A stretch of 64,000 nucleotides of DNA, taken from Candidatus Alcyoniella australis (GTDB taxonomy: Bacteria; Lernaellota; Lernaellaia; JAVCCG01; Alcyoniellaceae). The stretch is taken from the NCBI GenBank assembly GCA_030765605.1, contig JAVCCG010000133.1, positions 12,086 through 76,085 on the forward strand. Direction: 5' to 3'. Shown here piece after piece: positions 1 to 64,000 of this stretch. Every line of letters begins with the position of its first letter. The first letter of the stretch is position 1. The notes under the pieces were generated by a model. That model had not been told where the DNA came from. It ran no database searches and was given only the letters and a program-made list of their open reading frames with translations. The translations under genes were made by a program, and so were the position numbers.

Positions 1-51
1 GCAGCCCAGGCGCAACTGGGCTGGCGCAACATCAGCCAGGGCAGGCCGTAA
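1..51 (+). CDS. C-terminal fragment of an upstream CDS (...AAQAQLGWRNISQGRP*), partial at window edge
   Basis: In-frame high-GC reading from position 1 to TAA at 49-51; no start within window. Confidence 0.25.
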   Translation, partial: AAQAQLGWRNISQGRP

Positions 52-197
52 GGGGGAGGGGCTTCGCACGGTGAAGAGAGGGCGCGGGGAATACATCGAG
101 CATTCGGGGGGCTCTTCCCCTTGCGCTCCAATGCTTAGCAGGGAATTCCTGTTCTACCTCCACGCACTACATGCGGAGGTGTCCGCGGGGCGAGACC

Positions 198-932
198 TCA
201 TATTTTACCCCCGTAGGCCAAACCATCTGGATTGGGCGTAGGGGAAACCAGCGTCATTTTTGCCGGATCAAAACAGCCGCTCGCTGCAGTCCCATCAAAC
301 GCTCCCACCAACCGTTGCTGCATGTCTAAGTCGCCGTTGAAAACGGTCATCCATACGCTGAAAAAACCGCTTGCTTCAGCAAGCTCAACAGCAATTGTAC
401 GAAGACTCTGATTTGCGGGATCGTCATCGATGAGCCGCTTAGCTTCTTGGGCTTTCAAGAAGGCTTCCATACGCTGGTCATAGCGGTCGATGGCTACCGC
501 TCTGCCGTTTTCATCTGTAATAAGCGGACCCTGCTTGTCCAAGCCGACAAGTTTGAGGGTGTTCGCGGCGGCGGAGCTGACAGCGGAATTCAGTCCGTTG
601 CGAACCACAACCGTGCCATCCTGGCGATAGCAGTAAGCTGCAAAGGTATTATCACGGTCAGGCAACAACACTTCGGACAAGACGACATCCTTATCTCTCT
701 TGGTCGAGTTGCAGTTGACGCAAGCCAGCAGGAAGTTGTCCCATCTTCCACTAAGGTGAGCATATTTTGGGAGACCCTTGGGCTGGATGTGTTCAACCGC
801 GAGTTGCGTCGCTATCCGGCGTTCGCAATAGCTGCAGTAGCTCCCCAATCGACTGATCAGATACGGCTGAGCCGCTGCATAATCCTTGAAGTCTTTGTTC
901 TGTGGTGATGCATTGCGTCGTATCGGCCGCAT
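198..932 (-). CDS. HNH endonuclease, Septu PtuB-like (TIGR02646-type HNH partner of AAA_15/21 ATPases)
   Basis: 244 aa; CxxC ... H-I-Q-P ... N ... CVNCN..K HNH signature; 4-nt overlap with upstream ATPase gene. Confidence 0.6.
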   Translation of the reverse strand: MRPIRRNASPQNKDFKDYAAAQPYLISRLGSYCSYCERRIATQLAVEHIQPKGLPKYAHLSGRWDNFLLACVNCNSTKRDKDVVLSEVLLPDRDNTFAAYCYRQDGTVVVRNGLNSAVSSAAANTLKLVGLDKQGPLITDENGRAVAIDRYDQRMEAFLKAQEAKRLIDDDPANQSLRTIAVELAEASGFFSVWMTVFNGDLDMQQRLVGAFDGTAASGCFDPAKMTLVSPTPNPDGLAYGGKI

Positions 933-935
933 CGT

Positions 936-2240
936 TTACTCACCAAGCTTGGCTGCGCGTTTCATCTCGAGGAACGCCTGAAACGCGGGGTTGTCGGCAT
1001 ACGGGGCAATCGAATCGGCGAGACGCTTTTGGTATTCCTCCAGCTTTTCTTCCGGGGCCATTTGGGCTTCTTCGAGTGTTTCGAGGTAGGTCCGAGCCAC
1101 CTGTTTCATTTCTTGGTATCGCGCACTTACCTGCGGGTTCGAGACTCCCTGTATGCCGCGAGCGATGTCTTCGAGTGGCAGATCTCCAAGATTAGCTGTC
1201 GGTTGTCCTTCGAGCATGATCAGCTCTTCACCAGATCGAAGCGCCTGGATAAGAAACGGAGAGTGTGTTGTACAGATGAACTGAAGTTTGGGGAACGTCG
1301 TCCGCAGATCCTCGATGACCTGTCGTTGCCATTTGGGGTGCAGGTGCAGATCGAGTTCATCGATCATCACGACCCCGGAGGTCTCCAACAGCACGCGATC
1401 CCCGAGGTGCGGGTTGAGCGTTGCGGCCTTGCGCGCCAAGTCCCCCACCACTGCAAGCATACAGCGTTGACCGTCGCTGAGATTGTTAAAGGGTTGTCTT
1501 GTGCCATTTTCGAACTCGACGATGACCTCGCCGTACTCGGCATCAAAGTAGACATCTTTTGCACCCTGGACGTTTTGCACCAACGCCGAGCGTGCCGTAG
1601 CAAACACCGGCGTCTGAAAGCCGCGTTGCTGAAACGCCTTCCAGGACTGACGGGCGATCCACTCGATGAGATCGGAGACCGACAGGCGGGGATCAACGCT
1701 ATTACGATACGCGTCTAGCCGGGACAACCCGGCCTTTTCCTTGATTTTCTTACTGCTCTTGACTCGCGCTTGCTCGCGGGGAACGTCCCAAAGCCGAGCC
1801 GTGCTGTAATAGGAGATGATGGGTAGGGAAATCGGCTCGCCAGCCCGGACTTTTTCGTCACTCTCCGATGCCAAGTCTTTAATGGAACGGGCGTCTCCGT
1901 AGCTCGTTCGTCCACCTGTATAGTTAAGAGAACGCTTCCACGTCAGGTCATTTCCCAGAATTCTACCGTGCGCCTCCACGATGCACGGGTATTGGTGCTC
2001 CCAGTTGACGCCATCAGCAGTGATAAACCCTTCCAGCCGGGCCTCTCCCGCCTTAATATGGCGAGTGTCGTAGCCGCGTAAGCCGAGAAACCAGCTTCCC
2101 GCAGCAATCGACAGCGCTTCCAGCACCGAGGTTTTCCCTAGCCCGTTGTCGCCAACGACCAAGTTGAACTCGGGATGAAACGATAACTCCCGGTGCTTGA
2201 ATCCCTTAAAATTATTTATTACGAGACGGTCAATGCGCAT
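936..2240 (-). CDS. ABC/OLD-type AAA_15/AAA_21 ATPase, Septu PtuA-like
   Basis: 434 aa; N-terminal Walker A 'VVGDNGLGKTSVLEAL', C-terminal 'MIDELDLHLHP' Walker B/D-loop and 'TTHSPFL' motif typical of AAA_21; immediately upstream of HNH gene; AT-richer promoter region 2241-2413. Confidence 0.6.
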   Translation of the reverse strand: MRIDRLVINNFKGFKHRELSFHPEFNLVVGDNGLGKTSVLEALSIAAGSWFLGLRGYDTRHIKAGEARLEGFITADGVNWEHQYPCIVEAHGRILGNDLTWKRSLNYTGGRTSYGDARSIKDLASESDEKVRAGEPISLPIISYYSTARLWDVPREQARVKSSKKIKEKAGLSRLDAYRNSVDPRLSVSDLIEWIARQSWKAFQQRGFQTPVFATARSALVQNVQGAKDVYFDAEYGEVIVEFENGTRQPFNNLSDGQRCMLAVVGDLARKAATLNPHLGDRVLLETSGVVMIDELDLHLHPKWQRQVIEDLRTTFPKLQFICTTHSPFLIQALRSGEELIMLEGQPTANLGDLPLEDIARGIQGVSNPQVSARYQEMKQVARTYLETLEEAQMAPEEKLEEYQKRLADSIAPYADNPAFQAFLEMKRAAKLGE

Positions 2241-2413
2241 TGGCGGCCCCTTGTCCGGTTTTGTATCCCTATTTTTCGTAAAGCTGCCACATAGGCAGCC
2301 TGTTATGCAATGTGTTCGTATACGGTCGGACTGAGATAGCCTGAGTATACCGCACTGTATTTACGATAATAGAAGAGCTGGGTCTATTCGTGGACTTTAA
2401 TGGTGGCACCCGG

Positions 2414-3121
2414 CTACCTCAACGATGTCTCAAGCTCCGCTTGAATGGCCGCTCGGGCTTGGGCGAGCAGGGCGTCGCGGTCGTCGATGGTCATGCCCGT
2501 GGTGAGGATTGGCGGCAGCACGCTGACCGTCACCTCGCCGGGTCGCGGCGAGATCGCGCCGGGCTTGAGCACCTCGCGGGTTCCCTTGATACAGATCGGC
2601 ACCAGCGGCACCCCGGCACGGATCGCCAGGATGAACGCCCCCTTTTTAAATTCTCCCAGGGAGCCATCCGGGCTGCGTAGGCCCTCGGGAAACACGAATA
2701 CGCTACGACCGGACGCTACCATCTTTGCCGCACGATCCACGCTCGCGTGGCGCCGGCGCTGGCTGTGGCGGTCGATCACCACCACGCCCATGGCCAGGAT
2801 TGCGCTGCCGAAAATCGGGTAGTACAGCAGGCTGCGTTTGGCCATGAAGCTCAGCTGGCAACGGAGAGTAACAAACAACGAGGGCGCGTCGAGGTGCGAG
2901 AGGTGATTGCTGACAAAGACGTAGGGCTGATGCGGGTCCAGCGGCTGGGCAATACGGCTGCTGACCTTAACTCCGGCGACCATCAGCAGCATCGCCGACC
3001 ACCAGCGCGCCACCACGCAGACCGCGCGCTTGGAGTGCGAGGGCAGTCCGACGATGTGCGCCAGCAGTCCCGCCAGTGCGGTGGAGACGATCATATGTAG
3101 AACGAACAGCAGGCCGCGCAT
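2414..3121 (-). CDS. plsC: 1-acyl-sn-glycerol-3-phosphate acyltransferase (lysophospholipid acyltransferase)
   Basis: 235 aa; NHLSHLD (HX4D) and FPEGLRS acyltransferase motifs, N-terminal TM. Confidence 0.8.
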   Translation of the reverse strand: MRGLLFVLHMIVSTALAGLLAHIVGLPSHSKRAVCVVARWWSAMLLMVAGVKVSSRIAQPLDPHQPYVFVSNHLSHLDAPSLFVTLRCQLSFMAKRSLLYYPIFGSAILAMGVVVIDRHSQRRRHASVDRAAKMVASGRSVFVFPEGLRSPDGSLGEFKKGAFILAIRAGVPLVPICIKGTREVLKPGAISPRPGEVTVSVLPPILTTGMTIDDRDALLAQARAAIQAELETSLR

Positions 3122-3131
3122 CGTCAGCCCC

Positions 3132-4244
3132 TCATTGCTGCATGTTGACCATCATCAGCACGCCGATCATGCCGAAGGCGATGTGGCTCGACCAGGCCGC
3201 GGCGGTCGGCGGCAGCACGCCGGAGTGCCCCAGCGAGAGGCTCAACGCGAGCACGATCCAATAGACAACGCCGATGGTCAGGGCCACGCCGATCCCCAGG
3301 GCCACGCCTCCGCTGCGGCCGGTCTTGAGCGCAAAGGGGATGCCCAACAGCGCCATGACGAAGCTCACCAGCGGGAACGAGAGTTTGCCCTGCAGGTCGA
3401 CCTCGTAGCGCGTGGCATCGTCGCCCGACTCGCGGACCTTACGCACGTGGTCGCGCAGCTCGGCAAAGCCCATCTCCTCGGGCTTTTTACGCTCGATTTT
3501 CAAATCGTCGATAGTCTCGGCCAGGACGAACCGGTAGCGGGTGAACGTCGTCTGCATCTCCACTTCGTCGCCGACGAATCGGCGATAGACGCCGTCGTAG
3601 AAGGTCCAGGCGCGGCCCGCCTCGGCCGAGGGATCGTATTGTGCGAACTGGGCATGGCCGCGACGGATCAGCCGGAACTGCTCGTCGAAGCGGAACAGCG
3701 AGACGTTCTCGATCCGCCCCTTGTCCGGGTAGAGGTTGGCGATGTAATAGATCGACTCGGGCCAGCCCTCGGCCCGCGAGCTGCGGTACCAGATCCGCTT
3801 CTTGCGGAACTGCGCCCGCGGCTCTTTGCCCTTGATCTCCTCGCGCCAGACCTGCTCGCTCATCGCGTTGGTGTAGGGCACGACGAACTCGTTGACCGCG
3901 AAGCTCACGCCGGAGATCATCAGCGCGAAGAGCAGCACCGGCGAAGTCACCCGCAAAATCGAGACGCCGCCGGCCTTCATCGCCGTAATCTCGGAGTTGC
4001 GGCTGAGGATCGAGAGCGAGATCAGCGTGGCCAGCAGTACGCTGACCGGGATCATCTGGAAAGCGATCAAGGGCACCTTGTAGCCGATGTAGCGTGCGAT
4101 CTCCGAGGCCGTGGCCTGATTTTTGAACATGATGTTGCTGCGGTCGATGAAGTCGACCAGCATGTAGATCAGAATGAAGGCCAACAGGCACATCACAAAC
4201 AGCTTGAGGAACTCGGCCAGTACGTAGCGCGTGAGTACCCTCAT
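3132..4244 (-). CDS. lptG: LPS export ABC permease LptG (YjgP/YjgQ family)
   Basis: ORF-track frame 3132..4493 trimmed to internal Met (MRVLTRYVLAEFLK...), 370 aa, 6 TM permease family; ATGA overlap with lptF stop. Confidence 0.8.
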   Translation of the reverse strand: MRVLTRYVLAEFLKLFVMCLLAFILIYMLVDFIDRSNIMFKNQATASEIARYIGYKVPLIAFQMIPVSVLLATLISLSILSRNSEITAMKAGGVSILRVTSPVLLFALMISGVSFAVNEFVVPYTNAMSEQVWREEIKGKEPRAQFRKKRIWYRSSRAEGWPESIYYIANLYPDKGRIENVSLFRFDEQFRLIRRGHAQFAQYDPSAEAGRAWTFYDGVYRRFVGDEVEMQTTFTRYRFVLAETIDDLKIERKKPEEMGFAELRDHVRKVRESGDDATRYEVDLQGKLSFPLVSFVMALLGIPFALKTGRSGGVALGIGVALTIGVVYWIVLALSLSLGHSGVLPPTAAAWSSHIAFGMIGVLMMVNMQQ

Positions 4245-5500
4245 TGGCTGTCGTCCTTGCGATCGGAGCGCTTGCTGCTGTAGATCTTGGTCGTCATCAA
4301 CTCGACGATCTTCTCGCCGATCGTGCCGATCCAGGTCAGCAGTTTGATCTCGCGCTCGGTGGTGCGGGCCCACAGCAGGTAGACCCCCAACATCAGGAAC
4401 ATCACGTTGGGCACCCAGAGCATTACCGCCGGGTGCAGCCAGCCGCGCCAGCCGACGTTCTCTCCCACCCGGAACAGGACGTAGTAGACGCACAGCACCA
4501 GCAGCCCGACCGTGAAGCCGCGGCTGCGCCCCGAACGCACCGGCGCGATCCCCAGCGGGATGCCGGCCACGGCGAACACCAGGCAGGCGAAGGGAAAGGC
4601 GAAGCGCCGATGGAACTCGGTGAGCGCCCGGCGGTATTTGTAGGCCAGCCAGGCCCGGCGATCCTCGTCGGAGTTCGGGTCGGGATTTTGAACCACCTCG
4701 AGCCGCCGCTTGATCTCGCGGGCGAGCTCGAGCTGTCCCATGTGCAAATACTCCTTTTCGAAGTCCTCGCCGCCCAGCGGCAGGTCGACCTTGAAGTTGG
4801 TGTCGTAGACGTCGAAGCGCACGATCTCGTACTCGTCCTGGTTTTCGGAACTGCGGTGGATCGAGCCGCTCTCAAGGCGGATCGTCAGCAGGTCGGTGCC
4901 GGGGCGCGGAATCAAGCGACCGTACTCGGCGACGACGATCGTCGGCGCGCGCTCGTCGCGGGTGTCCGAGACAAAGACCTGCTCCATCCGCTCGTCCTTG
5001 GGGTTAATGCGGTTGACGTAGAGCACCAGGTCCTCGAGGTCGGTCTTGAACACCCGCTCCTCCAGGGCGATCAGCACCTTGGAGCGCGCGAGCTTGAGCT
5101 TGAGCAGCTCGAGATTGTACAGTCCCGCGGGCGCGGCCTGCAGCGTGATGAACGCCGCGAACGCGGTGACGATCAACCCCAGCAGCAATACCGGCCACAG
5201 GTGCTTGTGCAGACCAATGCCGCTGGCCTTCATCGCGATGATCTCCGAATCGCCCGAGAGCCGGTTGAATGCCAGCAGCACGGCGAGCAGAAACGAGATC
5301 GGCATGGTGAACACAGTCAGCGGCAGGATCAGATAGAGCAGCAGCCGCAGCACGTCGGCGACCTCGACCCCGTAGCTCACCACCAGGTCGACCAGCTGCA
5401 GGATCTGGAACATCATCACCACGAACGTGAAGATGAACAGGCCCATGATAAACGGGACCAGCACCTCGCGGATTACATACCAAGTGAGGGTGCGCGACAT
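4241..5500 (-). CDS. lptF: LPS export ABC permease LptF (YjgP/YjgQ family)
   Basis: 419 aa, typical LptF N-terminus MSRTLTWYVIREVL, periplasmic beta-jellyroll between TM3-4. Confidence 0.8.
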   Translation of the reverse strand: MSRTLTWYVIREVLVPFIMGLFIFTFVVMMFQILQLVDLVVSYGVEVADVLRLLLYLILPLTVFTMPISFLLAVLLAFNRLSGDSEIIAMKASGIGLHKHLWPVLLLGLIVTAFAAFITLQAAPAGLYNLELLKLKLARSKVLIALEERVFKTDLEDLVLYVNRINPKDERMEQVFVSDTRDERAPTIVVAEYGRLIPRPGTDLLTIRLESGSIHRSSENQDEYEIVRFDVYDTNFKVDLPLGGEDFEKEYLHMGQLELAREIKRRLEVVQNPDPNSDEDRRAWLAYKYRRALTEFHRRFAFPFACLVFAVAGIPLGIAPVRSGRSRGFTVGLLVLCVYYVLFRVGENVGWRGWLHPAVMLWVPNVMFLMLGVYLLWARTTEREIKLLTWIGTIGEKIVELMTTKIYSSKRSDRKDDSQ

Positions 5501-5507
5501 CGATTAA

Positions 5508-5685
5508 CCCGGAATATTCATGAAGCTCCTACTGCGGCGCACAATACGCTCGCAATAACTTCGTCATCCTCACCGATCCGTCCTCGACGTACCGTAGCGG
5601 GTACGCCTGCGGAGTATCGGCTCGGCTTTCTCATTCTTGCGGTGTCTTGTGTGCCTCGTCAACGAACCCTCATGAATAATCCGGG
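5508..5685 (+). repeat. Copy 1 of a ~178-bp intergenic repeat element with ~16-21 bp terminal inverted repeats (cccggaatattcatga...tcatgaataatccggg)
   Basis: ~140-nt core (ctgcggcgcacaat.cgctcgcaataac...gacgtaccg.ag.gggtacg.ctgcg...cttgcgg..tcttg...cg..acgaaccctc) shared with copies at 31623-31799 and 57883-58062; lies between divergent lptF and ftsK. Confidence 0.8.
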
Positions 5686-5797
5686 TTAAGTGTAGGTAAT
5701 GCGCCGAAGCTGTGCAATCGAAGGTAGCGCGCCGCGCGCACGTTTACATTGCACGCTGATCGGGTAGAATCGGCCGCGGGCCTGTTTATCGGATAGG

Positions 5798-8498
<2,701 letters not shown>

Positions 8499-8518
<20 letters not shown>

Positions 8519-9161
8519 CGCGGTGCTGGCGTGGCTCACCGTGCTGGCGCTGCTGACGTTGACGGCTGCGGCGCTCGCGCAACAGGACGAGCTGATCGAT
8601 AAGCTGCAGCAGAGCTACAGCAACACCAAGACCTTTCGCGCCAAGTTCACCCAGGAGTCGACCAACAAGCAGACCGGGCTGACCTCTGTGGTCAGCGGCA
8701 GCGTGGCTTTTAAAAAGCCGGGCATGATGCGTTGGGATTACGACGAGCCGCACGCCAAGAGCATGATCACCGACGGCTATACCCTCTGGATCTATCTGCC
8801 GGCGCAAAAGCAGGTGTTTATGGAGCGCTTCAACCGGCACTACTCCAGCCAGCTGCCGGTGCTGTTCCTCTCCGGCGGCGCTGACCTGCGCGAGCAGTTC
8901 GAGATCCAGCCCGGACCGGCTGCAGACGACGGCGTCCAGGCCTATACGCTCAATCCCAAGGTGCCGACGCCGGGCTTTTCGCAGATGACGCTATTAATCG
9001 ATCCGCAGAAAATGCACGTGGTGGGGACAATTTTCATCGACGCCTACGGCAACACCACCAAGGTCGGCTTCTCGAAGATCGAGACCGACGTGCCGTTACC
9101 CGAGGGATTCTTTATCTTCACGCCGCCCGCGGACGTGGAGGTGATCACCTCGCCGCAATAA
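8499..9161 (+). CDS. lolA: Outer-membrane lipoprotein carrier protein LolA
   Basis: 220 aa in-frame; signal peptide then LolA-fold motifs (TFRAKFTQE..., WDY..P); classic ftsK-lolA synteny; true start may be the GTG ~8523 just after the ftsK stop. Confidence 0.75.
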
Positions 9162-9176
9162 AATTAGGGGGCAAAG

Positions 9177-9662
9177 ATGCCGAGCTTCGACGTAGTGAGT
9201 CAGGTGGACCTGCAAGAGGTGCGCAACGCGGTCAACAACTCCAATAAAGAGATCAGCACGCGCTACGACTTTAAAAAGAGCAACAGCAAGATCGAGCTGA
9301 CCGACGACGGGGTCTGGCTGTACTCGGACGACGAATTCAAGATCAAGGCTGTCGAGCAGGTGCTCAAGGAGAAGCTGGTCAAGCGCCAGGTTCCGCTGCG
9401 CGCCATGAGTTTTGGCAAGATCGAGCAGATGGGACTGCGGCAGGTCAAGCAGCTGGCCAAGATCCAACAGGGTATCCCCGAGGAAAAGGCCAAGCAGATC
9501 GTCAAGCTGGTTAAGAAGACCGGCCTGAGGGTCCAGTCGCAGATCATGGGCGACCAGGTGCGGATCTCGGGCAAAAAGCGCGACGCCCTGCAAGAGGTGA
9601 TCGCCCTTCTCAAAGACCAGGACCTGGGTATCGACATGCGTTACATCAATTTCAGGGATTAG
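9177..9662 (+). CDS. yajQ: YajQ-family nucleotide (c-di-GMP) binding protein (UPF0234/DUF520)
   Basis: 161 aa, MPSFDVVSQVDLQEVRNAVNN... is near-identical in pattern to YajQ; good SD (gggggcaaag) upstream. Confidence 0.85.
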   Translation: MPSFDVVSQVDLQEVRNAVNNSNKEISTRYDFKKSNSKIELTDDGVWLYSDDEFKIKAVEQVLKEKLVKRQVPLRAMSFGKIEQMGLRQVKQLAKIQQGIPEEKAKQIVKLVKKTGLRVQSQIMGDQVRISGKKRDALQEVIALLKDQDLGIDMRYINFRD

Positions 9663-9684
9663 GCTCTTCCTGGGCGGAAAAAAC

Positions 9685-9715
9685 GGGCGGCCCCAGGCGG
9701 GCCGCCCATTTTATT
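9685..9715. terminator. Bidirectional rho-independent terminator (gggcggccccaggcgggccgccc + T tract on both strands)
   Basis: GC stem flanked by AAAAAA upstream and ATTTTATT downstream; sits between convergent yajQ and the poly-Asp lipoprotein gene. Confidence 0.7.
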
Positions 9716-9733
9716 GGATGTTCGTGGACAGGA

Positions 9734-10168
9734 TCAGGAAGCTGGAACGTCCGGGCACGCGTCCCAGCACTCGACGAAGTCCGAGTAGCACTGCTGGTCG
9801 TCGGCCCCCAGATCAAGGCAATCGTTGAGCGCGTCAGTGCAGTCGGAAAGGCAACTCACCCACGGCGCATCGCCATAGCCGTTGGCCTCGAGGCAGTCCA
9901 GATAGGGCCCCAGATCTTCGGCGTAGCAATCCAGGGCGTCTTCCCAATTCGCACCCGCGGCATCCAGGCAGGCGATCAAGGCGTTGTACTCGGTGTCGCA
10001 CTCGCCCGAGTACTCGTCGTCGTCGTCATCGTCGTCGTCGTCGTCATCGTCATCGTCCAGGGTGTCGTCGTCGTCATCATCGTCGTCGTCGCCACCGCAG
10101 GAGATCAGCGGAACAACTGTCAGCGCCAGGCCCAGCACAAAGGCCAGTAACAGCCACCATTTTTTCAT
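9734..10168 (-). CDS. Small lipoprotein with poly-Asp linker and Cys-rich acidic C-terminal module
   Basis: Signal peptide MKKWWLLLAFVLGLALTVVPLISC (lipobox), then GGDDDDDDDDDTLDDDDDDDDDDDDDDE, then 10 Cys in ~90 aa; ORF-track frame extends 5 codons further upstream (to 10183). Confidence 0.6.
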   Translation of the reverse strand: MKKWWLLLAFVLGLALTVVPLISCGGDDDDDDDDDTLDDDDDDDDDDDDDDEYSGECDTEYNALIACLDAAGANWEDALDCYAEDLGPYLDCLEANGYGDAPWVSCLSDCTDALNDCLDLGADDQQCYSDFVECWDACPDVPAS

Positions 10169-10262
10169 GCCTGTTTCCTCCATTTATGAGTCGATTTTAA
10201 TCATTGTACCGCGCCGGCGAGCTGTCAACAGAAAACAGGCGCGGCGCTTAATCGTTTGGGGA

Positions 10263-10297
10263 TAAAGAAAAGCCCGCAAGGCGATGCTTGCGGGCTC
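10263..10297 (-). terminator. Rho-independent terminator downstream of tRNA-Lys
   Basis: Minus-strand hairpin agcccgcaag/cttgcgggct followed by TTTTCTTTAT. Confidence 0.6.
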
Positions 10298-10308
10298 GAA
10301 GTGCAGTG

Positions 10309-10381
10309 TAGGACTGCGGGGACTCGAACCCCGAACAAATGGATTAAGAGTCCACTGCTCTACCAATTGAGCTACAGTCCC
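10309..10381 (-). tRNA. tRNA-Lys (anticodon CUU)
   Basis: Reverse complement GGGACTGTAGCTCAATTGGTAGAGCAGTGGACTCTTAATCCATTTGTTCGGGGTTCGAGTCCCCGCAGTCCTA folds as cloverleaf: 7-bp acceptor (G1.U72), D arm GCTC/GAGC, anticodon stem GTGGA/TCCAT with loop CT-CTT-AA, T arm CGGGG/CCCCG with TTCGAGT loop; CCA not encoded. Confidence 0.85.
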
Positions 10382-10441
10382 GGGCGAATACTGGCGAATA
10401 TTACGGAAGCGAGCTACTTAGGTCAAGCCCCCGCAACCCGA

Positions 10442-11347
10442 TCAATCGGCGGGTGGTTCAAAGGGGTCCGGCGCTTGGGTAAACGGATCGACCCGGCGTA
10501 AATAGGCTTTACCGCCGAGCAGCCAGGCGAAGCGCCGCACGCTGCCCATGTCCTTGGCCTGGGTGCGGTGCTGCCTGGTGAACTCGGACATCATCTTTAC
10601 GCAGCTCATGCCCTCGGCGCAGGGCTGTTTGATATCGAAGGTCTCGGTGTACGGCCCGGGGTCGGCCTTGCCCACCATGCGCATCGGCCAATAGCGGTTG
10701 AGCATGTAGTAGCAGTTGGGCACGTGGTACGGCGCAAGCCCCCCCAGCTCGCGTTGCGGGTCGTCGGCCGCGACCACGGCCTGCATTGCCAAGCGCGATG
10801 AGAGCTGATGCTCAGGGTGTCCGGTGAATCCGCGGTCCGGACTGAAGGTCAGCAGCACGTCGGGCCGAAAGTCGCGGATCGCCTCGGCGATAACCTCGAT
10901 CGGGTCGCCGATCCCCTGGTCGGTCCAGATCCGCGCGATCTCGTCACGCGGTGGAAAGCTCTTGGCGGGTAGCGGCGCGTTCCAATATTCGCGGTGGTCA
11001 AGTTGCGCGTGGTACAGCTCGGCGACTCGTTTCATCTCCTCGTGACGTACAGCGCCCAGGCTTGGCTCGCAGCCCTCGGGCAGCAGACACTCGCCGCCGT
11101 CGCCGCGGGTCAGCACCAGCATGTACACGCGATTGCCCAAGGTCGGCCCGGCCAGGGCCAGCACCGGCCCGGACAACGCCTCGTCGTCGGGATGCGGAGC
11201 GACCCACATCACCGAGGCTCCGGCCTCGATCAGCTGTTGCAACGTAGGATGCTCGGCGTCGGCGGCTGCAACGGATAGCGGCAAGAACAGAGCGGCCAGC
11301 GCGGCCGCGACTGCAAAATTAAGAATCGAGCGGAATCTCATCGGCAC
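10442..11347 (-). CDS. PIG-L/LmbE-family N-acetylglucosaminyl deacetylase, secreted
   Basis: 301 aa; signal peptide; 'VAPHPDDE' zinc-binding motif characteristic of PIG-L/LmbE. Confidence 0.7.
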   Translation of the reverse strand: MPMRFRSILNFAVAAALAALFLPLSVAAADAEHPTLQQLIEAGASVMWVAPHPDDEALSGPVLALAGPTLGNRVYMLVLTRGDGGECLLPEGCEPSLGAVRHEEMKRVAELYHAQLDHREYWNAPLPAKSFPPRDEIARIWTDQGIGDPIEVIAEAIRDFRPDVLLTFSPDRGFTGHPEHQLSSRLAMQAVVAADDPQRELGGLAPYHVPNCYYMLNRYWPMRMVGKADPGPYTETFDIKQPCAEGMSCVKMMSEFTRQHRTQAKDMGSVRRFAWLLGGKAYLRRVDPFTQAPDPFEPPAD

Positions 11348-11436
11348 CTCCGAGTATGCAATATACGCCCGGAGACACCTTGAACCAAGTAATGACGCAG
11401 CGCGTCATGAGGCGAGGGGAATCCGTTCGACGATGC

Positions 11437-11637
11437 TCAATTGGCCAGCAGCTCGGCGGTGCGCTCCAGACGCTTTCGCTCGGTGATGTGCTTGCGCTCC
11501 ATATCTTGCTGGATCTGCGCGGTGAACAGCACGATGTTCTCCCCGCAAACCGGGCAGGTGATGGTAATCCGTGGCTTGTTCGTTTTCAGCTTGATGATGA
11601 CTAGTCTCTCTTGGCAACGTTCGCAGGTGATTATCAT
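11437..11637 (-). CDS. Small zinc-ribbon protein (2x CxxC)
   Basis: 66 aa, CERC...CPVC, lower-GC region; no other support. Confidence 0.35.
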   Translation of the reverse strand: MIITCERCQERLVIIKLKTNKPRITITCPVCGENIVLFTAQIQQDMERKHITERKRLERTAELLAN

Positions 11638-11936
11638 TGGTTCCTCCTCCTGGAATCCGACTTGTTATGGCCATTACAATTCATGGATCGTGCCAAGGGT
11701 GTAAAAGGGAACCTGCCGGCGGCTGGGCTCTAAGCGAGATCAGCAAATAAAGAACTAAATATCAAGGTGATAGGAGGTGTCGCCGCATTTGAGAATGATG
11801 CTTTGGACGCCCCTGTTTAGGTCTGCGACCCCCCTACTCCGGCCAGATCGCGGCGCAGATGGGATGTAGAATCGTAATTGTAAATAGTAAAAAGTAAGGT
11901 GCTGATACCGCGGGGCAATCAGGGTCGGAAGGGCGC

Positions 11937-13007
11937 TTGTGCGGCTTGGGCCCAATGGATTACTATGACCGGGATTTGAGGATGGGACGTTTTCGCACGC
12001 TGTTGTTCGCGCTGGTCGCGGTGTTGCTGTTTTTCGCGGCGGTGGAGGGACTGCTGCGCCTCAGCGGCTGGGCCCGTTCGCCCTTGGACGAGGTCTACTC
12101 GGACATCTACGACGTGGAATACGTGATGAGTCCGGGCAGCCCCAATCCTTACAACGAACACAAGCCCGAAAAGCTCAATATCGTGGGCTTGCGCGGCGAG
12201 ACCTTCCCCATTGAGCGCGAGCCGGGCGTGCTGCGCGTAATCTGTCTGGGCGACTCGACCACCTTTGGCATGGGCGAGCTCGAGGAATGCTATCCGTACA
12301 TGCTGCAAGAGCAGCTTGAGCAGCATCTGGGCTCGAACAAGGCGCAGGTGCTCAACGCCGGGATTCCCGGGACCGGGTTCACCCAACAGTTGTTGTTTTT
12401 TCAACGCCGGATGCGGCCCTATCGGCCCGACGTTGTTGCTCTGACCGGTGGGCCAAATTACCGTCCTGATATCAAGCAGTACCGTGATAGATTGAAGTCG
12501 GAACGCTTCCAGCGGCTGTACTCGATGCGCGGATGGTTTTCGCGGTTCGACACATACCGTTTGTTACGGCGGTTGGTCAAGGGTCCGGCCGTGCGGTTCG
12601 CCATGGACGACTCGCAGATCGATCCGGCGACCATCGAGACCGGCAGCTATCTGATGGATTATTGGGAAGATTTAGCGCACATGCGCGAACTGTCGCAGCA
12701 GGACGGCTTTAAATTGGTGTTTCTCAACGTGCCGCACCTCGAGTTGATTCAGGAGATGCAGAGCAGGGGGGTCCAGCCGGGGACCGAGCAGTACCGTGAA
12801 GTGTTGTGGATGTTCACGCCGGACCACGTAACCCCCCGATTTGCAGAGAAATACGGCTGTCAGTTTGTGGATTCGGTTCCGGAATTTTTGTTGATTAAGG
12901 CCGACGAAACACTGTTTTTCGATCCCAATCACCCCGCGGCCAAGGGCAACCGGATTATCGCCCGCGCCGTGGCCCAAGGGATTTTACAGGCCATCGCCCA
13001 GCCTTAA
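11937..13007 (+). CDS. SGNH/GDSL-family hydrolase (esterase/lipase-like), membrane-anchored
   Basis: 'VICLGDSTTFG' GDS(L) block I, 'FDPNHP' DxxH block V; N-terminal TM; start may be Met16 (11982). Confidence 0.65.
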   Translation: MCGLGPMDYYDRDLRMGRFRTLLFALVAVLLFFAAVEGLLRLSGWARSPLDEVYSDIYDVEYVMSPGSPNPYNEHKPEKLNIVGLRGETFPIEREPGVLRVICLGDSTTFGMGELEECYPYMLQEQLEQHLGSNKAQVLNAGIPGTGFTQQLLFFQRRMRPYRPDVVALTGGPNYRPDIKQYRDRLKSERFQRLYSMRGWFSRFDTYRLLRRLVKGPAVRFAMDDSQIDPATIETGSYLMDYWEDLAHMRELSQQDGFKLVFLNVPHLELIQEMQSRGVQPGTEQYREVLWMFTPDHVTPRFAEKYGCQFVDSVPEFLLIKADETLFFDPNHPAAKGNRIIARAVAQGILQAIAQP

Positions 13008-13066
13008 CCCGTTGGGCGAAAAGTAAAGATCGATTTCTCGATCTTTCCACCCCCTCTTAATCCGAT

Positions 13067-13082
13067 TGTTCCACGTGGAACA
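13067..13082. other. parS-like ParB-binding centromere site 1 (TGTTCCACGTGGAACA)
   Basis: Perfect 16-bp palindrome, 15/16 to B. subtilis parS TGTTCCACGTGAAACA and 14/16 to generic tGTTTCACGTGAAACa; in AT-rich convergent intergenic region. Confidence 0.7.
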
Positions 13083-13166
13083 ACTGTGGAAAAGATGTTG
13101 CGCACAGGTATTCACACAATGTGGATAGATTCTATAACTAGATGATTAATAAGGGGAAAGTCGCTG

Positions 13167-13182
13167 TGTTCCACGTGGAACA
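13167..13182. other. parS-like ParB-binding centromere site 2 (TGTTCCACGTGGAACA)
   Basis: Identical 16-bp palindrome exactly 100 bp from site 1; both embedded in a 24-bp direct repeat ttgttccacgtggaacaactgtgga. Confidence 0.7.
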
Positions 13183-13221
13183 ACTGTGGATGGAGCTGTG
13201 GGTAGTCAATCAACAGTCCGC

Positions 13222-14268
13222 TTAGCACTTCATCGGGCAGCGGCCGATCTTCTCGCGGGTGATCAGGCCCGCTAGACGACCTTGATCGATAACCGGCAGG
13301 GCGAAGAGGTTGCTGTTGCGCATCCGCCGCAGCACATCCACCAGCGGCTCGGCCGGGCTCGCCGGCTGGGGAATCTGGCGCACGATGTCGCTTACTCGCA
13401 CGTCGAACTCCTCGCGCTTGAGCGCGGGAATCAGGTCGACCCGCGAGACCATGCCCACCAGGCGTCCCTGGTCGATTACCGGCACGTCCTCCTGCATCGT
13501 GTGGCGCAGGCTCGAGGACAGGGAGCCCAGGGTTTCCTCGGGAGTGGTCCAATAGACCGGCGCGAGCATTGCGCGCCAGGCGGGGATGTCCTTTAACGTG
13601 CGCTCGAGCTCGGCCTCCTGACGCTCGGCATTGGCCCCGAGGTAAACGAAGACCGCGATCAGCATCAGGAAGAAGTTGCCGCTGAACAGACCGATCACGC
13701 CGAAACCGATGGCAACCACTTGGCCAACCTTGCCCGCCACTTCCGTGCCCCAGGTGTGTCCTTTGGCTGAAGCCAGGATGCCGCGCAGAATGCGGCCACC
13801 GTCCATCGGCAGGGCTGGAACCAGGTTGAATGCTCCGAGAAAACCGTTAATAAACGCCAGGGTGGACAGATAATGGGTCAAGTAGCTCTCGGCGCCCAAC
13901 GTGAAGTACGAGCCTGCGGCGATTCCGCCGAGCAGCAGGGCCAGGCCGAAACTAGTCAGCGGTCCGGCGGCCGCGACCACGATCTCGCCTGAGGGCTTGG
14001 TCGGCATGCGATCGAGTGCAGCCACTCCGCCGATAGGCAGCAAGGTGATGCTGCGGGTGTTGATGTCGTAACGCCGCGCGGTCAGCGCGTGGCCCAATTC
14101 ATGAATCACCACGCCCACGAACACGCCGAGTACGATCAGCAATCCCTCGGGTCCGCCAAATCCGGTGCTGGCCGGGCTCAGCAGTACGAACAGCAGCAGC
14201 AAGAAGAACGTCAGGTGAATTCTTATTGGAATTCCAGATATTTGCATTATCGTGAACGACCACTTCAC
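13222..14268 (-). CDS. Site-2 protease family (M50) zinc metalloprotease with tandem CBS domains
   Basis: HELGH zinc motif in TM helix, 'NLVPALPMDGG' second motif, C-terminal 2x CBS; start may be Met8 (14247). Confidence 0.75.
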   Translation of the reverse strand: MKWSFTIMQISGIPIRIHLTFFLLLLFVLLSPASTGFGGPEGLLIVLGVFVGVVIHELGHALTARRYDINTRSITLLPIGGVAALDRMPTKPSGEIVVAAAGPLTSFGLALLLGGIAAGSYFTLGAESYLTHYLSTLAFINGFLGAFNLVPALPMDGGRILRGILASAKGHTWGTEVAGKVGQVVAIGFGVIGLFSGNFFLMLIAVFVYLGANAERQEAELERTLKDIPAWRAMLAPVYWTTPEETLGSLSSSLRHTMQEDVPVIDQGRLVGMVSRVDLIPALKREEFDVRVSDIVRQIPQPASPAEPLVDVLRRMRNSNLFALPVIDQGRLAGLITREKIGRCPMKC

Positions 14269-14443
14269 TGGAACCTCTCCTCTTTTTATTCAACTCACTA
14301 GACAACAATATAGTGACGAAGTTGCGGATATTCAACCATGACGCAGATCAGAAGGACGAAGATTTATAAAATAACCCGGGCCGGGCTTGAGCATTGACGC
14401 GCTGCTTAGCATGAATTAATGTAATCGGCAATAAGAATCGAGA

Positions 14444-15646
14444 TTGGACGTGTTGGGAAACAAACCCTCCAGACGCCGTTTTTTACGCATGTGCAGCTAC
14501 AGCGCACTGGCCGTGTCGCTGACGGGCTGCAACGATCAAGATGAGAGCTCAAGCGCGCGCGGCGGGGGAGACGACGACGATTCACCCTATCAAGCGGATC
14601 AGGCTGGCATTGGCAGAAGCTTCGACGCCGACTGCCCGAACGTAACGCTCCGGCTAGAGGATGGACGGATCTCGCACTGCGGATTCAACCCATACGACCT
14701 CAACGGCGACGGGCCGTTTATCACGGATTGCCCACAAGATTATTTTGATTTCTGCAATCTGGCCGGGGATTACGCGCAACCGTGCAAGGCTGAGGACATC
14801 GCGGATTTGCTGCAGCGCATCGCCACGGGCGAGGTGGACCCGTCCGACCCGCTGGACACTAACGAGTTGCAGCATGAGCTTTGCACGCGGCTCAACATCG
14901 AGTTTTTACTGGACAATTTCGACTCGCGGCCGTTGACCGTGACCACCACCAGGGTCGAGCGCTATGCTGACTATGAGCTGCGCTCGTTGTTGTTCGAGGA
15001 CGAGTTCGTCGGCGAGTTCAACGGTTTCCTGCTGCTGCCCAATGATGCGTGCAACGTACCGGCGGTGGTCGTCTCTCCCGGACACGCCGGCAGTTCCAAA
15101 GCCTGGATCGATGTCTATTTCGGCAATTATTTGCCGCAAAACGGCTATGCCTTGTTGGCGCTTTCCATGCGCTGTATGGCTGCGCCCAATGTGCCGGCAG
15201 AATACGATGTGACCCGTGCCCTGACCCTCGATGGCTTCACGTTTATCGGACTGCAGGTCTATGAACAGTTGCTGGGATTGAAGTACCTGCGCTTCCTGGG
15301 TTGCCGCGATGTCGCTGTCGACGGCAACCGCCTGGGACTGATCGGCCACTCGGGCGGCAGTACTGTCGGCAACTTGCTGATTCGTGCAGCGCCGGAGGCG
15401 GTAAAGGTTTATATCTCTGATTTTAAAAGTGAATATATCAACAGCGGTGAGAGCTGGAATCTCGGTAAAGTACCCCATGACTTTGCGCCTGGGGCCTGGC
15501 AGCTACACTATCTGATCAACAATTTTGATACCGCGACCATGCCTGTGCTCGAGCTGCCCTACGGCTATGCCGAGGATGGACAGTCAATACCCGATGGCAC
15601 GCGGCGGATAATCGAGTTTTTGGATCAGGAGTTGAAAAAGCGATAG
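14444..15646 (+). CDS. Tat-exported lipoprotein alpha/beta-hydrolase (esterase/lipase-like) with short poly-Asp linker
   Basis: SRRRFLRM twin-arginine motif + LTGC lipobox, then GGGDDDD; 'GHSGGS' nucleophile elbow; AT-rich promoter region upstream. Confidence 0.6.
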   Translation: MDVLGNKPSRRRFLRMCSYSALAVSLTGCNDQDESSSARGGGDDDDSPYQADQAGIGRSFDADCPNVTLRLEDGRISHCGFNPYDLNGDGPFITDCPQDYFDFCNLAGDYAQPCKAEDIADLLQRIATGEVDPSDPLDTNELQHELCTRLNIEFLLDNFDSRPLTVTTTRVERYADYELRSLLFEDEFVGEFNGFLLLPNDACNVPAVVVSPGHAGSSKAWIDVYFGNYLPQNGYALLALSMRCMAAPNVPAEYDVTRALTLDGFTFIGLQVYEQLLGLKYLRFLGCRDVAVDGNRLGLIGHSGGSTVGNLLIRAAPEAVKVYISDFKSEYINSGESWNLGKVPHDFAPGAWQLHYLINNFDTATMPVLELPYGYAEDGQSIPDGTRRIIEFLDQELKKR

Positions 15647-15653
15647 GCGGCGG

Positions 15654-17444
15654 TCAATCGTTGTACATCGCATCGATCAGATCTTTGTAGCGTTGATTGA
15701 CCACGTTGCGCTTGACCTTCTGGGTGGGCGTAACCTCGCCGCGCTCGATGGTCAGCTCCTCACCGAGCATTTGGAAGCGCTTGATTGTCTCGTAGCGCGG
15801 CAGGTCGGCGTTGACCTTGTCGACCATGCTTTGCACGAACTCGAGCACCATGGGGTGGTGTACCAGCTCACGCGGCTCGATTTTGCCGATTCCCGTGGTC
15901 TTGGCCCACTGAACGATCTCGTCCGGGTCCAGAGCGATCAGTGCGCTCAAATATTTACGCCGGTCGCCGATGACCACGGCTTGGCTTATATAACCAGTTG
16001 ATTTTAAAGCATTTTCTATCGGTTGCGGTGCGATATTCTTCCCCCCGGCCGTGACGATGATGTCCTTTTTCCGGTCGGTGATCCGCAGGAAGCCATCGTC
16101 GTCGATCACGCCGATATCGCCGGTGAGGAAATATCCCTGATCGTCAAAGGCCTCGGCAGTGGCCTCGGGGTCGTTGTAATATTCGCTGAAGATCGATTCG
16201 CCACGCACGCAGATCTCGCCGTCCGCTGCAATTTTGATCTCCACACCGTCGATGACCTGTCCCACCGTGCCAAATCGCAGGCTATCGGGTCGGTTGACCG
16301 TGCAGGGGGCGGCGGTTTCGGTCAGGCCGTAGCCCTCGAGGATCGTCAGGCCGCAGGCGTCGAAAAACTCGATGATTTCAACCGAAAGCGGAGCGCCTCC
16401 GCTGATCATTGTCCGCACGCGGCCGCCGAAAACCTGCTGGATCTTGTTGTAGACCAGCTTCTGGGCCAGTCCGTGCTGGAGATTGAGTCCCAGGGGAATG
16501 GCCTTGTTGTCGCGGTTTAGCTCTGACCAGCGTTTGCCCACACTGACCGCCCAGTTGAAGATCGCCCGACGTCGGGGATTGGCGCGGGAGATCTCGGCCA
16601 GTACGCGGGCGTGGATCTTCTCGTAGAGCCGCGGGACCATACTGAAGGTCGTGGGCCGGACCTCTTGGAAGTTTTCCACCAATTTATCCAGGCTCTCGGC
16701 GTAGGCACCGCTGATGCCGATGTAGACCCCGGCGTAGTTGCTGGTGCGCTGGAGGATGTGCGCCAGTGGGAGCACCACAAGGCCCAGGTCGTCGGGCCTG
16801 ATGCCCACGGCCTCGACCGAAGCCTTCATCACCGCGAGCATCGTACGGTGGGTCAGCACCACCCCTTTGGGATCGCCCGTGGTGCCCGAGGTATAGACGA
16901 TGATCGCCTTATCCTCAGGCTTGATCGATGCCAGAGTCTCGTCGAACCATTGCCGCAGCTCGCCCTCGTAGAGCGACTTTCCCAGGTCCAACGCGTTGTC
17001 GAATGAAATCAGTTCCAGGCCCTGGGCCTGGGGCGGCTCGCCGTTGAACAGCACAATTCGTTTGAGCGTGGGCATCTGCTCGCGGGCGTTGATCAGCTTT
17101 TGCGCTTGGTCTACATCCTCGACAAAGCACGTGCCGACCAAGGCGTGGTTGACGATGAACGCGCACTGTTTTGCAGTCGATGTCTCGTAGATGCCGATGG
17201 TGATCAAGGCGGCGGCCATCACGCCCATGTCGGCCGTGGACCACTCGAGGTTCGAGTGGGAGATCACGCCGACACGGTCGCCGCGCTGATGACCCCAGTG
17301 GTGCAGTGCACAGGAGACGTAGCGCGCATTGAGCTGGGTGGTGGCGTGCGGCTGTTCGATCCATGTGCCGTCGCGCTTGACCAGGGCATACCCCTGACGG
17401 CCTTCGCTCTCGAACAGGGCTGACGGGACGCTATTATATTCCAT
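15654..17444 (-). CDS. Long-chain-fatty-acid--CoA ligase (AMP-dependent synthetase, FadD/ACSL-type)
   Basis: 596 aa; 'YTSGTTGDPKGVVLTH' AMP-binding motif I, 'TGDIG', linker region typical of long-chain ACS. Confidence 0.8.
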   Translation of the reverse strand: MEYNSVPSALFESEGRQGYALVKRDGTWIEQPHATTQLNARYVSCALHHWGHQRGDRVGVISHSNLEWSTADMGVMAAALITIGIYETSTAKQCAFIVNHALVGTCFVEDVDQAQKLINAREQMPTLKRIVLFNGEPPQAQGLELISFDNALDLGKSLYEGELRQWFDETLASIKPEDKAIIVYTSGTTGDPKGVVLTHRTMLAVMKASVEAVGIRPDDLGLVVLPLAHILQRTSNYAGVYIGISGAYAESLDKLVENFQEVRPTTFSMVPRLYEKIHARVLAEISRANPRRRAIFNWAVSVGKRWSELNRDNKAIPLGLNLQHGLAQKLVYNKIQQVFGGRVRTMISGGAPLSVEIIEFFDACGLTILEGYGLTETAAPCTVNRPDSLRFGTVGQVIDGVEIKIAADGEICVRGESIFSEYYNDPEATAEAFDDQGYFLTGDIGVIDDDGFLRITDRKKDIIVTAGGKNIAPQPIENALKSTGYISQAVVIGDRRKYLSALIALDPDEIVQWAKTTGIGKIEPRELVHHPMVLEFVQSMVDKVNADLPRYETIKRFQMLGEELTIERGEVTPTQKVKRNVVNQRYKDLIDAMYND

Positions 17445-17690
17445 TGCAACCTCCGGCGCTGCCCGCCAGTTTAGTCTCGATCATTAGGTTAGTCCATTGC
17501 TCGGATTTCCCCGATGTTATGTTTTGTGAATCACCGCTTGAATGATAGAGTTAACAACCAAAAACCTCGATCCGTAATACATAGAGATTCTCCATCCAAC
17601 ATTGACGTCGGGATCGCAGCATCTCGACGTTGCAGGCCTTGACGAAGATCAAGCAGGCCAGGGTGGAGACGACGACCGAGGAGACCGCCG

Positions 17691-17948
17691 ATGGATGATT
17701 GGAAGAGTCTTCATAGTACATCCCAGAACGGCTCGGGCGGCAGGATCATTATCTACTCGATGCTCTCGTCGGCGATCGCGTTGATGGCCCTGGCCGTGCT
17801 GCTGGCAAACGGTACTCTGGGCGCGCCGCCGTGGCTGCTGACCATGGGAGTCGGCTCCGGTGCGCTGATCCTGATTTTCGCCCTGACGGCCTTTGGCCTG
17901 TCGGTGGGTGCCGGCTTGCTTTCCTACCTGCGCTACCGCGGCCGTTAA
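17691..17948 (+). CDS. Small hypothetical membrane protein (2 TM)
   Basis: 85 aa, two hydrophobic helices, followed by hairpin terminator; weak. Confidence 0.3.
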   Translation: MDDWKSLHSTSQNGSGGRIIIYSMLSSAIALMALAVLLANGTLGAPPWLLTMGVGSGALILIFALTAFGLSVGAGLLSYLRYRGR

Positions 17949-17956
17949 TAAGCAAA

Positions 17957-17982
17957 GGGCAGGTCCCGGCGGGACCTGCCCC
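17957..17982. terminator. GC-rich hairpin (gggcaggtcccggcgggacctgccc) between convergent genes
   Basis: 11-bp perfect stem, 4-nt loop; poor T tract, so likely bidirectional/intrinsic-like. Confidence 0.45.
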
Positions 17983-18007
17983 TATTGAACATCTGGTTTG
18001 GCTGGAA

Positions 18008-18676
18008 TCAGTCGGAACGGCGGCGCATCAAGCTGAGCTTCAGCCCGTGCTTGCGCATCATCGCCTGGAAGTTCGGTCGCTGCATGCCGACCTGTTTGGC
18101 TGCCTTGGTTACGTTGTATTCGTTGCGCTGCAGCGCATCGACCACGAACGCCTTTTCGATCGGCACGACGGCGCTTTCGCGCAGCACCTTTTTGGCGCGC
18201 TTGAGCTGCTGGCTGTCGACGGGGACCTTGTCGGGCATGTTGGCCATGACAGTATCCGGGCCGCGTAGCTCGAGCTGCTCGGAGAGCTTGAGCTTGGCCA
18301 GCTTGAGCTGGCGGACTTCCAGTGCGCGCTCGGCGGCGACCATCAGCTCCTCGTTCATGAACGGGCGTACGAGCATCTGGCAGGAGTGGTCCTTGAGCAT
18401 CTCAAGCGATCCTCCCAGATCCTGCTCGTTGATCATCGCGATCACGGCGATGTTCGGCTGGACGTTGAAGACCTTCTTGATCAGCTCACCGCCCTTGTAA
18501 CCGTTCATTCCCAGGTCTACTACCGCGATGTCGAACCCACCGCTCTCCAGCGACTTTAAAAGTTCGTCGCTGACCGGAGTGGCTACTACTTTCTCGACAC
18601 GGCCCTTGAGGGCGTCCATCAACATCCCGGCGAGGCTGACTTCACTGTCGCCGACAATTATCCTGATTCGCTCCAT
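18008..18676 (-). CDS. Response regulator: REC receiver + Fis-type HTH (no sigma54 AAA+ domain)
   Basis: MERIRIIVGDSE...D(54)...; C-terminal 'NVTKAAKQVGMQRPNFQAMMRKHGL' HTH_8; ORF-track frame extends 18 codons upstream to 18730; no cognate kinase nearby. Confidence 0.7.
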   Translation of the reverse strand: MERIRIIVGDSEVSLAGMLMDALKGRVEKVVATPVSDELLKSLESGGFDIAVVDLGMNGYKGGELIKKVFNVQPNIAVIAMINEQDLGGSLEMLKDHSCQMLVRPFMNEELMVAAERALEVRQLKLAKLKLSEQLELRGPDTVMANMPDKVPVDSQQLKRAKKVLRESAVVPIEKAFVVDALQRNEYNVTKAAKQVGMQRPNFQAMMRKHGLKLSLMRRRSD

Positions 18677-19221
18677 TGAATGCTCCTTCTGCTGAAACAA
18701 ATAATTTTGTTCGCCAATGTAATGCAACATCAGTGCCGTTTGCGTTTTTACAAGATATTTATTGCAACTGTATATTAACCCTGGATTTTATGCAAAAGAA
18801 AATCATGACTTAAAATGCCAATAATGTAATTAATGTAACATTAAAGAGTCACGTTGTCTCAATTATGGTGCATAAAACGCTGGAAAAGGTCAAGGAAGGC
18901 TCCGATGCTTAATACTTAAATAAACACAAAAAACAATGGTTTATTATCGATGTGGTCGAGAATAGCTCTTTTTTTTAACCTTCTGACGCATAAATTTCCT
19001 TAACATCAAGAAGGTTCGTATATTTAGAATGAGACATTACGATTTGAAGGATCGCCAGCCTGCAAATGGGAAGAGGGCGGGAGGAGGGATAATATTGCGG
19101 TTAACAATATTGTATGGAGGCTCGCGGAAAGCTGATTTGAGCAGCGGCAAGGTGCGCGAACAACGCTGGTTGCAATGCGATGACTCGCCCCACGACAGCG
19201 CCCTTGGAGGCGGCTTGGAGT

Positions 19222-19379
19222 CGCTACAAAACACGCGCAGTACGCTGGTTGTAATGCCAATATCCACTCCGCAGCGAAAGTAGGGTGGTGGGTAATAGTG
19301 CCGCTACAAAACACGCGCAGTACGCTGGTTGTAATGCCAAGATCCACTCCGCGGCGAAAGTAGGGTGGTGGGTAATAGT
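19222..19379 (+). repeat. Tandem duplication: 2 x ~78-bp unit (period 80) in the 790-bp AT-rich region upstream of rnfA
   Basis: cgctacaaaacacgcgcagtacgctggttgtaatgccaa(t/g)atccactccgc(a/g)gcgaaagtagggtggtgggtaatagt repeated with 2 mismatches. Confidence 0.85.
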
Positions 19380-19523
19380 ATTGAGCAACAATATTCCCAC
19401 AATATTTCAGGATAGTTGTCGGGCTTGACTTGGGCGCGTGTCTCTGCTAATTTTTGGCGCGTTTCAGGCACCCCGCCGCCCGCTGAAATACGTATGATAA
19501 CCACTAGAGTTTAAGACAGCATT

Positions 19524-20099
19524 ATGGGCACCCTACTGCTGGTCATCGTCTCTGCCGTTCTGGTCAACAACTTTGTCTTGGCGAAATTCCTCGGGATTTG
19601 CCCGTTCCTGGGCGTGTCGCGCAAGGTCGAGACCGCCCTGGGAATGTCGATGGCCGTGCTGTTCGTGATGACCGTGGCCGGCGTTGTCACCTATTTCGTG
19701 CAGCAGGTGTTGGTCCGTTTCCAGATCGAGTACCTGCAGACCATCGCTTTTATTCTGGTAATCGCCACCTTGGTGCAACTGGTCGAGATCGTATTGCAGA
19801 AGATCTCGCCGGCGCTGTACCAGGCACTGGGAATCTTCCTGCCGCTGATCACCACCAACTGCGCGGTGCTCGGCGTGGCCGTAATCAACGTACAAAAGGA
19901 TTACGACTTCGTCACCACGCTGGTGCACAGTCTGGGCGCGGCCATCGGCTTCGGTCTGGCGCTGGTGCTGTTTGCCGGCATCCGCGAGCGAATCGAGAGC
20001 GCGGATGTGCCTGAGAGCTTCAAAGGCACGGCCCTGGCCCTGGTTACCGCCGGACTGCTGAGCTTGGCGTTCATGGGCTTCAGCGGCCTGGTGCGCTGA
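19524..20099 (+). CDS. rnfA: Rnf electron-transport complex subunit A
   Basis: 191 aa polytopic membrane protein, NqrDE/RnfAE family. Confidence 0.9.
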
Positions 20100-20110
20100 G
20101 GGACGCGCGC

Positions 20111-20968
20111 GTGCTGGCCTCGATCCTGACCCTGACGATCCTGGGACTGACCGCGGCTCTGGGCCTGGCCATCGCCAAGAAGAGCTTTGCGGTCCAGCGC
20201 GACCCGCGGGTCGAGCAACTGATGCCGATCCTGCCCGGGGTCAACTGCGGCTCGTGCGGCTATCCGGGCTGCAACGGGTTTGCCGAGGCCCTGGCCGCAG
20301 GCAAGGCCGAGATCAACCAGTGCCCGGTGGGCGACGCGGAGCTCAAGCGTCAGATCGCGCAGATCCTGGGCGTGGACTACTCCGCGGCCCAGCGCCGCGT
20401 GGCGCTGATCATCTGCGGCGGGACCTTTACCCACGCCAAGCACGGCTACGAGTACGACGGCGTGCGCTCGTGCCGCGCGGCCCAGCTCGTGCTCGGCGGC
20501 GACAAGGAGTGCCCCTACGGCTGTCTGGGCTACGGCGACTGCACCAAGGTCTGCCCCTTCGGCGCCATGGAGATCCGCCAGGGTGTGAGCTTCGTCAACG
20601 AGGAGCTGTGCACGGCCTGCGGCAATTGCATCCGCGTCTGCCCGCGCAACGTGATCCGCCTGGTCGACTACCCGGTGGAGCGGGTACACGTGATGTGCAA
20701 CAGCGTGGACAAGGGCGGCCTGGTGCGCAAGTACTGCGACGTGGGGTGCATCGCCTGCACCAAGTGCGTCAAGGCCTGCCCCGAGGGGGCGATCGTCTTT
20801 GAGAACAACCTGGCGCGTGTCGACTATTCCAAATGCACGCGTTGCGGCGAGTGCGTCAAAGTCTGCCCGACCCACGCGATCATCGACCTCGATCCCGAGG
20901 GGACGTCGCATCTTGCGCAAGTAGAACCGTCGACGCGTCAACCCGATCAGGCCCAGGCCGCGGGATGA
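20111..20968 (+). CDS. rnfB: Rnf complex subunit B (polyferredoxin)
   Basis: N-terminal TM, CGSCGYPGC 4Fe-4S_dom cluster, multiple CxxCxxCxxxCP ferredoxin motifs. Confidence 0.9.
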   Translation: MLASILTLTILGLTAALGLAIAKKSFAVQRDPRVEQLMPILPGVNCGSCGYPGCNGFAEALAAGKAEINQCPVGDAELKRQIAQILGVDYSAAQRRVALIICGGTFTHAKHGYEYDGVRSCRAAQLVLGGDKECPYGCLGYGDCTKVCPFGAMEIRQGVSFVNEELCTACGNCIRVCPRNVIRLVDYPVERVHVMCNSVDKGGLVRKYCDVGCIACTKCVKACPEGAIVFENNLARVDYSKCTRCGECVKVCPTHAIIDLDPEGTSHLAQVEPSTRQPDQAQAAG

Positions 20969-22302
20969 GGCTCTTCGAGTTCCCCGGCGGCGTCCACCCG
21001 GACGACCACAAGGAGCTGACGCGCTCCAAGCCGCTCGAGGCGCTGAGCGCGCCCGAGCTGCTCAACGTGTCGATGGCTCAACACCTGGGCGCCCCGGCCC
21101 AGCCGTTGGTCAAGCCCGGAGAACGGGTGCTGGTCGGCCAAAAGATCGGCGAGCCGCGCGGCTTCATCTCGGCGGCGGTTCACAGCCCGGTCAGCGGCAA
21201 GGTCAAACGCCTGACCCAGGTGCCGCACCCGGAGCTCGGCCGTTGCCAGGCGGTGCTGATAGAGAACGACGGCGAGGACGAGCGCGGCTATCAGCCGCCC
21301 GAGCGTCCGTGGTCCGAGCTCGAGCCCAAACGCTTGGTCGAGCTGCTGGCCGAGGCCGGAGTCGTGGGCCTGGGCGGCGCAACCTTCCCCTCGCACGTCA
21401 AGCTCTCGCCGCCGGAGAACAAGCCGATCGACACGGTGATTCTCAACGGCGTGGAGTGCGAGCCGTACTTAACCTCGGACCATCGGCTGATGCTCGAACG
21501 GCCCGACGACGTGGTCCTAGGACTTAAAATTGTCCGCAGCATACTGGGGGCCAAGCAGGCGCTGATCGCCGTGGAGTCCAACAAGTCCGACGCCGCGGCC
21601 AAACTCTCGGCCAAGCTGATCCACGGCGACAGCGGGATCGAGATCGTAGTCCCGCGGGTCCGCTATCCCCAGGGCGCCGAAAAGCAGCTGATCTACGCCT
21701 GCACCAAACGTCGCGTGCCCAACGGCGGCCTGCCGATGGACGTGGGCTGCGTTGTGCACAACGTGGGCACCGCCGTGGCGATCCGCGACGCGCTGGTCGA
21801 TGGGCGACCGCTGATTTCGCGCGCGTTGACGATCACCGGCATGGGGGTCGACACTCCCAAAAACCTGTTAGCGGCCATCGGCACGCCACTGAGCGCGCTG
21901 GTCGATGCCTGCGGCGGACTGAAGAGCGGCACAGTTAAGGTGATCAGCGGCGGCCCGATGATGGGCATCGCGCTGGGCACGTTGGACCAGCCGATGATCA
22001 AGAGCACCGGCGGGCTGCTGTGCCTGACCGCTTCGGAGACCTTCAAGCCCGAGCAGGGTCCGTGCATCCGTTGCGGCCGCTGCATTCGCGCCTGCCCGAT
22101 GCGGTTGCAGCCGACCCTGATCGCCGCCCGCACTAAACTCGACGACTTCGACGAGTGCCTGCGGATCGGTGCGCGCGATTGTATGGAATGCGGTTGCTGC
22201 GCCTATAGCTGCCCGGCGGGCATCCCGCTGGTGCAGTACATCAAACTTGCCAAGTCCGAGATCGCGCAGCTACAGCGCCGCCGCAAAGAGGAGGCGAGGT
22301 GA
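20965..22302 (+). CDS. rnfC: Rnf complex subunit C (NADH-binding, 2x[4Fe-4S])
   Basis: Start at internal Met (MRLFEFPGGVHPDDHKELT) overlapping rnfB stop (ATGA); C-terminal CIRCGRCIRACP and CMECGCCAYSCP. Confidence 0.9.
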   Translation: MRLFEFPGGVHPDDHKELTRSKPLEALSAPELLNVSMAQHLGAPAQPLVKPGERVLVGQKIGEPRGFISAAVHSPVSGKVKRLTQVPHPELGRCQAVLIENDGEDERGYQPPERPWSELEPKRLVELLAEAGVVGLGGATFPSHVKLSPPENKPIDTVILNGVECEPYLTSDHRLMLERPDDVVLGLKIVRSILGAKQALIAVESNKSDAAAKLSAKLIHGDSGIEIVVPRVRYPQGAEKQLIYACTKRRVPNGGLPMDVGCVVHNVGTAVAIRDALVDGRPLISRALTITGMGVDTPKNLLAAIGTPLSALVDACGGLKSGTVKVISGGPMMGIALGTLDQPMIKSTGGLLCLTASETFKPEQGPCIRCGRCIRACPMRLQPTLIAARTKLDDFDECLRIGARDCMECGCCAYSCPAGIPLVQYIKLAKSEIAQLQRRRKEEAR

Positions 22303-23327
22303 GCCAGCCCGCGCAGCTGTTCCACGCCGGCCCCTCGCCGCATATCAGGCAGCCGGAGAGTACCCGGCGGATCATGCTCTGGGTGATCGTCGCCCTGCTG
22401 CCGGCCGCGCTCTACGGCGTCTACCTCTTTGGCGCCAACGCCGCGCTGGTGCTGGTGCTATGCACCGGGTTCGCGGTGGTGCTCGAGGCGCTGTGGCAGC
22501 GGATGATCGGACGCCCGATGGTGGTCGGCGACGGCTCGGCCGCACTGACCGGACTGCTGCTGGCGCTCAACCTGCCGCCTAACGCGCCGTGGTGGATGTG
22601 CCTGATCGGCGCGGCCGTGGCCGTGATCGTGGCCAAGGGCGTGTTCGGCGGACTGGGGCAGAACGTATTCAACCCGGCGCTGGTCGCGCGGGTCTTTTTG
22701 CTGATCAGCTTCCCGGTGCAGATGACCGACTACGCGCCGCCCGCCGCGCCGTTCGGCACGGGCGCTGCCGTGGACGCGGCGAGCTACGCCACGCCGCTGG
22801 CCGCAATGAAGGAGCAACTGCTGACCAGCGGTGTGCTCGGGCCGCTGGAGCACGGATTCACGCGGCTGTCCGGGATCACCGGCAACATGGGCGGCAGCCT
22901 GGGCGAAATGTCGTTCCTGCTGCTGCTGCTCGGCGGCGCGTTCCTGCTAGTGCGGCGCGTAATCACCTGGCAGATCCCGGCAAGCTTTATCGGCACGGTA
23001 GTCGCGCTGACCGGCCTGATGCACGTAATCGATCCCGCGCGCTACGCCGACCCGCTGTTCCACCTGGTTACCGGCGGCCTGATGCTCGGCGCGTTCTTTA
23101 TGGCCACCGACTACGTCACCAGCCCGATGACCGCCAAGGGACAGCTGATCTTCGGCGTGCTGTGCGGCCTGCTGACCGTGGTGATCCGGCTCTGGGGCGG
23201 CTACCCCGAGGGCGTGAGCTTCGCGATCCTGCTGGGCAACGCGGCCGTGCCCTTGATCGACCGCTACACCATGCCCAAGGTCTTCGGCTCGACGCGCGGC
23301 AAGCCGGCCAAGGAGGCCCGGGCATGA
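22299..23327 (+). CDS. rnfD: Rnf complex subunit D (NqrB/RnfD family, FMN-binding)
   Basis: 342 aa, GTGA overlap with rnfC; conserved 'GVFGG...NVFNPAL' block. Confidence 0.9.
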   Translation: MSQPAQLFHAGPSPHIRQPESTRRIMLWVIVALLPAALYGVYLFGANAALVLVLCTGFAVVLEALWQRMIGRPMVVGDGSAALTGLLLALNLPPNAPWWMCLIGAAVAVIVAKGVFGGLGQNVFNPALVARVFLLISFPVQMTDYAPPAAPFGTGAAVDAASYATPLAAMKEQLLTSGVLGPLEHGFTRLSGITGNMGGSLGEMSFLLLLLGGAFLLVRRVITWQIPASFIGTVVALTGLMHVIDPARYADPLFHLVTGGLMLGAFFMATDYVTSPMTAKGQLIFGVLCGLLTVVIRLWGGYPEGVSFAILLGNAAVPLIDRYTMPKVFGSTRGKPAKEARA

Positions 23328-24109
23328 GGGGCATGGCCAAGATGGTGCTGGTGCTCAGCGCGATCTGCCTGTGCGCGGCCGCGGGCCTCTCCGGGGTCTA
23401 CGCCCTGACCAAGGGACCGATCGCCGAGGCCCAACGCCAGGAGAAGATTGCCGCGATCAGCCAGGTGATGCCCGAGGGTCCGGCGCTGAGCAACGACCCG
23501 TTGGCCGACGTGCTCTACATTAACGAGTTCGACGGCAAGGTCGCGTCCGAACGGCCGGCCGATCTTGCGGGCTGGCGTACGCTGCACATCTGCCGCCGCG
23601 GCGATCAGATCGCCGGGCTGGCGATGGAGATCGCGAGCAAGAACGGCTACTCGGGATCGATCAAACTGATCGTCGGCCTCGACCTCGAGGGCCAGGTGCT
23701 CGGCGTGCGCGTGTTGCAGCATTCCGAGACTCCCGGGCTGGGCGCCAAGATCGAGCAGGGCTGGTTCCTCGAGCGCCTGGTATGGGTCGATCCAAAAACC
23801 AAGGCCGAGCGCTGGTCCACGGGCAACCTCGACCGGCTCTACGTGACCAAGGACAACGGCGCGGTGGACGCGATCTCCGGCGCGACCATCAGCCCGCGCG
23901 CCGCGTGCGAGGCGTTACGCCAAGGTTTGGAGCTCTACGCTCAAGCCCTGCCCAAAATCAAACAACTTTTGAAACCGCAGCCCGAACCGCCCGCGTCCGA
24001 CGCCACGCTCGAGGGTGCGGGCGATACGCTGCACGCGGCGATGCAGAGCTTTTACAGCCGATCGATCGCCGGGCCGCAGGCCGCCACAGAGCAGGAGGCG
24101 GGGCAGTGA
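23324..24109 (+). CDS. rnfG: Rnf complex subunit G (periplasmic FMN-binding)
   Basis: Start ATG overlapping rnfD stop (ATGA): [14 protein letters not shown]...; FMN-attachment motif '[11 protein letters not shown]'. Confidence 0.9.
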
Positions 24110-24714
24110 ATACGCTGGCCAGGGAATTCAGCAAAGGGCTGTGGGCCGAGCACCCGATCTTCCGGCTGGTGCTGGGCATGTGCCCGACTTTGGCCGTAAC
24201 CACCTCGGTTGAGAACGGCCTGGGCATGGGCCTGGCCACGACCTTCGTGCTGCTGTGCTCCAACACCTTGATTTCGGCATTGCGCAAGATCATCCCCTCG
24301 GGCGTGCGTATCCCGGCGTTTATCGTGGTCATCGCCAGCTTCGTCACCATCGTCGACCTGGTGATGAAGGGCTACTTCCTCTCGCTGAACAAGGCCCTGG
24401 GCCTGTTCATTCCGCTGATCGTGGTCAACTGCATCATCCTGGGTCGGGCCGAGGCATTCGCCAACCGCAACCCGCTGCTCCCCAGCGTGCTCGACGGCCT
24501 GGGCATGGGCGTGGGCTTCACCCTGGGGCTGGTGGTGCTCGGCGCAATGCGCGAGGTGCTGGGCAACGGCACGATTCTCGGGGTCTCGCTGTTCGGCCAG
24601 GGCTTCCTGCCGGTGTTGGTTTTCGTACTGCCGCCCGGCGCGTTCATTGGTTTGGGATTGCTGCTGGCGGCGATGAACCGCCTCAATCGACCGCGCTCCG
24701 GCAAAATCTATTAG
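24106..24714 (+). CDS. rnfE: Rnf complex subunit E
   Basis: GTG start overlapping rnfG stop (GTGA): (M)[32 protein letters not shown]..., NqrDE/RnfAE family. Confidence 0.9.
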
Positions 24715-24935
24715 GCAGCTTGGAGCTGCACAAAAACTCGCACAGCACGACCATCATTGTTCAACGCCAAGCCCCGCGTCGCGCCTACTCAAATATTGTC
24801 ATCACAATATTTAATCCCCACCTTCATCCGACGCGGAGTGGATCGTTGTATTAGGACTAGCGGACTGCGCGAGTTTTGCTCCGGCTCCAAGCCGGGCGCG
24901 TTGACGAAGCTCGTTAAATATTCCAGGCTAGCCCC

Positions 24936-25349
24936 ATGAAACGGGTAGACATGATCCGCTGCACTCTGCTCGATCGCGACAACGACGAGCGAGCTGCGTA
25001 CTACCTGCCCAAGGCGGTGTACGACATGTGGAAGTACATCGTGACGCAGCAGGGCGCTTACGAAATCGAACAAGTGTTGATTTCCAGCTGGGTCGATGAG
25101 GAGGGCTATTCCTACGAGCGCGGTCTGCGCGGCGACCATCACGTGGAGCCGGTGGTTGAGGTCTGTTTAAACGTGCGCCGCATGGCCGAGGAGGACGAAG
25201 CCAAGCCGACCATGCGCTACATTGCCGCCTCGCGCTTTGACAAGGCGCTGGAATACCTCAAGAGCTCGGGCCTCGATCAGATCACGTTCGATGGCAGCGA
25301 GGTCACACGCGGCTACTTTTTGGTGGTCGAGGAACTGCCTCTGCCTTGA
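24936..25349 (+). CDS. Hypothetical protein (137 aa)
   Basis: Coherent codon usage, preceded by AT-richer region containing a 9-bp inverted repeat; no recognisable motif. Confidence 0.45.
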   Translation: MKRVDMIRCTLLDRDNDERAAYYLPKAVYDMWKYIVTQQGAYEIEQVLISSWVDEEGYSYERGLRGDHHVEPVVEVCLNVRRMAEEDEAKPTMRYIAASRFDKALEYLKSSGLDQITFDGSEVTRGYFLVVEELPLP

Positions 25350-25411
25350 TGGCCACCTTGGGCAGGGGCTAGAATACACAGAATATTCCGATTGTCTGAA
25401 AGGTACCTCTG

Positions 25412-26236
25412 ATGTCAGCTATGTACCGGCCGTTCACCTATGCGGCGCTGATGGCTCTATGCGTGCTATTCATCTTCAGCGGACTGGGCTGCAGCAAGGC
25501 CGGTCCGCGTTACGACGAGGTGTTCAGCTCGGGCCAAGCGTTCGTCAAGCTGTGCCACGACGTGGACAAGCTCGAGGCGATCGTGCCGCTGGGCATGGAG
25601 CATCCCTACGAGATCGACGCCGAACACCTGGCGTTTGTGCTCGAGCAGGTGACGTTTCAGGAGTACGGATTTTTAAAGTGGCGCGACCGCGGCCGCCTGT
25701 TCTACGACGAGGAGGTCGCGGAGTTGGCCCAGCCGCTGAGCCAGGCCCTGGCCCAGGCCGGTCCGGACCAGGTGATTGTCTTCCGCAGCTCGGCGCGCAA
25801 GCGCGATCTGCTGCTGCCCACCAATCGGCTGACCAGCGGCATGCTGTTCCACTCCGGCGGCGAGCTGCAACTGGTGATCGGCAACCTCAATTGGGAGCAG
25901 ATCGATCCGGACGCCGAGTACTATCAGGACGACCCGCGCGAACGAACGCTGCTCACGCCCTACCGGCTGGTCGTCGACGAGCTGATGACCCGGCCGCCGG
26001 TGGACAAGAACGAGCGTCTTCTCAAGCGCGAGCACAACAACTGGCTGCAGTTCGACGTCCAGGCGCTGCTGGCGCTAGCCCAGCCCGAGGAGGAACCTGC
26101 GTCGCCTGTGGTTGTCGTACCTGTGGCGCCCAATGTGGAGCAGCGACTGCAAACACTCAAGGAGCTGTACGAGCAGGAGTTGATCACCCAAGAGGAGTAC
26201 GAGCAGAAGCGGCAGGAGATTCTCGACGAGCTGTGA
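25412..26236 (+). CDS. Lipoprotein with C-terminal SHOCT domain
   Basis: Signal peptide + LGCS lipobox; C-terminal 'LKELYEQELITQEEYEQKRQEIL' matches SHOCT (short C-terminal domain) consensus. Confidence 0.6.
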   Translation: MSAMYRPFTYAALMALCVLFIFSGLGCSKAGPRYDEVFSSGQAFVKLCHDVDKLEAIVPLGMEHPYEIDAEHLAFVLEQVTFQEYGFLKWRDRGRLFYDEEVAELAQPLSQALAQAGPDQVIVFRSSARKRDLLLPTNRLTSGMLFHSGGELQLVIGNLNWEQIDPDAEYYQDDPRERTLLTPYRLVVDELMTRPPVDKNERLLKREHNNWLQFDVQALLALAQPEEEPASPVVVVPVAPNVEQRLQTLKELYEQELITQEEYEQKRQEILDEL

Positions 26237-26257
26237 GACGCGCAGCGTAGGATTGCG

Positions 26258-27397
26258 ATGAACACCAATCGACCGACATTCGCCAACATCGACCTCAGTG
26301 CGCTGGAGCACAACTACCGTGCGATCCGCGAACGGATCGGCCCCGACGTGGGAATGATGGCGATCGTCAAGGCCAATGCTTACGGTCACGGAGCGGTGCC
26401 GATTGCCTCGAACCTCGAGCGGTTGGGCGCCGACGCGTTTGGCGTAGCGTTTGCCGAGGAGGGGATCGAGCTGCGCGAGGGCGGCATCACGCGGCCGATC
26501 GTGGTCCTGGGCGGGCTGTACTTCGGCGAGACGGGCAAGGCGGTGAAGTACGGCCTGACCCCGGTCGTGCACTCGCTGGAGAACGCACGCTCGTTGGCGC
26601 TGCAGGCTGCGGAGCTCGGCGTGCGACTGGACGTCCACGTCAAGATCGACACCGGGATGAACCGCATCGGCCTGCGCGCGCCGGATTGCGTGGACGAGGT
26701 GCTGCACATCGCGGCGCTGGGCAGCCTGCGCGTGCAGGGGCTGCTGAGCCATCTGGCCACGGTCGAGCCGGACTTCGGTGGTCCGGGAAAAAATCAGCAC
26801 GAGCTGTTTATCGAGACGATCGGCCTGCTCGCCGAACGCGGCCTGACCCCGCCGCTGGTGCATATGGACAATTCGATGGGCGTGATGGCCGCGCCCCACG
26901 AGCGTTTCGTGATGGTGCGGCCGGGGCTCTCGCTTTACGGCGCGTGGGCCGATCCGGCATTTGTCGGCAGCATGGACCTACGTCCCGTAATGAGCCTGAC
27001 CACCGAGATCGTGCATCTCAAGACAGTGCCCCCCGGATCGCCGATCAGTTACGGCGGAACTTTCGTTACCAAGCGCGAATCACGGATCGCCACGATCCCC
27101 ATGGGCTACGCCGACGGCCTGCCGCGCAATCTGGGCAACCGCGGCGAGGCGCTGGTGCGCGGGCGGCGCGCGCCGATCGCCGGAGCGGTCTGCATGGACA
27201 TGGCGATGCTCGACGTCAGCGACGTGCCCGATGTGCGGCGTGGCGACCGAGCCGTGCTGATCGGCTCCCAGGGCGACCAGCGGATCACGGCCGACGATTG
27301 GGCGCGGGCGCTGGACACGATCTCCTACGAGGTCTTCTGCAACATCGGCTCGCGGGTCTCGCGGCTCTACGTGCAGAGCGACAGCGCGGAGCTTTAA
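26258..27397 (+). CDS. alr: Alanine racemase
   Basis: 379 aa; PLP-lysine block 'AIVKANAYGHG', C-terminal 'YEVFCNIGSRV'. Confidence 0.9.
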   Translation: MNTNRPTFANIDLSALEHNYRAIRERIGPDVGMMAIVKANAYGHGAVPIASNLERLGADAFGVAFAEEGIELREGGITRPIVVLGGLYFGETGKAVKYGLTPVVHSLENARSLALQAAELGVRLDVHVKIDTGMNRIGLRAPDCVDEVLHIAALGSLRVQGLLSHLATVEPDFGGPGKNQHELFIETIGLLAERGLTPPLVHMDNSMGVMAAPHERFVMVRPGLSLYGAWADPAFVGSMDLRPVMSLTTEIVHLKTVPPGSPISYGGTFVTKRESRIATIPMGYADGLPRNLGNRGEALVRGRRAPIAGAVCMDMAMLDVSDVPDVRRGDRAVLIGSQGDQRITADDWARALDTISYEVFCNIGSRVSRLYVQSDSAEL

Positions 27398-28168
27398 TTG
27401 CTGAGGCCAATCGAGGCTCTGGGCAAGGCCCTGATCGACATGGTCGAGCAGGTCGGCCAGATCGGCATCGTGTTTCTCTGGACCCTCTATTGGTTGTTCC
27501 GTCCGCCGTACCGCCTGCGCCTGCTGGTTCGACAGTTCGATTTCGTCGGCGTGGGATCGATCTTCATCATCACACTCAGCGCGGTGTTCACCGGCGCGGT
27601 GTTCAGCCTGCAAAGCAGCTACGCCTTTCGGATGTTCGAGGCCAACACGATGATCGGCCCCACGGTGGTGCTCTCGTTGACCCGCGAACTAGGACCGGTG
27701 CTCGCGGCGCTGATGATCGCCGGCCGCTGCGGATCGTCGATGGCCGCCGAGCTGGGCACGATGCGCGTTACCGACCAGATCGACGCGTTGGAGTCGATGG
27801 CCGTCAACCCGATACATTACCTGGTCGTGCCGCGAGTGGTGGCCAGCGTGGTGATGATGCCGATCCTGGCCTCGTTGTTCGACTTCGCGGGCACCATCGG
27901 CAGCTATTTCGTTTGCACCAATCTACTGGGCCTAAGCGCGGTGGAGTTTCTCAACGACGTGATTTACTACGTGGACGTGGACGACTATTACAACGGGATT
28001 ATCAAGGCCGGATTCTTCGGTTTGATAATCTCTGTAATCGGTTGCTACAAAGGCTATTATGTCGAGGGCGGCGCCGCGGGCGTGGGTCGTGCAACGACCC
28101 AGAGCGTGGTGATCGCCTCGGTGACAGTGCTGGTTTCGGATTACTTTCTCAGCGCATTATTGTTTTAA
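27398..28168 (+). CDS. mlaE: Mla ABC transporter permease MlaE
   Basis: 256 aa, MlaE/Ttg2B family conserved blocks (FDFVGVGSIFII..., MRVTDQIDALE). Confidence 0.85.
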   Translation: MLRPIEALGKALIDMVEQVGQIGIVFLWTLYWLFRPPYRLRLLVRQFDFVGVGSIFIITLSAVFTGAVFSLQSSYAFRMFEANTMIGPTVVLSLTRELGPVLAALMIAGRCGSSMAAELGTMRVTDQIDALESMAVNPIHYLVVPRVVASVVMMPILASLFDFAGTIGSYFVCTNLLGLSAVEFLNDVIYYVDVDDYYNGIIKAGFFGLIISVIGCYKGYYVEGGAAGVGRATTQSVVIASVTVLVSDYFLSALLF

Positions 28169-28179
28169 GGCAGGGCAAG

Positions 28180-29043
28180 ATGGGCATGAGCGAACCACGC
28201 AGCCGCGACAACATTATCGAGCTGATCGAGCTTGAGAAGAGTTTCGGCGACAAGCGTGTGCTCAACAAGCTGAGCCTCGAGATCCCGCGCGGCTCGATCA
28301 CGATTTTGCTCGGCCGTTCCGGCGGGGGCAAGTCGGTAACGCTCAAGCACATCATCGGCCTGTTGCGGCCCGACAGCGGCCGGGTGCTGATCGACGGCGA
28401 GGAGATCACCGACCTGGCGCCGACCGAGATCAACCGCGTGCGGCGTAAGTTCGGCGTGCTGTTCCAGGGCGCGGCGCTGTTCGACTCGATGAGCGTCGGC
28501 GAGAACGTGGCCTTTCCGCTGATCGAACACGCGCGGCTGTCGCGGGCCAAGGTCGCCGAGAAAGTGGCCCAGGCCCTGTCCAACGTCGGCCTGGCCGGGG
28601 TGGAAGCGATGTGGCCCTCGAACCTCTCCGGCGGCATGGCCAAGCGGGTGGGGCTGGCGCGGGCCATGGTGCTCGAGCCCGAGATCATCCTCTTCGACGA
28701 GCCGACCAGCGGCCTGGACCCGCTGATGGCCGACGCGATCTACAAGCTGATCTCGGATACCCAGCACCGCAACAACCTGACCAATTTTATCATCTCCCAC
28801 GATGTGCAGCTGGCGATGACCATCGCCGACAAGATCGCGCTGATCCACGAGGGACGGATCATCGAGCAGGGCGACCCGCAGAGCTTCAGACTCTCGACAA
28901 ACCCCTATGTGCGGCAATTCCTCGAGGGCAGCAGCACGGGGCCGATCGACGTGGTTGCCGAGTCCAAGGGCCTCGACGGTAAAACCCCGTTGCCGCTGGA
29001 CGCCGAGCAGGCAATCCGCGAACACGCTGAGGGACCGCGATGA
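28180..29043 (+). CDS. mlaF: Mla ABC transporter ATP-binding protein MlaF
   Basis: Internal start of long artefactual frame 26686..29043: MGMSEPRS...; Walker A 'GRSGGGKS', signature 'LSGGMAKRV', Walker B 'ILFDEPTSGLD'. Confidence 0.85.
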   Translation: MGMSEPRSRDNIIELIELEKSFGDKRVLNKLSLEIPRGSITILLGRSGGGKSVTLKHIIGLLRPDSGRVLIDGEEITDLAPTEINRVRRKFGVLFQGAALFDSMSVGENVAFPLIEHARLSRAKVAEKVAQALSNVGLAGVEAMWPSNLSGGMAKRVGLARAMVLEPEIILFDEPTSGLDPLMADAIYKLISDTQHRNNLTNFIISHDVQLAMTIADKIALIHEGRIIEQGDPQSFRLSTNPYVRQFLEGSSTGPIDVVAESKGLDGKTPLPLDAEQAIREHAEGPR

Positions 29044-30557
29044 AACGCCGCTTTTCCACCGAGCTCAAGGTCGGACTGTTCTTCATCGTGATGTTATTGA
29101 TGATCGCCTTTATCAGCCTGCGGCTGGGCAACATCAACCTGTTCGAGGAACGCGGCTACGTGGTCTGGGCGGTGTTCGACACCGCCGCCGGCGTCAACCC
29201 CGAGACCGAGGTGCTCTACGCCGGAATCCGCATCGGCCGGGTCGATGCAATCAAACTGCACGAGGGCAAGGCGCGGATCGAGATGCTGGTCCTGCCCGGG
29301 GTCAAGCTCGAGCGCGACTGCTCGATCGCGCTGATGAGCAAGGGATTCCTCGGCGCGCGCTACATGGAGATCTCGCCGGGCACTGTCGGCGCCGAGCCGC
29401 TCAAGGACGGCGACCAAATTAAGAGGGTCACCGCGCCGTTCGATATTTCATCTGTGGGCGGAGAGCTCAACGTGGTGGTCGACGATATTCAGGCGATTAC
29501 CGCCAACTTGCGCGACGTGCTGGGCGACGAACAGGGGCTGGTGGCACTCGAACAGATTTTGGAGAACGTGCGCGGCGTAACCGAGCAGGCCAACCAGATG
29601 GCCACGGACAACCAACGCGAGCTGCACCGCATCCTGAGCAACCTGGCGGTGATCACCGAGAGCCTGGCGCGGGTCAGCTCGGCCAACGACGATGCGATGT
29701 CCGCCGCCCTGGGCGACCTACCCGAAATCACCGAAAACCTGCGCGTGATAACCGAGAACCTCTCGCGCATCGTGCAGAACAACTCCGATGGCATGGACAG
29801 CGCCATGTCGCGCATCGCCGACTCCTCCGAGCAGCTGCGCGGTACGCTGAGCAACCTCAACGAGATCACCGCCAAGATCAACGCGGGCGAGGGCACGTTG
29901 GGCAAGCTGGTCAACGACGAGGAGACCATCTCCAAGCTCAACGAGACCCTCGACGGCGTCAAGGAGCTGGTGAGCACCGCGCGCAACACGCGCACCGAGG
30001 TCGGCTACCGCGCCGACTACTACGCCGACCCCGAAGATTGGCGGCACTCGATCGACCTGCGGATCAGCCCGCGGCCGGATAAGTACGTGCAGATCGGCGT
30101 GGTCAGCTCCGAGATGGGCTCGACCAAGCGCACCGATACCCGCACCGAGACCACGACCAACCCCGGCGAGGACGACGAGAAAAAAGTCGTTGAGGAAGAG
30201 ATTAAGACGGTCACCTCCGACCAGTACCGCTTTACCGCGCTCTACGCCCGGCGCTTCCACGACTTGGTGGTGCGCGGCGGGCTGATCGAGAGCGAGGGCG
30301 GCGTGGGGTTGGACTACTACTTCTTCCAGGACCACCTGCTGCTCTCGGCCGAGGCCTTTGACTTTGACGCGGACCGCGATCCGCGGCTGCGCGCGGTGCT
30401 CAACCTACGGCTGCTCGAACACATCTACCTCGGCGGCGGAGTCGACGACTACACCGACAACTTCGAGGACCCACTGTGGTTCGTCGGCGCCGGACTGATG
30501 ATCCGCGACGACGACCTGTCATGGCTACTGACCCGTATTCCCACTCCGGGATTCTAA
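29040..30557 (+). CDS. MCE-domain (MlaD-family) protein with long coiled-coil/helical C-terminal extension
   Basis: N-terminal TM + MCE domain, then ~250 aa of heptad-like helical repeats and a C-terminal beta-rich region; ATGA overlap with mlaF. Confidence 0.75.
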   Translation: MKRRFSTELKVGLFFIVMLLMIAFISLRLGNINLFEERGYVVWAVFDTAAGVNPETEVLYAGIRIGRVDAIKLHEGKARIEMLVLPGVKLERDCSIALMSKGFLGARYMEISPGTVGAEPLKDGDQIKRVTAPFDISSVGGELNVVVDDIQAITANLRDVLGDEQGLVALEQILENVRGVTEQANQMATDNQRELHRILSNLAVITESLARVSSANDDAMSAALGDLPEITENLRVITENLSRIVQNNSDGMDSAMSRIADSSEQLRGTLSNLNEITAKINAGEGTLGKLVNDEETISKLNETLDGVKELVSTARNTRTEVGYRADYYADPEDWRHSIDLRISPRPDKYVQIGVVSSEMGSTKRTDTRTETTTNPGEDDEKKVVEEEIKTVTSDQYRFTALYARRFHDLVVRGGLIESEGGVGLDYYFFQDHLLLSAEAFDFDADRDPRLRAVLNLRLLEHIYLGGGVDDYTDNFEDPLWFVGAGLMIRDDDLSWLLTRIPTPGF

Positions 30558-30578
30558 ATAATTATTGAGGAGGCCCAG

Positions 30579-31526
30579 TTGAGAAGAAATCTGATTTTGA
30601 TCGTTGTGCTGATCGCCTCGATCGTCGTGGCCGCGGTTGTGGTCTCGGCGCAGGACAAGGTATTCGAGGTCAAGTTCACCCCGCGTTGCACCAACGGCAC
30701 CAAGATGATCCCGGATTCGGCCGGGTGGGAATTTGTGCCCGATCGGCCGATGACGATCTCGATTCCGGACATTCCGCTGAGCGCGGATGAGAAGGAACAG
30801 CTCTACAGCGGCGAGCCGATCTGCAAGATGTTGCCCGGCCAGGGCGACAAGAAGATCGGTTGGATGCGCTTTTTCGCGCCGTTCGACCCGGTGACCGCCT
30901 ACTGGGTAATCACCGACTCGGGGCGATTCAGCCAGCAGGACGAATCGTTCCCCTCCACCGGCTCGCTGTTCCGCAAGCGCCACACCTTCATGCCGTATTG
31001 CTTTGACAACGCGATCTGCCCGGCCGAGGACATGCTGTGGAACCTGCAGTACCTGGTGATGCCGCTGGTCAAACCGCGGATGGTCTGCACCTCGCTGTGC
31101 CGCAACCGCGACAACTTCCCCTGGGAGTCGGCCTGGTGGTCCAGCCCAAACTTCTATTGCATGGACAAGATCGAGGCCGAGCTGCAAGACGAGCTCAAAG
31201 AGGCTGTGCGCATCTCACGCAACCGCGGCGCCTGGCATGTGAGCATGCTGCCGCAGGAGTTCCGCCGCACGGCCGGCGATCTCAATCGTGCGCAGATTCT
31301 CTACATCGTCGATACCGAGGCCGGCGGCTCGCTGGGCAACCTGCAGAGCATTTCCAACGCGGCCACCCAGAAGGCGCTGCCCAACCTGGCGGCCAACGTG
31401 ACGTTCATCGGCGAGCGTTGGGAGTGGTTCATGAAGAAGTACCATCCGGCGGATGATCTGCAACGCTTCCACGCTGAGCAGACCGAATATCGCAGCATTT
31501 GGGGTCCGCAGTTCAACGCCAAATAG
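30579..31526 (+). CDS. Exported Cys-rich hypothetical protein (315 aa), last gene of mla cluster
   Basis: Signal peptide MRRNLILIVVLIASIVVAAVVVSA; 10 Cys; no known motif. Confidence 0.55.
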   Translation: MRRNLILIVVLIASIVVAAVVVSAQDKVFEVKFTPRCTNGTKMIPDSAGWEFVPDRPMTISIPDIPLSADEKEQLYSGEPICKMLPGQGDKKIGWMRFFAPFDPVTAYWVITDSGRFSQQDESFPSTGSLFRKRHTFMPYCFDNAICPAEDMLWNLQYLVMPLVKPRMVCTSLCRNRDNFPWESAWWSSPNFYCMDKIEAELQDELKEAVRISRNRGAWHVSMLPQEFRRTAGDLNRAQILYIVDTEAGGSLGNLQSISNAATQKALPNLAANVTFIGERWEWFMKKYHPADDLQRFHAEQTEYRSIWGPQFNAK

Positions 31527-31551
31527 GCGGCAAAGAGACAATGCATCTGTT

Positions 31552-31588
31552 CCGCGCCCCCGGAGATCTGGGGGCGCGTTCTGTTTTT
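31552..31588 (+). terminator. Rho-independent terminator (cgcgcccccggagatctgggggcgcg + TTCTGTTTTT)
   Basis: 10-bp GC stem, 6-nt loop, T-rich tail after the mla cluster. Confidence 0.75.
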
Positions 31589-31622
31589 GAGGCTAAGTGG
31601 CGATGATTATCACGCGTCCTAA

Positions 31623-31799
31623 CCCGCATTTCTCACGAGGGGTCTACTGCGGTGCACAATCTGCTCGCAATAACAGCGTCATCCTCGCCGATCCATGCTC
31701 GACGTACCGCAGAGGGTACGTCTGCGCAGAATCGACTCGTCTTCCTTGTTCTTGCGGCATCTTGCACGCCTCGCTACGAACCCTCGTGAGAAATGCGGG
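31623..31799 (+). repeat. Copy 2 of the ~178-bp intergenic repeat element; terminal stem cccgcatttctcacgagggg / cccctcgtgagaaatgcggg (19-20 bp perfect)
   Basis: Core aligns with copies 1 and 3; 3' arm contains the ATG (31793) of the downstream zincin-like gene. Confidence 0.8.
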
Positions 31800-32158
31800 C
31801 TAAATTCGAGCGCATTGTTCAGCGCGCGCTGGACACGATCCCGGACGAGTTCCAGGAGTACATCGCGCAGGTGCCGGTGCTGGTCGAGGATCGGCCGGAC
31901 CCCGAGCTGCTGGCCGAGCTGGGCATGGACCCGGACGAGCTGCTGTTCGGGGTGTTCCTCGGCGTGCCCGTGGGCGAGCTCAGTGTGTTCGACGTGGTAA
32001 CCGACGTGCCGCGGATCGTGATCTTCCGCGAGGATCTGAGCCAGGCGTTCCCCGACGAGGCCGAGCTTTGCCACGAGATCCAGACCACGGTGCTGCACGA
32101 GGTGGCGCACCTGTTCGGCCTGGACGAGGCGCGGCTGGATGAACTGGGGTTCGGTTGA
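31793..32158 (+). CDS. Small HExxH zincin-like metallopeptidase-family protein
   Basis: 121 aa, 'VLHEVAHLFGLDE' HExxH motif, acidic; start codon inside repeat copy 2. Confidence 0.55.
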   Translation: MRAKFERIVQRALDTIPDEFQEYIAQVPVLVEDRPDPELLAELGMDPDELLFGVFLGVPVGELSVFDVVTDVPRIVIFREDLSQAFPDEAELCHEIQTTVLHEVAHLFGLDEARLDELGFG

Positions 32159-32177
32159 CGCGGGAAAGAATCCGGAC

Positions 32178-32801
32178 TTAGCCCGCGTTGAGTTCGAGCT
32201 CCACCGCGGCATGCAGCAGCTGCAACACCATGCGTTCGTTTGGATCGTCCGTATTCTTCAGCAGCATACGCAGATGTTTGCGCGCGGGCTCATAGCGGCT
32301 CAGGGCATAACTGAGAAAGGCGACCCTCCACCGGTAACGGCGGACTTGGGCCGTGTTGCTTTCCGGTCGTTTCAGCGTGTCTTGCAGCATTATCCGGTAA
32401 TGCTGCAATGATGAGCGATAGTCGCCGGTGCGGAAGTACATCGAGGCCAGACCGCGATGTGGGCAGTTGGCGAATCCTTTGCCCGCGTTGACGTCGATCG
32501 CTTGGGTCAGCAGCTCCTCGCCCAACTTCTCGAATCCCTCCTCGTGGGCATACTCCATGCCCAGAGTGACCAACGGAGCATAGGCCCCGCGCTGTGTGGC
32601 CGTACGCAACATGGCCTGGATCTCGGGTTGCGATGTGTCGTGGAGGTCGAATCCAACGTAATACAGGAACGAGTCAAAGCCGTCCTTGGCCTTGCCCTGA
32701 GGAGTGCTTTCGATCTGGAGCGGCTCGTGCAGCAGGTTGTCCGCCGCAGCCAGGCTGGCGGCGAGCAGCCGACCGACGTACGGCCCAATAAGGGCGCGCA
32801 A
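32178..32801 (-). CDS. Hypothetical helical (TPR-like) protein
   Basis: 207 aa, consistent codon usage, no motif recognised. Confidence 0.45.
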   Translation of the reverse strand: MRALIGPYVGRLLAASLAAADNLLHEPLQIESTPQGKAKDGFDSFLYYVGFDLHDTSQPEIQAMLRTATQRGAYAPLVTLGMEYAHEEGFEKLGEELLTQAIDVNAGKGFANCPHRGLASMYFRTGDYRSSLQHYRIMLQDTLKRPESNTAQVRRYRWRVAFLSYALSRYEPARKHLRMLLKNTDDPNERMVLQLLHAAVELELNAG

Positions 32802-32857
32802 TGTGGCGCACCGTTGATTTGTCCATCTAGATAAAATTGTCTAGATACGGCTATAAA

Positions 32858-34195
<1,338 letters not shown>

Positions 34196-34300
34196 CGTTT
34201 GGCTCCCAGGAAAACGGGTCGTCTATTTTTCTATTATAGCATCTCTGGACGATGATTCGTGGGTGACCGTTGTGACTTGGTCGGTTTTCCGAGGTAAAAT

Positions 34301-34876
34301 TTGATTATGAAAACACGAGCGCTGTCGATCTTCGTCTCCGGTCTGATCCTAGCCTCGCTGCTGCTTGGCGCCTGCGGCCAAAAGGAGCGCGAGGCCCTGA
34401 CCCTGGCGCGGGGCGAGGGGACCTACCAAGCCTATCGACGCTTTGCCGCCGAGTATCCCAGCAACTCCGACGGCCAATATTTCCTGGCCGTAGTCGGCCT
34501 GGTGACCGGCCGCGACCCGATCACCGATCCGGTGTTGCAAACTGCGGTGGAGACCGCGCCGGACAGGGTGCGCAACGGCTACGAGCTTCGCGCGCAGTAT
34601 CGCGCCGCGGTTGCTGAGGCCGACAGTTGCGTACTTCATTGTTCGGATGCGTTCATTGACTGTTCGCTGGCAGCCAAGGATCCGGCGGGGGAGGTCGACT
34701 ACCCGGCCCTGGACAACTGCACGGGCGGCCTGGGCGTGTGCACCGACGCCTGCGATCCGCTGGTTGAAACCGCGCGCGAACACGCCGAGGTCTATTCCGT
34801 TGAGTTGGGGCTGATCGAACACGACGCCTCGCTGACGATCCTGGTGCTCGAACGCGAGCAGATCGAGACGCCCTAA
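34301..34876 (+). CDS. Hypothetical lipoprotein (Cys-rich C-terminal half)
   Basis: Signal peptide + LGACG lipobox; 8 Cys in C-terminal 70 aa. Confidence 0.5.
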   Translation: MIMKTRALSIFVSGLILASLLLGACGQKEREALTLARGEGTYQAYRRFAAEYPSNSDGQYFLAVVGLVTGRDPITDPVLQTAVETAPDRVRNGYELRAQYRAAVAEADSCVLHCSDAFIDCSLAAKDPAGEVDYPALDNCTGGLGVCTDACDPLVETAREHAEVYSVELGLIEHDASLTILVLEREQIETP

Positions 34877-35277
34877 CGCTGTTTGCGGTTGTAGTCGTCC
34901 TCAAGGCGGACGATGTCGTCCTCTTCCAGGTAGTCGCCGCGCTGGACCTCGATGAAAATCACGGTCTGATCGCCGGGGTTGGCGATGCGGTGGGCCGCGC
35001 CCACGGGAATGTCAACGGCCAGGCCGGGCTCGAGATCGAGCTGTTCGCCCTCAAGGATCACCAGGGCCGTGCCGCGCACCACGAGCCAGTGCTCGCTACG
35101 GCGCCTGTGGAACTGATAGCTCAGCCGATGGCCGGGCTCGACCTCGATCCGCTTGACCTTGAATCCGGGCTGGTGCTCAAGCACCTCCCAGCGTCCCCAC
35201 GGCGCTGTCGATTTTAGCTTGTCGTGCATGCCTGGCATTGTCCGCGAGGCCCAACGGCTAGTCAACCACTGCAACAA
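34873..35277 (-). CDS. Cupin protein, mannose-6-phosphate isomerase type II C-terminal-domain-like
   Basis: 'PWGRWEVL...KVKRIEVEPGHRLSYQFHRRRSEHWLVVRGTA...IPVGAAHRIANPG' matches PMI type-II cupin signature; start may be Met17 (35229). Confidence 0.65.
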   Translation of the reverse strand: MLQWLTSRWASRTMPGMHDKLKSTAPWGRWEVLEHQPGFKVKRIEVEPGHRLSYQFHRRRSEHWLVVRGTALVILEGEQLDLEPGLAVDIPVGAAHRIANPGDQTVIFIEVQRGDYLEEDDIVRLEDDYNRKQR

Positions 35278-35297
35278 CCGCCTCTCTTGGTTTATGA

Positions 35298-36194
35298 TTG
35301 CGCCCGATGCGCTACGAGGGGACCGTCTACCGACCGCCGAGCGAGGCCAACAGCCTGTTGATTCAGGCCACTGTTGGCTGTCCGCACAACCGTTGCGCTT
35401 TTTGCGAGATGTACCGCGACAAGCGCTTCCGCATCCGGCCCACCGCTGAGCTGCTCGAGGATCTGCAAAGCGCGCGCGAGGTCTACGGCAGCCAGGTGCG
35501 CTCGCTGTTCTTTCCTGACGGCAATTCGATCGTGCTCAAGACCGACGAGCTGGCGCGCGTGATCCAGCGCGCCTACGAGCTGTTCCCGCGCCTGGAGCGG
35601 GTCACGACCTACGGCAGCGCCAAGTTCCTGATCCGTAAGAGCTTCGATGATCTGCAACGCCTGCGTGCCGCCGGGCTGACGCGGATCCACGCCGGCATGG
35701 AGTCCGGCGACGCAGTCACCTTGGAGCGGATCAACAAGGGCGCGGACCCGCAGACCATGATCGAGGCCGGACGCCGCGTCAAAGAGGCGGGGATCGAGCT
35801 CAGCGAATATGTGATGATCGGCATCGGCGGGGTCGAGCGCACGCGCGAACACGCCATTGCCAGCGGCCAGGTGCTCTCGGCCGTGGACCCGGACTTCATC
35901 CGCATCCGCACCTTTGTGCCGCGGCCGGGCACGCCGCTTTATGAGCGGTGGCAACGCGGCGAATTCGCGCTGGTCGACGCCTACCAGGCGCTGGACGAGA
36001 CCGCGTTGCTGATCGAGCACATCGACGGAACCTCCGAGCTGCACTCGGACCACATCAGCAACTTCATCGACGTCGCGGGCCGTTTCCCCGAGGACAAATC
36101 CGCAATGCTCGCGGTCCTACAGCAGGCCAAAACCCGGCCGCGCTCAGCCTTTCGCCCTCCCACCGAGGAGCTGATTCACCTGATGAGCCTCTAA
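35298..36194 (+). CDS. Radical SAM protein (CxxxCxxC)
   Basis: 'VGCPHNRCAFCEMY' radical-SAM cluster motif near N-terminus; ~300 aa TIM-barrel type. Confidence 0.65.
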   Translation: MRPMRYEGTVYRPPSEANSLLIQATVGCPHNRCAFCEMYRDKRFRIRPTAELLEDLQSAREVYGSQVRSLFFPDGNSIVLKTDELARVIQRAYELFPRLERVTTYGSAKFLIRKSFDDLQRLRAAGLTRIHAGMESGDAVTLERINKGADPQTMIEAGRRVKEAGIELSEYVMIGIGGVERTREHAIASGQVLSAVDPDFIRIRTFVPRPGTPLYERWQRGEFALVDAYQALDETALLIEHIDGTSELHSDHISNFIDVAGRFPEDKSAMLAVLQQAKTRPRSAFRPPTEELIHLMSL

Positions 36195-36306
36195 CGCGTC
36201 CCGCCTGGGGAACGCGAACCGAGTTGTTGACAACTCCAGTTGGAGCCGACAGGATGCTTTTGGCAACCCGAAAAAAAGACACCGCTTTTCTATCCCGGGA
36301 GGTCAG

Positions 36307-37023
36307 ATGAGACCGACCATTTTGATCATCGCCCTGGCGTCCGCGTTGCTATTGCTGGTGGCCGCCCCGGCCCAAGCGCTGCATGTGCAGATGGATCTGC
36401 CGCAGATCGTTGAGCAGGCCCAGCTGGTGTTCATTGGAACGCCGGTCGAAGTCAGCTGCGAGCACAACCACGCAGGCGCGATTCAGACGCGCTATCGGCT
36501 GGACGTGGAGCGCACGCTCAAGGGGTCCGGGCTGTTGTCCGACCAGAACAGCCTGGAGCTGACCTTTGCCGGCGGCGAGATCGGCGAACAGGCGATGGTG
36601 GTCAGCGGCGTGCCTCAACTGGCTCTGGACCAGCGCTACGTACTGCTGGTGCTGCACGACGGCCAATCCTACCTCAGCCCGATCGTGGGCCAGCATCAGG
36701 GATTGTTCATGGTGCAGACCGAGCCGGCCACCGGCCGCGAGCTGGTGCTGACCGCCGATGGCCGGATGATCGAGAAGATCGAGAACGGCCGGTTGGTCGT
36801 CGGCGCGCGGGTGGAGCTGGACCAGCTCGGACGGCTGCAGGCGGTCGTCGAGCAGACCCCGCAGGCCAACCCAGAGCCGCCGGTCAGCCTGGACCCGGAC
36901 AAGGTGCGGGTGCTCGACCACCGCTCGGCCGAGCAGCCCTTTGTTGACACGCAACGCGCCATGCCCCTCAACGAGTTTCTCGAGACGCTGTCCGCGATGA
37001 TCGCGCAGGACCAGGCGCAGTAG
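36307..37023 (+). CDS. Secreted hypothetical protein
   Basis: Signal peptide MRPTILIIALASALLLLVAAPAQA; no motif. Confidence 0.5.
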   Translation: MRPTILIIALASALLLLVAAPAQALHVQMDLPQIVEQAQLVFIGTPVEVSCEHNHAGAIQTRYRLDVERTLKGSGLLSDQNSLELTFAGGEIGEQAMVVSGVPQLALDQRYVLLVLHDGQSYLSPIVGQHQGLFMVQTEPATGRELVLTADGRMIEKIENGRLVVGARVELDQLGRLQAVVEQTPQANPEPPVSLDPDKVRVLDHRSAEQPFVDTQRAMPLNEFLETLSAMIAQDQAQ

Positions 37024-37032
37024 GGGGAACGG

Positions 37033-38322
37033 ATGAGCGACCGAGCATCGAAGATAAAGATCGCGCTGCTGTGCTTTGCCCTGCTGCTGGCCGCAGGCCT
37101 GGCTCTGGCCGACGTGCCACACAGCCGGACCCGCGACGTGCCGTACACCATCAACCAGTTCCCGTCGAGCTATGATCCCTGGGAGCAGTACGACGAGTCG
37201 TTGATGTATCAATGGGACACCTTTGCCAACGTGATGTATCCCGCCTCAAGCCCGCCGGGCACATTCGGGGCGGGCAATGGCAAGAACGAATACGCCGGGT
37301 TTCTGACCAACTCCCAGGTGGACTCGTACTATGGCTTCACCTGGGGCGGGGCCGCGGCCATGACCATTAGCTGGTGGGATCACACCGGACACATCTCGGA
37401 ATCGGACATCGCCTGGAACGCGCACCTGAATTGGACAACCGATATCGAGGATTACCTGGAAGACTCCTCGATTTTGCCCTATCAGCTGGCCACGATCCAC
37501 GAGCTGGGGCACACCTTCGGCCTGGACGACTACGACTATGACAAGTCCGATGATAAGTCGGTCGGCTACGAGACCGTGATGAACTACTCACACCCCTGGC
37601 ACAACTACGCTCTGGGATTGGACGATGGCCAGACCGTGCAGAAGATGTACCCCAGCCGCCAGAATACGGTGCACGACCTCGGAATTTACGACTTCCACTG
37701 CACCAGCCAGTTCTCCTGCCCGGACGCGAGCAAGTCCACCGGCTCGGTGGCCTGCGGCCGCTCGTTCGAGATCGACGGCATACAGATCGCCAACCTGGGC
37801 AATTACAGCGAGTCCAACGTCTCGGCCACGTTCTATCTTTCCGAGGACATCAATATCAGCTCCTCGGACGTGAAACTGGGCACGATCAGCTTCGGCAGCC
37901 TGGCCAGCCGCTCGCGCAGTATCGTCGATGTGGAGTTGACGGTCCCCTCCGACACTGACATCGACACCTACTACGTGGGCGCGATCATCTCCGGCGCTTC
38001 GGGTGACGCGCTGTCGGAGAACAACTCGATGTTTCTGCCCGGGCAGATCAGGGTCACCTCAAGCGGCGGCGGCGGTGGCGACGACGACGAGCCCAACGAC
38101 CCGCAGGACTGCGAACGCTTCTGCGAGGTGATAGATAGCTGCTCCCTGGCCTCGGAGATCGACGTTTCGTCCTGGGACGAGTGCGTGAACCTGTGCGAGA
38201 TCATTCGCCATTCGGTGCTCGAGTGCGTGCTCGATGCCACCTACTGCTCCGAGGTCGCGGACTGCATCGGTGCAGGCGACGACTCAAGCTCCGACGATGA
38301 GGAAGACGCCTGCTGCGGCTGA
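37033..38322 (+). CDS. Secreted metzincin-like zinc metalloprotease (HExxHxxGxxD, snapalysin-like) with C-terminal Cys-rich acidic module
   Basis: 'IHELGHTFGLDDYDYD' + Met-turn-like 'ETVMNYS'; middle CARDB-like beta domain; tail GGGGGDDDEPNDPQDCERFCEVIDSC...EEDACCG. Confidence 0.6.
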   Translation: MSDRASKIKIALLCFALLLAAGLALADVPHSRTRDVPYTINQFPSSYDPWEQYDESLMYQWDTFANVMYPASSPPGTFGAGNGKNEYAGFLTNSQVDSYYGFTWGGAAAMTISWWDHTGHISESDIAWNAHLNWTTDIEDYLEDSSILPYQLATIHELGHTFGLDDYDYDKSDDKSVGYETVMNYSHPWHNYALGLDDGQTVQKMYPSRQNTVHDLGIYDFHCTSQFSCPDASKSTGSVACGRSFEIDGIQIANLGNYSESNVSATFYLSEDINISSSDVKLGTISFGSLASRSRSIVDVELTVPSDTDIDTYYVGAIISGASGDALSENNSMFLPGQIRVTSSGGGGGDDDEPNDPQDCERFCEVIDSCSLASEIDVSSWDECVNLCEIIRHSVLECVLDATYCSEVADCIGAGDDSSSDDEEDACCG

Positions 38323-38464
38323 TTGATCTTCAGCCGTGGCGAGGAACGCCCCACGTACTATAGAATTATGGGTGTCCCCGAAACTTCGGATCTCTTCCCT
38401 TGAGCATGTCAGAATAAGGTGCTAAATTCTGACCTGTCGGAAGCGTGAACGAGGAGCGGGGCTT

Positions 38465-38752
38465 ATGAACCTGAAAGACGACGTTAGGCCGATCACCTAC
38501 CTAAAGAACAACACCGCGGAGTTGGTGCGGGACGTTTCGCAGGACGGCCGAACCGTGCTGATTACGCAGAACGGCGAGGCCAAGGTCGTGGTGATGGACG
38601 TGGATACCTACTCCCGTTGGCGCAATGCCCTGGCGCTGATGAAGATGATCTCCCAGGGCGAGGCTGATGTTGACGCGGGCCGGGTGCTGACCCAGGACGA
38701 GGCGTTCGCAAGGGCGGAAAGGACAATCGAGCGGGCCACCGCCGATGAGTGA
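38465..38752 (+). CDS. Phd/YefM-family type II antitoxin
   Basis: 'RPITYLKNNTAELVRDVSQDGRTVLITQNGEAKVVVMDVDTY' is the canonical Phd/YefM N-terminal fold pattern. Confidence 0.75.
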   Translation: MNLKDDVRPITYLKNNTAELVRDVSQDGRTVLITQNGEAKVVVMDVDTYSRWRNALALMKMISQGEADVDAGRVLTQDEAFARAERTIERATADE

Positions 38753-39092
38753 GCGTAAATATAAAGTGCTCTGGGCTGAAAGCGGAGCACGCGACCTGGA
38801 GGAGATCGTCCTGCACATCGCCCAGGACTCTCCGGGCAACGCGCGCAAAGGACTCAAACGGCTGAGGGACAAGGCCGCGGCCCTGGAGACTCTTCCCCTG
38901 CGCGGTCGGGTCGTGCCCGAGCTGGCCCGCCTGGGCCTGCGCTCCTGGCGCGAGCTGATGTTGAAACCCTATCGCATTGTCTATCGCGTTGATTCCCAAA
39001 CCGTGCTGGTCCTGGCGCTCATCGACTCCCGCCGCGACCTGGAAGACCTGCTGCTCGAACGCATGGTAAGACCGGCAGATTTACAGTTATAA
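38745..39092 (+). CDS. parE: ParE/RelE-family type II toxin
   Basis: 115 aa, overlaps antitoxin by 8 nt, ParE-like 'ARDLEEIVLHIAQDSP...PELARLGLRSWREL...YRIVYRVD' pattern. Confidence 0.7.
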   Translation: MSERKYKVLWAESGARDLEEIVLHIAQDSPGNARKGLKRLRDKAAALETLPLRGRVVPELARLGLRSWRELMLKPYRIVYRVDSQTVLVLALIDSRRDLEDLLLERMVRPADLQL

Positions 39093-39385
39093 CGTCCGGT
39101 AGATTAATCGTTTGATATCAATCGCTTTCCGTCATCCTGAAACGGAGGCGAAGGATCTACGCGCGCATGGTGAATTTTGTTGTAACCAGGAGAGGGAAAA
39201 TTGAGGGCTCATCCCTACCACTCCGTCTGGAAATCCAATCCGAAAACACGAATGAGATTAAACATGATGGCTTCTAAAGATGGTTTATTTTATAATAATA
39301 TCAGTGTGGGTAGCCACGAATAGAAGACTCGCTGTAAGTAATTTGATTTACCTTATAGGTTAATCAAACTTGACAAAGGCTTCCT

Positions 39386-39727
39386 ATGGAAATAATATAT
39401 AAGTCGAAAAAGCTAGAAAATGCTTTCATGAAAAGGAAACAAGGCGTGCAGGAGTGGGGTGATCAAAACGCAAAGAAACTATTCCTGAGGCATACACAAC
39501 TACAAGCTGCTGACAACCTGGCAATTTTCAGCACATTACCCGCAACTGGCTTCGAACAATTGAGAGGCGACCGAAAAACTCAGTTCGCCTGTTACGGGAA
39601 ACACCCCTTCCGGCTCATTTTCGAAGCAGCCCATGATCCGGTACCTAGACAATCAGATGGTGGTGTGGACTTGGTTTTAGTGACAAGAATCCGAATCATT
39701 GAGGTGGTCGACTATCATGGCGACTGA
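39386..39727 (+). CDS. higB: HigB-like toxin (plasmid-maintenance-system killer family)
   Basis: 113 aa; N-terminal 'IIYKSKKLENAF' and C-terminal '...LRGDRKTQFACYGKHPFRLIFEA...IIEVVDYHGD' resemble the HigB/plasmid-killer family; low-GC (~45 %) context. Confidence 0.6.
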   Translation: MEIIYKSKKLENAFMKRKQGVQEWGDQNAKKLFLRHTQLQAADNLAIFSTLPATGFEQLRGDRKTQFACYGKHPFRLIFEAAHDPVPRQSDGGVDLVLVTRIRIIEVVDYHGD

Positions 39728-40817
39728 ACGACAAAAAAAAGCCAAACCCGACTATGCGATTCCTCCTGGAGAAACGCTGTCTGAAACGCTCCATGCCTTG
39801 GGTATGACCCAGAAGGAATTTGCGATCAGAACGGGGCTTTCGGAAAAACATATAGTGTCCATTCTTCAAGGCAACGCTCCGATAACGCCTGAAACTGCAT
39901 TGAAATTTGAAACGGTTCTGGGAGTTCACGCTAGCTTTTGGAACAACCTTGAGAGAAATTACAGAGACACCCTAGCCCGATTGGAGAAAGAGAAACGACT
40001 TCAGCAGGATATCGCATGGCTCGACAATATTCCTGTTGCCACAATTGTTAAGCATGGATGGATTAAAAAAAACAAAGAAAAATCTATGAAACTTCAAGAG
40101 GTTCTCTCATTTTATGGCGTCTCGTCGCCAAAGGAATGGGATAAGCTTTGGGCAAATGTCCGTTTCGCCGCGAGGCAAAGTAAGGCTTTTGAAACTGACC
40201 CCGGTGCAGTATCCGCATGGATGCGGATTGGTGAGCTTCGTGCGCAAGATATTGCCTGTCAACCATATAACCATGACCGGTTCCGTGAGGTTTTAGGGGA
40301 AGTCCGAGATTTAACTGTAAGAAGTGCAAGAGACTTTCAGCCGAGAATAATCCAATGGTGCGCAGAGGCCGGCGTAGCTGTCGTTTTTGTAAAAGAGCTC
40401 CCGAGAATACGCCTAAATGGTATTACTCGCTGGCTAAACCCCAACAAGGCGTTAATCCAGCTCTGCCTACGTCACAAAAGCAACGCCCAGTTATGGTTTA
40501 CTTTCTTCCACGAGGCCGGGCATATCCTTAAGCATGGGAAAAGAGACCTTTTTTTGGAGAACGATGAATACCAAGATAGTCAAAAAGAAAAGGAGGCAGA
40601 TAAATTTGCCTCCGATTTTTTAATTCCACCTCGTGAATGGGACTCTTTTTTATCCGAACACATCGATTGCTCTTACTCTAGGGATGATATTAAAACGTTC
40701 GCAGCAAGGGTCGGCATTGCACCGGGGATCGTTGTCGGTAGGCTTCAGCACGAGAGGCTTATTCGTTATTCTCATTGCAATGACTTGAAGGTTAAGCTGG
40801 TCTGGAGTTCCAACTAA
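39717..40817 (+). CDS. higA: HigA-like antitoxin: XRE-family HTH fused to ImmA/IrrE (COG2856) HExxH metallopeptidase domain
   Basis: N-terminal 'LGMTQKEFAIRTGLSEKHIVSILQG' HTH_XRE; C-terminal 'WFTFFHEAGHILKH' HExxH of DUF955/COG2856; 11-nt overlap with higB. Confidence 0.7.
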   Translation: MATERQKKAKPDYAIPPGETLSETLHALGMTQKEFAIRTGLSEKHIVSILQGNAPITPETALKFETVLGVHASFWNNLERNYRDTLARLEKEKRLQQDIAWLDNIPVATIVKHGWIKKNKEKSMKLQEVLSFYGVSSPKEWDKLWANVRFAARQSKAFETDPGAVSAWMRIGELRAQDIACQPYNHDRFREVLGEVRDLTVRSARDFQPRIIQWCAEAGVAVVFVKELPRIRLNGITRWLNPNKALIQLCLRHKSNAQLWFTFFHEAGHILKHGKRDLFLENDEYQDSQKEKEADKFASDFLIPPREWDSFLSEHIDCSYSRDDIKTFAARVGIAPGIVVGRLQHERLIRYSHCNDLKVKLVWSSN

Positions 40818-40820
40818 TAA

Positions 40821-41795
40821 TCAAGGCCCTTCCGAGCTTCCGCGGGTTTTATCGGGTTCGGCGGGTTGGGGCAGGCCGGGTTCATAGAGGGTGATGGTCA
40901 GGCCGTCGCGGTCGCGGGCGCCGATCACGTATTTGCGCAGGCGAGGCCAGATTTGGTCCATGGTCTGGTAATAAAGTCGGGTGTAGGCGTTGCGGCGGTC
41001 GGTTCCGACCTCAGCGGCGAGCAGTTTGAAGCGTTCGGCCTCGCCCGTGGCGCGGTTGACGCGTTCTTGCTGGTAGGTCTCGCCCTCGCTACGGGCGCGG
41101 TTGGCCTCGGCGCGGGCCCGGGGCATGGCCTGGTTGGCGTAGCCGTCGGCCTCGTTGATCAGGCGACTGCGGTCCTCGCGGGCGCTGGAGACCTCGTTGA
41201 ACGAGGCGGCCACCCCGCGCGGGTTGATGATCTGATCGACCTGCATCGAGCTGATGCTCAGGCCGCTGGAATAGGCGTCCATGTCGGCCTGGATGTCGCG
41301 CATCACCTCGGCGGCGATGATCGACTTATCGGTGGTCAGGGCGTCGTCTACGGCCATGGCGGCCAGTCGGCGCGTGACCGCGGCCTCGCCGCTGATGCGC
41401 ACCAGCTCGTGGGGATCAAAGGTGTTGAGCAGGAACGCAGCCGGGTCGTTGATCGTGTAGCGCACCACGAGCATCACCACGATCCAGTTGCGGTCGCCGG
41501 TGAGGAACTGGCGTTGGAATACGCCCGCGATGTCCGAGACTTGTTCCTGGCCGACCTCGAAGCCGATGCCGCGCTGTTTGAGGTCGGTGACGTTGGGCCG
41601 GTCCACGCGCTCAACGGGCCAGGGCAGGTGGTAGTGGATGCCCGGCGGCACGCGGTTTTCGGTCACCGCGCCGAAGCGCCGCACCACGCCCTGCTGGTTG
41701 TAATCCACGATGTACAGGCCCGAGGCCAGGTAGATCAGCAGCAGCGCGGCCGCGCATAGCAGCGAGAGCAGGCGTAGCCGGCGGCTTTGGGCCAC
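40821..41795 (-). CDS. SPFH/band-7 domain protein (HflK/HflC-like paralogue)
   Basis: N-terminal TM, SPFH domain, C-terminal coiled coil. Confidence 0.7.
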   Translation of the reverse strand: MAQSRRLRLLSLLCAAALLLIYLASGLYIVDYNQQGVVRRFGAVTENRVPPGIHYHLPWPVERVDRPNVTDLKQRGIGFEVGQEQVSDIAGVFQRQFLTGDRNWIVVMLVVRYTINDPAAFLLNTFDPHELVRISGEAAVTRRLAAMAVDDALTTDKSIIAAEVMRDIQADMDAYSSGLSISSMQVDQIINPRGVAASFNEVSSAREDRSRLINEADGYANQAMPRARAEANRARSEGETYQQERVNRATGEAERFKLLAAEVGTDRRNAYTRLYYQTMDQIWPRLRKYVIGARDRDGLTITLYEPGLPQPAEPDKTRGSSEGP

Positions 41796-41796
41796 G

Positions 41797-42741
41797 TTAG
41801 TCGACCTTTCCCGAGACCAGTAGCTTGAGCACCTCGGCGTCGGAATCGAGCACTATCACGGTCTGTTCGTCGAGGAACTTGCGGTAGCTCTCCAGGGTGC
41901 GCGTCAGCTTGTACAGTTCGGGGTCCGAGCTGTAGGCCTCGGCGTAAATCCGGGCCGCAACCGCGTCGCCCTCGCCCTTGGTCTGCTCGGCGTCGCGATA
42001 GGCCTCGGTGAGAATCCGGCTGACCTCTTTGTCGGTCTCGGCCTTGATCTTCTCGGCCTCCTCTTCGCCCTCGGCGCGGTACTTTTTGGCAATGCGCTGG
42101 CGCTCGGAGCGCATCCGGCGGTAGACCGAGGCGCGCGTGCCCTCGGGGAAGCCGAAGCGCCGCAGGCCGACGTCGACGACCTCCACCCCCAGCTCCTCGC
42201 GGGCCGCGGATCGGCAGCGCTCGGTTGCGACCTGCATGATCTGCTCGATCTGCACGCCGTCGGGCTCAACCGAGAGCAGGACGGAGAGCTCTGACTTGCC
42301 CAGCACGTCGCTGACCTCGCTGAGCAGCATCGAGCTTAAGCGCACCTCGGCCGTGCGCCGGTCCTTGACCGTGCGGATGAACAGTCGCGGATCGGCGATG
42401 CGCCAGCAGGCGTAGGCCTCGTAGACCAGCGGTTTTTTATCTTGGGTCAGCACCTCGGCCGGCCGCGCGTCGAGCACCATCAGCCGCGCGTCAAAGCGGT
42501 GCACCGACTGGATCGGGTCGGGCCACTTGAAGTACAGCCCGGGCTTGTCCAGCACGCGCACCGGGTCGCCCAGGAACGTCAGCAGCCCCAGCTCGGACTG
42601 GTCGATGGTGAACAGCATGTTGTTCAACAGCAGGAAGCAGATGATCAGCAGGCCGACCACGATCAGCCAGGTCCGGGCAGCCCCCGCGGTCGCCGCTGCC
42701 GGGCCGGGGTCGGGCCCGCTGTTTGTCGCATCGTGGCTCAT
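41797..42741 (-). CDS. SPFH/band-7 protein, HflC-like
   Basis: TM + SPFH + charged coiled-coil (RAEGEEEAEKIKAETDKE...) typical of HflC. Confidence 0.7.
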   Translation of the reverse strand: MSHDATNSGPDPGPAAATAGAARTWLIVVGLLIICFLLLNNMLFTIDQSELGLLTFLGDPVRVLDKPGLYFKWPDPIQSVHRFDARLMVLDARPAEVLTQDKKPLVYEAYACWRIADPRLFIRTVKDRRTAEVRLSSMLLSEVSDVLGKSELSVLLSVEPDGVQIEQIMQVATERCRSAAREELGVEVVDVGLRRFGFPEGTRASVYRRMRSERQRIAKKYRAEGEEEAEKIKAETDKEVSRILTEAYRDAEQTKGEGDAVAARIYAEAYSSDPELYKLTRTLESYRKFLDEQTVIVLDSDAEVLKLLVSGKVD

Positions 42742-44453
42742 CGTGTCCTCCTCTGGCCATCGGGCTCGGTCATGCGCAAATCGATTGCACCGGGGCTTAG
42801 GTGCGAGGGCACGATCACCTTGCGCCGCCCGGCCAGTGCCGCCTCAAGGGTCTCGAGGGTCAGTCGGTATTCGTGCAGCCGCCGCTGTCCGCGGATCGCC
42901 GCGGCAAGTTGGGTGAAGCGCGAGGCCTCGCCCCCAGCGCGCATGGTCGTGCTGGCGCGGTAGCCCTCGGAGTCGAACAGGATGCGCACCGCATCGCCGC
43001 GGGCGCGGGCGATTTTCTCGTTGTTGTAGCCCTGGGCGTCGTTGATCGCTTTCTCTTTGTCCTCGAGGGCCGAGTAGACTTCGCGGAAGTCCTCGACCAC
43101 CTGCACCGGCGGATGCACGTCCTGCAAATAGACCGCGAGGATCGACAGGCCGGTGCCCATGGCCGTCAGACGGCATTGGGCGCGCGCGGCCACGGCCTGC
43201 TCCACGTCGCGGCGTTCCCAGATCAGCGCCTGCTCGAAGTTGAGTCCGGCGACCTCGCCGTGCAGCGCCGACTCCACTGCCGCGGTCACCATCCGCTCGA
43301 TGTCGGCCACTCCCAGCAGCGCCGCCGCCGGGTCGGAGAGGCTGTACTGCACCACGAGGTTGACGTCGAGCATGTTCTCGTCGCCGGTGAGCACCAGCGC
43401 CTCGTCGATCTTCTTTTGGTAGACCCCTGCGGTGTGCAGGCTATCCCACTCGTAGTTCGAGCGCAGGCGTACCGTGCTTACCGGACCCTGGGGCAGGCTG
43501 CGGAAGCCGACCTCGAGTTGGCGTACCCGTTGCGGCTCCACGGTGATCACGCGCTCAATGGGCGCCGGGGCCAGCCAGTGCAGTCCGGGCTGTAGCGGCT
43601 GGCCTTGCAGGCCGCCCCAGCGCAGCCGCAGGCCGACCTGGTCCGGGCCGACCATGGTCAGTCCGCTGAGCACCCACAGCACGAGCACCAGTAGCGCCGT
43701 GCAGGCCAGCAGCCCGCGCCGACGGACGGCCACCCGTTCCCAGAGGCGTTCGCCGACCAGCTTGCGGCCGACCAGCCCCAGGAAGCCGTAACGCCGATGC
43801 TGCTCAGCCCCGTGTTTGGAGCGGGTCAGCAGGCCCAGCAGCGCACCGATTCCCACGTCAAGGCCGATGCCCGCGACCAACACCACGATCAGCGCGGCCA
43901 CCGGCCGATCGAGCCGCAGTCCGATCACCTGGCCCATCAGCGCTAAAATCACGGCCAGCGAGGTCATTACGTCCATGCTGGTATGGCGGCTGTCCGCGGT
44001 CAGCGAGGGCGAGCCGGTCTCGCGTCCGGCGCGCGCCTGATAGCGCGCCAAGCCCCAGTTGATCAGCGCGAAGCAAAAGGTGGCCACAATCGCTGCGGGC
44101 AGCCATTCGCCGCGCACTTGCAGCGAGGGGCGGCCGATCATCAGGCCGATGCGCAGGGCCGCGCCGAGAATCATCAGCGAGATCAGCAGCGCCACCAGGT
44201 TTTCGATCAGCACCGCTTGGCTTGGACGACGCTCGCCCAGCCGTACGCCGACCAGCACCATTGCCGAGACCACCATGTCCGAGAGGCTGTGCAGCGCGTC
44301 GGCGACCATCGCCATGCTGCCCACCAGCAGGCCAAAAAGCGCCTCGCCAAGCACCAGCAGCAAGTTCACCGCGATGCTCACCTTGGCCACGCGGGCGCGG
44401 CGCGGCGCATCCGTAGTCTGTGGCTGCTGTTGCGTCGGGTGGCTCGTTGACAT
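42738..44453 (-). CDS. Fusion protein: cation-diffusion-facilitator (CDF) transmembrane domain + HflK-like SPFH domain
   Basis: N-terminal 6-TM region with CDF TM2 motif 'GSMAMVADALHSLSD' and TM5 'RHTSMD'; then extra TM and SPFH domain ('VGPDQVGLRLRWGG...'); 571 aa. Confidence 0.65.
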   Translation of the reverse strand: MSTSHPTQQQPQTTDAPRRARVAKVSIAVNLLLVLGEALFGLLVGSMAMVADALHSLSDMVVSAMVLVGVRLGERRPSQAVLIENLVALLISLMILGAALRIGLMIGRPSLQVRGEWLPAAIVATFCFALINWGLARYQARAGRETGSPSLTADSRHTSMDVMTSLAVILALMGQVIGLRLDRPVAALIVVLVAGIGLDVGIGALLGLLTRSKHGAEQHRRYGFLGLVGRKLVGERLWERVAVRRRGLLACTALLVLVLWVLSGLTMVGPDQVGLRLRWGGLQGQPLQPGLHWLAPAPIERVITVEPQRVRQLEVGFRSLPQGPVSTVRLRSNYEWDSLHTAGVYQKKIDEALVLTGDENMLDVNLVVQYSLSDPAAALLGVADIERMVTAAVESALHGEVAGLNFEQALIWERRDVEQAVAARAQCRLTAMGTGLSILAVYLQDVHPPVQVVEDFREVYSALEDKEKAINDAQGYNNEKIARARGDAVRILFDSEGYRASTTMRAGGEASRFTQLAAAIRGQRRLHEYRLTLETLEAALAGRRKVIVPSHLSPGAIDLRMTEPDGQRRTR

Positions 44454-44523
44454 TCAGGACCGCATCCTATTATGAAAAACGTGCTACCTGTTGTACACGC
44501 TGCCGATCATGCTGTCCAGACGG

Positions 44524-45570
44524 CTATTTAACGCTGATGGCTCCAGGTTCGCCGTCAATGATTTTGCCGACAACCCAGCCGGGGAACGGCCCTTGCGCGA
44601 GCCCTTCGAGCATCTTTTCGGCGTTGCCCGGCGGCAGTGCGGCCAGCAGTCCGCCCGAGGTCTGGGCGTCGGCCGCCAGCATCAGCAGGTCCGGGTCGGC
44701 TCCGGGCAGACGGATCAGGCCGGGTTCGACGTACTTAAGGTTGGCGTGGGTGCCGCCGGGGATCAGCCCCTCGCGGATGAGCTCGAGCACGCCGGGCATT
44801 TGCGGCAGGGACGCGAGATCGATTTGCGCGGCCACGCCCGAGGCGTTGCACATCTCCCACAGGTGGCCCAGCAGGCCGAAGCCCGTGACGTCGGTCAGCG
44901 AGTGCACGTCCGCGGCGATCGCCGCGCGCATCCCTTGCTCGTTGAGCAGGCAGGCGGATTGCACCAGCGCGTCGATCTGTTGCGGCTGCGCGGACTCGGC
45001 CTTGATTGCCGTGGCGATCAACCCGGTTCCCAGGGGTTTAGTTAATACCAGCACGTCGCCGGGACGCGCCGTGGCGTTGGTCAGCACGCGATCGGGGTGC
45101 ACCAGGCCGACCACGGCCAGGCCGTACTTGGGTTCGGGATCGTCCACGGTGTGGCCGCCGAGCACCATGCAGTGCGCCTCGGCTGCGGCGTCGTACCCGC
45201 CGCGTAAAATCGCCGCGACCAGCTCGTCGGGCAGCTTGCCTTGGGGAATCGACAGCAGGTTCAGCGCGGCGAACGGTTCGCCGCCCATGGCGTAGACGTC
45301 GGAGAGCGCGTTGACCGCGGCAATGCGGCCGAACAGGTAGGGGTCATCGACGATCGGCGTGAAGAAGTCGGTGGTCAGCACCAGGGCGCGCTCGTCATCG
45401 AGGCGCACCACCGCGGCGTCGTCAGGCACGGCCGTGCCGACGATGATCCGCGCGTCCTGCGGTACGGGCAGGTGCTTCAGTATCTTTTGCAGCGCTCCCG
45501 GCGCCAGCTTACAGGCTCAGCCTGCGCCGTGAGAAAGCTGCGTGAGCTTGATCCGCTCCATCCGCTCCAT
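44524..45570 (-). CDS. selD: Selenide, water dikinase (selenophosphate synthetase) SelD, selenocysteine-containing (in-frame TGA near 45517-45519)
   Basis: ORF-track ORF (44524..45429) lacks the SelD N-terminus; upstream in frame reads MERMERIKLTQLSHGAG-U(TGA)-ACKLAPGALQKILKHLPVPQDARIIVGTAV-PDDAAVV..., matching E. coli '[26 protein letters not shown]' with Sec at the Cys17 position. Confidence 0.75.
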
Positions 45571-45592
45571 CCGCTCCGATTGGTTGTTGCGT

Positions 45593-47707
45593 CTATGCGA
45601 CGGGGATGATCCTGGCGTCTACCGCCAGCACCCCCTTGCCCTTGGGATACACCCGCAACGGGTTGATGTCCATCTCGCTGATCCAGGGCTGCTCCGCGGC
45701 CAGTATCGAGAGCTTGACCAGCGTCTGCTCCAGGGCGGCCAGGTCGGACGGGCCGCGGCCGCGCGTGCCGTGGAGGATCTTGGAGCCGCGCAGTTGCTCG
45801 ACCATACTGCGCGCCTCGGCGCGGTCGAAAGGCGCCACGCGCAGCACCGTGTCGCCGAGCACCTCGGTGTAAATCCCGCCCCAGCCGAGCATCACGATCG
45901 GACCGAAGTCGTTATCCTGCTTGAATCCCAGGATCAGCTCCAGGCCCTGGTCCGCGTATTTTTGCACCAGCGCGCCGCGGATTTGGGCTCGGGGGTAGGC
46001 CGTGTTGATCGCAGCCATCATTTTGTCCCAGCCCTCGCGCACCTCGGCCACGGTGCGCAGGTCGAGCAGCACGCCGCCGCAATCGCTCTTGTGGGTCACG
46101 TCCGGGCTCTCGACCTTAAGCGCCACGGGCAGGCCGATCTCGCGCGCGGCCTTGACCGCGCCTCCCACGGACGTGGCCAGCTTGCCGCGGATCGCCGGGA
46201 TGGCGTAGGCCTCGAGCACCTCCAACGCCTGGCGGTTCAGCGATGCCTGGCCGCGCGTGGACTCGCGGATCGCGTCCACGCGCTCAAGGTCGCGCCCCTT
46301 GATCTTGGGCACGCGGTACGCGCCGCAGCGCTGCTGCAGATTGACGTGGTTGTCGCGGCTGATCGCCAGGGCGCGCACCGCCTCCTCGGGCGTGGTGAAG
46401 ATCGGGAAGTCGAACATCTCCTTGAGCCGCCGCGCCTCGGAGTGCCAGGAGATCAGTCCCATGGCCACCGGCTTGTTGTGCTTGCGGTTGAGCTCGGCCA
46501 GGAAGCTGATCATCTCCTCGGGGATGCGCGGGTCGTAGCGGCTGATGTAAGTGAACAGGAAGCAGATCGCGTCGAACTGCGGACGCGAGACCACGTCGGC
46601 CAGGATGTGCTTGTAGGCATCCAGGTCGTACAGGTCGCCCAGGTCCATCGGGTTGTCCAGCTTGATTACCTTAGCGCGCAGCTTCTCCTCGGCGTTGGCG
46701 ATCACTTCGCGCGGGAACGGCGGCAGCTCGAAGCCGAACTTTTCGCAGTGGTCTGCGGCTATAATCGCGTGGCCGCCCGAGCGGCTGATGATCGCCAGCC
46801 GGTTGCCCTTCATTGCCGGCAGCGAGAGCGCCTTGGCCGCGTCGATCATCTGGTTGATCTCGTCGCAGCGCAGGGCGCCGGCCTGCTTGATCGCCGCGTC
46901 GACCACCGCGTCGTCGCTGACCATCGCGCTGGTGTGGCTGGCCGCGATCTTCTGCGCGGCCCGGCCGATGTTCGACTTGTGCACGATGATCGGCTTGCGG
47001 GCCTTGCGCATTTCGAGGAAGAACTCGCGGCCGCGGCTGAAGCCCTCGAGGTAGACGCAGATCGTATGCGTCTGCTCGTCGCGCAGCAGCACCGGCAGCA
47101 GGTCGACCTCGTCGACGTCGAGCTTGTTGCCCAGCGAGGCGAACTTGGCCATGCCCACGTGCTCTTTGAGAAACTCCTGGATGTAGGAAATGCCCACGCC
47201 GCCGGACTGCGAGAGCACCGAGACGTGCCCTTTGAACATCTGCGGCATGGTCGGGAAGGGCACGCACAGGCCGTTGTCCATGTTGATCACGCCGATGCCG
47301 TTGGGCCCGACAAAGCGCATGCCGTAGTCCTGCGCGATCTGGGCCGCGCGATCGGCGAGCAGCGCGCCCTTGCGGCCGTACTCGGAGAATCCCGCCGACT
47401 GCACGTAGGCGAACTTGACGCCGTGGCGGCCGCACTGTTCGAGGATGTCGGGTAGCGTATGCGCCGGGGTGAGGATCGCGGCCGCGTCCAGCGGTGCCGG
47501 AACGTCGGACACGTTGCGGTAGATCTTCATTCCGAACACCACGCCGCCCGAGCGCCCGACCGGATAGATCTCGCCGGTGAAGCCCATGGTCAGCAGGTTT
47601 TCGACGATGCCGCGGGCCAGGTTGGTCTTGCGCGGACTGACGCCGATCACTGCCAGGCGTTGGGGATTGAAAAGGTTGTCCAGGGGCTCGGCTGCGCGTG
47701 CAGTCAT
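45593..47707 (-). CDS. Acyl-CoA synthetase (NDP-forming), fused alpha/beta subunits (acetate--CoA ligase [ADP-forming] family)
   Basis: 704 aa; N-terminal CoA-binding Rossmann (NPQRLAVIGVS), succinyl-CoA-synthetase-like His loop, C-terminal ATP-grasp. Confidence 0.75.
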   Translation of the reverse strand: MTARAAEPLDNLFNPQRLAVIGVSPRKTNLARGIVENLLTMGFTGEIYPVGRSGGVVFGMKIYRNVSDVPAPLDAAAILTPAHTLPDILEQCGRHGVKFAYVQSAGFSEYGRKGALLADRAAQIAQDYGMRFVGPNGIGVINMDNGLCVPFPTMPQMFKGHVSVLSQSGGVGISYIQEFLKEHVGMAKFASLGNKLDVDEVDLLPVLLRDEQTHTICVYLEGFSRGREFFLEMRKARKPIIVHKSNIGRAAQKIAASHTSAMVSDDAVVDAAIKQAGALRCDEINQMIDAAKALSLPAMKGNRLAIISRSGGHAIIAADHCEKFGFELPPFPREVIANAEEKLRAKVIKLDNPMDLGDLYDLDAYKHILADVVSRPQFDAICFLFTYISRYDPRIPEEMISFLAELNRKHNKPVAMGLISWHSEARRLKEMFDFPIFTTPEEAVRALAISRDNHVNLQQRCGAYRVPKIKGRDLERVDAIRESTRGQASLNRQALEVLEAYAIPAIRGKLATSVGGAVKAAREIGLPVALKVESPDVTHKSDCGGVLLDLRTVAEVREGWDKMMAAINTAYPRAQIRGALVQKYADQGLELILGFKQDNDFGPIVMLGWGGIYTEVLGDTVLRVAPFDRAEARSMVEQLRGSKILHGTRGRGPSDLAALEQTLVKLSILAAEQPWISEMDINPLRVYPKGKGVLAVDARIIPVA

Positions 47708-47740
47708 AGTCCGACACCTCCCTTGTGCCTTGGGGAACGG

Positions 47741-48316
47741 CTATTTCTTTGTCTTTTTGGCTTGCTTGCTCTGCTGCGCCGACTGATCGTCGAGAAAGCG
47801 CTCCAGTCCGCGGTTGATCTTCTTTAGGTTGGGCTCGATCATTTTCAGCACGAATTTCTCGGTCTGCCCAATCAGCCGGTTGGCAACCAGTTTGGGCATG
47901 AAGCGCACCGAGCTGAAGTCCAGTAGGAGTTCGCCGTTGACGGTGATCACCGTCTGCTCGCCGTCGGGTTCCATCACGTTGCAGCCGCTGGCCTCGACGT
48001 ATTGCTTGAGCAGCGGGAATTCCATCCGCCAGTAGACCGCGTTCTCGGACGCGACCCAGCGGGCGTGGTCGAGCCAGGTCAGGCGGCTGACGTCGTAGCG
48101 CTTGGCCAACGGCCGTAGGAACGAGGGGATCTTGCTGCCGCTGGTCCACTCGTTGAGCAACTTGATTTGGTCGGGATCGGTCTCGTCGCGCTCGAGCAGC
48201 GTGATTGTTTCGATGTCGTCCATGTACTCGGAGAACTCGTCCAGCCGGTCACGGTAGGTCTGGTAGACCGTATCCCGCGGGTGGCGGATGCGATCGCTGA
48301 ACTCGAACTTCATCAT
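47741..48316 (-). CDS. Hypothetical protein (191 aa)
   Basis: Consistent coding statistics; lysine-rich C-terminus; no motif. Confidence 0.45.
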   Translation of the reverse strand: MMKFEFSDRIRHPRDTVYQTYRDRLDEFSEYMDDIETITLLERDETDPDQIKLLNEWTSGSKIPSFLRPLAKRYDVSRLTWLDHARWVASENAVYWRMEFPLLKQYVEASGCNVMEPDGEQTVITVNGELLLDFSSVRFMPKLVANRLIGQTEKFVLKMIEPNLKKINRGLERFLDDQSAQQSKQAKKTKK

Positions 48317-48350
48317 TACTCCCTGCGGTAATTATTGGGTCGGCCGCCGA

Positions 48351-51185
48351 TCATAGCGGCGGCGGCGAGACAGCCCGCATCTTTACATCCGAGGGCAGCA
48401 CCAGCAGTCCGCCGAGCATGCTGATGTCGGACTGTCCGCTGATCAGCACCTCCATTCGGCCGTCGTCGTTGAAGAACATCCGGCCGGTTTGCTCCAGGGC
48501 CAGCTCGTGCTCGAGTAGCGCGTTGAGGATTCCGTTGCGCACCGTGAAGTAGGTCATCATCGAGATGTTCATCTGCGGCAGACCGTCGTCGGCCTCGACC
48601 ACCGGGGCCATACCGGTCTGGAAAACGTCGATGGTGATCGGACCCATGCCCACGGGCCCGGGATCGCCCGGCGACTTGTCGTCGTCGTCCATCGTCAGGC
48701 CCATTGAGGTGGAGGTGGCGTAGAGCACGATGCCGCTGGAGAGCGAGATGTCCAGGTACGGCTCGCCGTCGCGGTCGTAGGCCAGCCCCCTGACGAACGA
48801 GACCATCTCGCCGCTGACGTAGCTGGGCCAGACGATCAAGGCGGAGAGGATCTCAATTTGATTCTCGGGCGTGGGCGTTTCGGTGTCGTCGAAGAAGCCG
48901 TTGCCGTCGGTGTCGGAGATCGGGTCGGCGTGTAAAAACAGCTCGACGTCGGCCGTGGGCTCGACCGCGGTGAAGTCCAGGCGGTAGTCCTCGCCGCCGG
49001 GCTCCAGGTCGTTGTCCGTGTCGAGCTGCGCGCTGCCGTAGGAACGGATTTCCTCGCTGAGCTGCAGGCGGTAGCGCCGCCCGGGGGTCAGCGGCTCGTC
49101 GGGGATGATCACCAGCTTGCGCCAGTCGACCACGCTGGTGGCGTTCACCAGGGTGCCCGCGTCGATGTCGTAGAGCAGTACGGTGTCGCCGTAGTACATC
49201 GTTTCGCGGTTCATCACCTGGGTGAAGAACACCGTGGGCCACAGGTTGCACGGGTAGGTCGAGCCGTACTCGTTGGGCACGTCCATGGTCCCCAGCTTGG
49301 GCGGCCAGTACGACCAGGCGGCCGCGTTGGTCGAGAACGTCGTGCCCCAACGCTCGGTCAGGGCGTTGCCCGCCAAGTCGCAAAGTCCGGGTTCGGCGAA
49401 CACGCCGTAGGCGGAGGAGGGCTCAAGCGGCTCGATCGGCCGCAGCGCGACCTTGGCGCCGTCCACGCTCACCGCGCAGGGCACCTGCTCTTCGTCCGCG
49501 TTGTAGAGCTTGACGAACTCGATGGTCGTCGGGTCGAGCGCCTCGTTGAAAAAGACGATCACCGGCGACTCGACCGGCACCAGCTTGGACGACTGCTGCG
49601 GCAGGCTCGAGAGCGCCTGCGGCGGCGTGCGGTCGGCCTTGCGCTGCGGCGTGCCGGGGTAGGGAATCTGGTAGAGCGAGATCGTGGTCGGGATCGACTC
49701 GCCGGCCAGCTTGAGCTCGGAGTAGCCCATCAGCTCGAGCACCATCTCGCCGTCCTCGCGCACGTAGCTCACGCCCACCAGTTCGACCCCCAGGATCTGC
49801 TGGGTCATGTTCGAGTTGGCGGTCGGATCCTCGGCCGTGAGCGAGATGTCCATCACCAGGGTCAGCGCGGGAAGCACCTCGGTGTTGCCAACATAGTCGC
49901 GGCTGTCGCGCAAATAGCCCGACACGTCGCTGAGCATCTCGATGGTCAGCGGGCCGGTGACCAGCCCGGCGGGAATCTTGCCGCCGAGCATCGCGCTCAT
50001 GCTGCTGGTGATCAGTTTTTCGCCGGCGCGGATCGTCAGCGGAATCTGCGAGAAGTCGCCGGTCTCGCCCAGCTCGCTGAACAGCGCGCCGCCCACGTAC
50101 AACACGGACTCGCCCAGCAGTTTGCTGTCGGCGATCATCGTGTTCGCCGGACGGCCGGTCAGCGGGCTCAGCGGCATGTCTTCCGGGTCGAGGGCCTCGT
50201 GCAGGTCGCCGTCCGCGGCCGAGGGCCAGGCGTCGGTGATCAGCCGGCGTCGCGGCTCAGTGCTTTGCGGGTAGAAGCTCCAGACGAACGCCTGCTGCAA
50301 CCCCGCGCCGTTCAGATCGTGGATCGCGGCAACGGCCACATCGTCATCGTCGTCGTCATCATCGTCGTCGGCCTTGGATGATTCATCGTCGTCGGCGTCC
50401 GGGTACTCGAAGGGGTCGGCCTCGATGGTCAGCTCGTAGGGCAGCTTCGGGTTGAGGTCGTCGAGCGGATCGATCACCACCAGGTTGCCCTGCACAAAGA
50501 CCCGCGCTGCCACCAGCTCGCCGGGCTCGTCCGCCGGACCCTCGTCCTGTTGGTCGTCGTCATCATCATCGTCGGCCTTGGCGTCTTCGCCGGCCACGCG
50601 CAGATGCACGCTTTGGCCGTAGATCACGCTTTGGGCAACGATGGGCTCGGAAAACGCAATGCGGAAGGTCGAGATGTCCAGCACCTCGTCCTGGGCCGGG
50701 TTGGTGTAGGCGACAGTGGGGAAGGCGCTGGAGTCGGGCCGGTCGGGCTTGGTCTGGAACACGATCTGCTGGATCTTACCGTCCATCAGCGGCGCGCGTC
50801 CCTGGAAGTCGCGCACGCCGTTGCGCAGTCGCACGCGGTAGCTCTGGTTGCCGCGCAGGGGGACCAGCGGAGTCAGTTCCACCGAGCTGCGGTGTAGGGT
50901 CAGCTTGTGGTCCACGGACTCGGTGCCGCCGCGCTCGAGCAGCCGCACAAAGCTCACCTGCCCCTCGACGGTCGCCGGGTCGATCGGCGCGGAGAACGCC
51001 AGGTGCACCCGGGCATGCACCGGCACCTGCTGCATCCCCTGATAGGGGTAGGCCGCGAGCAGGGTGAAGTTGTCGATCTTTGAAGTCTCGAGCCCGGCGT
51101 CGTCGTCCTTTTCGGAGCAGGCGGCGAACAGGGCCAAAGACACAATCAGCAAGATGCAGATCAATCCGCGCTGATACATCGCCAA
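48351..51185 (-). CDS. Large surface lipoprotein with bacterial Ig-like domains and poly-Asp tracts
   Basis: Signal peptide + LFAACS lipobox; repeated Ig-like (SbsA/BIG-type) segments; DDDDDDQQDE and DDDESSKADDDDDDDDDD tracts; immediately downstream of FadL-family gene. Confidence 0.6.
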   Translation of the reverse strand: MAMYQRGLICILLIVSLALFAACSEKDDDAGLETSKIDNFTLLAAYPYQGMQQVPVHARVHLAFSAPIDPATVEGQVSFVRLLERGGTESVDHKLTLHRSSVELTPLVPLRGNQSYRVRLRNGVRDFQGRAPLMDGKIQQIVFQTKPDRPDSSAFPTVAYTNPAQDEVLDISTFRIAFSEPIVAQSVIYGQSVHLRVAGEDAKADDDDDDDQQDEGPADEPGELVAARVFVQGNLVVIDPLDDLNPKLPYELTIEADPFEYPDADDDESSKADDDDDDDDDDVAVAAIHDLNGAGLQQAFVWSFYPQSTEPRRRLITDAWPSAADGDLHEALDPEDMPLSPLTGRPANTMIADSKLLGESVLYVGGALFSELGETGDFSQIPLTIRAGEKLITSSMSAMLGGKIPAGLVTGPLTIEMLSDVSGYLRDSRDYVGNTEVLPALTLVMDISLTAEDPTANSNMTQQILGVELVGVSYVREDGEMVLELMGYSELKLAGESIPTTISLYQIPYPGTPQRKADRTPPQALSSLPQQSSKLVPVESPVIVFFNEALDPTTIEFVKLYNADEEQVPCAVSVDGAKVALRPIEPLEPSSAYGVFAEPGLCDLAGNALTERWGTTFSTNAAAWSYWPPKLGTMDVPNEYGSTYPCNLWPTVFFTQVMNRETMYYGDTVLLYDIDAGTLVNATSVVDWRKLVIIPDEPLTPGRRYRLQLSEEIRSYGSAQLDTDNDLEPGGEDYRLDFTAVEPTADVELFLHADPISDTDGNGFFDDTETPTPENQIEILSALIVWPSYVSGEMVSFVRGLAYDRDGEPYLDISLSSGIVLYATSTSMGLTMDDDDKSPGDPGPVGMGPITIDVFQTGMAPVVEADDGLPQMNISMMTYFTVRNGILNALLEHELALEQTGRMFFNDDGRMEVLISGQSDISMLGGLLVLPSDVKMRAVSPPPL

Positions 51186-51189
51186 CCTC

Positions 51190-52479
51190 CTAGAAGCCGA
51201 AGGAGAAGGTCAGTGCGCCGGTGTGGACTGTGCCCTCGCTCTGGAATTTGTAGCCGTCCGAGGTCTTGGTGGTCCGCGGAACCAGGTAGTGGAACTGGTA
51301 GGCCAGGTCGACCTTGATCGGCTGATTGAGCTTGGGAACGTCGATCCAACTGAAGCCGTATCCCAGGGAGGCGGCGTGCTTGTCGTTGTCCACGATCACG
51401 AAGCCCAACACGTTGGGCATGTCCTCGTAGGGCCGGTAGGTGCCGATGCCGTCCACTGGGGTCATGTCGTAGAAGTAGCCCGCGCGCAGGGTGTGGGCCT
51501 CGCTGATGTTCCACTCGATCCCTAGGCGCGGCACGAATGTGTCGCGGAAGTCGAACTGCGAATCGCGCCGGGCGTCGTCCTTCTCCTCGACGATGTCGAC
51601 AAAACGCGACCACTGGTGCCAGGTGAAGTCAAAGGCCAGCAGCAGCTCCGGGGAGATGTCGTAGGCCACGCCCAGGGCGACCTGCATCGGGATGAACGCG
51701 TCGCGGTAGCTCAGCTTGAGCGGCAGGGTCGCCAGCGGCGAGCCGCCCACCGTGGCCAGGGTGTCGGCGGTGATCGGTCCCATCTCGCCGAAGTTCTCCG
51801 CGCGCCAGGTCAGCCCGATGTTGATCGGCTCCAGCCGCACCAGCGCCGAGACGATCGGCGTGGGGTAGGTGTCGGAGCCCAGGCTCATCGATTCGTTGGT
51901 GGCGTTGCCGCCCAGGTCGGTGTTGACCGCCAAGGCCGTGCCGCCGTGAAGTTGCAATATAATTCCCGCGCCCAGGTTGAGCATCGGGATCACCTCGATC
52001 CCCGCGCCGGCGACGATCGCCGCGCTGGTCGAGCCGTAACGCAGAAACTGGCCGTCGTCCGAGCGCCGATCCTCAAAGCGGATGAACGCCTTGCCGTTCT
52101 CGTCGATGGTCAGTCCCAGGCCGAAGCCCAGGCCGCGGCCGCTGGTGAACAGCTTGTGCATGTCCAGGCTCATCCCCACGGTGACGACCTCGTTGGACGA
52201 GTCGAACTCCATCTTGCCGCCCGGACCCTCGCTGCTCAGGAACGGAGCGCCGTAGATGTAGCCCAGTCCCACGCGGCTGCTTTTGGGGATCGCCAGGCTG
52301 GCCGGGTTGAAGAACACCGCCCCCACGTCGTCGGTCACCGCGGTCAACGCGTTGGCCATGCCCACACCGCGCGCCGAGAGGCCGTAGGTGTTGGGAACGT
52401 AACTCAGCCCGGCCACGGCCGAAGTGGCCATGACGAACAAAGCCGCCGCACAGATCAGCAAGCAAATCCGAATTCTCAC
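51190..52479 (-). CDS. FadL/TodX-family outer-membrane hydrophobic-compound transporter
   Basis: Signal peptide; 'FFNPASL' NPA motif; C-terminal ...LTFSFGF beta-barrel signature. Confidence 0.7.
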   Translation of the reverse strand: MRIRICLLICAAALFVMATSAVAGLSYVPNTYGLSARGVGMANALTAVTDDVGAVFFNPASLAIPKSSRVGLGYIYGAPFLSSEGPGGKMEFDSSNEVVTVGMSLDMHKLFTSGRGLGFGLGLTIDENGKAFIRFEDRRSDDGQFLRYGSTSAAIVAGAGIEVIPMLNLGAGIILQLHGGTALAVNTDLGGNATNESMSLGSDTYPTPIVSALVRLEPINIGLTWRAENFGEMGPITADTLATVGGSPLATLPLKLSYRDAFIPMQVALGVAYDISPELLLAFDFTWHQWSRFVDIVEEKDDARRDSQFDFRDTFVPRLGIEWNISEAHTLRAGYFYDMTPVDGIGTYRPYEDMPNVLGFVIVDNDKHAASLGYGFSWIDVPKLNQPIKVDLAYQFHYLVPRTTKTSDGYKFQSEGTVHTGALTFSFGF

Positions 52480-52861
52480 AACGCTCCTCCAGTGAATGAC
52501 CCTGATGCGGGCACAAGTGCTGTAAGTTCTAGGTCAATGATCCCCGGTGCAGGGACCGACGCCACTCTTCGCATTCAAGTGCGGTATTCTAATAAGTTCA
52601 AGATTAAGAATCTACCTTGAGCGGCGTTGAGCCGTCATAAAACCCGCGGTGCATTCAAGGTGCAGCAAGCACGTGCAGCACCAAGGTCGCAATGCATTGA
52701 CGCGCTCCGTGATGCGAAAAGGATCATTGGGAAACGACCAGATGAATGCGCGAGCATCGCGGCAACCTAAAGTCGCCCGAATCGATAGCGGGAACTCCAT
52801 GAAGACCACGGGCCAAGAATGACAATTTGGCGGGGTGCTGGATCAACAGCAACTCTGATCT

Positions 52862-53587
52862 CTAGCGGCGCAGATTCGAAAGCGGTTCCCATTGGCCGTT
52901 GGCTGTCCGGTATTTCCAGAGGTTCCAACCGTTCACATTGCGGCGGCAGACAGCCCGCCCTGCGCCCGAGGGGGTGTTGTAGAGTGCTCCGTTGAACTGG
53001 ATTCTTCCGCTGTACAACACATGTGCCTTGTACTCTTTTCCCTTGTACGTGGCCTTGATCGTCTTGCCAGATAACAGCCCTTTGAGAACAGGCTTGGCGC
53101 TCTTTGCTTTTATCCTGGAAGTTGCTCCCTTTTTCCCCTTGCCCTTGGGATTTTGCGCGTTGGATCGTTTGTTGCCAAAAATGATATCTTCTTCTCGGCG
53201 TTTGACCTCCTGGTATCTGCTCTTCAAAACCTTTTTCAGATCCTCCGAGTTTTTCAACTTGCCCAAGGAAATATTTGCTTTGGGGTTGGCAATGCGCAAC
53301 ACGAAGGTTTCAAGCTCTCTCATATGCTCGGACTTGCGGGTGATATAGAGACTGAAGTGATCCCATTTCCCTGCCAGCTTATCTCGCTGGTGTTGCTTAA
53401 GGCGTTTTTTAAGGTCGCGGGCCAGGCCGACGTAGACCAGTCGGTGGTTCTTTCCTTTATATAGGGCATATATCCCATGTTGTTCGCCGATCAACTCTGC
53501 GATTAACTCAGGGTATTTCTGGAAGACGGTGCTGGTAATCAGCTCGAGGTGCCCGGTAATAAGCGTCTGCGAGAAAAAGCTGAGCAT
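52862..53587 (-). CDS. GIY-YIG nuclease-domain protein with basic linker and uncharacterised C-terminal domain, in low-GC islet
   Basis: 'GIYALYKGKNHRLVYVGLARDLKKRLKQH' GIY-YIG motif; KGKGKKG linker; C-terminal 'W..W.YRTANGQWEPLSNLR'; ~47 % GC vs ~65 % flanks. Confidence 0.6.
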   Translation of the reverse strand: MLSFFSQTLITGHLELITSTVFQKYPELIAELIGEQHGIYALYKGKNHRLVYVGLARDLKKRLKQHQRDKLAGKWDHFSLYITRKSEHMRELETFVLRIANPKANISLGKLKNSEDLKKVLKSRYQEVKRREEDIIFGNKRSNAQNPKGKGKKGATSRIKAKSAKPVLKGLLSGKTIKATYKGKEYKAHVLYSGRIQFNGALYNTPSGAGRAVCRRNVNGWNLWKYRTANGQWEPLSNLRR

Positions 53588-53765
53588 TACTTACCTCCCC
53601 CAAGGCGATCTGGTTTTAACGATTAACTTATTAGTAATCTAAACATCCTTGATACGTCAATTGGCGGCGCTGAAAATGCTACAGAGATTCGATATTGCCT
53701 GCATCCGTCTTGCCCTATGATTCAGCTCATGTAGACTCCCGCGATTCGGCAGGAGAATCTGATAC

Positions 53766-55889
53766 GTGGACTTGATAGAGCACAGCTACCGAATTTTGGG
53801 TATGGACTGCCCGTCGTGCGCGTCCAAGGTCGAGCGCACGTTGGCTCAGGTCGATGGCGTGCAGTCCGCGTTTTGCGATGCGACTTCGGGTTGGCTCAAG
53901 GTTCGGCTGAGCAACGAGGAGGCTGCCCAACGGGTCGAGCGCGCGGTGCGCGGCCTGGGCTACCAGCTCAGTGGCGAGGGCGGACGCCAGAATGTTCGGG
54001 AACAGGAACAGGGCGATCTGCGCGGACAGACGATCCAGGTGCTCTCGGCGTTGTACCTGATCGTGCTCGCCGCACTGGGCGGAGTGCTGTCGATCCCCGC
54101 TCAATACACGGTGCCGTTGTACGTGGTGGCAATACTGATCGGCGGCGCGCGGATCTTCCTCAAAGCTTTCGGGTCGGTGCGCAGGCTCGACCTGGACATG
54201 AACGTGTTGATGAGCGTGGCCGTAATCGGCGCGGCGATCCTCGGCGAATGGTTCGAGGGCGCGGCGGTAGTCTCGCTGTTCTCCTTGGCCGAGCTGCTCG
54301 AGGCGCGCAGCATGCGTCGCGCCCGCGGCGAGATCGGCAAGCTACTCGATTTGGCGCCGCCGATCGCGGTGGTCAGGCGTCGCGGGTACGAGCTGGAGTT
54401 GCCCGCGGACAAGGTCGAGATCGGCGAGACGGTACTGGTCAAGCCCGGCCAGCGCATCCCGGTCGACGGCGTGGTTTCCGGCGGAGCGTCCGAGGTCAAC
54501 CAGGCGCCGATCACCGGCGAGTCCAAGATGGTCGATCGCTACAAGGGCGACGAGGTGTTCGCCGGCACGCTCAACGGCTCGGGCTTTCTCGAGATCACCA
54601 GCACCCACCGCGCGCAAGATACCGTGCTCTCGCGAATCATCCATCTGGTCGAGCAGGCCCAGGAATCGCGCGCACCGGTGCAGCGCACGGTCGAGCGCTT
54701 CGCCCGGATCTACACGCCGCTGGTGATCGTCGCGGCGCTGCTGGTCTTCTTGCTGCCGCCGCTGCTGCAGGGCGGCGCGTGGGCCGACTGGTTCTACCGC
54801 GCGCTGGTGTTGCTGGTAATCGCCTGTCCCTGCGCCCTGGTGATCTCCACACCCGTGGCGATTATCACCGGCCTGACCGCCGCGGCGCGTAGCGGCGTGC
54901 TGATTAAAGGTGGATCGTTTCTCGAAGCTCTGGGCAAAATCGACGCGATGGCGCTGGACAAGACCGGTACCCTGACTTTTGGCGAGCCACGGCTGACAGA
55001 TGTGATCCCGCTGACCGGAATGCGTGAACGCGAGCTGATGCTGATCGCCGCGGCGCTGGAGAAGCGCTCGGAGCATCCGCTGGCCAGGGCGATCCGCGCC
55101 AGGGCGATGGAGATGGGATTGGCCGTGCCCGACCCCGAGCAGTTCAAGAGCATTCCGGGATTGGGAGCGCACTGTGTGATCGAGGGCCAAGGCTACACCA
55201 TCGGCTCCCATCGCATGCTGCACAACAGCGGACTGTGCAACAAGGATCTGCACAAGCAGGTCGAGCATCTTGAGCTCAGCGGCAACAGTGTGTTGCTGCT
55301 CAGCAGCGAGCAGGAACCGCTGGCGATCCTGCTGGTCTCGGACAACATGCGACCCGAGGCTCCCCGGGCAATGCAGGAGCTCAAACGCGCGGGGATCAAA
55401 CGCCTGGCCTTGCTCACCGGCGACAACCAGGAGAGCGCCGAGGGCGTGGCCTACAACGCGGGCATCGACGAGATCTACTCCAACCTGCTGCCCGAGGATA
55501 AGCTCGAGCAGATCTACCAGCTAAAACGCCGTTACCACATGGTCGGCATGGTCGGCGACGGGGTCAACGACGCCCCGGCCCTGGCCGCTTCCTCGGTCGG
55601 ATTCGCCATGGGCGCGGCCGGAACCGACGTGGCCATCGAGTCCGCCGACGTGGCGCTGCTCTCGGACGACCTGTTCGGGCTGGCGCGGGCGGTACGCCTG
55701 GGCCGACGCACCCTGACGGTGATCAGGCAGAACGTGGCCCTGGCGATCGGCATCAAGGCCGTGGTGTTCGCCCTGGCATTGCTCGGAGTGGCGACGCTCT
55801 GGCTGGCGGTTCTGGCCGACATGGGCGCCAGTCTGCTGGTGGTGGCCAACAGCTTAAAGTTGATAAAAGAAGACAACATCAAGCCGTAG
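53766..55889 (+). CDS. Heavy-metal (Zn/Cd/Pb-type) translocating P1B-type ATPase
   Basis: N-terminal HMA 'GMDCPSCASKVE', 'CPC' in TM6 (VIACPCALVIS), 'DKTGTLT', 'GDGVNDAPAL'. Confidence 0.85.
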   Translation: MDLIEHSYRILGMDCPSCASKVERTLAQVDGVQSAFCDATSGWLKVRLSNEEAAQRVERAVRGLGYQLSGEGGRQNVREQEQGDLRGQTIQVLSALYLIVLAALGGVLSIPAQYTVPLYVVAILIGGARIFLKAFGSVRRLDLDMNVLMSVAVIGAAILGEWFEGAAVVSLFSLAELLEARSMRRARGEIGKLLDLAPPIAVVRRRGYELELPADKVEIGETVLVKPGQRIPVDGVVSGGASEVNQAPITGESKMVDRYKGDEVFAGTLNGSGFLEITSTHRAQDTVLSRIIHLVEQAQESRAPVQRTVERFARIYTPLVIVAALLVFLLPPLLQGGAWADWFYRALVLLVIACPCALVISTPVAIITGLTAAARSGVLIKGGSFLEALGKIDAMALDKTGTLTFGEPRLTDVIPLTGMRERELMLIAAALEKRSEHPLARAIRARAMEMGLAVPDPEQFKSIPGLGAHCVIEGQGYTIGSHRMLHNSGLCNKDLHKQVEHLELSGNSVLLLSSEQEPLAILLVSDNMRPEAPRAMQELKRAGIKRLALLTGDNQESAEGVAYNAGIDEIYSNLLPEDKLEQIYQLKRRYHMVGMVGDGVNDAPALAASSVGFAMGAAGTDVAIESADVALLSDDLFGLARAVRLGRRTLTVIRQNVALAIGIKAVVFALALLGVATLWLAVLADMGASLLVVANSLKLIKEDNIKP

Positions 55890-55957
55890 CGCTCGGCACT
55901 TCATTGTAATACAAAACTAAATATGATTATAATACGACCCATGTATATGTTTTTCTC

Positions 55958-55986
55958 TTGACCTGCGTTTTCGATGTGGGATAATT
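55958..55986 (+). promoter_or_regulatory. Putative sigma70-type promoter (TTGACC-N16/17-GATAAT) for PilZ gene
   Basis: Read directly in AT-rich spacer ~40 nt upstream of 56027 ATG. Confidence 0.3.
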
Positions 55987-56026
55987 AAAGGCCCTCTCTA
56001 AAAACCTTAAACCGAAGAGTGGACCA

Positions 56027-56728
56027 ATGTTCACAAGAGACGGCTGTCGCTGCAGGATTCGTATCAGGGCGCGTTTTGGCTTGAACAAACCCTCGGTGCT
56101 TGGCGTTACCAAGAACGTGTCGAGCAAGGGCCTGGCCCTGGACGCGCCGATGTATTTTGATACCGACCAGCAGCTAGCGCTGTTGCTCGATTGGCACAGC
56201 GGGGCGATCTCCGAGGTTGGCCGCGTGCGGTGGTTTGCCGGGCAGCGTTTTACCAACTCGGGACGTCCGGAGTTCGGCCTGCAGCTCATCGAGCCCAATC
56301 AGGGCTACCTCAAAATGCTCGAGGAGGTGGTCTACCTCAGCTATGTGCGCGAGCGCAACGGCGGCGTGCGTTACGTCAATCCCGTGCGACTGACCTGTTG
56401 CAATACCCGGCAATTGATCGATCAGTACGACCGCAACATCCACCAGGGCGGGATGTTCGTACCCACGCGCCATCCGCTGCACGAGGGGGCCCAGGTCGGA
56501 TTGCACCTGATTATGCTCGACACGATGGAGCTGTTGGAGCTCGGCGGCCGCGTGGTCAGCACGGTCGACGCCGAGACCGCCCAGCGGCTGGACGTACAAC
56601 CGGGCATGCAAGTCCGCATTGAAAGCTTCCCCGCCCAGGACAGCGAGCGGCTGCGCGAACACGTCGAGCGCCTACGCCAAGGCGACTTCGACGTCACCTC
56701 ACAGGACGAGACGGAACTCGCACCTTAA
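56027..56728 (+). CDS. PilZ-domain protein (two PilZ-like modules)
   Basis: 'RCRIRIR...VTKNVSSKGLAL' RxxxR + D/NxSxxG c-di-GMP motifs; second module around 'NIHQGGMFV'. Confidence 0.6.
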   Translation: MFTRDGCRCRIRIRARFGLNKPSVLGVTKNVSSKGLALDAPMYFDTDQQLALLLDWHSGAISEVGRVRWFAGQRFTNSGRPEFGLQLIEPNQGYLKMLEEVVYLSYVRERNGGVRYVNPVRLTCCNTRQLIDQYDRNIHQGGMFVPTRHPLHEGAQVGLHLIMLDTMELLELGGRVVSTVDAETAQRLDVQPGMQVRIESFPAQDSERLREHVERLRQGDFDVTSQDETELAP

Positions 56729-56804
56729 AAGCAGACACATTGTTAAACGATGCTCTCCGCGACGCGGGGTGGATCGTTGGTCAACGACCAGCGTACTGCG
56801 CGAG

Positions 56805-57830
56805 CTATGAGCTGTCGACGCGCACGATCCCCATCAGCTCGTCCTTGAACTCGCGTTTGAGTAGATCGCGCAACGCGTCTTGGAGCGGCTTGTCCTCGTG
56901 CAGCACCTTATAGACCTGTTCGGTGATCGGCATGTCCACGCCAAGCTGCTGCGACAGCCGATACCCGGCCTTGGCCGCGTAATACCCTTCGACCACCGCT
57001 CCCTGGGACTCGATGATTTCCAGCGGGCCTTCGCCGCGGGCCACGCGCTTGCCGAAGGTGCGATTGCGCGACAGCTCGCCGGTGCAGGTCAGCACCAGGT
57101 CGCCGATTCCGGCCAGACCCAGGAAGGTCAGCGGGTTGGCCCCTTTGGCCACTCCCAGGCGCGTGACTTCGGCCAGCCCGCGGGTGATCAACGCGGCGCG
57201 GGTGTTTAGCCCCAGCCCCATGCCGTCGATGCCGCCGGCGGCAATGGCGATCACGTTCTTAATTGTGGCGCCGACCTGCACGCCGATGGGGTCGTCGCTG
57301 GTGTAGACGCGGAAGAACGGCGTGTGGAACTGCTGTTGCAGCTGTTTGGCCACGGCGTTGTCGAGCGCCGCGAGCACCACGTCGGTGGGCTGACCCTCGG
57401 CCACCTCGCGGGCGAAGCTCGGGCCGCTGAGCACGGCGATGCGCGCGGCGCGTTGGGGATCGAGCATCCCGACGAGCACCTCGGTCATCAGTTCCAGGGT
57501 CTGCTCCTCGAGCCCCTTGGTCAAAATCACCAGCGGCGCATCGTGCGGCGTGTGCTCGACCGCCTTGGACGCCACGGCGCGGAAGTGGTTTGACGGGCAG
57601 GCCAGCACCACGATTTGCACGTCGCAGGCCTTGGCCATCTCGGCGGTCGGTGTGACGGTTTCCGGGATCTCGATCCCCGGAAGGTACAGGTCGTTCTCGC
57701 GAGTTTGGCGCATGGTCTGCACCAGGTCGGGCTCAAAGGCCCAGAGCCTTACCGCGTGGCCGTTCTTAGCCAGCTGCACTGCGAACGCGGTTCCCCAAGC
57801 GCCGGCTCCCACGACTCCGATTACGGCCAT
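56805..57830 (-). CDS. gpsA: NAD(P)H-dependent glycerol-3-phosphate dehydrogenase
   Basis: Start at Met14 of ORF-track frame (MAVIGVVGAGAWGTAFA Rossmann); GpsA conserved blocks throughout. Confidence 0.85.
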   Translation of the reverse strand: MAVIGVVGAGAWGTAFAVQLAKNGHAVRLWAFEPDLVQTMRQTRENDLYLPGIEIPETVTPTAEMAKACDVQIVVLACPSNHFRAVASKAVEHTPHDAPLVILTKGLEEQTLELMTEVLVGMLDPQRAARIAVLSGPSFAREVAEGQPTDVVLAALDNAVAKQLQQQFHTPFFRVYTSDDPIGVQVGATIKNVIAIAAGGIDGMGLGLNTRAALITRGLAEVTRLGVAKGANPLTFLGLAGIGDLVLTCTGELSRNRTFGKRVARGEGPLEIIESQGAVVEGYYAAKAGYRLSQQLGVDMPITEQVYKVLHEDKPLQDALRDLLKREFKDELMGIVRVDSS

Positions 57831-57882
57831 CGTCGATCCTCCTGTATCTGGAACATCGACAGTATACATCCCGGTTCCCCCA

Positions 57883-58062
57883 GCCTGAATTATTCATGAA
57901 GCTTCTGCTGCGGCGCACAATCTGCTCGCAATAACGGTGTCATCCTCGCTGATCCGTCCTCGACGTACCGCAGAGGGTACGCCTGCGGAGTATCGACTCG
58001 GCTTCCTTGTTCTTGCGGCATCTTGTACGCCTCGCGACGAACCCTCATGAATAATTCAGGCT
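57883..58062 (+). repeat. Copy 3 of the ~178-bp intergenic repeat element; perfect 17-bp terminal inverted repeat gcctgaattattcatga / tcatgaataattcaggc
   Basis: Core nearly identical to copy 2; lies between divergent gpsA and glycosyltransferase genes. Confidence 0.8.
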
Positions 58063-58128
58063 TGGTCGAGAAATTGATGGGTGCACGGCGCTTGCGGTTC
58101 GCCAGCGGCTTGGGCGATGCTGGGCCCG

Positions 58129-59133
58129 ATGCGGATCACCGTTGTTATCCCGTTTCGCAATGCCGAGGCCACCATCGAGCGTTGCGTCGAGCGCCTGCGC
58201 TCCTCGTCGCGTCCGCCGGACGAGATCGTGCTGGTCGACGACGCGAGCGAGGATCAAGGCTTCGAGCGCCTATCGCAGATCGACGGGCTGATCCACATTC
58301 GCAATCTCGATCCGCGCGGTGCGGCATATGCGCGCAACGTCGGGGCCGCGGCCGGCAGCGGCGACGTGCTGCTGTTCGTGGATGCCGACGTGCTGGCGCA
58401 GCCCGACGCCATCGAGTTGATCGAGCGTCGCCTTGAGCAGGACCCGACGCTTGGCGGCGTGTTCGGCGCCTACACCGCGCACACCGAGCCGCGTAATTTC
58501 GCCTCGGTCTACAAGAACCTGGTGCATCACTACACCCACCGGCAAAGCGCCGGGCCGATAGACACCTTCTGGGCGGGCTGCGGCGCGTTGCGGCGCGAGG
58601 CGTTCCAGGCAGTGGGCGGGTTCGACCAAAGTTTTGCCGCGGCCAGCGTGGAAGACATCGACCTGGGATACCGGCTGAGCGCCGCGGGGATTAAGGTCGA
58701 GATCGATCCGCGCATCCAGGTCACGCACGTCAAGCGCTACACCCTGGCCGGGTTGATCATCAGCGACCTGAAATTCCGCGCCGTGCCCTGGACCGCGCTG
58801 ATGGTCCGTCGCCGCCGTTTTACCCCGGTGCTCAACCTCAAGCCGCACAATCTGATCGCCGCGGGATTGGCCGCGGCCGCGCTGCCGGTGCTGGCCGCGC
58901 TGCTGCTGTTGGGGCTGTGGACCTGGGCCGTTGCGCTGCTCGGCGCGACTCTGATCGGCTGGGCAGCGCTCAACCGCGGGCTGCTGGGATTTGTGTTGCG
59001 CACCCGCGGGTTGCCCTTCGCCGCGAGGTTCGCGCTGATGCATTTGCTGAGTCACGTCTACAGCGCGCTGGGGTTGGCCGTGGGCCTGCTGATGGCGGCT
59101 TTGAGCCGCCCGCAAAACTCGCGTCCTGCGTAG
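58129..59133 (+). CDS. Family-2 glycosyltransferase with C-terminal membrane segment
   Basis: Start at internal Met (MRITVVIPFRNAE); 'VLVDDASED' DXD-region, 'DADV' motif. Confidence 0.7.
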   Translation: MRITVVIPFRNAEATIERCVERLRSSSRPPDEIVLVDDASEDQGFERLSQIDGLIHIRNLDPRGAAYARNVGAAAGSGDVLLFVDADVLAQPDAIELIERRLEQDPTLGGVFGAYTAHTEPRNFASVYKNLVHHYTHRQSAGPIDTFWAGCGALRREAFQAVGGFDQSFAAASVEDIDLGYRLSAAGIKVEIDPRIQVTHVKRYTLAGLIISDLKFRAVPWTALMVRRRRFTPVLNLKPHNLIAAGLAAAALPVLAALLLLGLWTWAVALLGATLIGWAALNRGLLGFVLRTRGLPFAARFALMHLLSHVYSALGLAVGLLMAALSRPQNSRPA

Positions 59134-59261
59134 GTCGTTGAGCAACGATCCTCCCCGCGTCGCGCAGAGCGTTTAATCTTTTTGCAAGACCGGCAGCAGG
59201 GGATCCGTAAACGGTTCAGGCTAATGGCCCCCTTTCCCAACGTGAGCTAAGATCGGGTGCA

Positions 59262-59720
59262 ATGGAAGAGCAGGGAACAGTAATCGAGATACAGGGTGAG
59301 CTGGCTGTGGTCCAGGCGCGGCGGGGACAGGCCTGCCAGGGCTGTCACGCCGAGGCCGGCGGGCACTGCGGCTGCGAGATGCTCGGGCCGGAGAAGAAGC
59401 TGATGCACCTGCGCGCGCTCAACCGCGCCGGGGCTCGTAAGGGCGATACGGTGGAGGTATCGGTGGGCGCGCCTAACGTGCTCAAGGTCAGCGCGCTGCT
59501 CTACATCACGCCGTTGATCGGACTGATCTGCGGGGCGCTGCTGGGCCGCACTCTGGCGTCCGCCATTGCCTTGGGGCTGCCCGAGGAGCTGGTTGTGGGC
59601 TTCAGCGGCATGCTCGGGATGGCGCTGGTCTTCGTCTTTTTAAGGCTGGTGCTGCGCAGGCTCGAGACCAACGCGGAGTACGTTCCGGTGGTCACCCGCG
59701 TAATCCACAGCGTCCCGTAG
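59262..59720 (+). CDS. rseC: RseC/MucC-family protein (SoxR-reducing-system / Rnf-associated)
   Basis: 152 aa; N-terminal Cys cluster 'CQGCHAEAGGHCGC', two C-terminal TM helices, as in RseC. Confidence 0.6.
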   Translation: MEEQGTVIEIQGELAVVQARRGQACQGCHAEAGGHCGCEMLGPEKKLMHLRALNRAGARKGDTVEVSVGAPNVLKVSALLYITPLIGLICGALLGRTLASAIALGLPEELVVGFSGMLGMALVFVFLRLVLRRLETNAEYVPVVTRVIHSVP

Positions 59721-59738
59721 GGTTTATTCTGGATCGTA

Positions 59739-61490
59739 TTGCAGATGTCTTCGCAGCCAGCTGAGGGAACCGCCCGGTCGTTGTTGCCGTTGTGCCTGCT
59801 GATCGCGGCGCTGACCTGCCTGGCCTACCTGCCGACCCTGGCCGGCGACTTCGTCTGGGACGACTTGAGCCTGATCCGCGACAACCCGCATCTGGGGAAC
59901 CCGGCCAACCTACCGCGCTACTTCACCAACGACCTGGGGCGCTTCAACCAATTCCCGCATTCGATGAACTTCTATCGGCCGCTGCAGCCGTTGACCTTTT
60001 TTGTCGAATACCGGCTGTGGGGACTCAACCCGTTCGGCTTTCACCTGACCAACCTGTTGCTGCACATCTGCGCCAGCTTGGCGGCGTTTAAGCTGCTGCT
60101 GCTGCTCGCCCCGGGCCGCATTAAAGCTGCGGTGTTCGGCGCACTGCTGTTCGCATTACACCCGGTGCATGTTGAGCAGGTGGCGATGGTCGGCAACCGC
60201 GGCGGGCTGCTCGCAACGCTGTTTGTCCTGCTGAGTCTGATCTACGGCGTGCGCGCGCTTGGCGGCGAGCGCCGGGCCTACGCTTGGTCGCTGATTACGA
60301 TGACTCTGGCGCTGTTGTCCAAGGAAAGCGCCATCGTGTTGCCCGCGCTGCTGATGCTCTGCGCGCTGATCTTCCACCGCGAGCTGTGGCGCCGCGGGAC
60401 GCGCGGCAAGCTGGCGCTGTTCGCCGCGGGCCACTGGCTGCTGGCCGCAGCCTACCTGGCTTGGCGCTCGCTGCTGGGTATCGCGCTGGTGGGCCAGGGC
60501 AGCGGCTTGGACCTGGGCAGGCAGCTGGCCGCGACCCCGCCGCTGCTGTTCGATCACCTGCGCGTGCTGCTGCTGCCGTTGTATCTGCGCCCCTACTACA
60601 GCATCGCCGCACAGAGCCCGGCCGCGACGCTGTGGTGGATCAAGCTCGCGGTGCTGATTCTGGTCGCCGTGCTGCTGTTGCTCGCGGCGCGACGTTCGCG
60701 GATCGCGGCCTTTGGCGTCGGATTTTACATTTTGAGCGTGGCGCCGTTTCTCAACGTGGCCTCGCTCAACAAGCTGTTCGTCGAGCACTATCTTTACTTG
60801 CCCAGCCTGGGCCTGGCCGCGTTGTGCACGGCCCTGCCGCTGGACCGTGCGTCGCGCTTTAGCAAAGCGATCGGCGCTTTGGTCGCAATCAACCTGCTGT
60901 TGTTCGGAGCGATCAGCTTCGACCGTAGCCTGGACTGGCGTAGCGACATTCGGCTCTGGACCCGGGCCGTGGCCACCGACCCGGGAAGCCCCGAGGCGTT
61001 CAACAATCTGGGCTCGGCCTATTACCAATTGGCCAAGGCCGGAGGCGAACGCTCGGATGAACGGTTGATCCTCGCCGCCGATGCGTTCAACCGCAGTCTG
61101 GAACTGTTCCCGGCCAACCCCGAGGCCGCCTACAACCTCGGCCTGTGCCAGTTGGCGCTGAACGATCCGACGGCGGCAATCGTCTCGATGCGTCACGCCC
61201 TGCGCTTTAACCCGGACTACGATCGGGCGTTGATCGGCCTGGGCCTGGCCGCGGTACGATCCGATATCGATAACGCCCATCAGGCGCTGGTCGGCATTGA
61301 TCAGCCCTATCGCGCGGCGTCGGTCCACCTGGGATTGGCAACGGGCTATGGCGGGGCCGGGCGCAACGACCTTGCCATCGAGCATTTCCGCGTGTTTCTG
61401 GACGGCGCCGCGCCGGATCATCCCCAACGCGAGCGCGTTGAGCGCCACTTGCTGTACCTGGTTGAGCGCCAAGAAAAGCTGCGAAATTAG
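59739..61490 (+). CDS. Polytopic GT-C-like (PMT/ArnT-type) glycosyltransferase with C-terminal TPR repeats
   Basis: ~11 TM N-terminal domain with 'DDLSLIRDNPHL' loop motif typical of this family, followed by TPR repeats. Confidence 0.6.
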   Translation: MQMSSQPAEGTARSLLPLCLLIAALTCLAYLPTLAGDFVWDDLSLIRDNPHLGNPANLPRYFTNDLGRFNQFPHSMNFYRPLQPLTFFVEYRLWGLNPFGFHLTNLLLHICASLAAFKLLLLLAPGRIKAAVFGALLFALHPVHVEQVAMVGNRGGLLATLFVLLSLIYGVRALGGERRAYAWSLITMTLALLSKESAIVLPALLMLCALIFHRELWRRGTRGKLALFAAGHWLLAAAYLAWRSLLGIALVGQGSGLDLGRQLAATPPLLFDHLRVLLLPLYLRPYYSIAAQSPAATLWWIKLAVLILVAVLLLLAARRSRIAAFGVGFYILSVAPFLNVASLNKLFVEHYLYLPSLGLAALCTALPLDRASRFSKAIGALVAINLLLFGAISFDRSLDWRSDIRLWTRAVATDPGSPEAFNNLGSAYYQLAKAGGERSDERLILAADAFNRSLELFPANPEAAYNLGLCQLALNDPTAAIVSMRHALRFNPDYDRALIGLGLAAVRSDIDNAHQALVGIDQPYRAASVHLGLATGYGGAGRNDLAIEHFRVFLDGAAPDHPQRERVERHLLYLVERQEKLRN

Positions 61491-61495
61491 CCTGG

Positions 61496-61819
61496 TTAGT
61501 CCAGGTGAAAGACCTCGGTCAGTTCGAGCATCCCCTGGTCCGGGTTGCGGCCGTCCAGCGCCTCGAAAAAGGGGGCCATGGTTTTTTGCCAGCGCGCGTT
61601 GATCTCTTCACTGGCCATGCCCTCCAGCGCTGATTGGAAGTCGCGCTGCGCCTCGAAGTAGCCGAACAGCAGCCCGTCGTCGTGCATGAACAGCGAGTAG
61701 TTGTGCCAGCCCTGACGGCTTAGCGCTTCGAGCATCTCGGGCCAGACCTGCTCGTGCTTTTGTTTGTACTCCGCGAGCATCTCCTGCCGAACTTTCAGAA
61801 TGAACCCAACCCGTTTCAT
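61496..61819 (-). CDS. rhaM: L-rhamnose mutarotase family protein
   Basis: 107 aa; 'HEQVWPEMLEALSRQGWHNYSLFMHDDGLLFGYFE...LTEVFHLD' matches RhaM/YiiL. Confidence 0.7.
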   Translation of the reverse strand: MKRVGFILKVRQEMLAEYKQKHEQVWPEMLEALSRQGWHNYSLFMHDDGLLFGYFEAQRDFQSALEGMASEEINARWQKTMAPFFEALDGRNPDQGMLELTEVFHLD

Positions 61820-61839
61820 TGCTAAGCTCCTTGTGAGCG

Positions 61840-63222
61840 CTAATTAAAAAAGGCGATGGAGATTCCCTCTGAGCGCGAGGGCCAATTGCGCACGGCCAGG
61901 GGGCGACCGCTGAACTCGAAGTTCGTCGCGGCCTGCTGGTCGCCGGCCACACGCATGTCGAAAACGCGGATGAACGGCACCATGTCAAACGGGAATCCGG
62001 CCATTGTCAGGTCGCTGACGCCGTTGAAGTTGGAGTCGATGAATCCCACAACGATGGTCGAGGCCTGCGGATCACCGATGGGCGTGGCCGCGAGGTCCAA
62101 TCCGTTGACCAGCAGCGTGTCGCGGCCCGCGACCAGCGAGCGGTTGAGGTTGAGGTAGGCGACCAAGGCCAACTCGTCGTCAAAGGGGATCAGCCGGAAC
62201 ACGTACCCAAGGAAGCTCTCCGGTCCGGGGAATGAGCGGAAGTGGACCTTGTCGCTGGAACGCACGAACGGCTCGCGGTAGTAGTGCACCGGCGGCAACT
62301 CCGGGTCGGGGTCGATGTAGACGAACTCGTAATAGGCCTCGGGCTCGGCAATCAGCTCGCCCCAATATCCGTTGTCGTCGACCTGAAATACGGCCAGCGG
62401 CTGCTCGCTGTAACGCATCGCGTTCGCCGGATCGACCTGATAGACACGCAGTTCGATGCCCGCTTTGGGCAGGTTCTCGCCCAGGGTCAACACGCGACCC
62501 GCGAGGCGGATCGGGCTGTGCGGCTCGATTTGGGTGGTGCGCGGCTCACGGTCGTTGAAGAAGCGATAAATCTCGTCAAACGTCTGGGCCGAGGTCGCCA
62601 GTTGCAGATGATCCAGGCCAGGCAGAACCACATTTTGCGCACCCTCGATCTGGGTGACGCCGCCGATGATGTAGTCGTCGGGCGATGAGATGTTGAGCGT
62701 ATCGACCAGCGCGGGGAAGTCCTGGTAGGGGAGCGCGGCAAGGTTGGCGTAGTGTGCCACCAGCGCCGGATTGCCGGGCCGCGAGAGGAACTCGTGACAC
62801 AGGTAGCCGCCCATCGAGTGCCCCAGCAGGTCGATCTGCTGCGCGCCGCTACGTTGCATCACCTCGGCTACGAAGCCCTCGAGGCGCAGGGTTTCGTACT
62901 TCACATCGCCCAGGGTGTTCCAGTCGAAGCTGTGGATTTGCTCCGGGCAGTAGCCGTTGGTGGTCAGGCGCTGTGTCTGGGTGTGGAACGCGTCGCCGTT
63001 CTCGATTAATCCGTGGGCAAAGACGATGGGCAGCAGCGTATCGTCGCACTCGGGCTGACCGTCGTCGTCGCCATCGTCGTCGTTGCCGGAATCATCGTCG
63101 TCCTGCGGGTCCTGGTCGTCATCATCGTCGTTGGAATCGCAGGCTGTAAGCGCACAGCACAGCAGCACGAATATCAAAACGGCAAGCAGGGCTGCGGTCG
63201 GACTACGCATGATCTTCTCCAT
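61840..63222 (-). CDS. Lipoprotein alpha/beta-hydrolase (lipase/esterase-like) with poly-Asp linker
   Basis: Signal peptide + LTAC lipobox then DSNDDDDDQDPQDDDDSGNDDDGDDDG; 'GHSMGG' nucleophile elbow. Confidence 0.65.
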   Translation of the reverse strand: MEKIMRSPTAALLAVLIFVLLCCALTACDSNDDDDDQDPQDDDDSGNDDDGDDDGQPECDDTLLPIVFAHGLIENGDAFHTQTQRLTTNGYCPEQIHSFDWNTLGDVKYETLRLEGFVAEVMQRSGAQQIDLLGHSMGGYLCHEFLSRPGNPALVAHYANLAALPYQDFPALVDTLNISSPDDYIIGGVTQIEGAQNVVLPGLDHLQLATSAQTFDEIYRFFNDREPRTTQIEPHSPIRLAGRVLTLGENLPKAGIELRVYQVDPANAMRYSEQPLAVFQVDDNGYWGELIAEPEAYYEFVYIDPDPELPPVHYYREPFVRSSDKVHFRSFPGPESFLGYVFRLIPFDDELALVAYLNLNRSLVAGRDTLLVNGLDLAATPIGDPQASTIVVGFIDSNFNGVSDLTMAGFPFDMVPFIRVFDMRVAGDQQAATNFEFSGRPLAVRNWPSRSEGISIAFFN

Positions 63223-63232
63223 TGCCGATTGC

Positions 63233-63745
63233 TCAGTCGAGCAGGTAGACCTCCACGCGATATTTGAGATGCTGCCCCTTGTGCTTATCGGCGTTCATCG
63301 GCCTGCCGTGTACGAACAGCAGGGTGCTCGGCGGAAAGCCTCCCTCGGGAGCGACGTCGAGTACGAGCGGGCCTTTTTTCGATACGATCCTTTCGCCGTA
63401 GACCTTGCCGCGATGGGGGCAAAATCCGCTGCCCACGCTCAGCTCGATCTCCCAGGGCTCGCCCTGGTCCGGCTGCTCCCAGTTGATCACGGCGATCACG
63501 CGGCCAAAGCCGTCGGCGTCGCTGTTCCAATGGTGCTTAATGTCGATCTCTTGGCTGCCGTCGTAATCCGCGGCGATCAGGAAGGACCCCGAGCCGCCCT
63601 CTTCGAGCACGACCGGATCGAGCCCGGCGATCAGCGCCGCCACATCGGCCACGCTGGACGCTTCGTCATTCTGTTCCGCAGCGGCCGCGCTTGCGCACAG
63701 CGCAAAGACCATCAGGATCGACAGCAGGGTTCGGACGGATCTCAT
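63233..63745 (-). CDS. Secreted hypothetical protein
   Basis: Start at Met25 of ORF-track frame (MRSVRTLLSILMVFALCASAAAA signal peptide). Confidence 0.45.
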   Translation of the reverse strand: MRSVRTLLSILMVFALCASAAAAEQNDEASSVADVAALIAGLDPVVLEEGGSGSFLIAADYDGSQEIDIKHHWNSDADGFGRVIAVINWEQPDQGEPWEIELSVGSGFCPHRGKVYGERIVSKKGPLVLDVAPEGGFPPSTLLFVHGRPMNADKHKGQHLKYRVEVYLLD

Positions 63746-63874
63746 CGGAGTCTCCTTAACTTGTAAAGCAATAATCTGCCATCGACCCCCAGCCCGGTCA
63801 ATCCGGCGCATTGCCACGGGCTCGTTCAGCTGATAAGAATCGTATCCTTTCCGTCCTTCCCGGGGGTAATTGCC

Positions 63875-64000
63875 ATGAGAGTTCCTCGTCTAAAAACGGC
63901 GCTCGCCGCGGCGCTGCTGTGCAGCGTATTGTTTGCATCGCTTGCCGCGTCGGCCCAATCGCCCACGCTGCTGGACCAGCGCAAGGCAGCCGATGCGCTC
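63875..64000 (+). CDS. 5' fragment of a secreted-protein gene (MRVPRLKTALAAALLCSVLFASLAASAQS...), truncated by window end
   Basis: ATG preceded by ggggg SD-like run; signal peptide. Confidence 0.4.
   Translation, partial: MRVPRLKTALAAALLCSVLFASLAASAQSPTLLDQRKAADAL

Follow-up and report, generated by a model that had tools for sequence, protein, structure and literature searches.

Correia elements occur in Neisseria and ERIC elements in Enterobacteriaceae; the sequences of both are not known to be related to the repeat described below. Together with Nezha and Chunjie they represent the bacterial MITEs, which are 100-250 bp in length, contain no ORF, end in terminal inverted repeats, are flanked by short duplications and are dispersed in many copies. 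REP/REPIN sequences are also extragenic hairpin repeats of high copy number, often located just past stop codons or inside operons, and their structure is more conserved than their sequence; the REP palindrome itself is conserved and carries a 5′ GTAG. Bacterial MITEs are known to form very stable hairpins, and their overlap or fusion with gene ends is common (PMC3184786, PMC10969869). A precedent is bcr1 of the Bacillus cereus group, a dispersed MITE-like repeat of ~155 bp with short direct repeats, for which compensatory changes keeping the double-stranded structure have been reported (PMC3184786). Duplications of 3 bp, TAA or TTA, are shared by the IS427/IS1031 group of the IS5 family and by the related Harbinger/Tourist elements of eukaryotes, and in IS1237, which belongs to this IS5 group, the ends start with GAG and TTA/TAA direct repeats are found (PMC2516522).

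A repeat with features of several of these systems is present in the 64-kb stretch of DNA analysed here (hereafter, the window), which comes from a MAG of Candidatus Alcyoniella australis, phylum Candidatus Lernaellota. This uncultured organism was described from Ace Lake, Antarctica, in a paper from which the words repeat, transposase, insertion sequence and mobile are all absent (PMC9324843). The initial annotation of the window had reported three copies of an unfamiliar repeat in the same orientation, and nhmmer and alignment bore this out. Copy 1 occupies positions 5508-5685 (+ strand, 178 nt, the right tip possibly extending by 1 nt to T5686), copy 2 positions 31623-31799 (+ strand, 177 nt) and copy 3 positions 57884-58060 (+ strand, 177 nt), where the palindrome spans 57882-58062. 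A nhmmer profile built from the three copies recovered each of them with E = 1e-65 to 1e-67 in the 64-kb window, and a relaxed search with the apical motif described below gave exactly three matches against 0.04 expected by chance. These values rule out a chance repeat, and neither search returned a fourth copy in the 64 kb. The mean column identity among the three slightly flanked copies was 84%. No ORF is conserved across the copies, which at 177-178 bp are without coding capacity. Neither the window nor 18 related loci reached the gathering score of any Rfam 15 family, and a relaxed threshold gave only chance-level matches with E of 3.8 or more, so that a known RNA family was rejected. A limited literature search, which included a sequence motif, found no published description of the repeat; the impression that the sequence was unfamiliar was thus justified within these searches. 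We conclude that the repeat family is genuine. As far as we have checked it is undescribed, and its proper place is among the MITE-like mobile repeats, as a new family of an established type. We consider it likely that the three repeats are copies of a non-autonomous, MITE-like mobile DNA element of 177-178 bp in Candidatus Alcyoniella australis.

The copies are 26 kb apart and lie among housekeeping genes. According to Pfam, lptF/lptG and ftsK surround copy 1, copy 2 has a gene for a Zincin_1 metallopeptidase on its right, and copy 3 is located between gpsA and a gene for a family-2 glycosyltransferase. Two copies had been placed between divergent genes, and these are the pairs lptF/ftsK and gpsA/glycosyltransferase. 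Between the left end of copy 1 and the start codon of lptF (complement of 5498-5500) there are 7 nt, and the leaders of lptF and gpsA hold copies 1 and 3, respectively. The statement that all copies are intergenic holds only in part, since the ATG at which the Zincin_1 gene starts at present (31793-31795, + strand) is located inside the right terminal stem of copy 2.

Copy 2 is inserted in the 5′ end of the Zincin_1 gene, and the sequence around it makes it, in our reading, the strongest single evidence for insertion. Deletion of positions 31623-31803 (181 nt, corresponding to the element and one CTAA) gives ATG ATT ATC ACG CGT CCT AAA TTC GAG with the gene in frame, and deletion of the 177-nt element alone gives an in-frame TAA stop. 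The start codon before the insertion would have been at 31603-31605 (+ strand), with a GAGG Shine-Dalgarno sequence 10 nt before it at 31589-31592. The reconstructed N-terminus is MIITRPKFER... and the full product, MIITRPKFERIVQ..., has 124 aa. The closest homologues are 122-125 aa long, and the best of them (P0122) starts with MHISPKAFEE, its F8-E9 coinciding in position with that of the reconstruction. The present protein of 121 aa has an exact counterpart (100% identity) among the proteins annotated in the NCBI MAG of Candidatus Alcyoniella australis. The in-frame restoration and the match with the homologues indicate that the element landed six codons into the gene and duplicated its target, and that the ATG at the end of the element now serves as the start codon. 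The history of this gene is corrected accordingly, its start codon having been supplied by the element. Because the start is restored by removing copy 2 together with one duplicate, the copies are best understood as insertions of a non-autonomous mobile element. The empty site of copy 2 is predicted to read ...CGTCCTAAATTCGAG..., which is what remains of the filled site once the element and one repeat are taken away. No empty site was directly seen, the case for insertion being a reconstruction; synteny around gpsA is absent in the nearest relatives, and the nearest host relatives according to GpsA (63-69% identity) contained no copy in 56 kb. An exact-protein query with the long GpsA ORF gave no hit.

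Copy 1 is flanked by TTAA on the left (5504-5507) and on the right (5686-5689), which in a 3-bp register corresponds to TAA, the right one at 5687-5689. Copy 2 is flanked by CTAA on both sides (31619-31622 and 31800-31803). The claim that no target-site duplications are visible is therefore contradicted by two of the copies. Only copy 3, with CCAG on the left and CTTG on the right, is without a clean duplication, an observation that goes against the insertion model.

Each copy forms one long imperfect hairpin over its whole length (fold z = -7 to -11 relative to dinucleotide shuffles, on either strand). The hairpin consists of a terminal stem of ~20 bp, further stems split by conserved internal-loop motifs, and an apical imperfect palindrome. 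The terminal stems, 18-20 bp in length, are specific to each copy, and the differences are matched on the opposite arm; this had been recognised for the terminal stems and in fact extends to the whole hairpin. In copy 2 the stem is a perfect 19 bp, CCCGCATTTCTCACGAGGG / CCCTCGTGAGAAATGCGGG (the 20-mer given previously had one c too many), and in copy 3 it is a perfect 18 bp (57882-57899 / 58045-58062). In copy 1, 15 of 16 bp are formed with one A.A mismatch, or 19 of 20 when the flanking TTAA is counted, and the description of the terminal repeats as perfectly complementary thus applies to copies 2 and 3 and fails for copy 1. The internal-loop motifs, CTACTGCGG on the left arm and CCTCGCTACG on the right arm, are conserved although they are not complementary. 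The apical imperfect palindrome has the form CTCGACGTAC-N8-GTACGCCTGCG. It is located at 5584-5611 (+ strand) in copy 1, as TCGACGTACC-GTAGCG-GGTACGCCTGCG, a motif common to relatives in many phyla; at 31699-31726 (+ strand) in copy 2, as a perfect 8-bp stem GACGTACC / GGTACGTC; and, by the apical-motif search, at 57960-57987 (+ strand) in copy 3. The internal hairpin noted earlier is thus present in all three copies, but its 8-bp stem is perfect in copy 2 only, and copies 1 and 3 have an A.C mismatch (ggtacgCc). A protein, either the transposase or a host factor, probably binds the conserved motifs of apex and loops.

To find relatives, representative genomes were scanned with the apex pattern CTCGACGTAC-N8-GTACGNCTGCG, which gave at least 120 matches, in genomes that carry the labels of ~8 phyla. 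Labels among the matches listed include Binatia, Syntrophobacteraceae and other 'Deltaproteobacteria', Nitrospirota, Acidobacteriota, Eisenbacteria, an Actinomycetes MAG and two Firmicutes. Nearly all the apex matches examined were long hairpins of two discrete sizes. The longer class, ~181-189 nt (hereafter the ~185-nt class), includes the copies of the window, and the shorter class, ~121-132 nt (the ~127-nt class), corresponds in alignments to the inner core of the ~185-nt class. Three matches (L017, L055 and L062) were located within coding sequence without a long hairpin and are chance matches. There was no match in plasmids or in viral contigs, and the related loci contain mostly one copy per 8 kb. 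Terminal inverted repeats are present in all three copies of the window and in 28 relatives. The ends are the most variable part of the element, at least three or four end variants coexisting within one genome, and the apex and the loop motifs (CTACTGCGG on the left, CCTCGCTACG on the right) persist across phyla. Since the relatives were collected by the apex pattern, the ranking of the apex as the most conserved part is partly built in. This ascertainment is softened by two results: a pattern taken from the left arm had no match in representative genomes and found two copies in metagenomes, and copies found only by the profile have an apex that is slightly variant and still recognisable. Together, the ~185-nt and ~127-nt classes apparently form a widespread and undescribed repeat superfamily in uncultivated soil, groundwater and lake bacteria.

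The flanking duplications were then evaluated with the 28 copies of the ~185-nt class, using one alignment register and randomly re-paired flanks. Identical flanking 3-mers (TAA, TAG or TTA) were found in 14 of the 28 copies, compared with 4.9 expected on re-pairing (P < 5e-5). The excess was also observed within subfamilies, where 7 were found against 4.1 expected (P = 0.035) in one and 7 against 2.2 (P = 0.0007) in another. In the Actinomycetes MAG the flanks are direct and not inverted, with TAA...TAA five times and TTA...TTA twice, and this excludes that the flanking repeats are a mere extension of the palindrome. The copies are located at TA-rich sites. In the subfamily of the window the target is near-palindromic (TTAA, CTAG), and hence duplications of 2 bp (TA), 3 bp (TAR) and 4 bp (YTAR) are indistinguishable there.

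Several other features are consistent with mobility. Two internally deleted copies, only ~65 bp in length, keep both ends, one flanked by TAA/TAA (L071) and the other by CAA/TAA (L006), and a chimeric copy with two different left arms (L013) is flanked by TTA...TTA. The element is present at the copy-2 locus in each of the four other assemblies of it. In three ENA assemblies (L128, L130 and L131) the insertion is full, and the fourth (L129) is a chimera in which the right half of copy 2 follows a left half derived from a different copy. At copy 3, the independent ENA contig L123 stops at window position 57872, 10-12 nt short of the element. The break in L123 and the chimera in L129 are the usual behaviour of short-read assemblies at dispersed repeats. 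Deleted and chimeric copies, patchy presence, assembly breaks and the lack of an ORF and of a recurrent neighbouring gene are all characteristic of mobile repeats. On the reconstruction of the Zincin_1 gene and the flanks, the copies are to be read as insertions of mobile DNA that duplicated its target.

The pairing of the arms was analysed in the 28 aligned copies of the longer class, using a 57-pair structure derived from individual folds. Standard pairs were found in 83% of the cells, as compared with 62% when partners were shuffled and 33-41% when the partner column was slid. Changes on both sides were observed in 45 of the 57 hairpin pairs, and the covariation score was 0.51 versus 0.16, a value reached by none of 500 shuffles. 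Covariation was seen in all five helices and, within the predicted terminal stem, in 16 of 17 pairs. The covariation proposed in the initial annotation is thus far stronger than three copies could have shown, and the two arms have clearly been kept complementary. One-sided changes (G-C to G-U) accounted for ~12 cells versus 352 double changes. Among the cells that are not Watson-Crick, 93 were A.C or C.A versus 26 G.U in the + orientation, and in the terminal stem the numbers were 21 versus 4, mostly as private events. This excess of A.C may reflect a process specific to one strand, be it selection or mutation bias.

As several end variants occur in one genome, a fixed transposase recognition sequence alone cannot explain the matching ends. 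In this respect the earlier argument against a transposase-recognition sequence is supported; the copies are read here as insertions with duplicated targets. The near absence of G.U intermediates suggests complementarity at the DNA level rather than a typical evolving RNA, and it argues against ordinary selection at the RNA level. Arm complementarity may be needed because mobilisation or stability of the element requires a folded single strand or a cruciform, or it may arise because template-switching copies changes from arm to arm. Template-switch mutagenesis at quasi-palindromes is established in E. coli, and it is conceivable, at rather less than even chances, that template-switching or mismatch correction within the quasi-palindrome makes the compensatory changes without any selection, the element being an ordinary selfish palindromic MITE. 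This explanation concerns the cause of the arm covariation and not the identity of the element. It accounts for pairs that are nearly all Watson-Crick with few one-sided intermediates, and for pairing that is kept over the full length, including regions without an obvious role. However, it leaves unexplained the strand asymmetry of the mismatches and the loops and bulges that persist at conserved positions; the persistence of conserved loops argues against a purely automatic correction. With variable but paired ends and a conserved core, the element offers a test case for distinguishing selection on folding from arm-to-arm correction.

Returning to the MITE-like element, its length of less than ~300 bp without coding capacity, its terminal inverted repeats and its short target-site duplications are those of a MITE, and a cognate autonomous IS was not found in the window or in ~1 Mb of related loci. 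The picture is mixed with respect to the ordinary MITE that the initial annotation had set as its own counter-case, because duplications are present, termini covary and a cognate transposase was not found. Very stable hairpins and overlap or fusion with gene ends are shared with bacterial MITEs, from which the element differs in that no sequence similarity was seen, the termini are the least and the core the most conserved part, no parent IS is known, and the distribution extends over ~8 phylum labels. Chunjie differs further in being A+T-rich with 9-bp direct repeats. The element resembles bcr1 in size, dispersal, short direct repeats and compensatory changes, but host and sequence are different, the duplication of bcr1 is 5 bp, and bcr1 is transcribed whereas our element is known from sequence alone.

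The best-supported account is that a DDE transposase whose gene is located elsewhere moves the element in trans by a cut-and-paste mechanism. Because of the 3-bp TAA/TTA duplications, the likeliest enzyme would be one of the IS5 family (IS427/IS1031 group) or a Harbinger-like one, and we infer from the duplications alone that an IS5-type transposase probably acts in trans. Ends that begin with GAG, as in IS1237, or with GAA occur only in the Actinomycetes-type subfamily (GAGCC.../GAATC..., with TAA/TTA repeats). The copies of the window start with CCCGG, neither a transposase gene nor a full-length IS with these ends was found, and the link to the IS5 family is one of duplication type. No transposase domain was detected in ~54 ORFs of the window scanned against Pfam. 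In ~1 Mb of related loci, a few ORFs of which were put through Pfam, there was no recurrent neighbouring gene and no full-length IS with matching ends. Two observations run against parts of this model. The pattern of conservation is the reverse of that of a classic MITE, with the termini most variable and the apex most widely conserved, which is in part a matter of ascertainment; and the ~127-nt class, which is without duplication and has an orientation bias relative to upstream genes, does not suit DDE cut-and-paste.

The ~127-nt class differs from the ~185-nt class in its relation to genes. It has no flanking duplication, and in 20 of 46 copies no more than 10 nt separate the left end from the stop codon (TAA, TAG or TGA) of an upstream ORF in the same orientation, while this is never the case for the right end. 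These copies are often located between two cistrons. The broader superfamily, with a core shared across phyla and a ~127-nt class just past stop codons, is the more interesting lead. We regard as unlikely, but worth stating, the view that the ~185-nt and ~127-nt hairpins are a cross-phylum class defined by structure, whose apex and loops are recognised by an enzyme or host protein when a single strand, of DNA (as in attC or CTX attP) or of RNA, is folded. In such a case the ~127-nt hairpin would be a functional module 3′ of the stop codon retained in many phyla, and the form in the window would be that module inside transposon ends.

We hold it to be improbable that the element folds as single-stranded DNA and is moved or recombined in that form by an enzyme that recognises structure, either of the HUH/Y1 type (REP/REPIN-RAYT, IS200/IS605) or a tyrosine recombinase (integron attC, CTX attP). 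The recognition sites would then be the apex, which consists of two inverted arms of ~10 nt with a variable spacer of 6-8 nt, and the loops, the stems needing only to pair. Such a mechanism would agree with stems that vary yet stay paired while apex and loops are conserved, with the coexistence of several terminal-stem variants in one genome, with the strand asymmetry of the mismatches, and with the ~127-nt class, which like attC sites has a fixed orientation just past ORF stop codons and no duplication. However, the direct flanking repeats behave as true duplications, which are not made by HUH or tyrosine-recombinase mechanisms. Moreover, no RAYT, integrase or other recurrent gene is present at the loci, there are no attC core sites or cassette arrays, copies occurring mostly once per 8 kb, and the orientation of the window's class is not linked with GC skew.

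The individual systems of this type were rejected on similar grounds. REPINs are without target duplication, have the conservation of REP in the stem and not in the apex, and accompany a RAYT gene; the present element has duplications, variable stems, a conserved apex and no RAYT-like gene between or beside the copies. Integron attC sites were rejected because the stem bases carry no RYYYAAC / GTTRRRY core sites, there are no arrays and no linked integrase, and duplications are present. Palindromic elements derived from IS200/IS605 have asymmetric ends, subterminal hairpins, no terminal inverted repeats and no duplication, and were rejected because our element is symmetric and has both terminal inverted repeats and duplications.

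A regulatory or small-RNA role had also been suggested, but the sequence offers no apparent support for it, as there is no orientation bias, promoter or terminator and G.U intermediates are scarce. In the ~185-nt class, the orientation relative to neighbouring genes was distributed as 7/6/11/7 over the four possible arrangements without bias, nor did it follow GC skew or the strand of the genes. Neither a sigma-70-like promoter nor a terminator proved to be conserved among the copies. The one sigma-70-like site, on the - strand of copy 1 (5662-5633), depends on a base specific to that copy and is not a family feature, and an element-borne promoter was therefore rejected. The - strand folds more stably than the + strand in 79 of 84 elements. 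This gap traces to purine.purine versus pyrimidine.pyrimidine mismatches in the conserved loops, which are pyrimidine-rich on the + strand, and not to wobble pairs, so that the better fold was set aside as a sign that the - strand is a functional RNA.

It seems doubtful that the element is above all a structured RNA, acting in cis on regulation or processing or else as a small RNA, which spread over the genome with its hairpin kept by selection on RNA pairing. The covariation in all five helices and the internal-loop and apex motifs conserved across phyla would be expected of such an RNA. The ~127-nt relatives that abut the upstream stop codon in 20 of 46 cases, between cistrons, recall REP-like elements of 3′-UTRs, and copies 1 and 3 are in the leaders of lptF and gpsA. 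Against this, the size class of the window is oriented without bias with respect to genes, copy 2 interrupts a coding region and has a duplication, ~12 one-sided changes stand against 352 double changes on the + strand, no Rfam match, conserved promoter or terminator was found, and the stabler fold of the - strand is due to loop mismatches rather than wobble pairs. If the copies are mobile insertions, as we prefer, their effects on the host would be incidental, namely the new start codon of Zincin_1 and, for lptF and gpsA, a leader or promoter region with sequence prone to form hairpins.

The MITE-like element explains three odd intergenic stretches of this genome and flags the sites where assemblies of this MAG break or become chimeric. 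Annotators and those who search for RNA motifs will keep encountering the superfamily to which it belongs. As a minor observation, a gene cluster that recurs near the copies in four loci resembles trpE/trpG by ORF reading, and we take this to be a coincidence.

The ~127-nt relatives, which align with the inner core of the hairpin element, occurred over a range of loci from other genomes and assemblies (L003-L122; examples are L073 5992-6120 and copies in L047, L046 and L085). The left end of 20 of the 46 copies lay no more than 10 nt from the stop codon of a co-oriented upstream ORF, the adjoining codon being TAA, TAG or TGA, and the right end was near a stop codon in none of the 46. The gap between two cistrons was often filled by such a relative, and no flanking duplication was found around those of the L003-L122 set. 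Three Nitrospirota MAGs from separate studies (L029, L036 and L079) carried a near-identical ~130-nt element at the same site, upstream of a gene that reads like 2-isopropylmalate synthase as judged from its ORF sequence, and this insertion may have been inherited or retained among closely related species.

In the TACGAACGCAATAAATG subfamily, represented at L044, L056, L075, L085, L089, L094, L101 and L113, a conserved extension of ~40 nt (...GATGTCACTTTAGTTAATACGTTTGTATTA) continued past the hairpin in the right flank of the element. The terminal motif was repeated within this extension, and therefore the true right boundary of the subfamily is placed outside the hairpin. Rearranged and shortened copies were also observed. 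The chimeric element at L013 3237-3494 combined two different left arms with one apex and one right arm, and was bracketed by TTA...TTA. Two copies of ~65 bp retained both ends without the inner core, one at L006 5008-5071 (flanks CAA/TAA) and the other at about L071 676-737 (flanks TAA/TAA).

An ENA contig covering the locus of window copy 2 (L129; ERZ27316021 k141_38166) held a hybrid at about 784-960, in which the left half of another copy, with the flank CTAG and the end CCCGCATTATTCATGAGG, was joined to the right half of copy 2. This hybrid arose either by misassembly or by recombination, and in both cases the junction reveals a further copy of the element in the genome. The gap between that copy and the 174-aa gene that it precedes is about 17 nt. 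As for copy 3, the longest ORF of the neighboring gpsA (56805-57869, minus strand) encodes 354 aa and is probably over-long by 13 codons; the identical GpsA protein in another assembly was called at 341 aa (start 57830). With the start at 57830, copy 3 lies about 51-54 nt upstream of it, not 12-14 nt.

A different repeat was found in the intergenic region upstream of the rnf operon, where two tandem units of 78-80 bp (19222-19379) were 97% identical and a degenerate third unit was seen at about 19160-19200. The tandem units gave no match in Rfam at a relaxed threshold; the Rnf-Nqr subunit gene starts downstream of them, at 19524. Candidate defence or addiction modules, with no relation to the hairpin repeat, are an HNH endonuclease adjoining an AAA_21/OLD-like ATPase (198-2240) and, elsewhere in the window, the genes for a ParE toxin (38745-39092) and a GIY-YIG/RAMA protein (52862-53587). 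Long Asp-rich (GAC/GAT) coding repeats in several genes and a Pro-Glu repeat in the FtsK linker (9981-10106, 32862-32993, 50317-50589 and 63032-63133; also 6598-7100) suggest an unusually acidic proteome.

Follow-up and report, generated by a model that had tools for sequence, protein, structure and literature searches.

The window analysed here is a 64-kb stretch of DNA from Candidatus Alcyoniella australis, an uncultured bacterium of the candidate phylum Lernaellota (formerly FEN-1099) from Ace Lake, Antarctica, whose MAG (IMG 3300035698_1390) is reported to be 98% complete; the M50 and GDSL proteins described below share 100% identity with proteins from a 79-kb contig of this MAG. Around 13 kb into the window, the genes of a GDSL/SGNH hydrolase and of an M50 peptidase converge on an intergenic spacer. 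This spacer contains two identical palindromes, named parS1 and parS2 below, each followed by a short flank with the motif TGTGG, as well as two further TGTGG motifs in the same orientation and a hairpin (Table 1). The contig also carries ftsK, lolA, yajQ, lptFG, alr, mlaED, gpsA and an rnf cluster, and judged from such housekeeping genes the window is clearly chromosomal.

Table 1. Features of the spacer with the putative parS sites, its neighbouring genes and the Septu gene pair, in window positions
Feature	Position	Strand	Remarks
PtuB (HNH)	198-932	-	PADLOC PDLC00315, E = 2e-79
PtuA (ATPase)	936-2240	-	PADLOC PDLC00278, E = 1e-136
GDSL/SGNH hydrolase gene	11937-13007	+	Left neighbour; 341 aa in the NCBI gene model
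Convergent intergenic spacer	13008-13221	.	214 bp; hosts both putative parS sites
Hairpin AAAGATCGA-TTTC-TCGATCTTT	13025-13046	+	9-bp stem, 4-nt loop; just 3' of the GDSL stop codon
parS1 (putative)	13067-13082	.	Exact 16-bp palindrome TGTTCCACGTGGAACA; without counterpart in the sister lineage
parS1 flank ACTGTGGA	13083-13090	+	2-nt spacer and TGTGGA; part of the identical 24-nt repeat
Free-standing box TGTGGATAG	13120-13128	+	8/9 to the DnaA box TGTGGATAA; between the parS sites, in flank orientation
parS2 (putative)	13167-13182	.	Exact 16-bp palindrome TGTTCCACGTGGAACA; copy aligned with the site of the sister lineage
parS2 flank ACTGTGGA	13183-13190	+	The sister lineage has A-T-TGTGG here
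Fourth co-oriented TGTGG (TGTGGGTAG)	13197-13201	+	12 nt past the parS2 flank box
M50 peptidase gene with CBS domains (site-2 protease)	13222-14268	-	Right neighbour

Because the NCBI gene model of the hydrolase is 341 aa long, the gene probably starts at 11982. On the other side, the M50 gene is adjoined by a 400-aa open reading frame (14444-15646, + strand) with a coding-like GC3 of 0.70 and no match in Pfam or PADLOC. The spacer itself is long, since the seven other convergent gene pairs of the window are separated by 76 bp at most, and its length is consistent with DNA retained for a cis-acting site. The first-pass annotation had described it as an AT-rich island of about 200 bp between convergent genes. 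The convergent arrangement stands, but the base composition turned out to be nothing special: the GC content of the spacer is 0.458, falling to 0.28 at 13111-13150, as compared to 0.617 over the whole window, and lies within the normal range of the intergenic DNA of the window (0.38-0.64, median 0.53). Promoter-like sites were not found in the island. Its sole terminator-like structure is the hairpin behind the hydrolase gene, which was missed by the terminator scan because it contains too few G-C pairs.

Exact matches to TGTTCCACGTGGAACA were recovered at the positions of both parS1 and parS2, and both are perfect palindromes, in agreement with the first-pass annotation. Each is held in an identical 24-nt direct repeat, TGTTCCACGTGGAACAACTGTGGA, as had also been reported, with the two repeats starting 100 nt apart, and parS1 widens to an 18-bp palindrome, TTGTTCCACGTGGAACAA (13066-13083). 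Allowing for up to 3 mismatches, no copy of TGTTCCACGTGGAACA beyond these two was found in the 64-kb window. Based on base composition, 9.4e-6 exact 16-mers are expected per window, versus two observed, and a chance agreement of the two copies over the whole 8-nt extension has a probability of 2.4e-5. Within the window, TGTTCCACGTGGAACA is low-copy and non-random, and is not a dispersed repeat. The distance between the copies had been equated with ten helical turns; at 10.5 bp per turn, 100 bp correspond to approximately 9.5 turns, and helical phasing is unnecessary for the CTP-dependent loading of ParB clamps. Other closely spaced parS pairs are 38 bp (L005) and 78 bp (L117) apart.

Both copies match the general parS consensus TGTTNCACGTGNAACA at 16 of 16 positions. 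Moreover, the identical 16-bp perfect palindrome serves as parS in Pseudomonas putida, in P. aeruginosa (parS2 and parS3) and in Bdellovibrio bacteriovorus, where the copies are likewise few and some of them intergenic, and the sites of P. putida and P. aeruginosa have been validated experimentally. In these systems the sites have been mapped near oriC and parAB and the binding of ParB has been demonstrated, whereas those of Alcyoniella are predicted sites; a conserved TGTGG flank has not been reported for them, unlike in Alcyoniella. The consensus of Myxococcus xanthus, TGTTCCACGTGGAACG, is of the same CC/GG variant and matches at 15 of 16 positions, one terminal base being different. Several closely spaced sites form one centromere region there as well, although M. 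xanthus has 22 clustered sites near parAB and the 64 kb studied here contain two. The first-pass annotation was also correct in giving a match of 15/16 to the parS of Bacillus subtilis, TGTTNCACGTGAAACA (Lin and Grossman 1998). The function expected from this resemblance, nucleation of Spo0J/ParB and loading of SMC, would be alike, but most of the B. subtilis sites are located inside genes, whereas both Alcyoniella sites are in a convergent spacer.

This lineage is very sparsely sampled. A sister lineage, with a GDSL ortholog of 61% identity, was available in three independent assemblies (L015, L016 and L017, from ENA, JGI and Logan), and in all three of them the exact 16-mer begins 21 nt past the GDSL stop codon. 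MAFFT paired this site with parS2, and the AT-rich left flank is partly conserved, while the rest of the spacer is unalignable between the window and the sister lineage. The fixation of 16 out of 16 bases in an otherwise unalignable spacer points to selection on a protein-binding site and is a strong argument for function. Over the 464 bp available from the sister lineage, parS occurs once. From this alignment, parS2 is the putative ancestral site, common to the sister lineage, and since the latter has only one site, parS1 is probably a local, lineage-specific duplication of the 24-nt unit.

On the side of the M50 gene, the sister-lineage ortholog (72%) has no parS in the 101 bp downstream of it, at which point its contig ends. 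As this contig lacks parS and does not overlap with the GDSL contigs, the GDSL and M50 genes may not be adjacent in the sister lineage. Neither synteny nor parS was seen in M50 relatives at 45-46% identity (L010-L014) or in a GDSL relative at 47% (L018). In two of the sister-lineage assemblies, a hairpin followed by a T-run is located approximately 250 nt downstream of parS (at about 1578-1612 in L015 and about 1575-1612 in L016). The stems differ between the assemblies and yet stay paired (ggatgcc...ggcatcc versus gggcc...ggccc), which suggests a real terminator, either of an unannotated short transcript or of a long GDSL 3' UTR. The end of the ENA contig (L015, 1735-1778) consists of an Illumina Nextera adapter, CTGTCTCTTATACACATCTCCGAGCCCACGAGAC, a contaminant of the assembly as publicly deposited.

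We consider it very probable that both 16-mers represent true parS sites, belonging to the chromosomal centromere of Ca. Alcyoniella australis. Their proposed identity as ParB-binding sites, put forward in the first-pass annotation, is well supported by the identity to validated parS, by an occurrence beyond chance at low copy number and by the conserved position in the sister lineage, together with the housekeeping context. ParB binding and spreading, SMC loading and the proximity of oriC are what we infer for this locus. If it functions as in the known ParABS pathway, the helix-turn-helix domains of ParB dimers would recognise the individual palindromes; after binding CTP, the dimers would close into clamps that slide onto the DNA on either side. 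The resulting partition complex would build up over several kilobases on each side and would be moved by ParA, and it may also load the SMC condensin, as in many bacteria. In P. aeruginosa one parS site is sufficient; two sites 100 bp apart would raise the ParB loading capacity twofold, whatever their helical phase.

These putative sites extend the canonical parS, with all 16 positions unchanged, to a candidate phylum without any cultured member, which implies a conventional ParABS segregation system in the Lernaellota. Once the genome is closed, the locus would provide an anchor for ordering the contigs of the MAG around the origin. Apart from the flank, it is ordinary, textbook biology.

The A-N-TGTGG flank is the only unusual detail of the locus. 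It follows both parS copies of the window (AC-TGTGGA) and that of the sister lineage (AT-TGTGGGG), and the latter was found without a search selecting for TGTGG. As a background we used 119 distinct sites with exact identity to TGTTCCACGTGGAACA, taken from viral and plasmid-like contigs among the matches listed, which provided 236 flanks. TGTGG was present at the same offset in none of these (0/236), and slight information was detected at positions +1 and +2 only. Read on the - strand, the flank (TTTTCCACA) fits the relaxed DnaA-box consensus TTWTNCACA, and the flank motifs fit the DnaA-box-like pattern yT(A/T)TCCACA. The flank also repeats the GTGG of the adjacent half-site with an 11-bp period. 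Across the window, the hexamer TGTGGA is strand-asymmetric, with 17 occurrences on the + strand versus 4 on the - strand, 3 of the 17 being within the parS island; this asymmetry might reflect a polar motif or codon usage only.

Three known systems offer points of comparison for this flank. At the parS locus of Caulobacter crescentus, DnaA-box-like motifs lie directly beside parS (Mera et al. 2014), as in Alcyoniella; DnaA binding and a role in segregation have been shown experimentally in Caulobacter, whereas the boxes found here are imperfect and the TGTGG core alone is conserved. The half-parS sites bound by ParB in P. aeruginosa (GTTCCAC/GTTTCAC) resemble the flank in its GTGG(A), placed 11 bp from the right half-site, but the Alcyoniella flank is devoid of the GTT/AAC part of the heptamer, and half-parS heptamers outside parS are not enriched in the window (10 found versus approximately 6.9 expected). 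In Bdellovibrio, the short DNA stretches that flank parS control the accumulation of ParB.

A metagenome scan for the 24-mer, in which the right-hand flank was required, returned five contigs. Three of them carry a T/A variant of parS and were rejected as evidence on the flank, which occurs there at chance level, as unselected parS sites on the same contigs are without it. The two others, L006 (2013-2065) and L008 (5626-5671), both from sample Ga0326726, have a box on both sides of parS, inverted and 2 bp outside each end, and thereby form a palindrome of approximately 36 bp, TTTTCCACA-at-parS-ac-TGTGGATAG. L008 belongs to the Terriglobales (Acidobacteriota) and not to the Lernaellota. In L006, parS lies in frame inside a gene for a PfaA-like polyketide/PUFA synthase, and in L008 it lies beside TCA-cycle genes. 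In the syntenic spacer of a related 4.36-Mb Terriglobia genome (L009; aconitase 88% identical), only a degenerate half-site, CGTAGAACATTTG, is kept, an example of how quickly parS sites can be gained and lost.

These observations raise the question whether the functional unit might be a composite of parS, its A-N-TGTGG flank and the remaining TGTGG boxes of the same orientation, the boxes being bound by a second factor, a reading that would add to the identification as parS and would not replace it. The second factor could be DnaA, given the similarity of the boxes to TTATCCACA, for which the Caulobacter locus is a parallel, or a lineage-specific protein that modulates ParB loading, or else an extra ParB subunit that contacts GTGG as a third half-site at a distance of one helical turn. 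In favour of such a unit are the 8-nt extension common to both window copies, the occurrence of TGTGG at the same 2-nt offset in the sister lineage as opposed to its absence from the background flanks among the matches listed, the two-sided boxes of L006 and L008, the presence of four TGTGG motifs in one orientation within the 214-bp island, and the precedents from Caulobacter, P. aeruginosa and Bdellovibrio. However, conservation is limited to the TGTGG core, the sister-lineage sequence TGTGGGGTT sharing 5 of 9 positions with the DnaA box, and DnaA-box matches with no more than 1 mismatch occur at the chance rate over the whole window (6 found versus 5.1 expected). Once the duplicated 24-mer enters the count as a single event, the cluster of boxes is not significant. 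Furthermore, the window sites have the box on one side, and L006 and L008, which come from the search that required the flank, may be copies of one element in the same genome, L008 being moreover from another phylum. On balance we regard the composite unit as unlikely.

A stricter form of this idea holds that the Lernaellota, and convergently some Terriglobales, always require a TGTGG/CCACA box at a distance of exactly 2 bp from the parS palindrome, with more co-oriented boxes in the vicinity, and that a second factor of one of the three kinds named above binds to these boxes; we think this quite unlikely. If it were true, the loading of ParB would be coupled to, or gated by, this binding, in a manner comparable to DnaA in Caulobacter or to the context-dependent accumulation in Bdellovibrio. 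The flank is a minor and possibly functional addition to parS, and a small hint that in some lineages selection can act on the sequence adjacent to parS.

With regard to the position on the chromosome, approximately 90% of parS sites (about 80/87) are situated in the ori domain according to the literature, and from this prior only the sites described here are, a priori, probably origin-proximal, as the first-pass annotation had suggested. None of the genes parA, parB, dnaA, dnaN, mnmE, mnmG and rsmG is present in the 64-kb window, and no ParBc or ParA family match was obtained among its proteins. For comparison, L007 shows a typical origin-side neighbourhood, in which parS adjoins mnmE. The GC skew at third codon positions (GC3) was split into a component due to gene orientation and one due to replication. 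The latter amounts to approximately +0.04 for the + strand, with values of +0.037 on the left and +0.041 on the right side of the island, and GC-skew inversion was observed neither at the island nor elsewhere in the window, the + strand being the leading strand throughout. The equal GC3 skew on both sides indicates that the whole window belongs to a single replichore and that the origin is situated at some point to its left.

The same data bear on the possibility that the island is all or part of a replication origin or of a DnaA-titrating locus (oriC or datA-like) that includes parS by chance. Such a role is suggested by the co-oriented boxes of the island, two of which differ from TTATCCACA at one position and two at two positions, by the 40-bp stretch of 28% GC between boxes, and by a cumulative GC skew that is flat over 1-9 kb and rises thereafter. 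Yet the GC3 skew does not invert once gene orientation is separated, the 64 kb are devoid of dnaA, dnaN and other origin-neighbour genes, and the island contains neither a perfect DnaA box nor a recognisable DnaA-trio array. In addition, the sister lineage retains no more of the boxes than TGTGG, the region of the free-standing box being unalignable, and the AT-rich stretch is short and has a GC content ordinary for the intergenic DNA of this window. Given the skew, the gene content and the non-conservation of the boxes, the origin reading was rejected as highly improbable.

Bidirectional terminators or REP-like extragenic palindromes that merely resemble parS would typically be expected between convergent genes, and each palindrome does fold into an RNA hairpin of 6-7 bp. 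However, neither parS hairpin is followed by a U-tract, the terminator scan was empty in the island, and the fold of the M50-side transcript (z = -0.44) is no better than that of shuffled sequence, while the hydrolase gene already has a separate hairpin behind it. The two copies in 64 kb, none of them degenerate, are also unlike REP families, and a stem would tolerate compensatory changes, whereas a consensus for protein binding is fixed at 16/16 positions across lineages. Both readings were therefore rejected and appear extremely improbable. A known RNA family was rejected as well, as Rfam gave no match at E-values of up to 1 between 12000 and 14500.

Finally, the sites could belong to an integrated mobile element, as the partition site of a plasmid or phage-plasmid, instead of being a centromere of the host chromosome. 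TGTTCCACGTGGAACA is frequent on phage- or plasmid-like sequences, with exact copies on at least 120 IMG/VR contigs (L019-L138), and among the matches listed some of these contigs have it twice, at distances of 78 to 1265 bp. Many mobile elements may exploit the ParB of their host or carry their own, and the sequence by itself is thus no proof of a role as chromosomal centromere. Defence- or mobile-looking islands also occur elsewhere in the window, one with Septu (198-2240) and one with an ImmA/IrrE-like gene (39.7-40.8 kb). Nevertheless, the immediate neighbours of the sites are ordinary cellular genes with a host-like GC3, no partition, integrase or replication genes are nearby, and the site stays beside the same GDSL gene in a lineage with 61% identity, so that an origin in a mobile element can almost certainly be dismissed in favour of chromosomal parS.

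Several other loci of the window were recorded in the course of the analysis. The Septu anti-phage pair is complete, lies on the - strand and is found in a segment of reduced GC content, approximately 0.555. A low-GC island at 39093-40817 (0.43-0.49 versus 0.62) includes a gene-free stretch of 606 bp and a gene with HTH_3 and Peptidase_M78 domains (ImmA/IrrE-like) that matches PD-Lambda-2_B (E = 1e-32); it is probably what is left of a mobile element or a defence element. A segment of 51% GC encodes a GIY-YIG nuclease (52862-53587, - strand) that contains a RAMA domain and weakly matches PADLOC PDC-S14. Three SPFH/Band-7 genes lie in a row at 40821-44453 (- strand), the third of which is fused to a cation-efflux (CDF) transporter domain.

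Follow-up and report, generated by a model that had tools for sequence, protein, structure and literature searches.

Selenophosphate synthetase (SelD; selenide, water dikinase) is a common selenoprotein (PMC1794560, PMC13188914). Among the selenoprotein families of prokaryotes, its selenocysteine (Sec)-containing bacterial type ranks second in distribution. Together with FdhA, SelD is the most widespread of the bacterial selenoproteins (PMC1794560), and Sec is the catalytic residue of its N-terminal loop (PMC13188914). Among bacterial SECIS elements, that of the Escherichia coli fdhF gene offers a close point of reference for the locus described below; its minimal form is a hairpin of 17 nt, spanning nt 15-31 and located 11 nt from the UGA (PMC8659212).

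Candidatus Alcyoniella australis, a member of the phylum Ca. Lernaellota, is a strict anaerobe of the anoxic zone of Ace Lake (PMC9324843). It possesses a periplasmic FdhAB (formate dehydrogenase) and most of the Wood-Ljungdahl pathway (PMC9324843). Its metagenome-assembled genome (MAG), IMG bin 3300035698_1390, is 98% complete. The terms 'selenocysteine' and 'SelD' are absent from the main text of that report, in which the three matches to 'selen' include the titles of cited references.

We analysed a single stretch of DNA of this organism, 64,000 nucleotides (64 kb) in length, which is referred to as the window. Its minus strand carries, between positions 44524 and 45570, what is very probably an intact selD gene, in which the codon equivalent to that of E. 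coli Cys17 is a UGA encoding selenocysteine.

Genetic organization of the selD locus

The features of the locus are listed in Table 1. Translation of the minus strand from 45570 to 44524 yields MERMERIKLTQLSHGAG*ACKLAPGALQKILKHLPVPQDARIIVGTAVPDDAAVV..., with one internal stop only, and apart from this single TGA neither a stop codon nor a frameshift occurs across the 348 codons. Use of the second in-frame ATG would shorten the product to 345 aa. The reading frame cannot extend further upstream, because it is closed by the in-frame TAG of the neighbouring gene (45595-45593).

Table 1. Coordinates of the selD gene, its annotated versions and the adjacent sequence features in the window
Feature	Position	Strand	Remarks
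Full-length selD	44524..45570	(-)	348 codons including Sec18, plus stop (translation)
selD start codons	ATG 45570-45568; second in-frame ATG 45561-45559	(-)	
selD terminal stop	TAG 44526-44524	(-)	
Mechanical ORF call of selD	44524..45429	(-)	GTG start, 301 aa, MPDDAAVV...; first 47 residues missing
GenBank SelD MDP8257316.1	44524..45507	(-)	327 aa, MAPGALQK...; CTG 45507-45505
In-frame TGA, proposed Sec codon (residue 18)	45517..45519	(-)	homologous to E. coli Cys17
AAG codon, Lys21 (equivalent of catalytic Lys20 of E. coli SelD)	45508..45510	(-)	upstream of both annotated starts
Candidate SECIS, 17-nt hairpin	45490..45506	(-)	+14..+30; starts 10 nt past the UGA
Tandem repeat, 9 nt x 3, GGAGCGGAT (coding strand)	45551..45577	(-)	Tandem Repeats Finder: period 9, 3.0 copies, 100% matches
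Upstream neighbour, ADP-forming acetate-CoA ligase family gene	45593..47707	(-)	Pfam CoA_binding_2, Succ_CoA_lig, ATP-grasp_5; product 100% identical to an NCBI protein of Ca. Alcyoniella australis

Two automated annotations of this gene are available, and both truncate SelD because the UGA was read as a stop. The product of the mechanical ORF call is identical to a 301-aa protein on record from an ENA assembly (P0001); reading upstream of this ORF in the same frame gives MERMERIKLTQLSHGAG*ACKLAPGALQKILKHLPVPQDARIIVGTAV, followed directly by PDDAAVV. The GenBank protein MDP8257316.1, whose 327 codons and stop amount to 984 nt, starts four codons past the TGA, and both Sec18 and Lys21 of the catalytic loop are absent from it.

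The start region contains a perfect triplication of a 9-nt unit, which encodes MERMER and supplies a GGAG Shine-Dalgarno-like motif before the ATG at 45570 as well as before that at 45561. The repeat is absent from the closest distinct orthologue that we found, L001, an ENA sequence from another metagenome (229/346 aa identical, 66%), which starts with MTDKIKLT. Only 22 nt separate the end of the ligase gene from the selD ATG, and a promoter scan of this interval revealed no promoter-like site; the ligase gene and selD are therefore probably co-transcribed. On the other side, selD is followed on the same strand by a cation-efflux/SPFH fusion gene and then by two more SPFH genes.

Identification of the SelD protein and of the UGA codon

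For profile and structure searches with the 348-aa product a cysteine was put in place of the TGA. The selD equivalog model TIGR00476 was matched with 392.4 bits (cut-off 125), residues 8-314 corresponding to profile positions 1-308 of 311, and NF002098 with 376.9 bits (cut-off 299). The AIRS plus AIRS_C architecture (PF00586, PF02769) is precomputed for the identical 301-aa product mentioned above, and solved SelD structures align over both PurM-like domains. ATP-dependent synthesis of selenophosphate from selenide is the predicted activity of the protein.

The alignment with E. coli SelD (3u0o) matches residue 18, encoded by the TGA, to Cys17, and likewise Cys20 to Cys19 and Lys21 to Lys20. 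The window sequence S-H-G-A-G-[TGA]-A-C-K thus corresponds to S-H-G-A-G-C-G-C-K of the E. coli enzyme, and the presence of the Sec/Cys loop depends on read-through of the TGA.

The Cys/Sec position was then surveyed in GTDB species representatives, in which 80 SelD loci were found among the matches listed, the N-terminus being parsed in 60. At this position TGA occurs in 28 and a cysteine codon (TGC or TGT) in 32 of these 60 homologues (among the matches listed), and each of the 62 homologues parsed in all has either Cys or TGA there. The best GTDB match to the window SelD, again among the matches listed, is 54% identical. The orthologue L001, which has the same sequence as a JGI contig (L083), reads MTDKIKLTSMSHGSG*ACKLAPGALEDIL, i.e. 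a TGA followed by ACKLAPGAL, with the TGA in the same column as in the window. The loop reads SHGAGCACK in L084, which at 60% identity is the nearest relative of the Cys type, and the segment IKLTxxSHGxG, located upstream of the TGA, is conserved among the homologues.

These results bear out three statements of the preliminary description of this DNA: that the ORF call omits the catalytic N-terminus (the upstream segment aligns to SelD profile positions 1-45), that the TGA lies at the position of E. coli Cys17 (as the alignment of the full 348-aa product with 3u0o confirmed), and that this position is a Sec site in many bacterial SelD proteins (TGA in 28 of the 60 parsed GTDB homologues and in L001). 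Since the upstream segment fits the SelD profile and many homologues have this TGA as well, the observation amounts to more than chance. Judged from the sequence, the 47 residues dropped by the ORF caller are a genuine, conserved part of SelD that holds the catalytic loop.

Candidate SECIS element located downstream of the UGA

With nucleotides numbered from the U of the UGA, the candidate SECIS is a hairpin formed by the pairs U14-G30, G15-U29, G16-C28, C17-G27, G18-C26 and C19-G25, with the apical loop C20-G-G-G-A24 (45500-45496). It is the minimum free energy (MFE) structure of the segment +9..+34 (-9.1 kcal/mol). If U14 is bulged, G12-C31 and C13-G30 can form as alternative outer pairs, and the hairpin then spans 45508-45489.

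A published model of the bacterial SECIS (PMC13188914) requires an apical loop of 3-9 nt, an upper stem of at least 4 bp, a G within the first two loop positions, a distance of 16-37 nt from the UGA to the loop, and an MFE of -7.5 kcal/mol or lower. The hairpin has a 5-nt loop (CGGGA) with G at position 2 followed by another G, an upper stem of 5-7 bp, a spacing of 16 nt and, as given above, an MFE of -9.1 kcal/mol. It encloses the GC stem that had been noticed earlier about 10 nt 3' of the UGA (GGCGC CGGGA GCGCU, +15..+29, 45505-45491), and this stem has turned out to be the best SECIS candidate of the locus. As to the comparison with a SECIS covariance model that had been proposed along with it, the hairpin is real and fits the published constraints (PMC13188914), and no Rfam family matched: no SECIS family was detected at the gathering threshold in the whole window or at E<=10 in the region 45350-45650. 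This negative result says little, because the diversity of bacterial SECIS elements is too great to be covered by a single model (PMC13188914). The permissive Rfam matches obtained in 45350-45650 (snoRNA, miRNA, Pseudomonas P5) were dismissed as chance. A mini-hairpin, CAGGC-UGA-GCCUG, with the UGA in its triloop, was also rejected, as it would lie inside the ribosome during decoding of the UGA and is a product of the common GGC/GCC codons.

Comparison with related genes supplied further information on the hairpin. When RNAalifold was applied de novo to the window and L001, it appeared as the principal helix, beside two shorter ones; when L003 and L004, both from Clostridiales MAGs, and L065, from an Anaerolineales MAG, were included, it was the only consensus structure. 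In this five-sequence set, which was selected after those sequences were seen to form the hairpin, 96.7% of the hairpin cells are paired, versus 33-53% with the partners slid, and compensatory changes are found at 17-27 (C-G to G-C) and 18-26 (G-C to U-A). Of the 9 codons directly 3' of the TGA, 7 are the same in the window and in L001, compared with 43% over the gene as a whole (binomial P=0.04); both differing codons carry their changes at unpaired positions (9 and 24). The Cys-type relative L084 retains only 3 of the 6 hairpin pairs. A metagenome pattern scan for G-U-A-C-K-L-A-P-G-A-L with free synonymous positions retrieved only L083, i.e. the same sequence as L001, and therefore provided no extra members of the lineage for covariation.

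The stability of the hairpin is not exceptional for its peptide and codon usage. Its energy is no better than that of shuffled sequences (z = +0.7 to +1.6), and single-sequence folds compared with dinucleotide shuffles gave z values from -0.55 to +1.6, which are uninformative in a GC-rich coding region. When the peptide ACKLAPGALQK... was re-coded, 14% of the sequences obtained with the codon usage of the window and 1.2% of those with uniform synonymous codons were as stable; in a genome rich in GC, the codons for L-A-P-G-A-L thus provide much of the stem by themselves.

It is also conceivable that Sec is inserted under the direction of another structure, either a longer, irregular helix (about +20..+55, with its apex at +33..+40) or the degenerate remains of a hairpin at +29..+47. 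Folding of the 60-nt stretch gives the long helix as the MFE structure for the window as well as for L001, the ensemble is dominated by it if folding begins from nt +13, and partition function calculations on longer stretches favour the irregular helix +20..+55, the pairing probability of the 17-nt hairpin being about 0.001 or less. However, the long helices of the window and of L001 are out of register, RNAalifold fails to recover them, and their loops begin with AA or AC and so lack the G that the published model requires within the first two positions (PMC13188914).

The +29..+47 register has its own merits, as a strongly covarying 8-bp hairpin (loop +37..+39, over the A-Q-V-L codons) was found there in 21 other Sec-type selD genes. 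In an alignment that includes the window and L001, 90% of the cells of this hairpin are paired, 27 cells show double changes and none of 500 shuffles reaches this level; Cys-type selD genes do not keep it. In the window, however, this register forms only 5 of the 8 pairs, and in L001 only 3 of the 8. We consider it rather unlikely that either of these two structures is the functional element. The +14..+30 hairpin is, in our opinion, the most likely SECIS, a choice which we favour with some reservation, and SelB would be expected to bind to it.

Other interpretations of the in-frame TGA

If the TGA were a true terminator, it would end a 17-codon upstream ORF, and SelD would be translated without its N-terminal loop from the CTG at 45507 or the GTG at 45429. 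This is the call made by both automated annotations, and it agrees with the fact that the window shows no sign of Sec machinery. On the other hand, such a protein would be deprived of 17 to 47 residues that match the beginning of the SelD models and include the loop equivalent to Cys17/Lys20. Moreover, the upstream segment and the TGA are conserved in frame in the 66%-identical L001, although synonymous sites are extensively diverged, and a GGAG precedes both ATGs, whereas no Shine-Dalgarno-like motif was found before CTG 45507 or GTG 45429. A downstream start therefore seems highly improbable.

No better prospects, in our view, has the possibility that the UGA is read through by a route that does not involve Sec, i.e. 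by reassignment to Trp or Gly, by near-cognate suppression or by means of a Cys-tRNA(Sec). The window holds nothing that identifies the decoding machinery, which leaves room for such a proposal. However, TGA is the stop codon of 17 of the 44 predicted genes of the window, which points to the standard genetic code with no reassignment, and the strict restriction of the column to Cys or TGA in all 62 parsed homologues is the signature of a Sec/Cys exchange. Furthermore, Trp or Gly at the position of the catalytic nucleophile of SelD is not expected to work.

The least probable explanation, which we practically discount, is that the TGA goes back to an error made in sequencing or assembly, or to a recent nonsense mutation, selD being either a gene of the Cys type or a pseudogene: the source is a metagenome-assembled genome and single-base errors do occur in such assemblies, but identical DNA, TGA included, is present in a second assembly from another ENA analysis (L002, ERZ27315835), the orthologue of a distinct organism has the TGA in both ENA and JGI data, the column is TGA in 28 GTDB genomes (among the matches listed), and there is no further stop or frameshift in the 348 codons. 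The sequencing-error escape, which had been named at the outset as the circumstance that would overturn the reading, is thereby effectively closed by the second assembly and the orthologue of a different organism, L001. A pseudogene is argued against by the comparison of the window with L001, in which the same codon is used at 45% of the identical residues: the synonymous sites are extensively diverged, yet the protein, including the part preceding the TGA, is conserved.

Selenocysteine machinery and a proposed model of UGA decoding

Pfam scans of 40 predicted genes of the 64-kb window detected no selA, selB, selU or other selenium-related genes. ARAGORN and Rfam searches of the same 64 kb found no tRNA-Sec, the only tRNA being a tRNA-Lys, and two scans for coding regions interrupted by TGA did not reveal any other candidate selenoprotein in the window. 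A SHOCT-domain gene and the adjacent alanine racemase at 26234, considered as a possible TGA-split gene, proved to be two separate genes. As the window contains no tRNA-Sec, selA, selB or second selenoprotein, it is from selD by itself that the Sec-decoding trait of the organism is deduced. A Sec-type SelD leads one to expect selA, selB and selC, and we infer that these genes are located elsewhere in the genome.

Based on the sequence features described above, the following course of events may be proposed. Translation would start at ATG 45570 or ATG 45561, each provided with a GGAG that derives from the 9-nt triplication. With the UGA in the A site, the 17-nt hairpin (45506-45490, loop CGGGA) would be positioned at the mRNA entrance, where it would be bound by SelB-GTP-Sec-tRNA(Sec). 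SelB would then deliver Sec, presumably at residue 18, termination by release factor 2 being avoided, and elongation would proceed to give an enzyme of 348 or 345 aa with the selenium-binding loop S-H-G-A-G-U-A-C-K.

Consequences for annotation and for the probable use of selenocysteine in Lernaellota

A Sec-type selD whose UGA has been mistaken for a stop is a well-known, textbook arrangement. What is reported here corrects an annotation and does not introduce a new biological system, and the understanding of selenium metabolism is unchanged by it. Nevertheless, MDP8257316.1 lacks the catalytic Sec/Lys loop, which calls for its re-annotation with a Sec translation exception, and ORF callers that work from stop to stop systematically remove the N-terminus of Sec-type SelD proteins.

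A Sec-type SelD also implies a Sec-decoding trait in Ca. Alcyoniella australis, and as a consequence other genes of this organism, with FdhA as the obvious candidate, may be split or truncated at UGA codons. It is probable that Lernaellota is a candidate phylum to be added to the users of Sec.

Comparison with known SelD proteins and SECIS elements

The window SelD aligns with the E. coli enzyme (PDB 3U0O) over residues 6-338 (E=2.8e-80), and both share the motifs SHGAG-x-x-CK, DDAAV, TTDFFxPIVD, NALSDxxAMGG, GGH(S/T)xDD, TKPLGxG, TDVTGFGLLGH and D(A/P)QTSGGLL. The difference lies at position 17, which is Cys (TGC) in E. coli SelD, while the corresponding codon of the window selD is TGA; E. 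coli selD needs no SECIS because of this cysteine. SelD of Aquifex aeolicus (PDB 2ZOD/2YYE), with which the alignment extends over residues 5-338 (E=4.5e-65), has a UGA at the same position of the loop. The native Aquifex protein contains Sec.

Among the eukaryotic proteins, human SEPHS1 aligns with the window SelD at an E value of about 1e-31. Eukaryotic SEPHS2 and archaeal SPS genes have their SECIS in the 3' UTR, where factors of the SBP2/EFSec type read it, whereas an in-frame hairpin immediately after the UGA is typical of bacteria. Unlike in SEPHS2 and archaeal SPS, the only SECIS candidate of the window selD is such an in-frame hairpin immediately 3' of the UGA. SEPHS2 and archaeal SPS belong to the same enzyme family and carry Sec at the homologous position of the N-terminal loop (PMC4561486).

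The hairpin resembles the minimal SECIS of E. coli fdhF in several respects. Both are 17 nt long, span nearly the same positions (nt 14-30 versus nt 15-31) and begin at a similar distance from the UGA (10 versus 11 nt); both have a G-rich loop, with G at positions 22 and 23. One of the predicted folds of the hairpin has an optional bulged U on the 5' side, U14, the bulged U of fdhF being U17 (PMC8659212). On the other hand, the loop is CGGGA in the window and GGUC in fdhF, no U follows the G pair of the window, and the stem sequences are unrelated.

Within the selD family itself, most of the Sec-type genes sampled carry the +29..+47 hairpin, while the lineage of the window is without it and has the proximal 17-nt hairpin instead. 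A proximal hairpin with a CGGGN loop is common to the window lineage, the two Clostridiales MAGs and the Anaerolineales MAG. This distribution, in which the window lineage is very sparsely sampled, suggests that SECIS turnover has taken place within the selD family. We therefore put forward, as a tentative proposal, that the locus provides the first evidence of selenocysteine decoding in Lernaellota together with a SECIS that differs from that of most Sec-type selD genes, a minimal 17-nt CGGGN hairpin having replaced the one at +29..+47. The spacing of this minimal hairpin, 16 nt, is the shortest that the published model allows. If the proposal is true, a conserved coding region can exchange one SECIS for another and yet keep its Sec codon in position.

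Start of selD and the public SelD record

An exact tandem repeat (Table) lies at the start of the selD gene of Ca. Alcyoniella australis. It encodes the peptide MERMER and gives rise to two ATGs in frame, both with a GGAG in front. L001, a 66%-identical orthologue from another metagenome, lacks this repeat, which is therefore a recent in-frame triplication. The SelD protein deposited in GenBank is initiated at a CTG codon located 4 codons past the in-frame TGA (the proposed Sec codon). As this start lies downstream of the TGA, the catalytic Sec/Lys loop is missing from the public record.

Features of the window
Feature	Window coordinates	Strand	Remarks
rnfA-B-C-D-G-E	19515-24714	+	complete Rnf cluster, genes in this order
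Toxin-antitoxin-like island	38426-40817		lower GC, two pairs
HigB-like ORF	39386-39727		pair two of island
HTH/ImmA-like ORF	39699-40817		pair two of island, 372 aa
Two further SPFH genes	40821-42843		after the fusion gene
Cation_efflux-SPFH fusion gene	42738-44453	-	directly downstream of selD
MDP8257316.1 (SelD)	44524-45507	-	327 aa, begins MAPGALQK
CAGGC-UGA-GCCUG	45511-45525	-	possible 5-bp stem, UGA as triloop
GGAGCGGAT	45551-45577	-	9-nt x 3, at selD start
Poly-Asp examples	9734-10183, 32858-34222, 37024-38322, 48351-51209, 61840-63294

Genomic surroundings of selD

The gene downstream of selD joins a cation diffusion facilitator to an SPFH/Band 7 domain, an unusual fusion. The toxin-antitoxin-like island looks like an inserted mobile segment. 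In its first pair a small ParE-like ORF comes after a Phd/YefM antitoxin; in the second the HigB-like ORF precedes the HTH/ImmA-like ORF. In the Rnf cluster, rnfG and rnfE were recognised in ORF translations; the GC3 filter had left both out, because both are enclosed by long off-frame ORFs that overlap them.

Long stretches of poly-Asp (8 to 20 D) occur in many of the window's predicted secreted proteins and lipoproteins, where, according to the ORF translations, they lie at the C-terminus or directly behind the signal peptide. Such stretches are a striking compositional habit of Ca. Alcyoniella australis.

Hairpins near the selD UGA codon

The stem that may enclose the UGA is kept in L001 despite the change of the preceding codon from Ala (GCA) to Ser (UCA), and is probably a by-product of GGC/GCC codon choice. 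The selD genes of the window lineage (the window and L001) are devoid of an 8-bp covarying hairpin that spans nt +29..+47 past the UGA (counted from its U) over the A-Q-V-L codons, and this hairpin is not conserved among Cys-type selD genes (TGY at the E. coli SelD Cys17 column). It is common to most Sec-type selD genes (TGA in that column), at loci L006, L011, L014-L018, L020, L024, L025, L029, L030, L039, L059, L061, L070, L071, L073 and L074, with a GUN loop, often inside CAGGUC. One Sec-type selD, with the TGA in the same column, is borne by the 21.9-kb plasmid pTM1 of Terrisporobacter mayombei (L061, NZ_CP101638.1).
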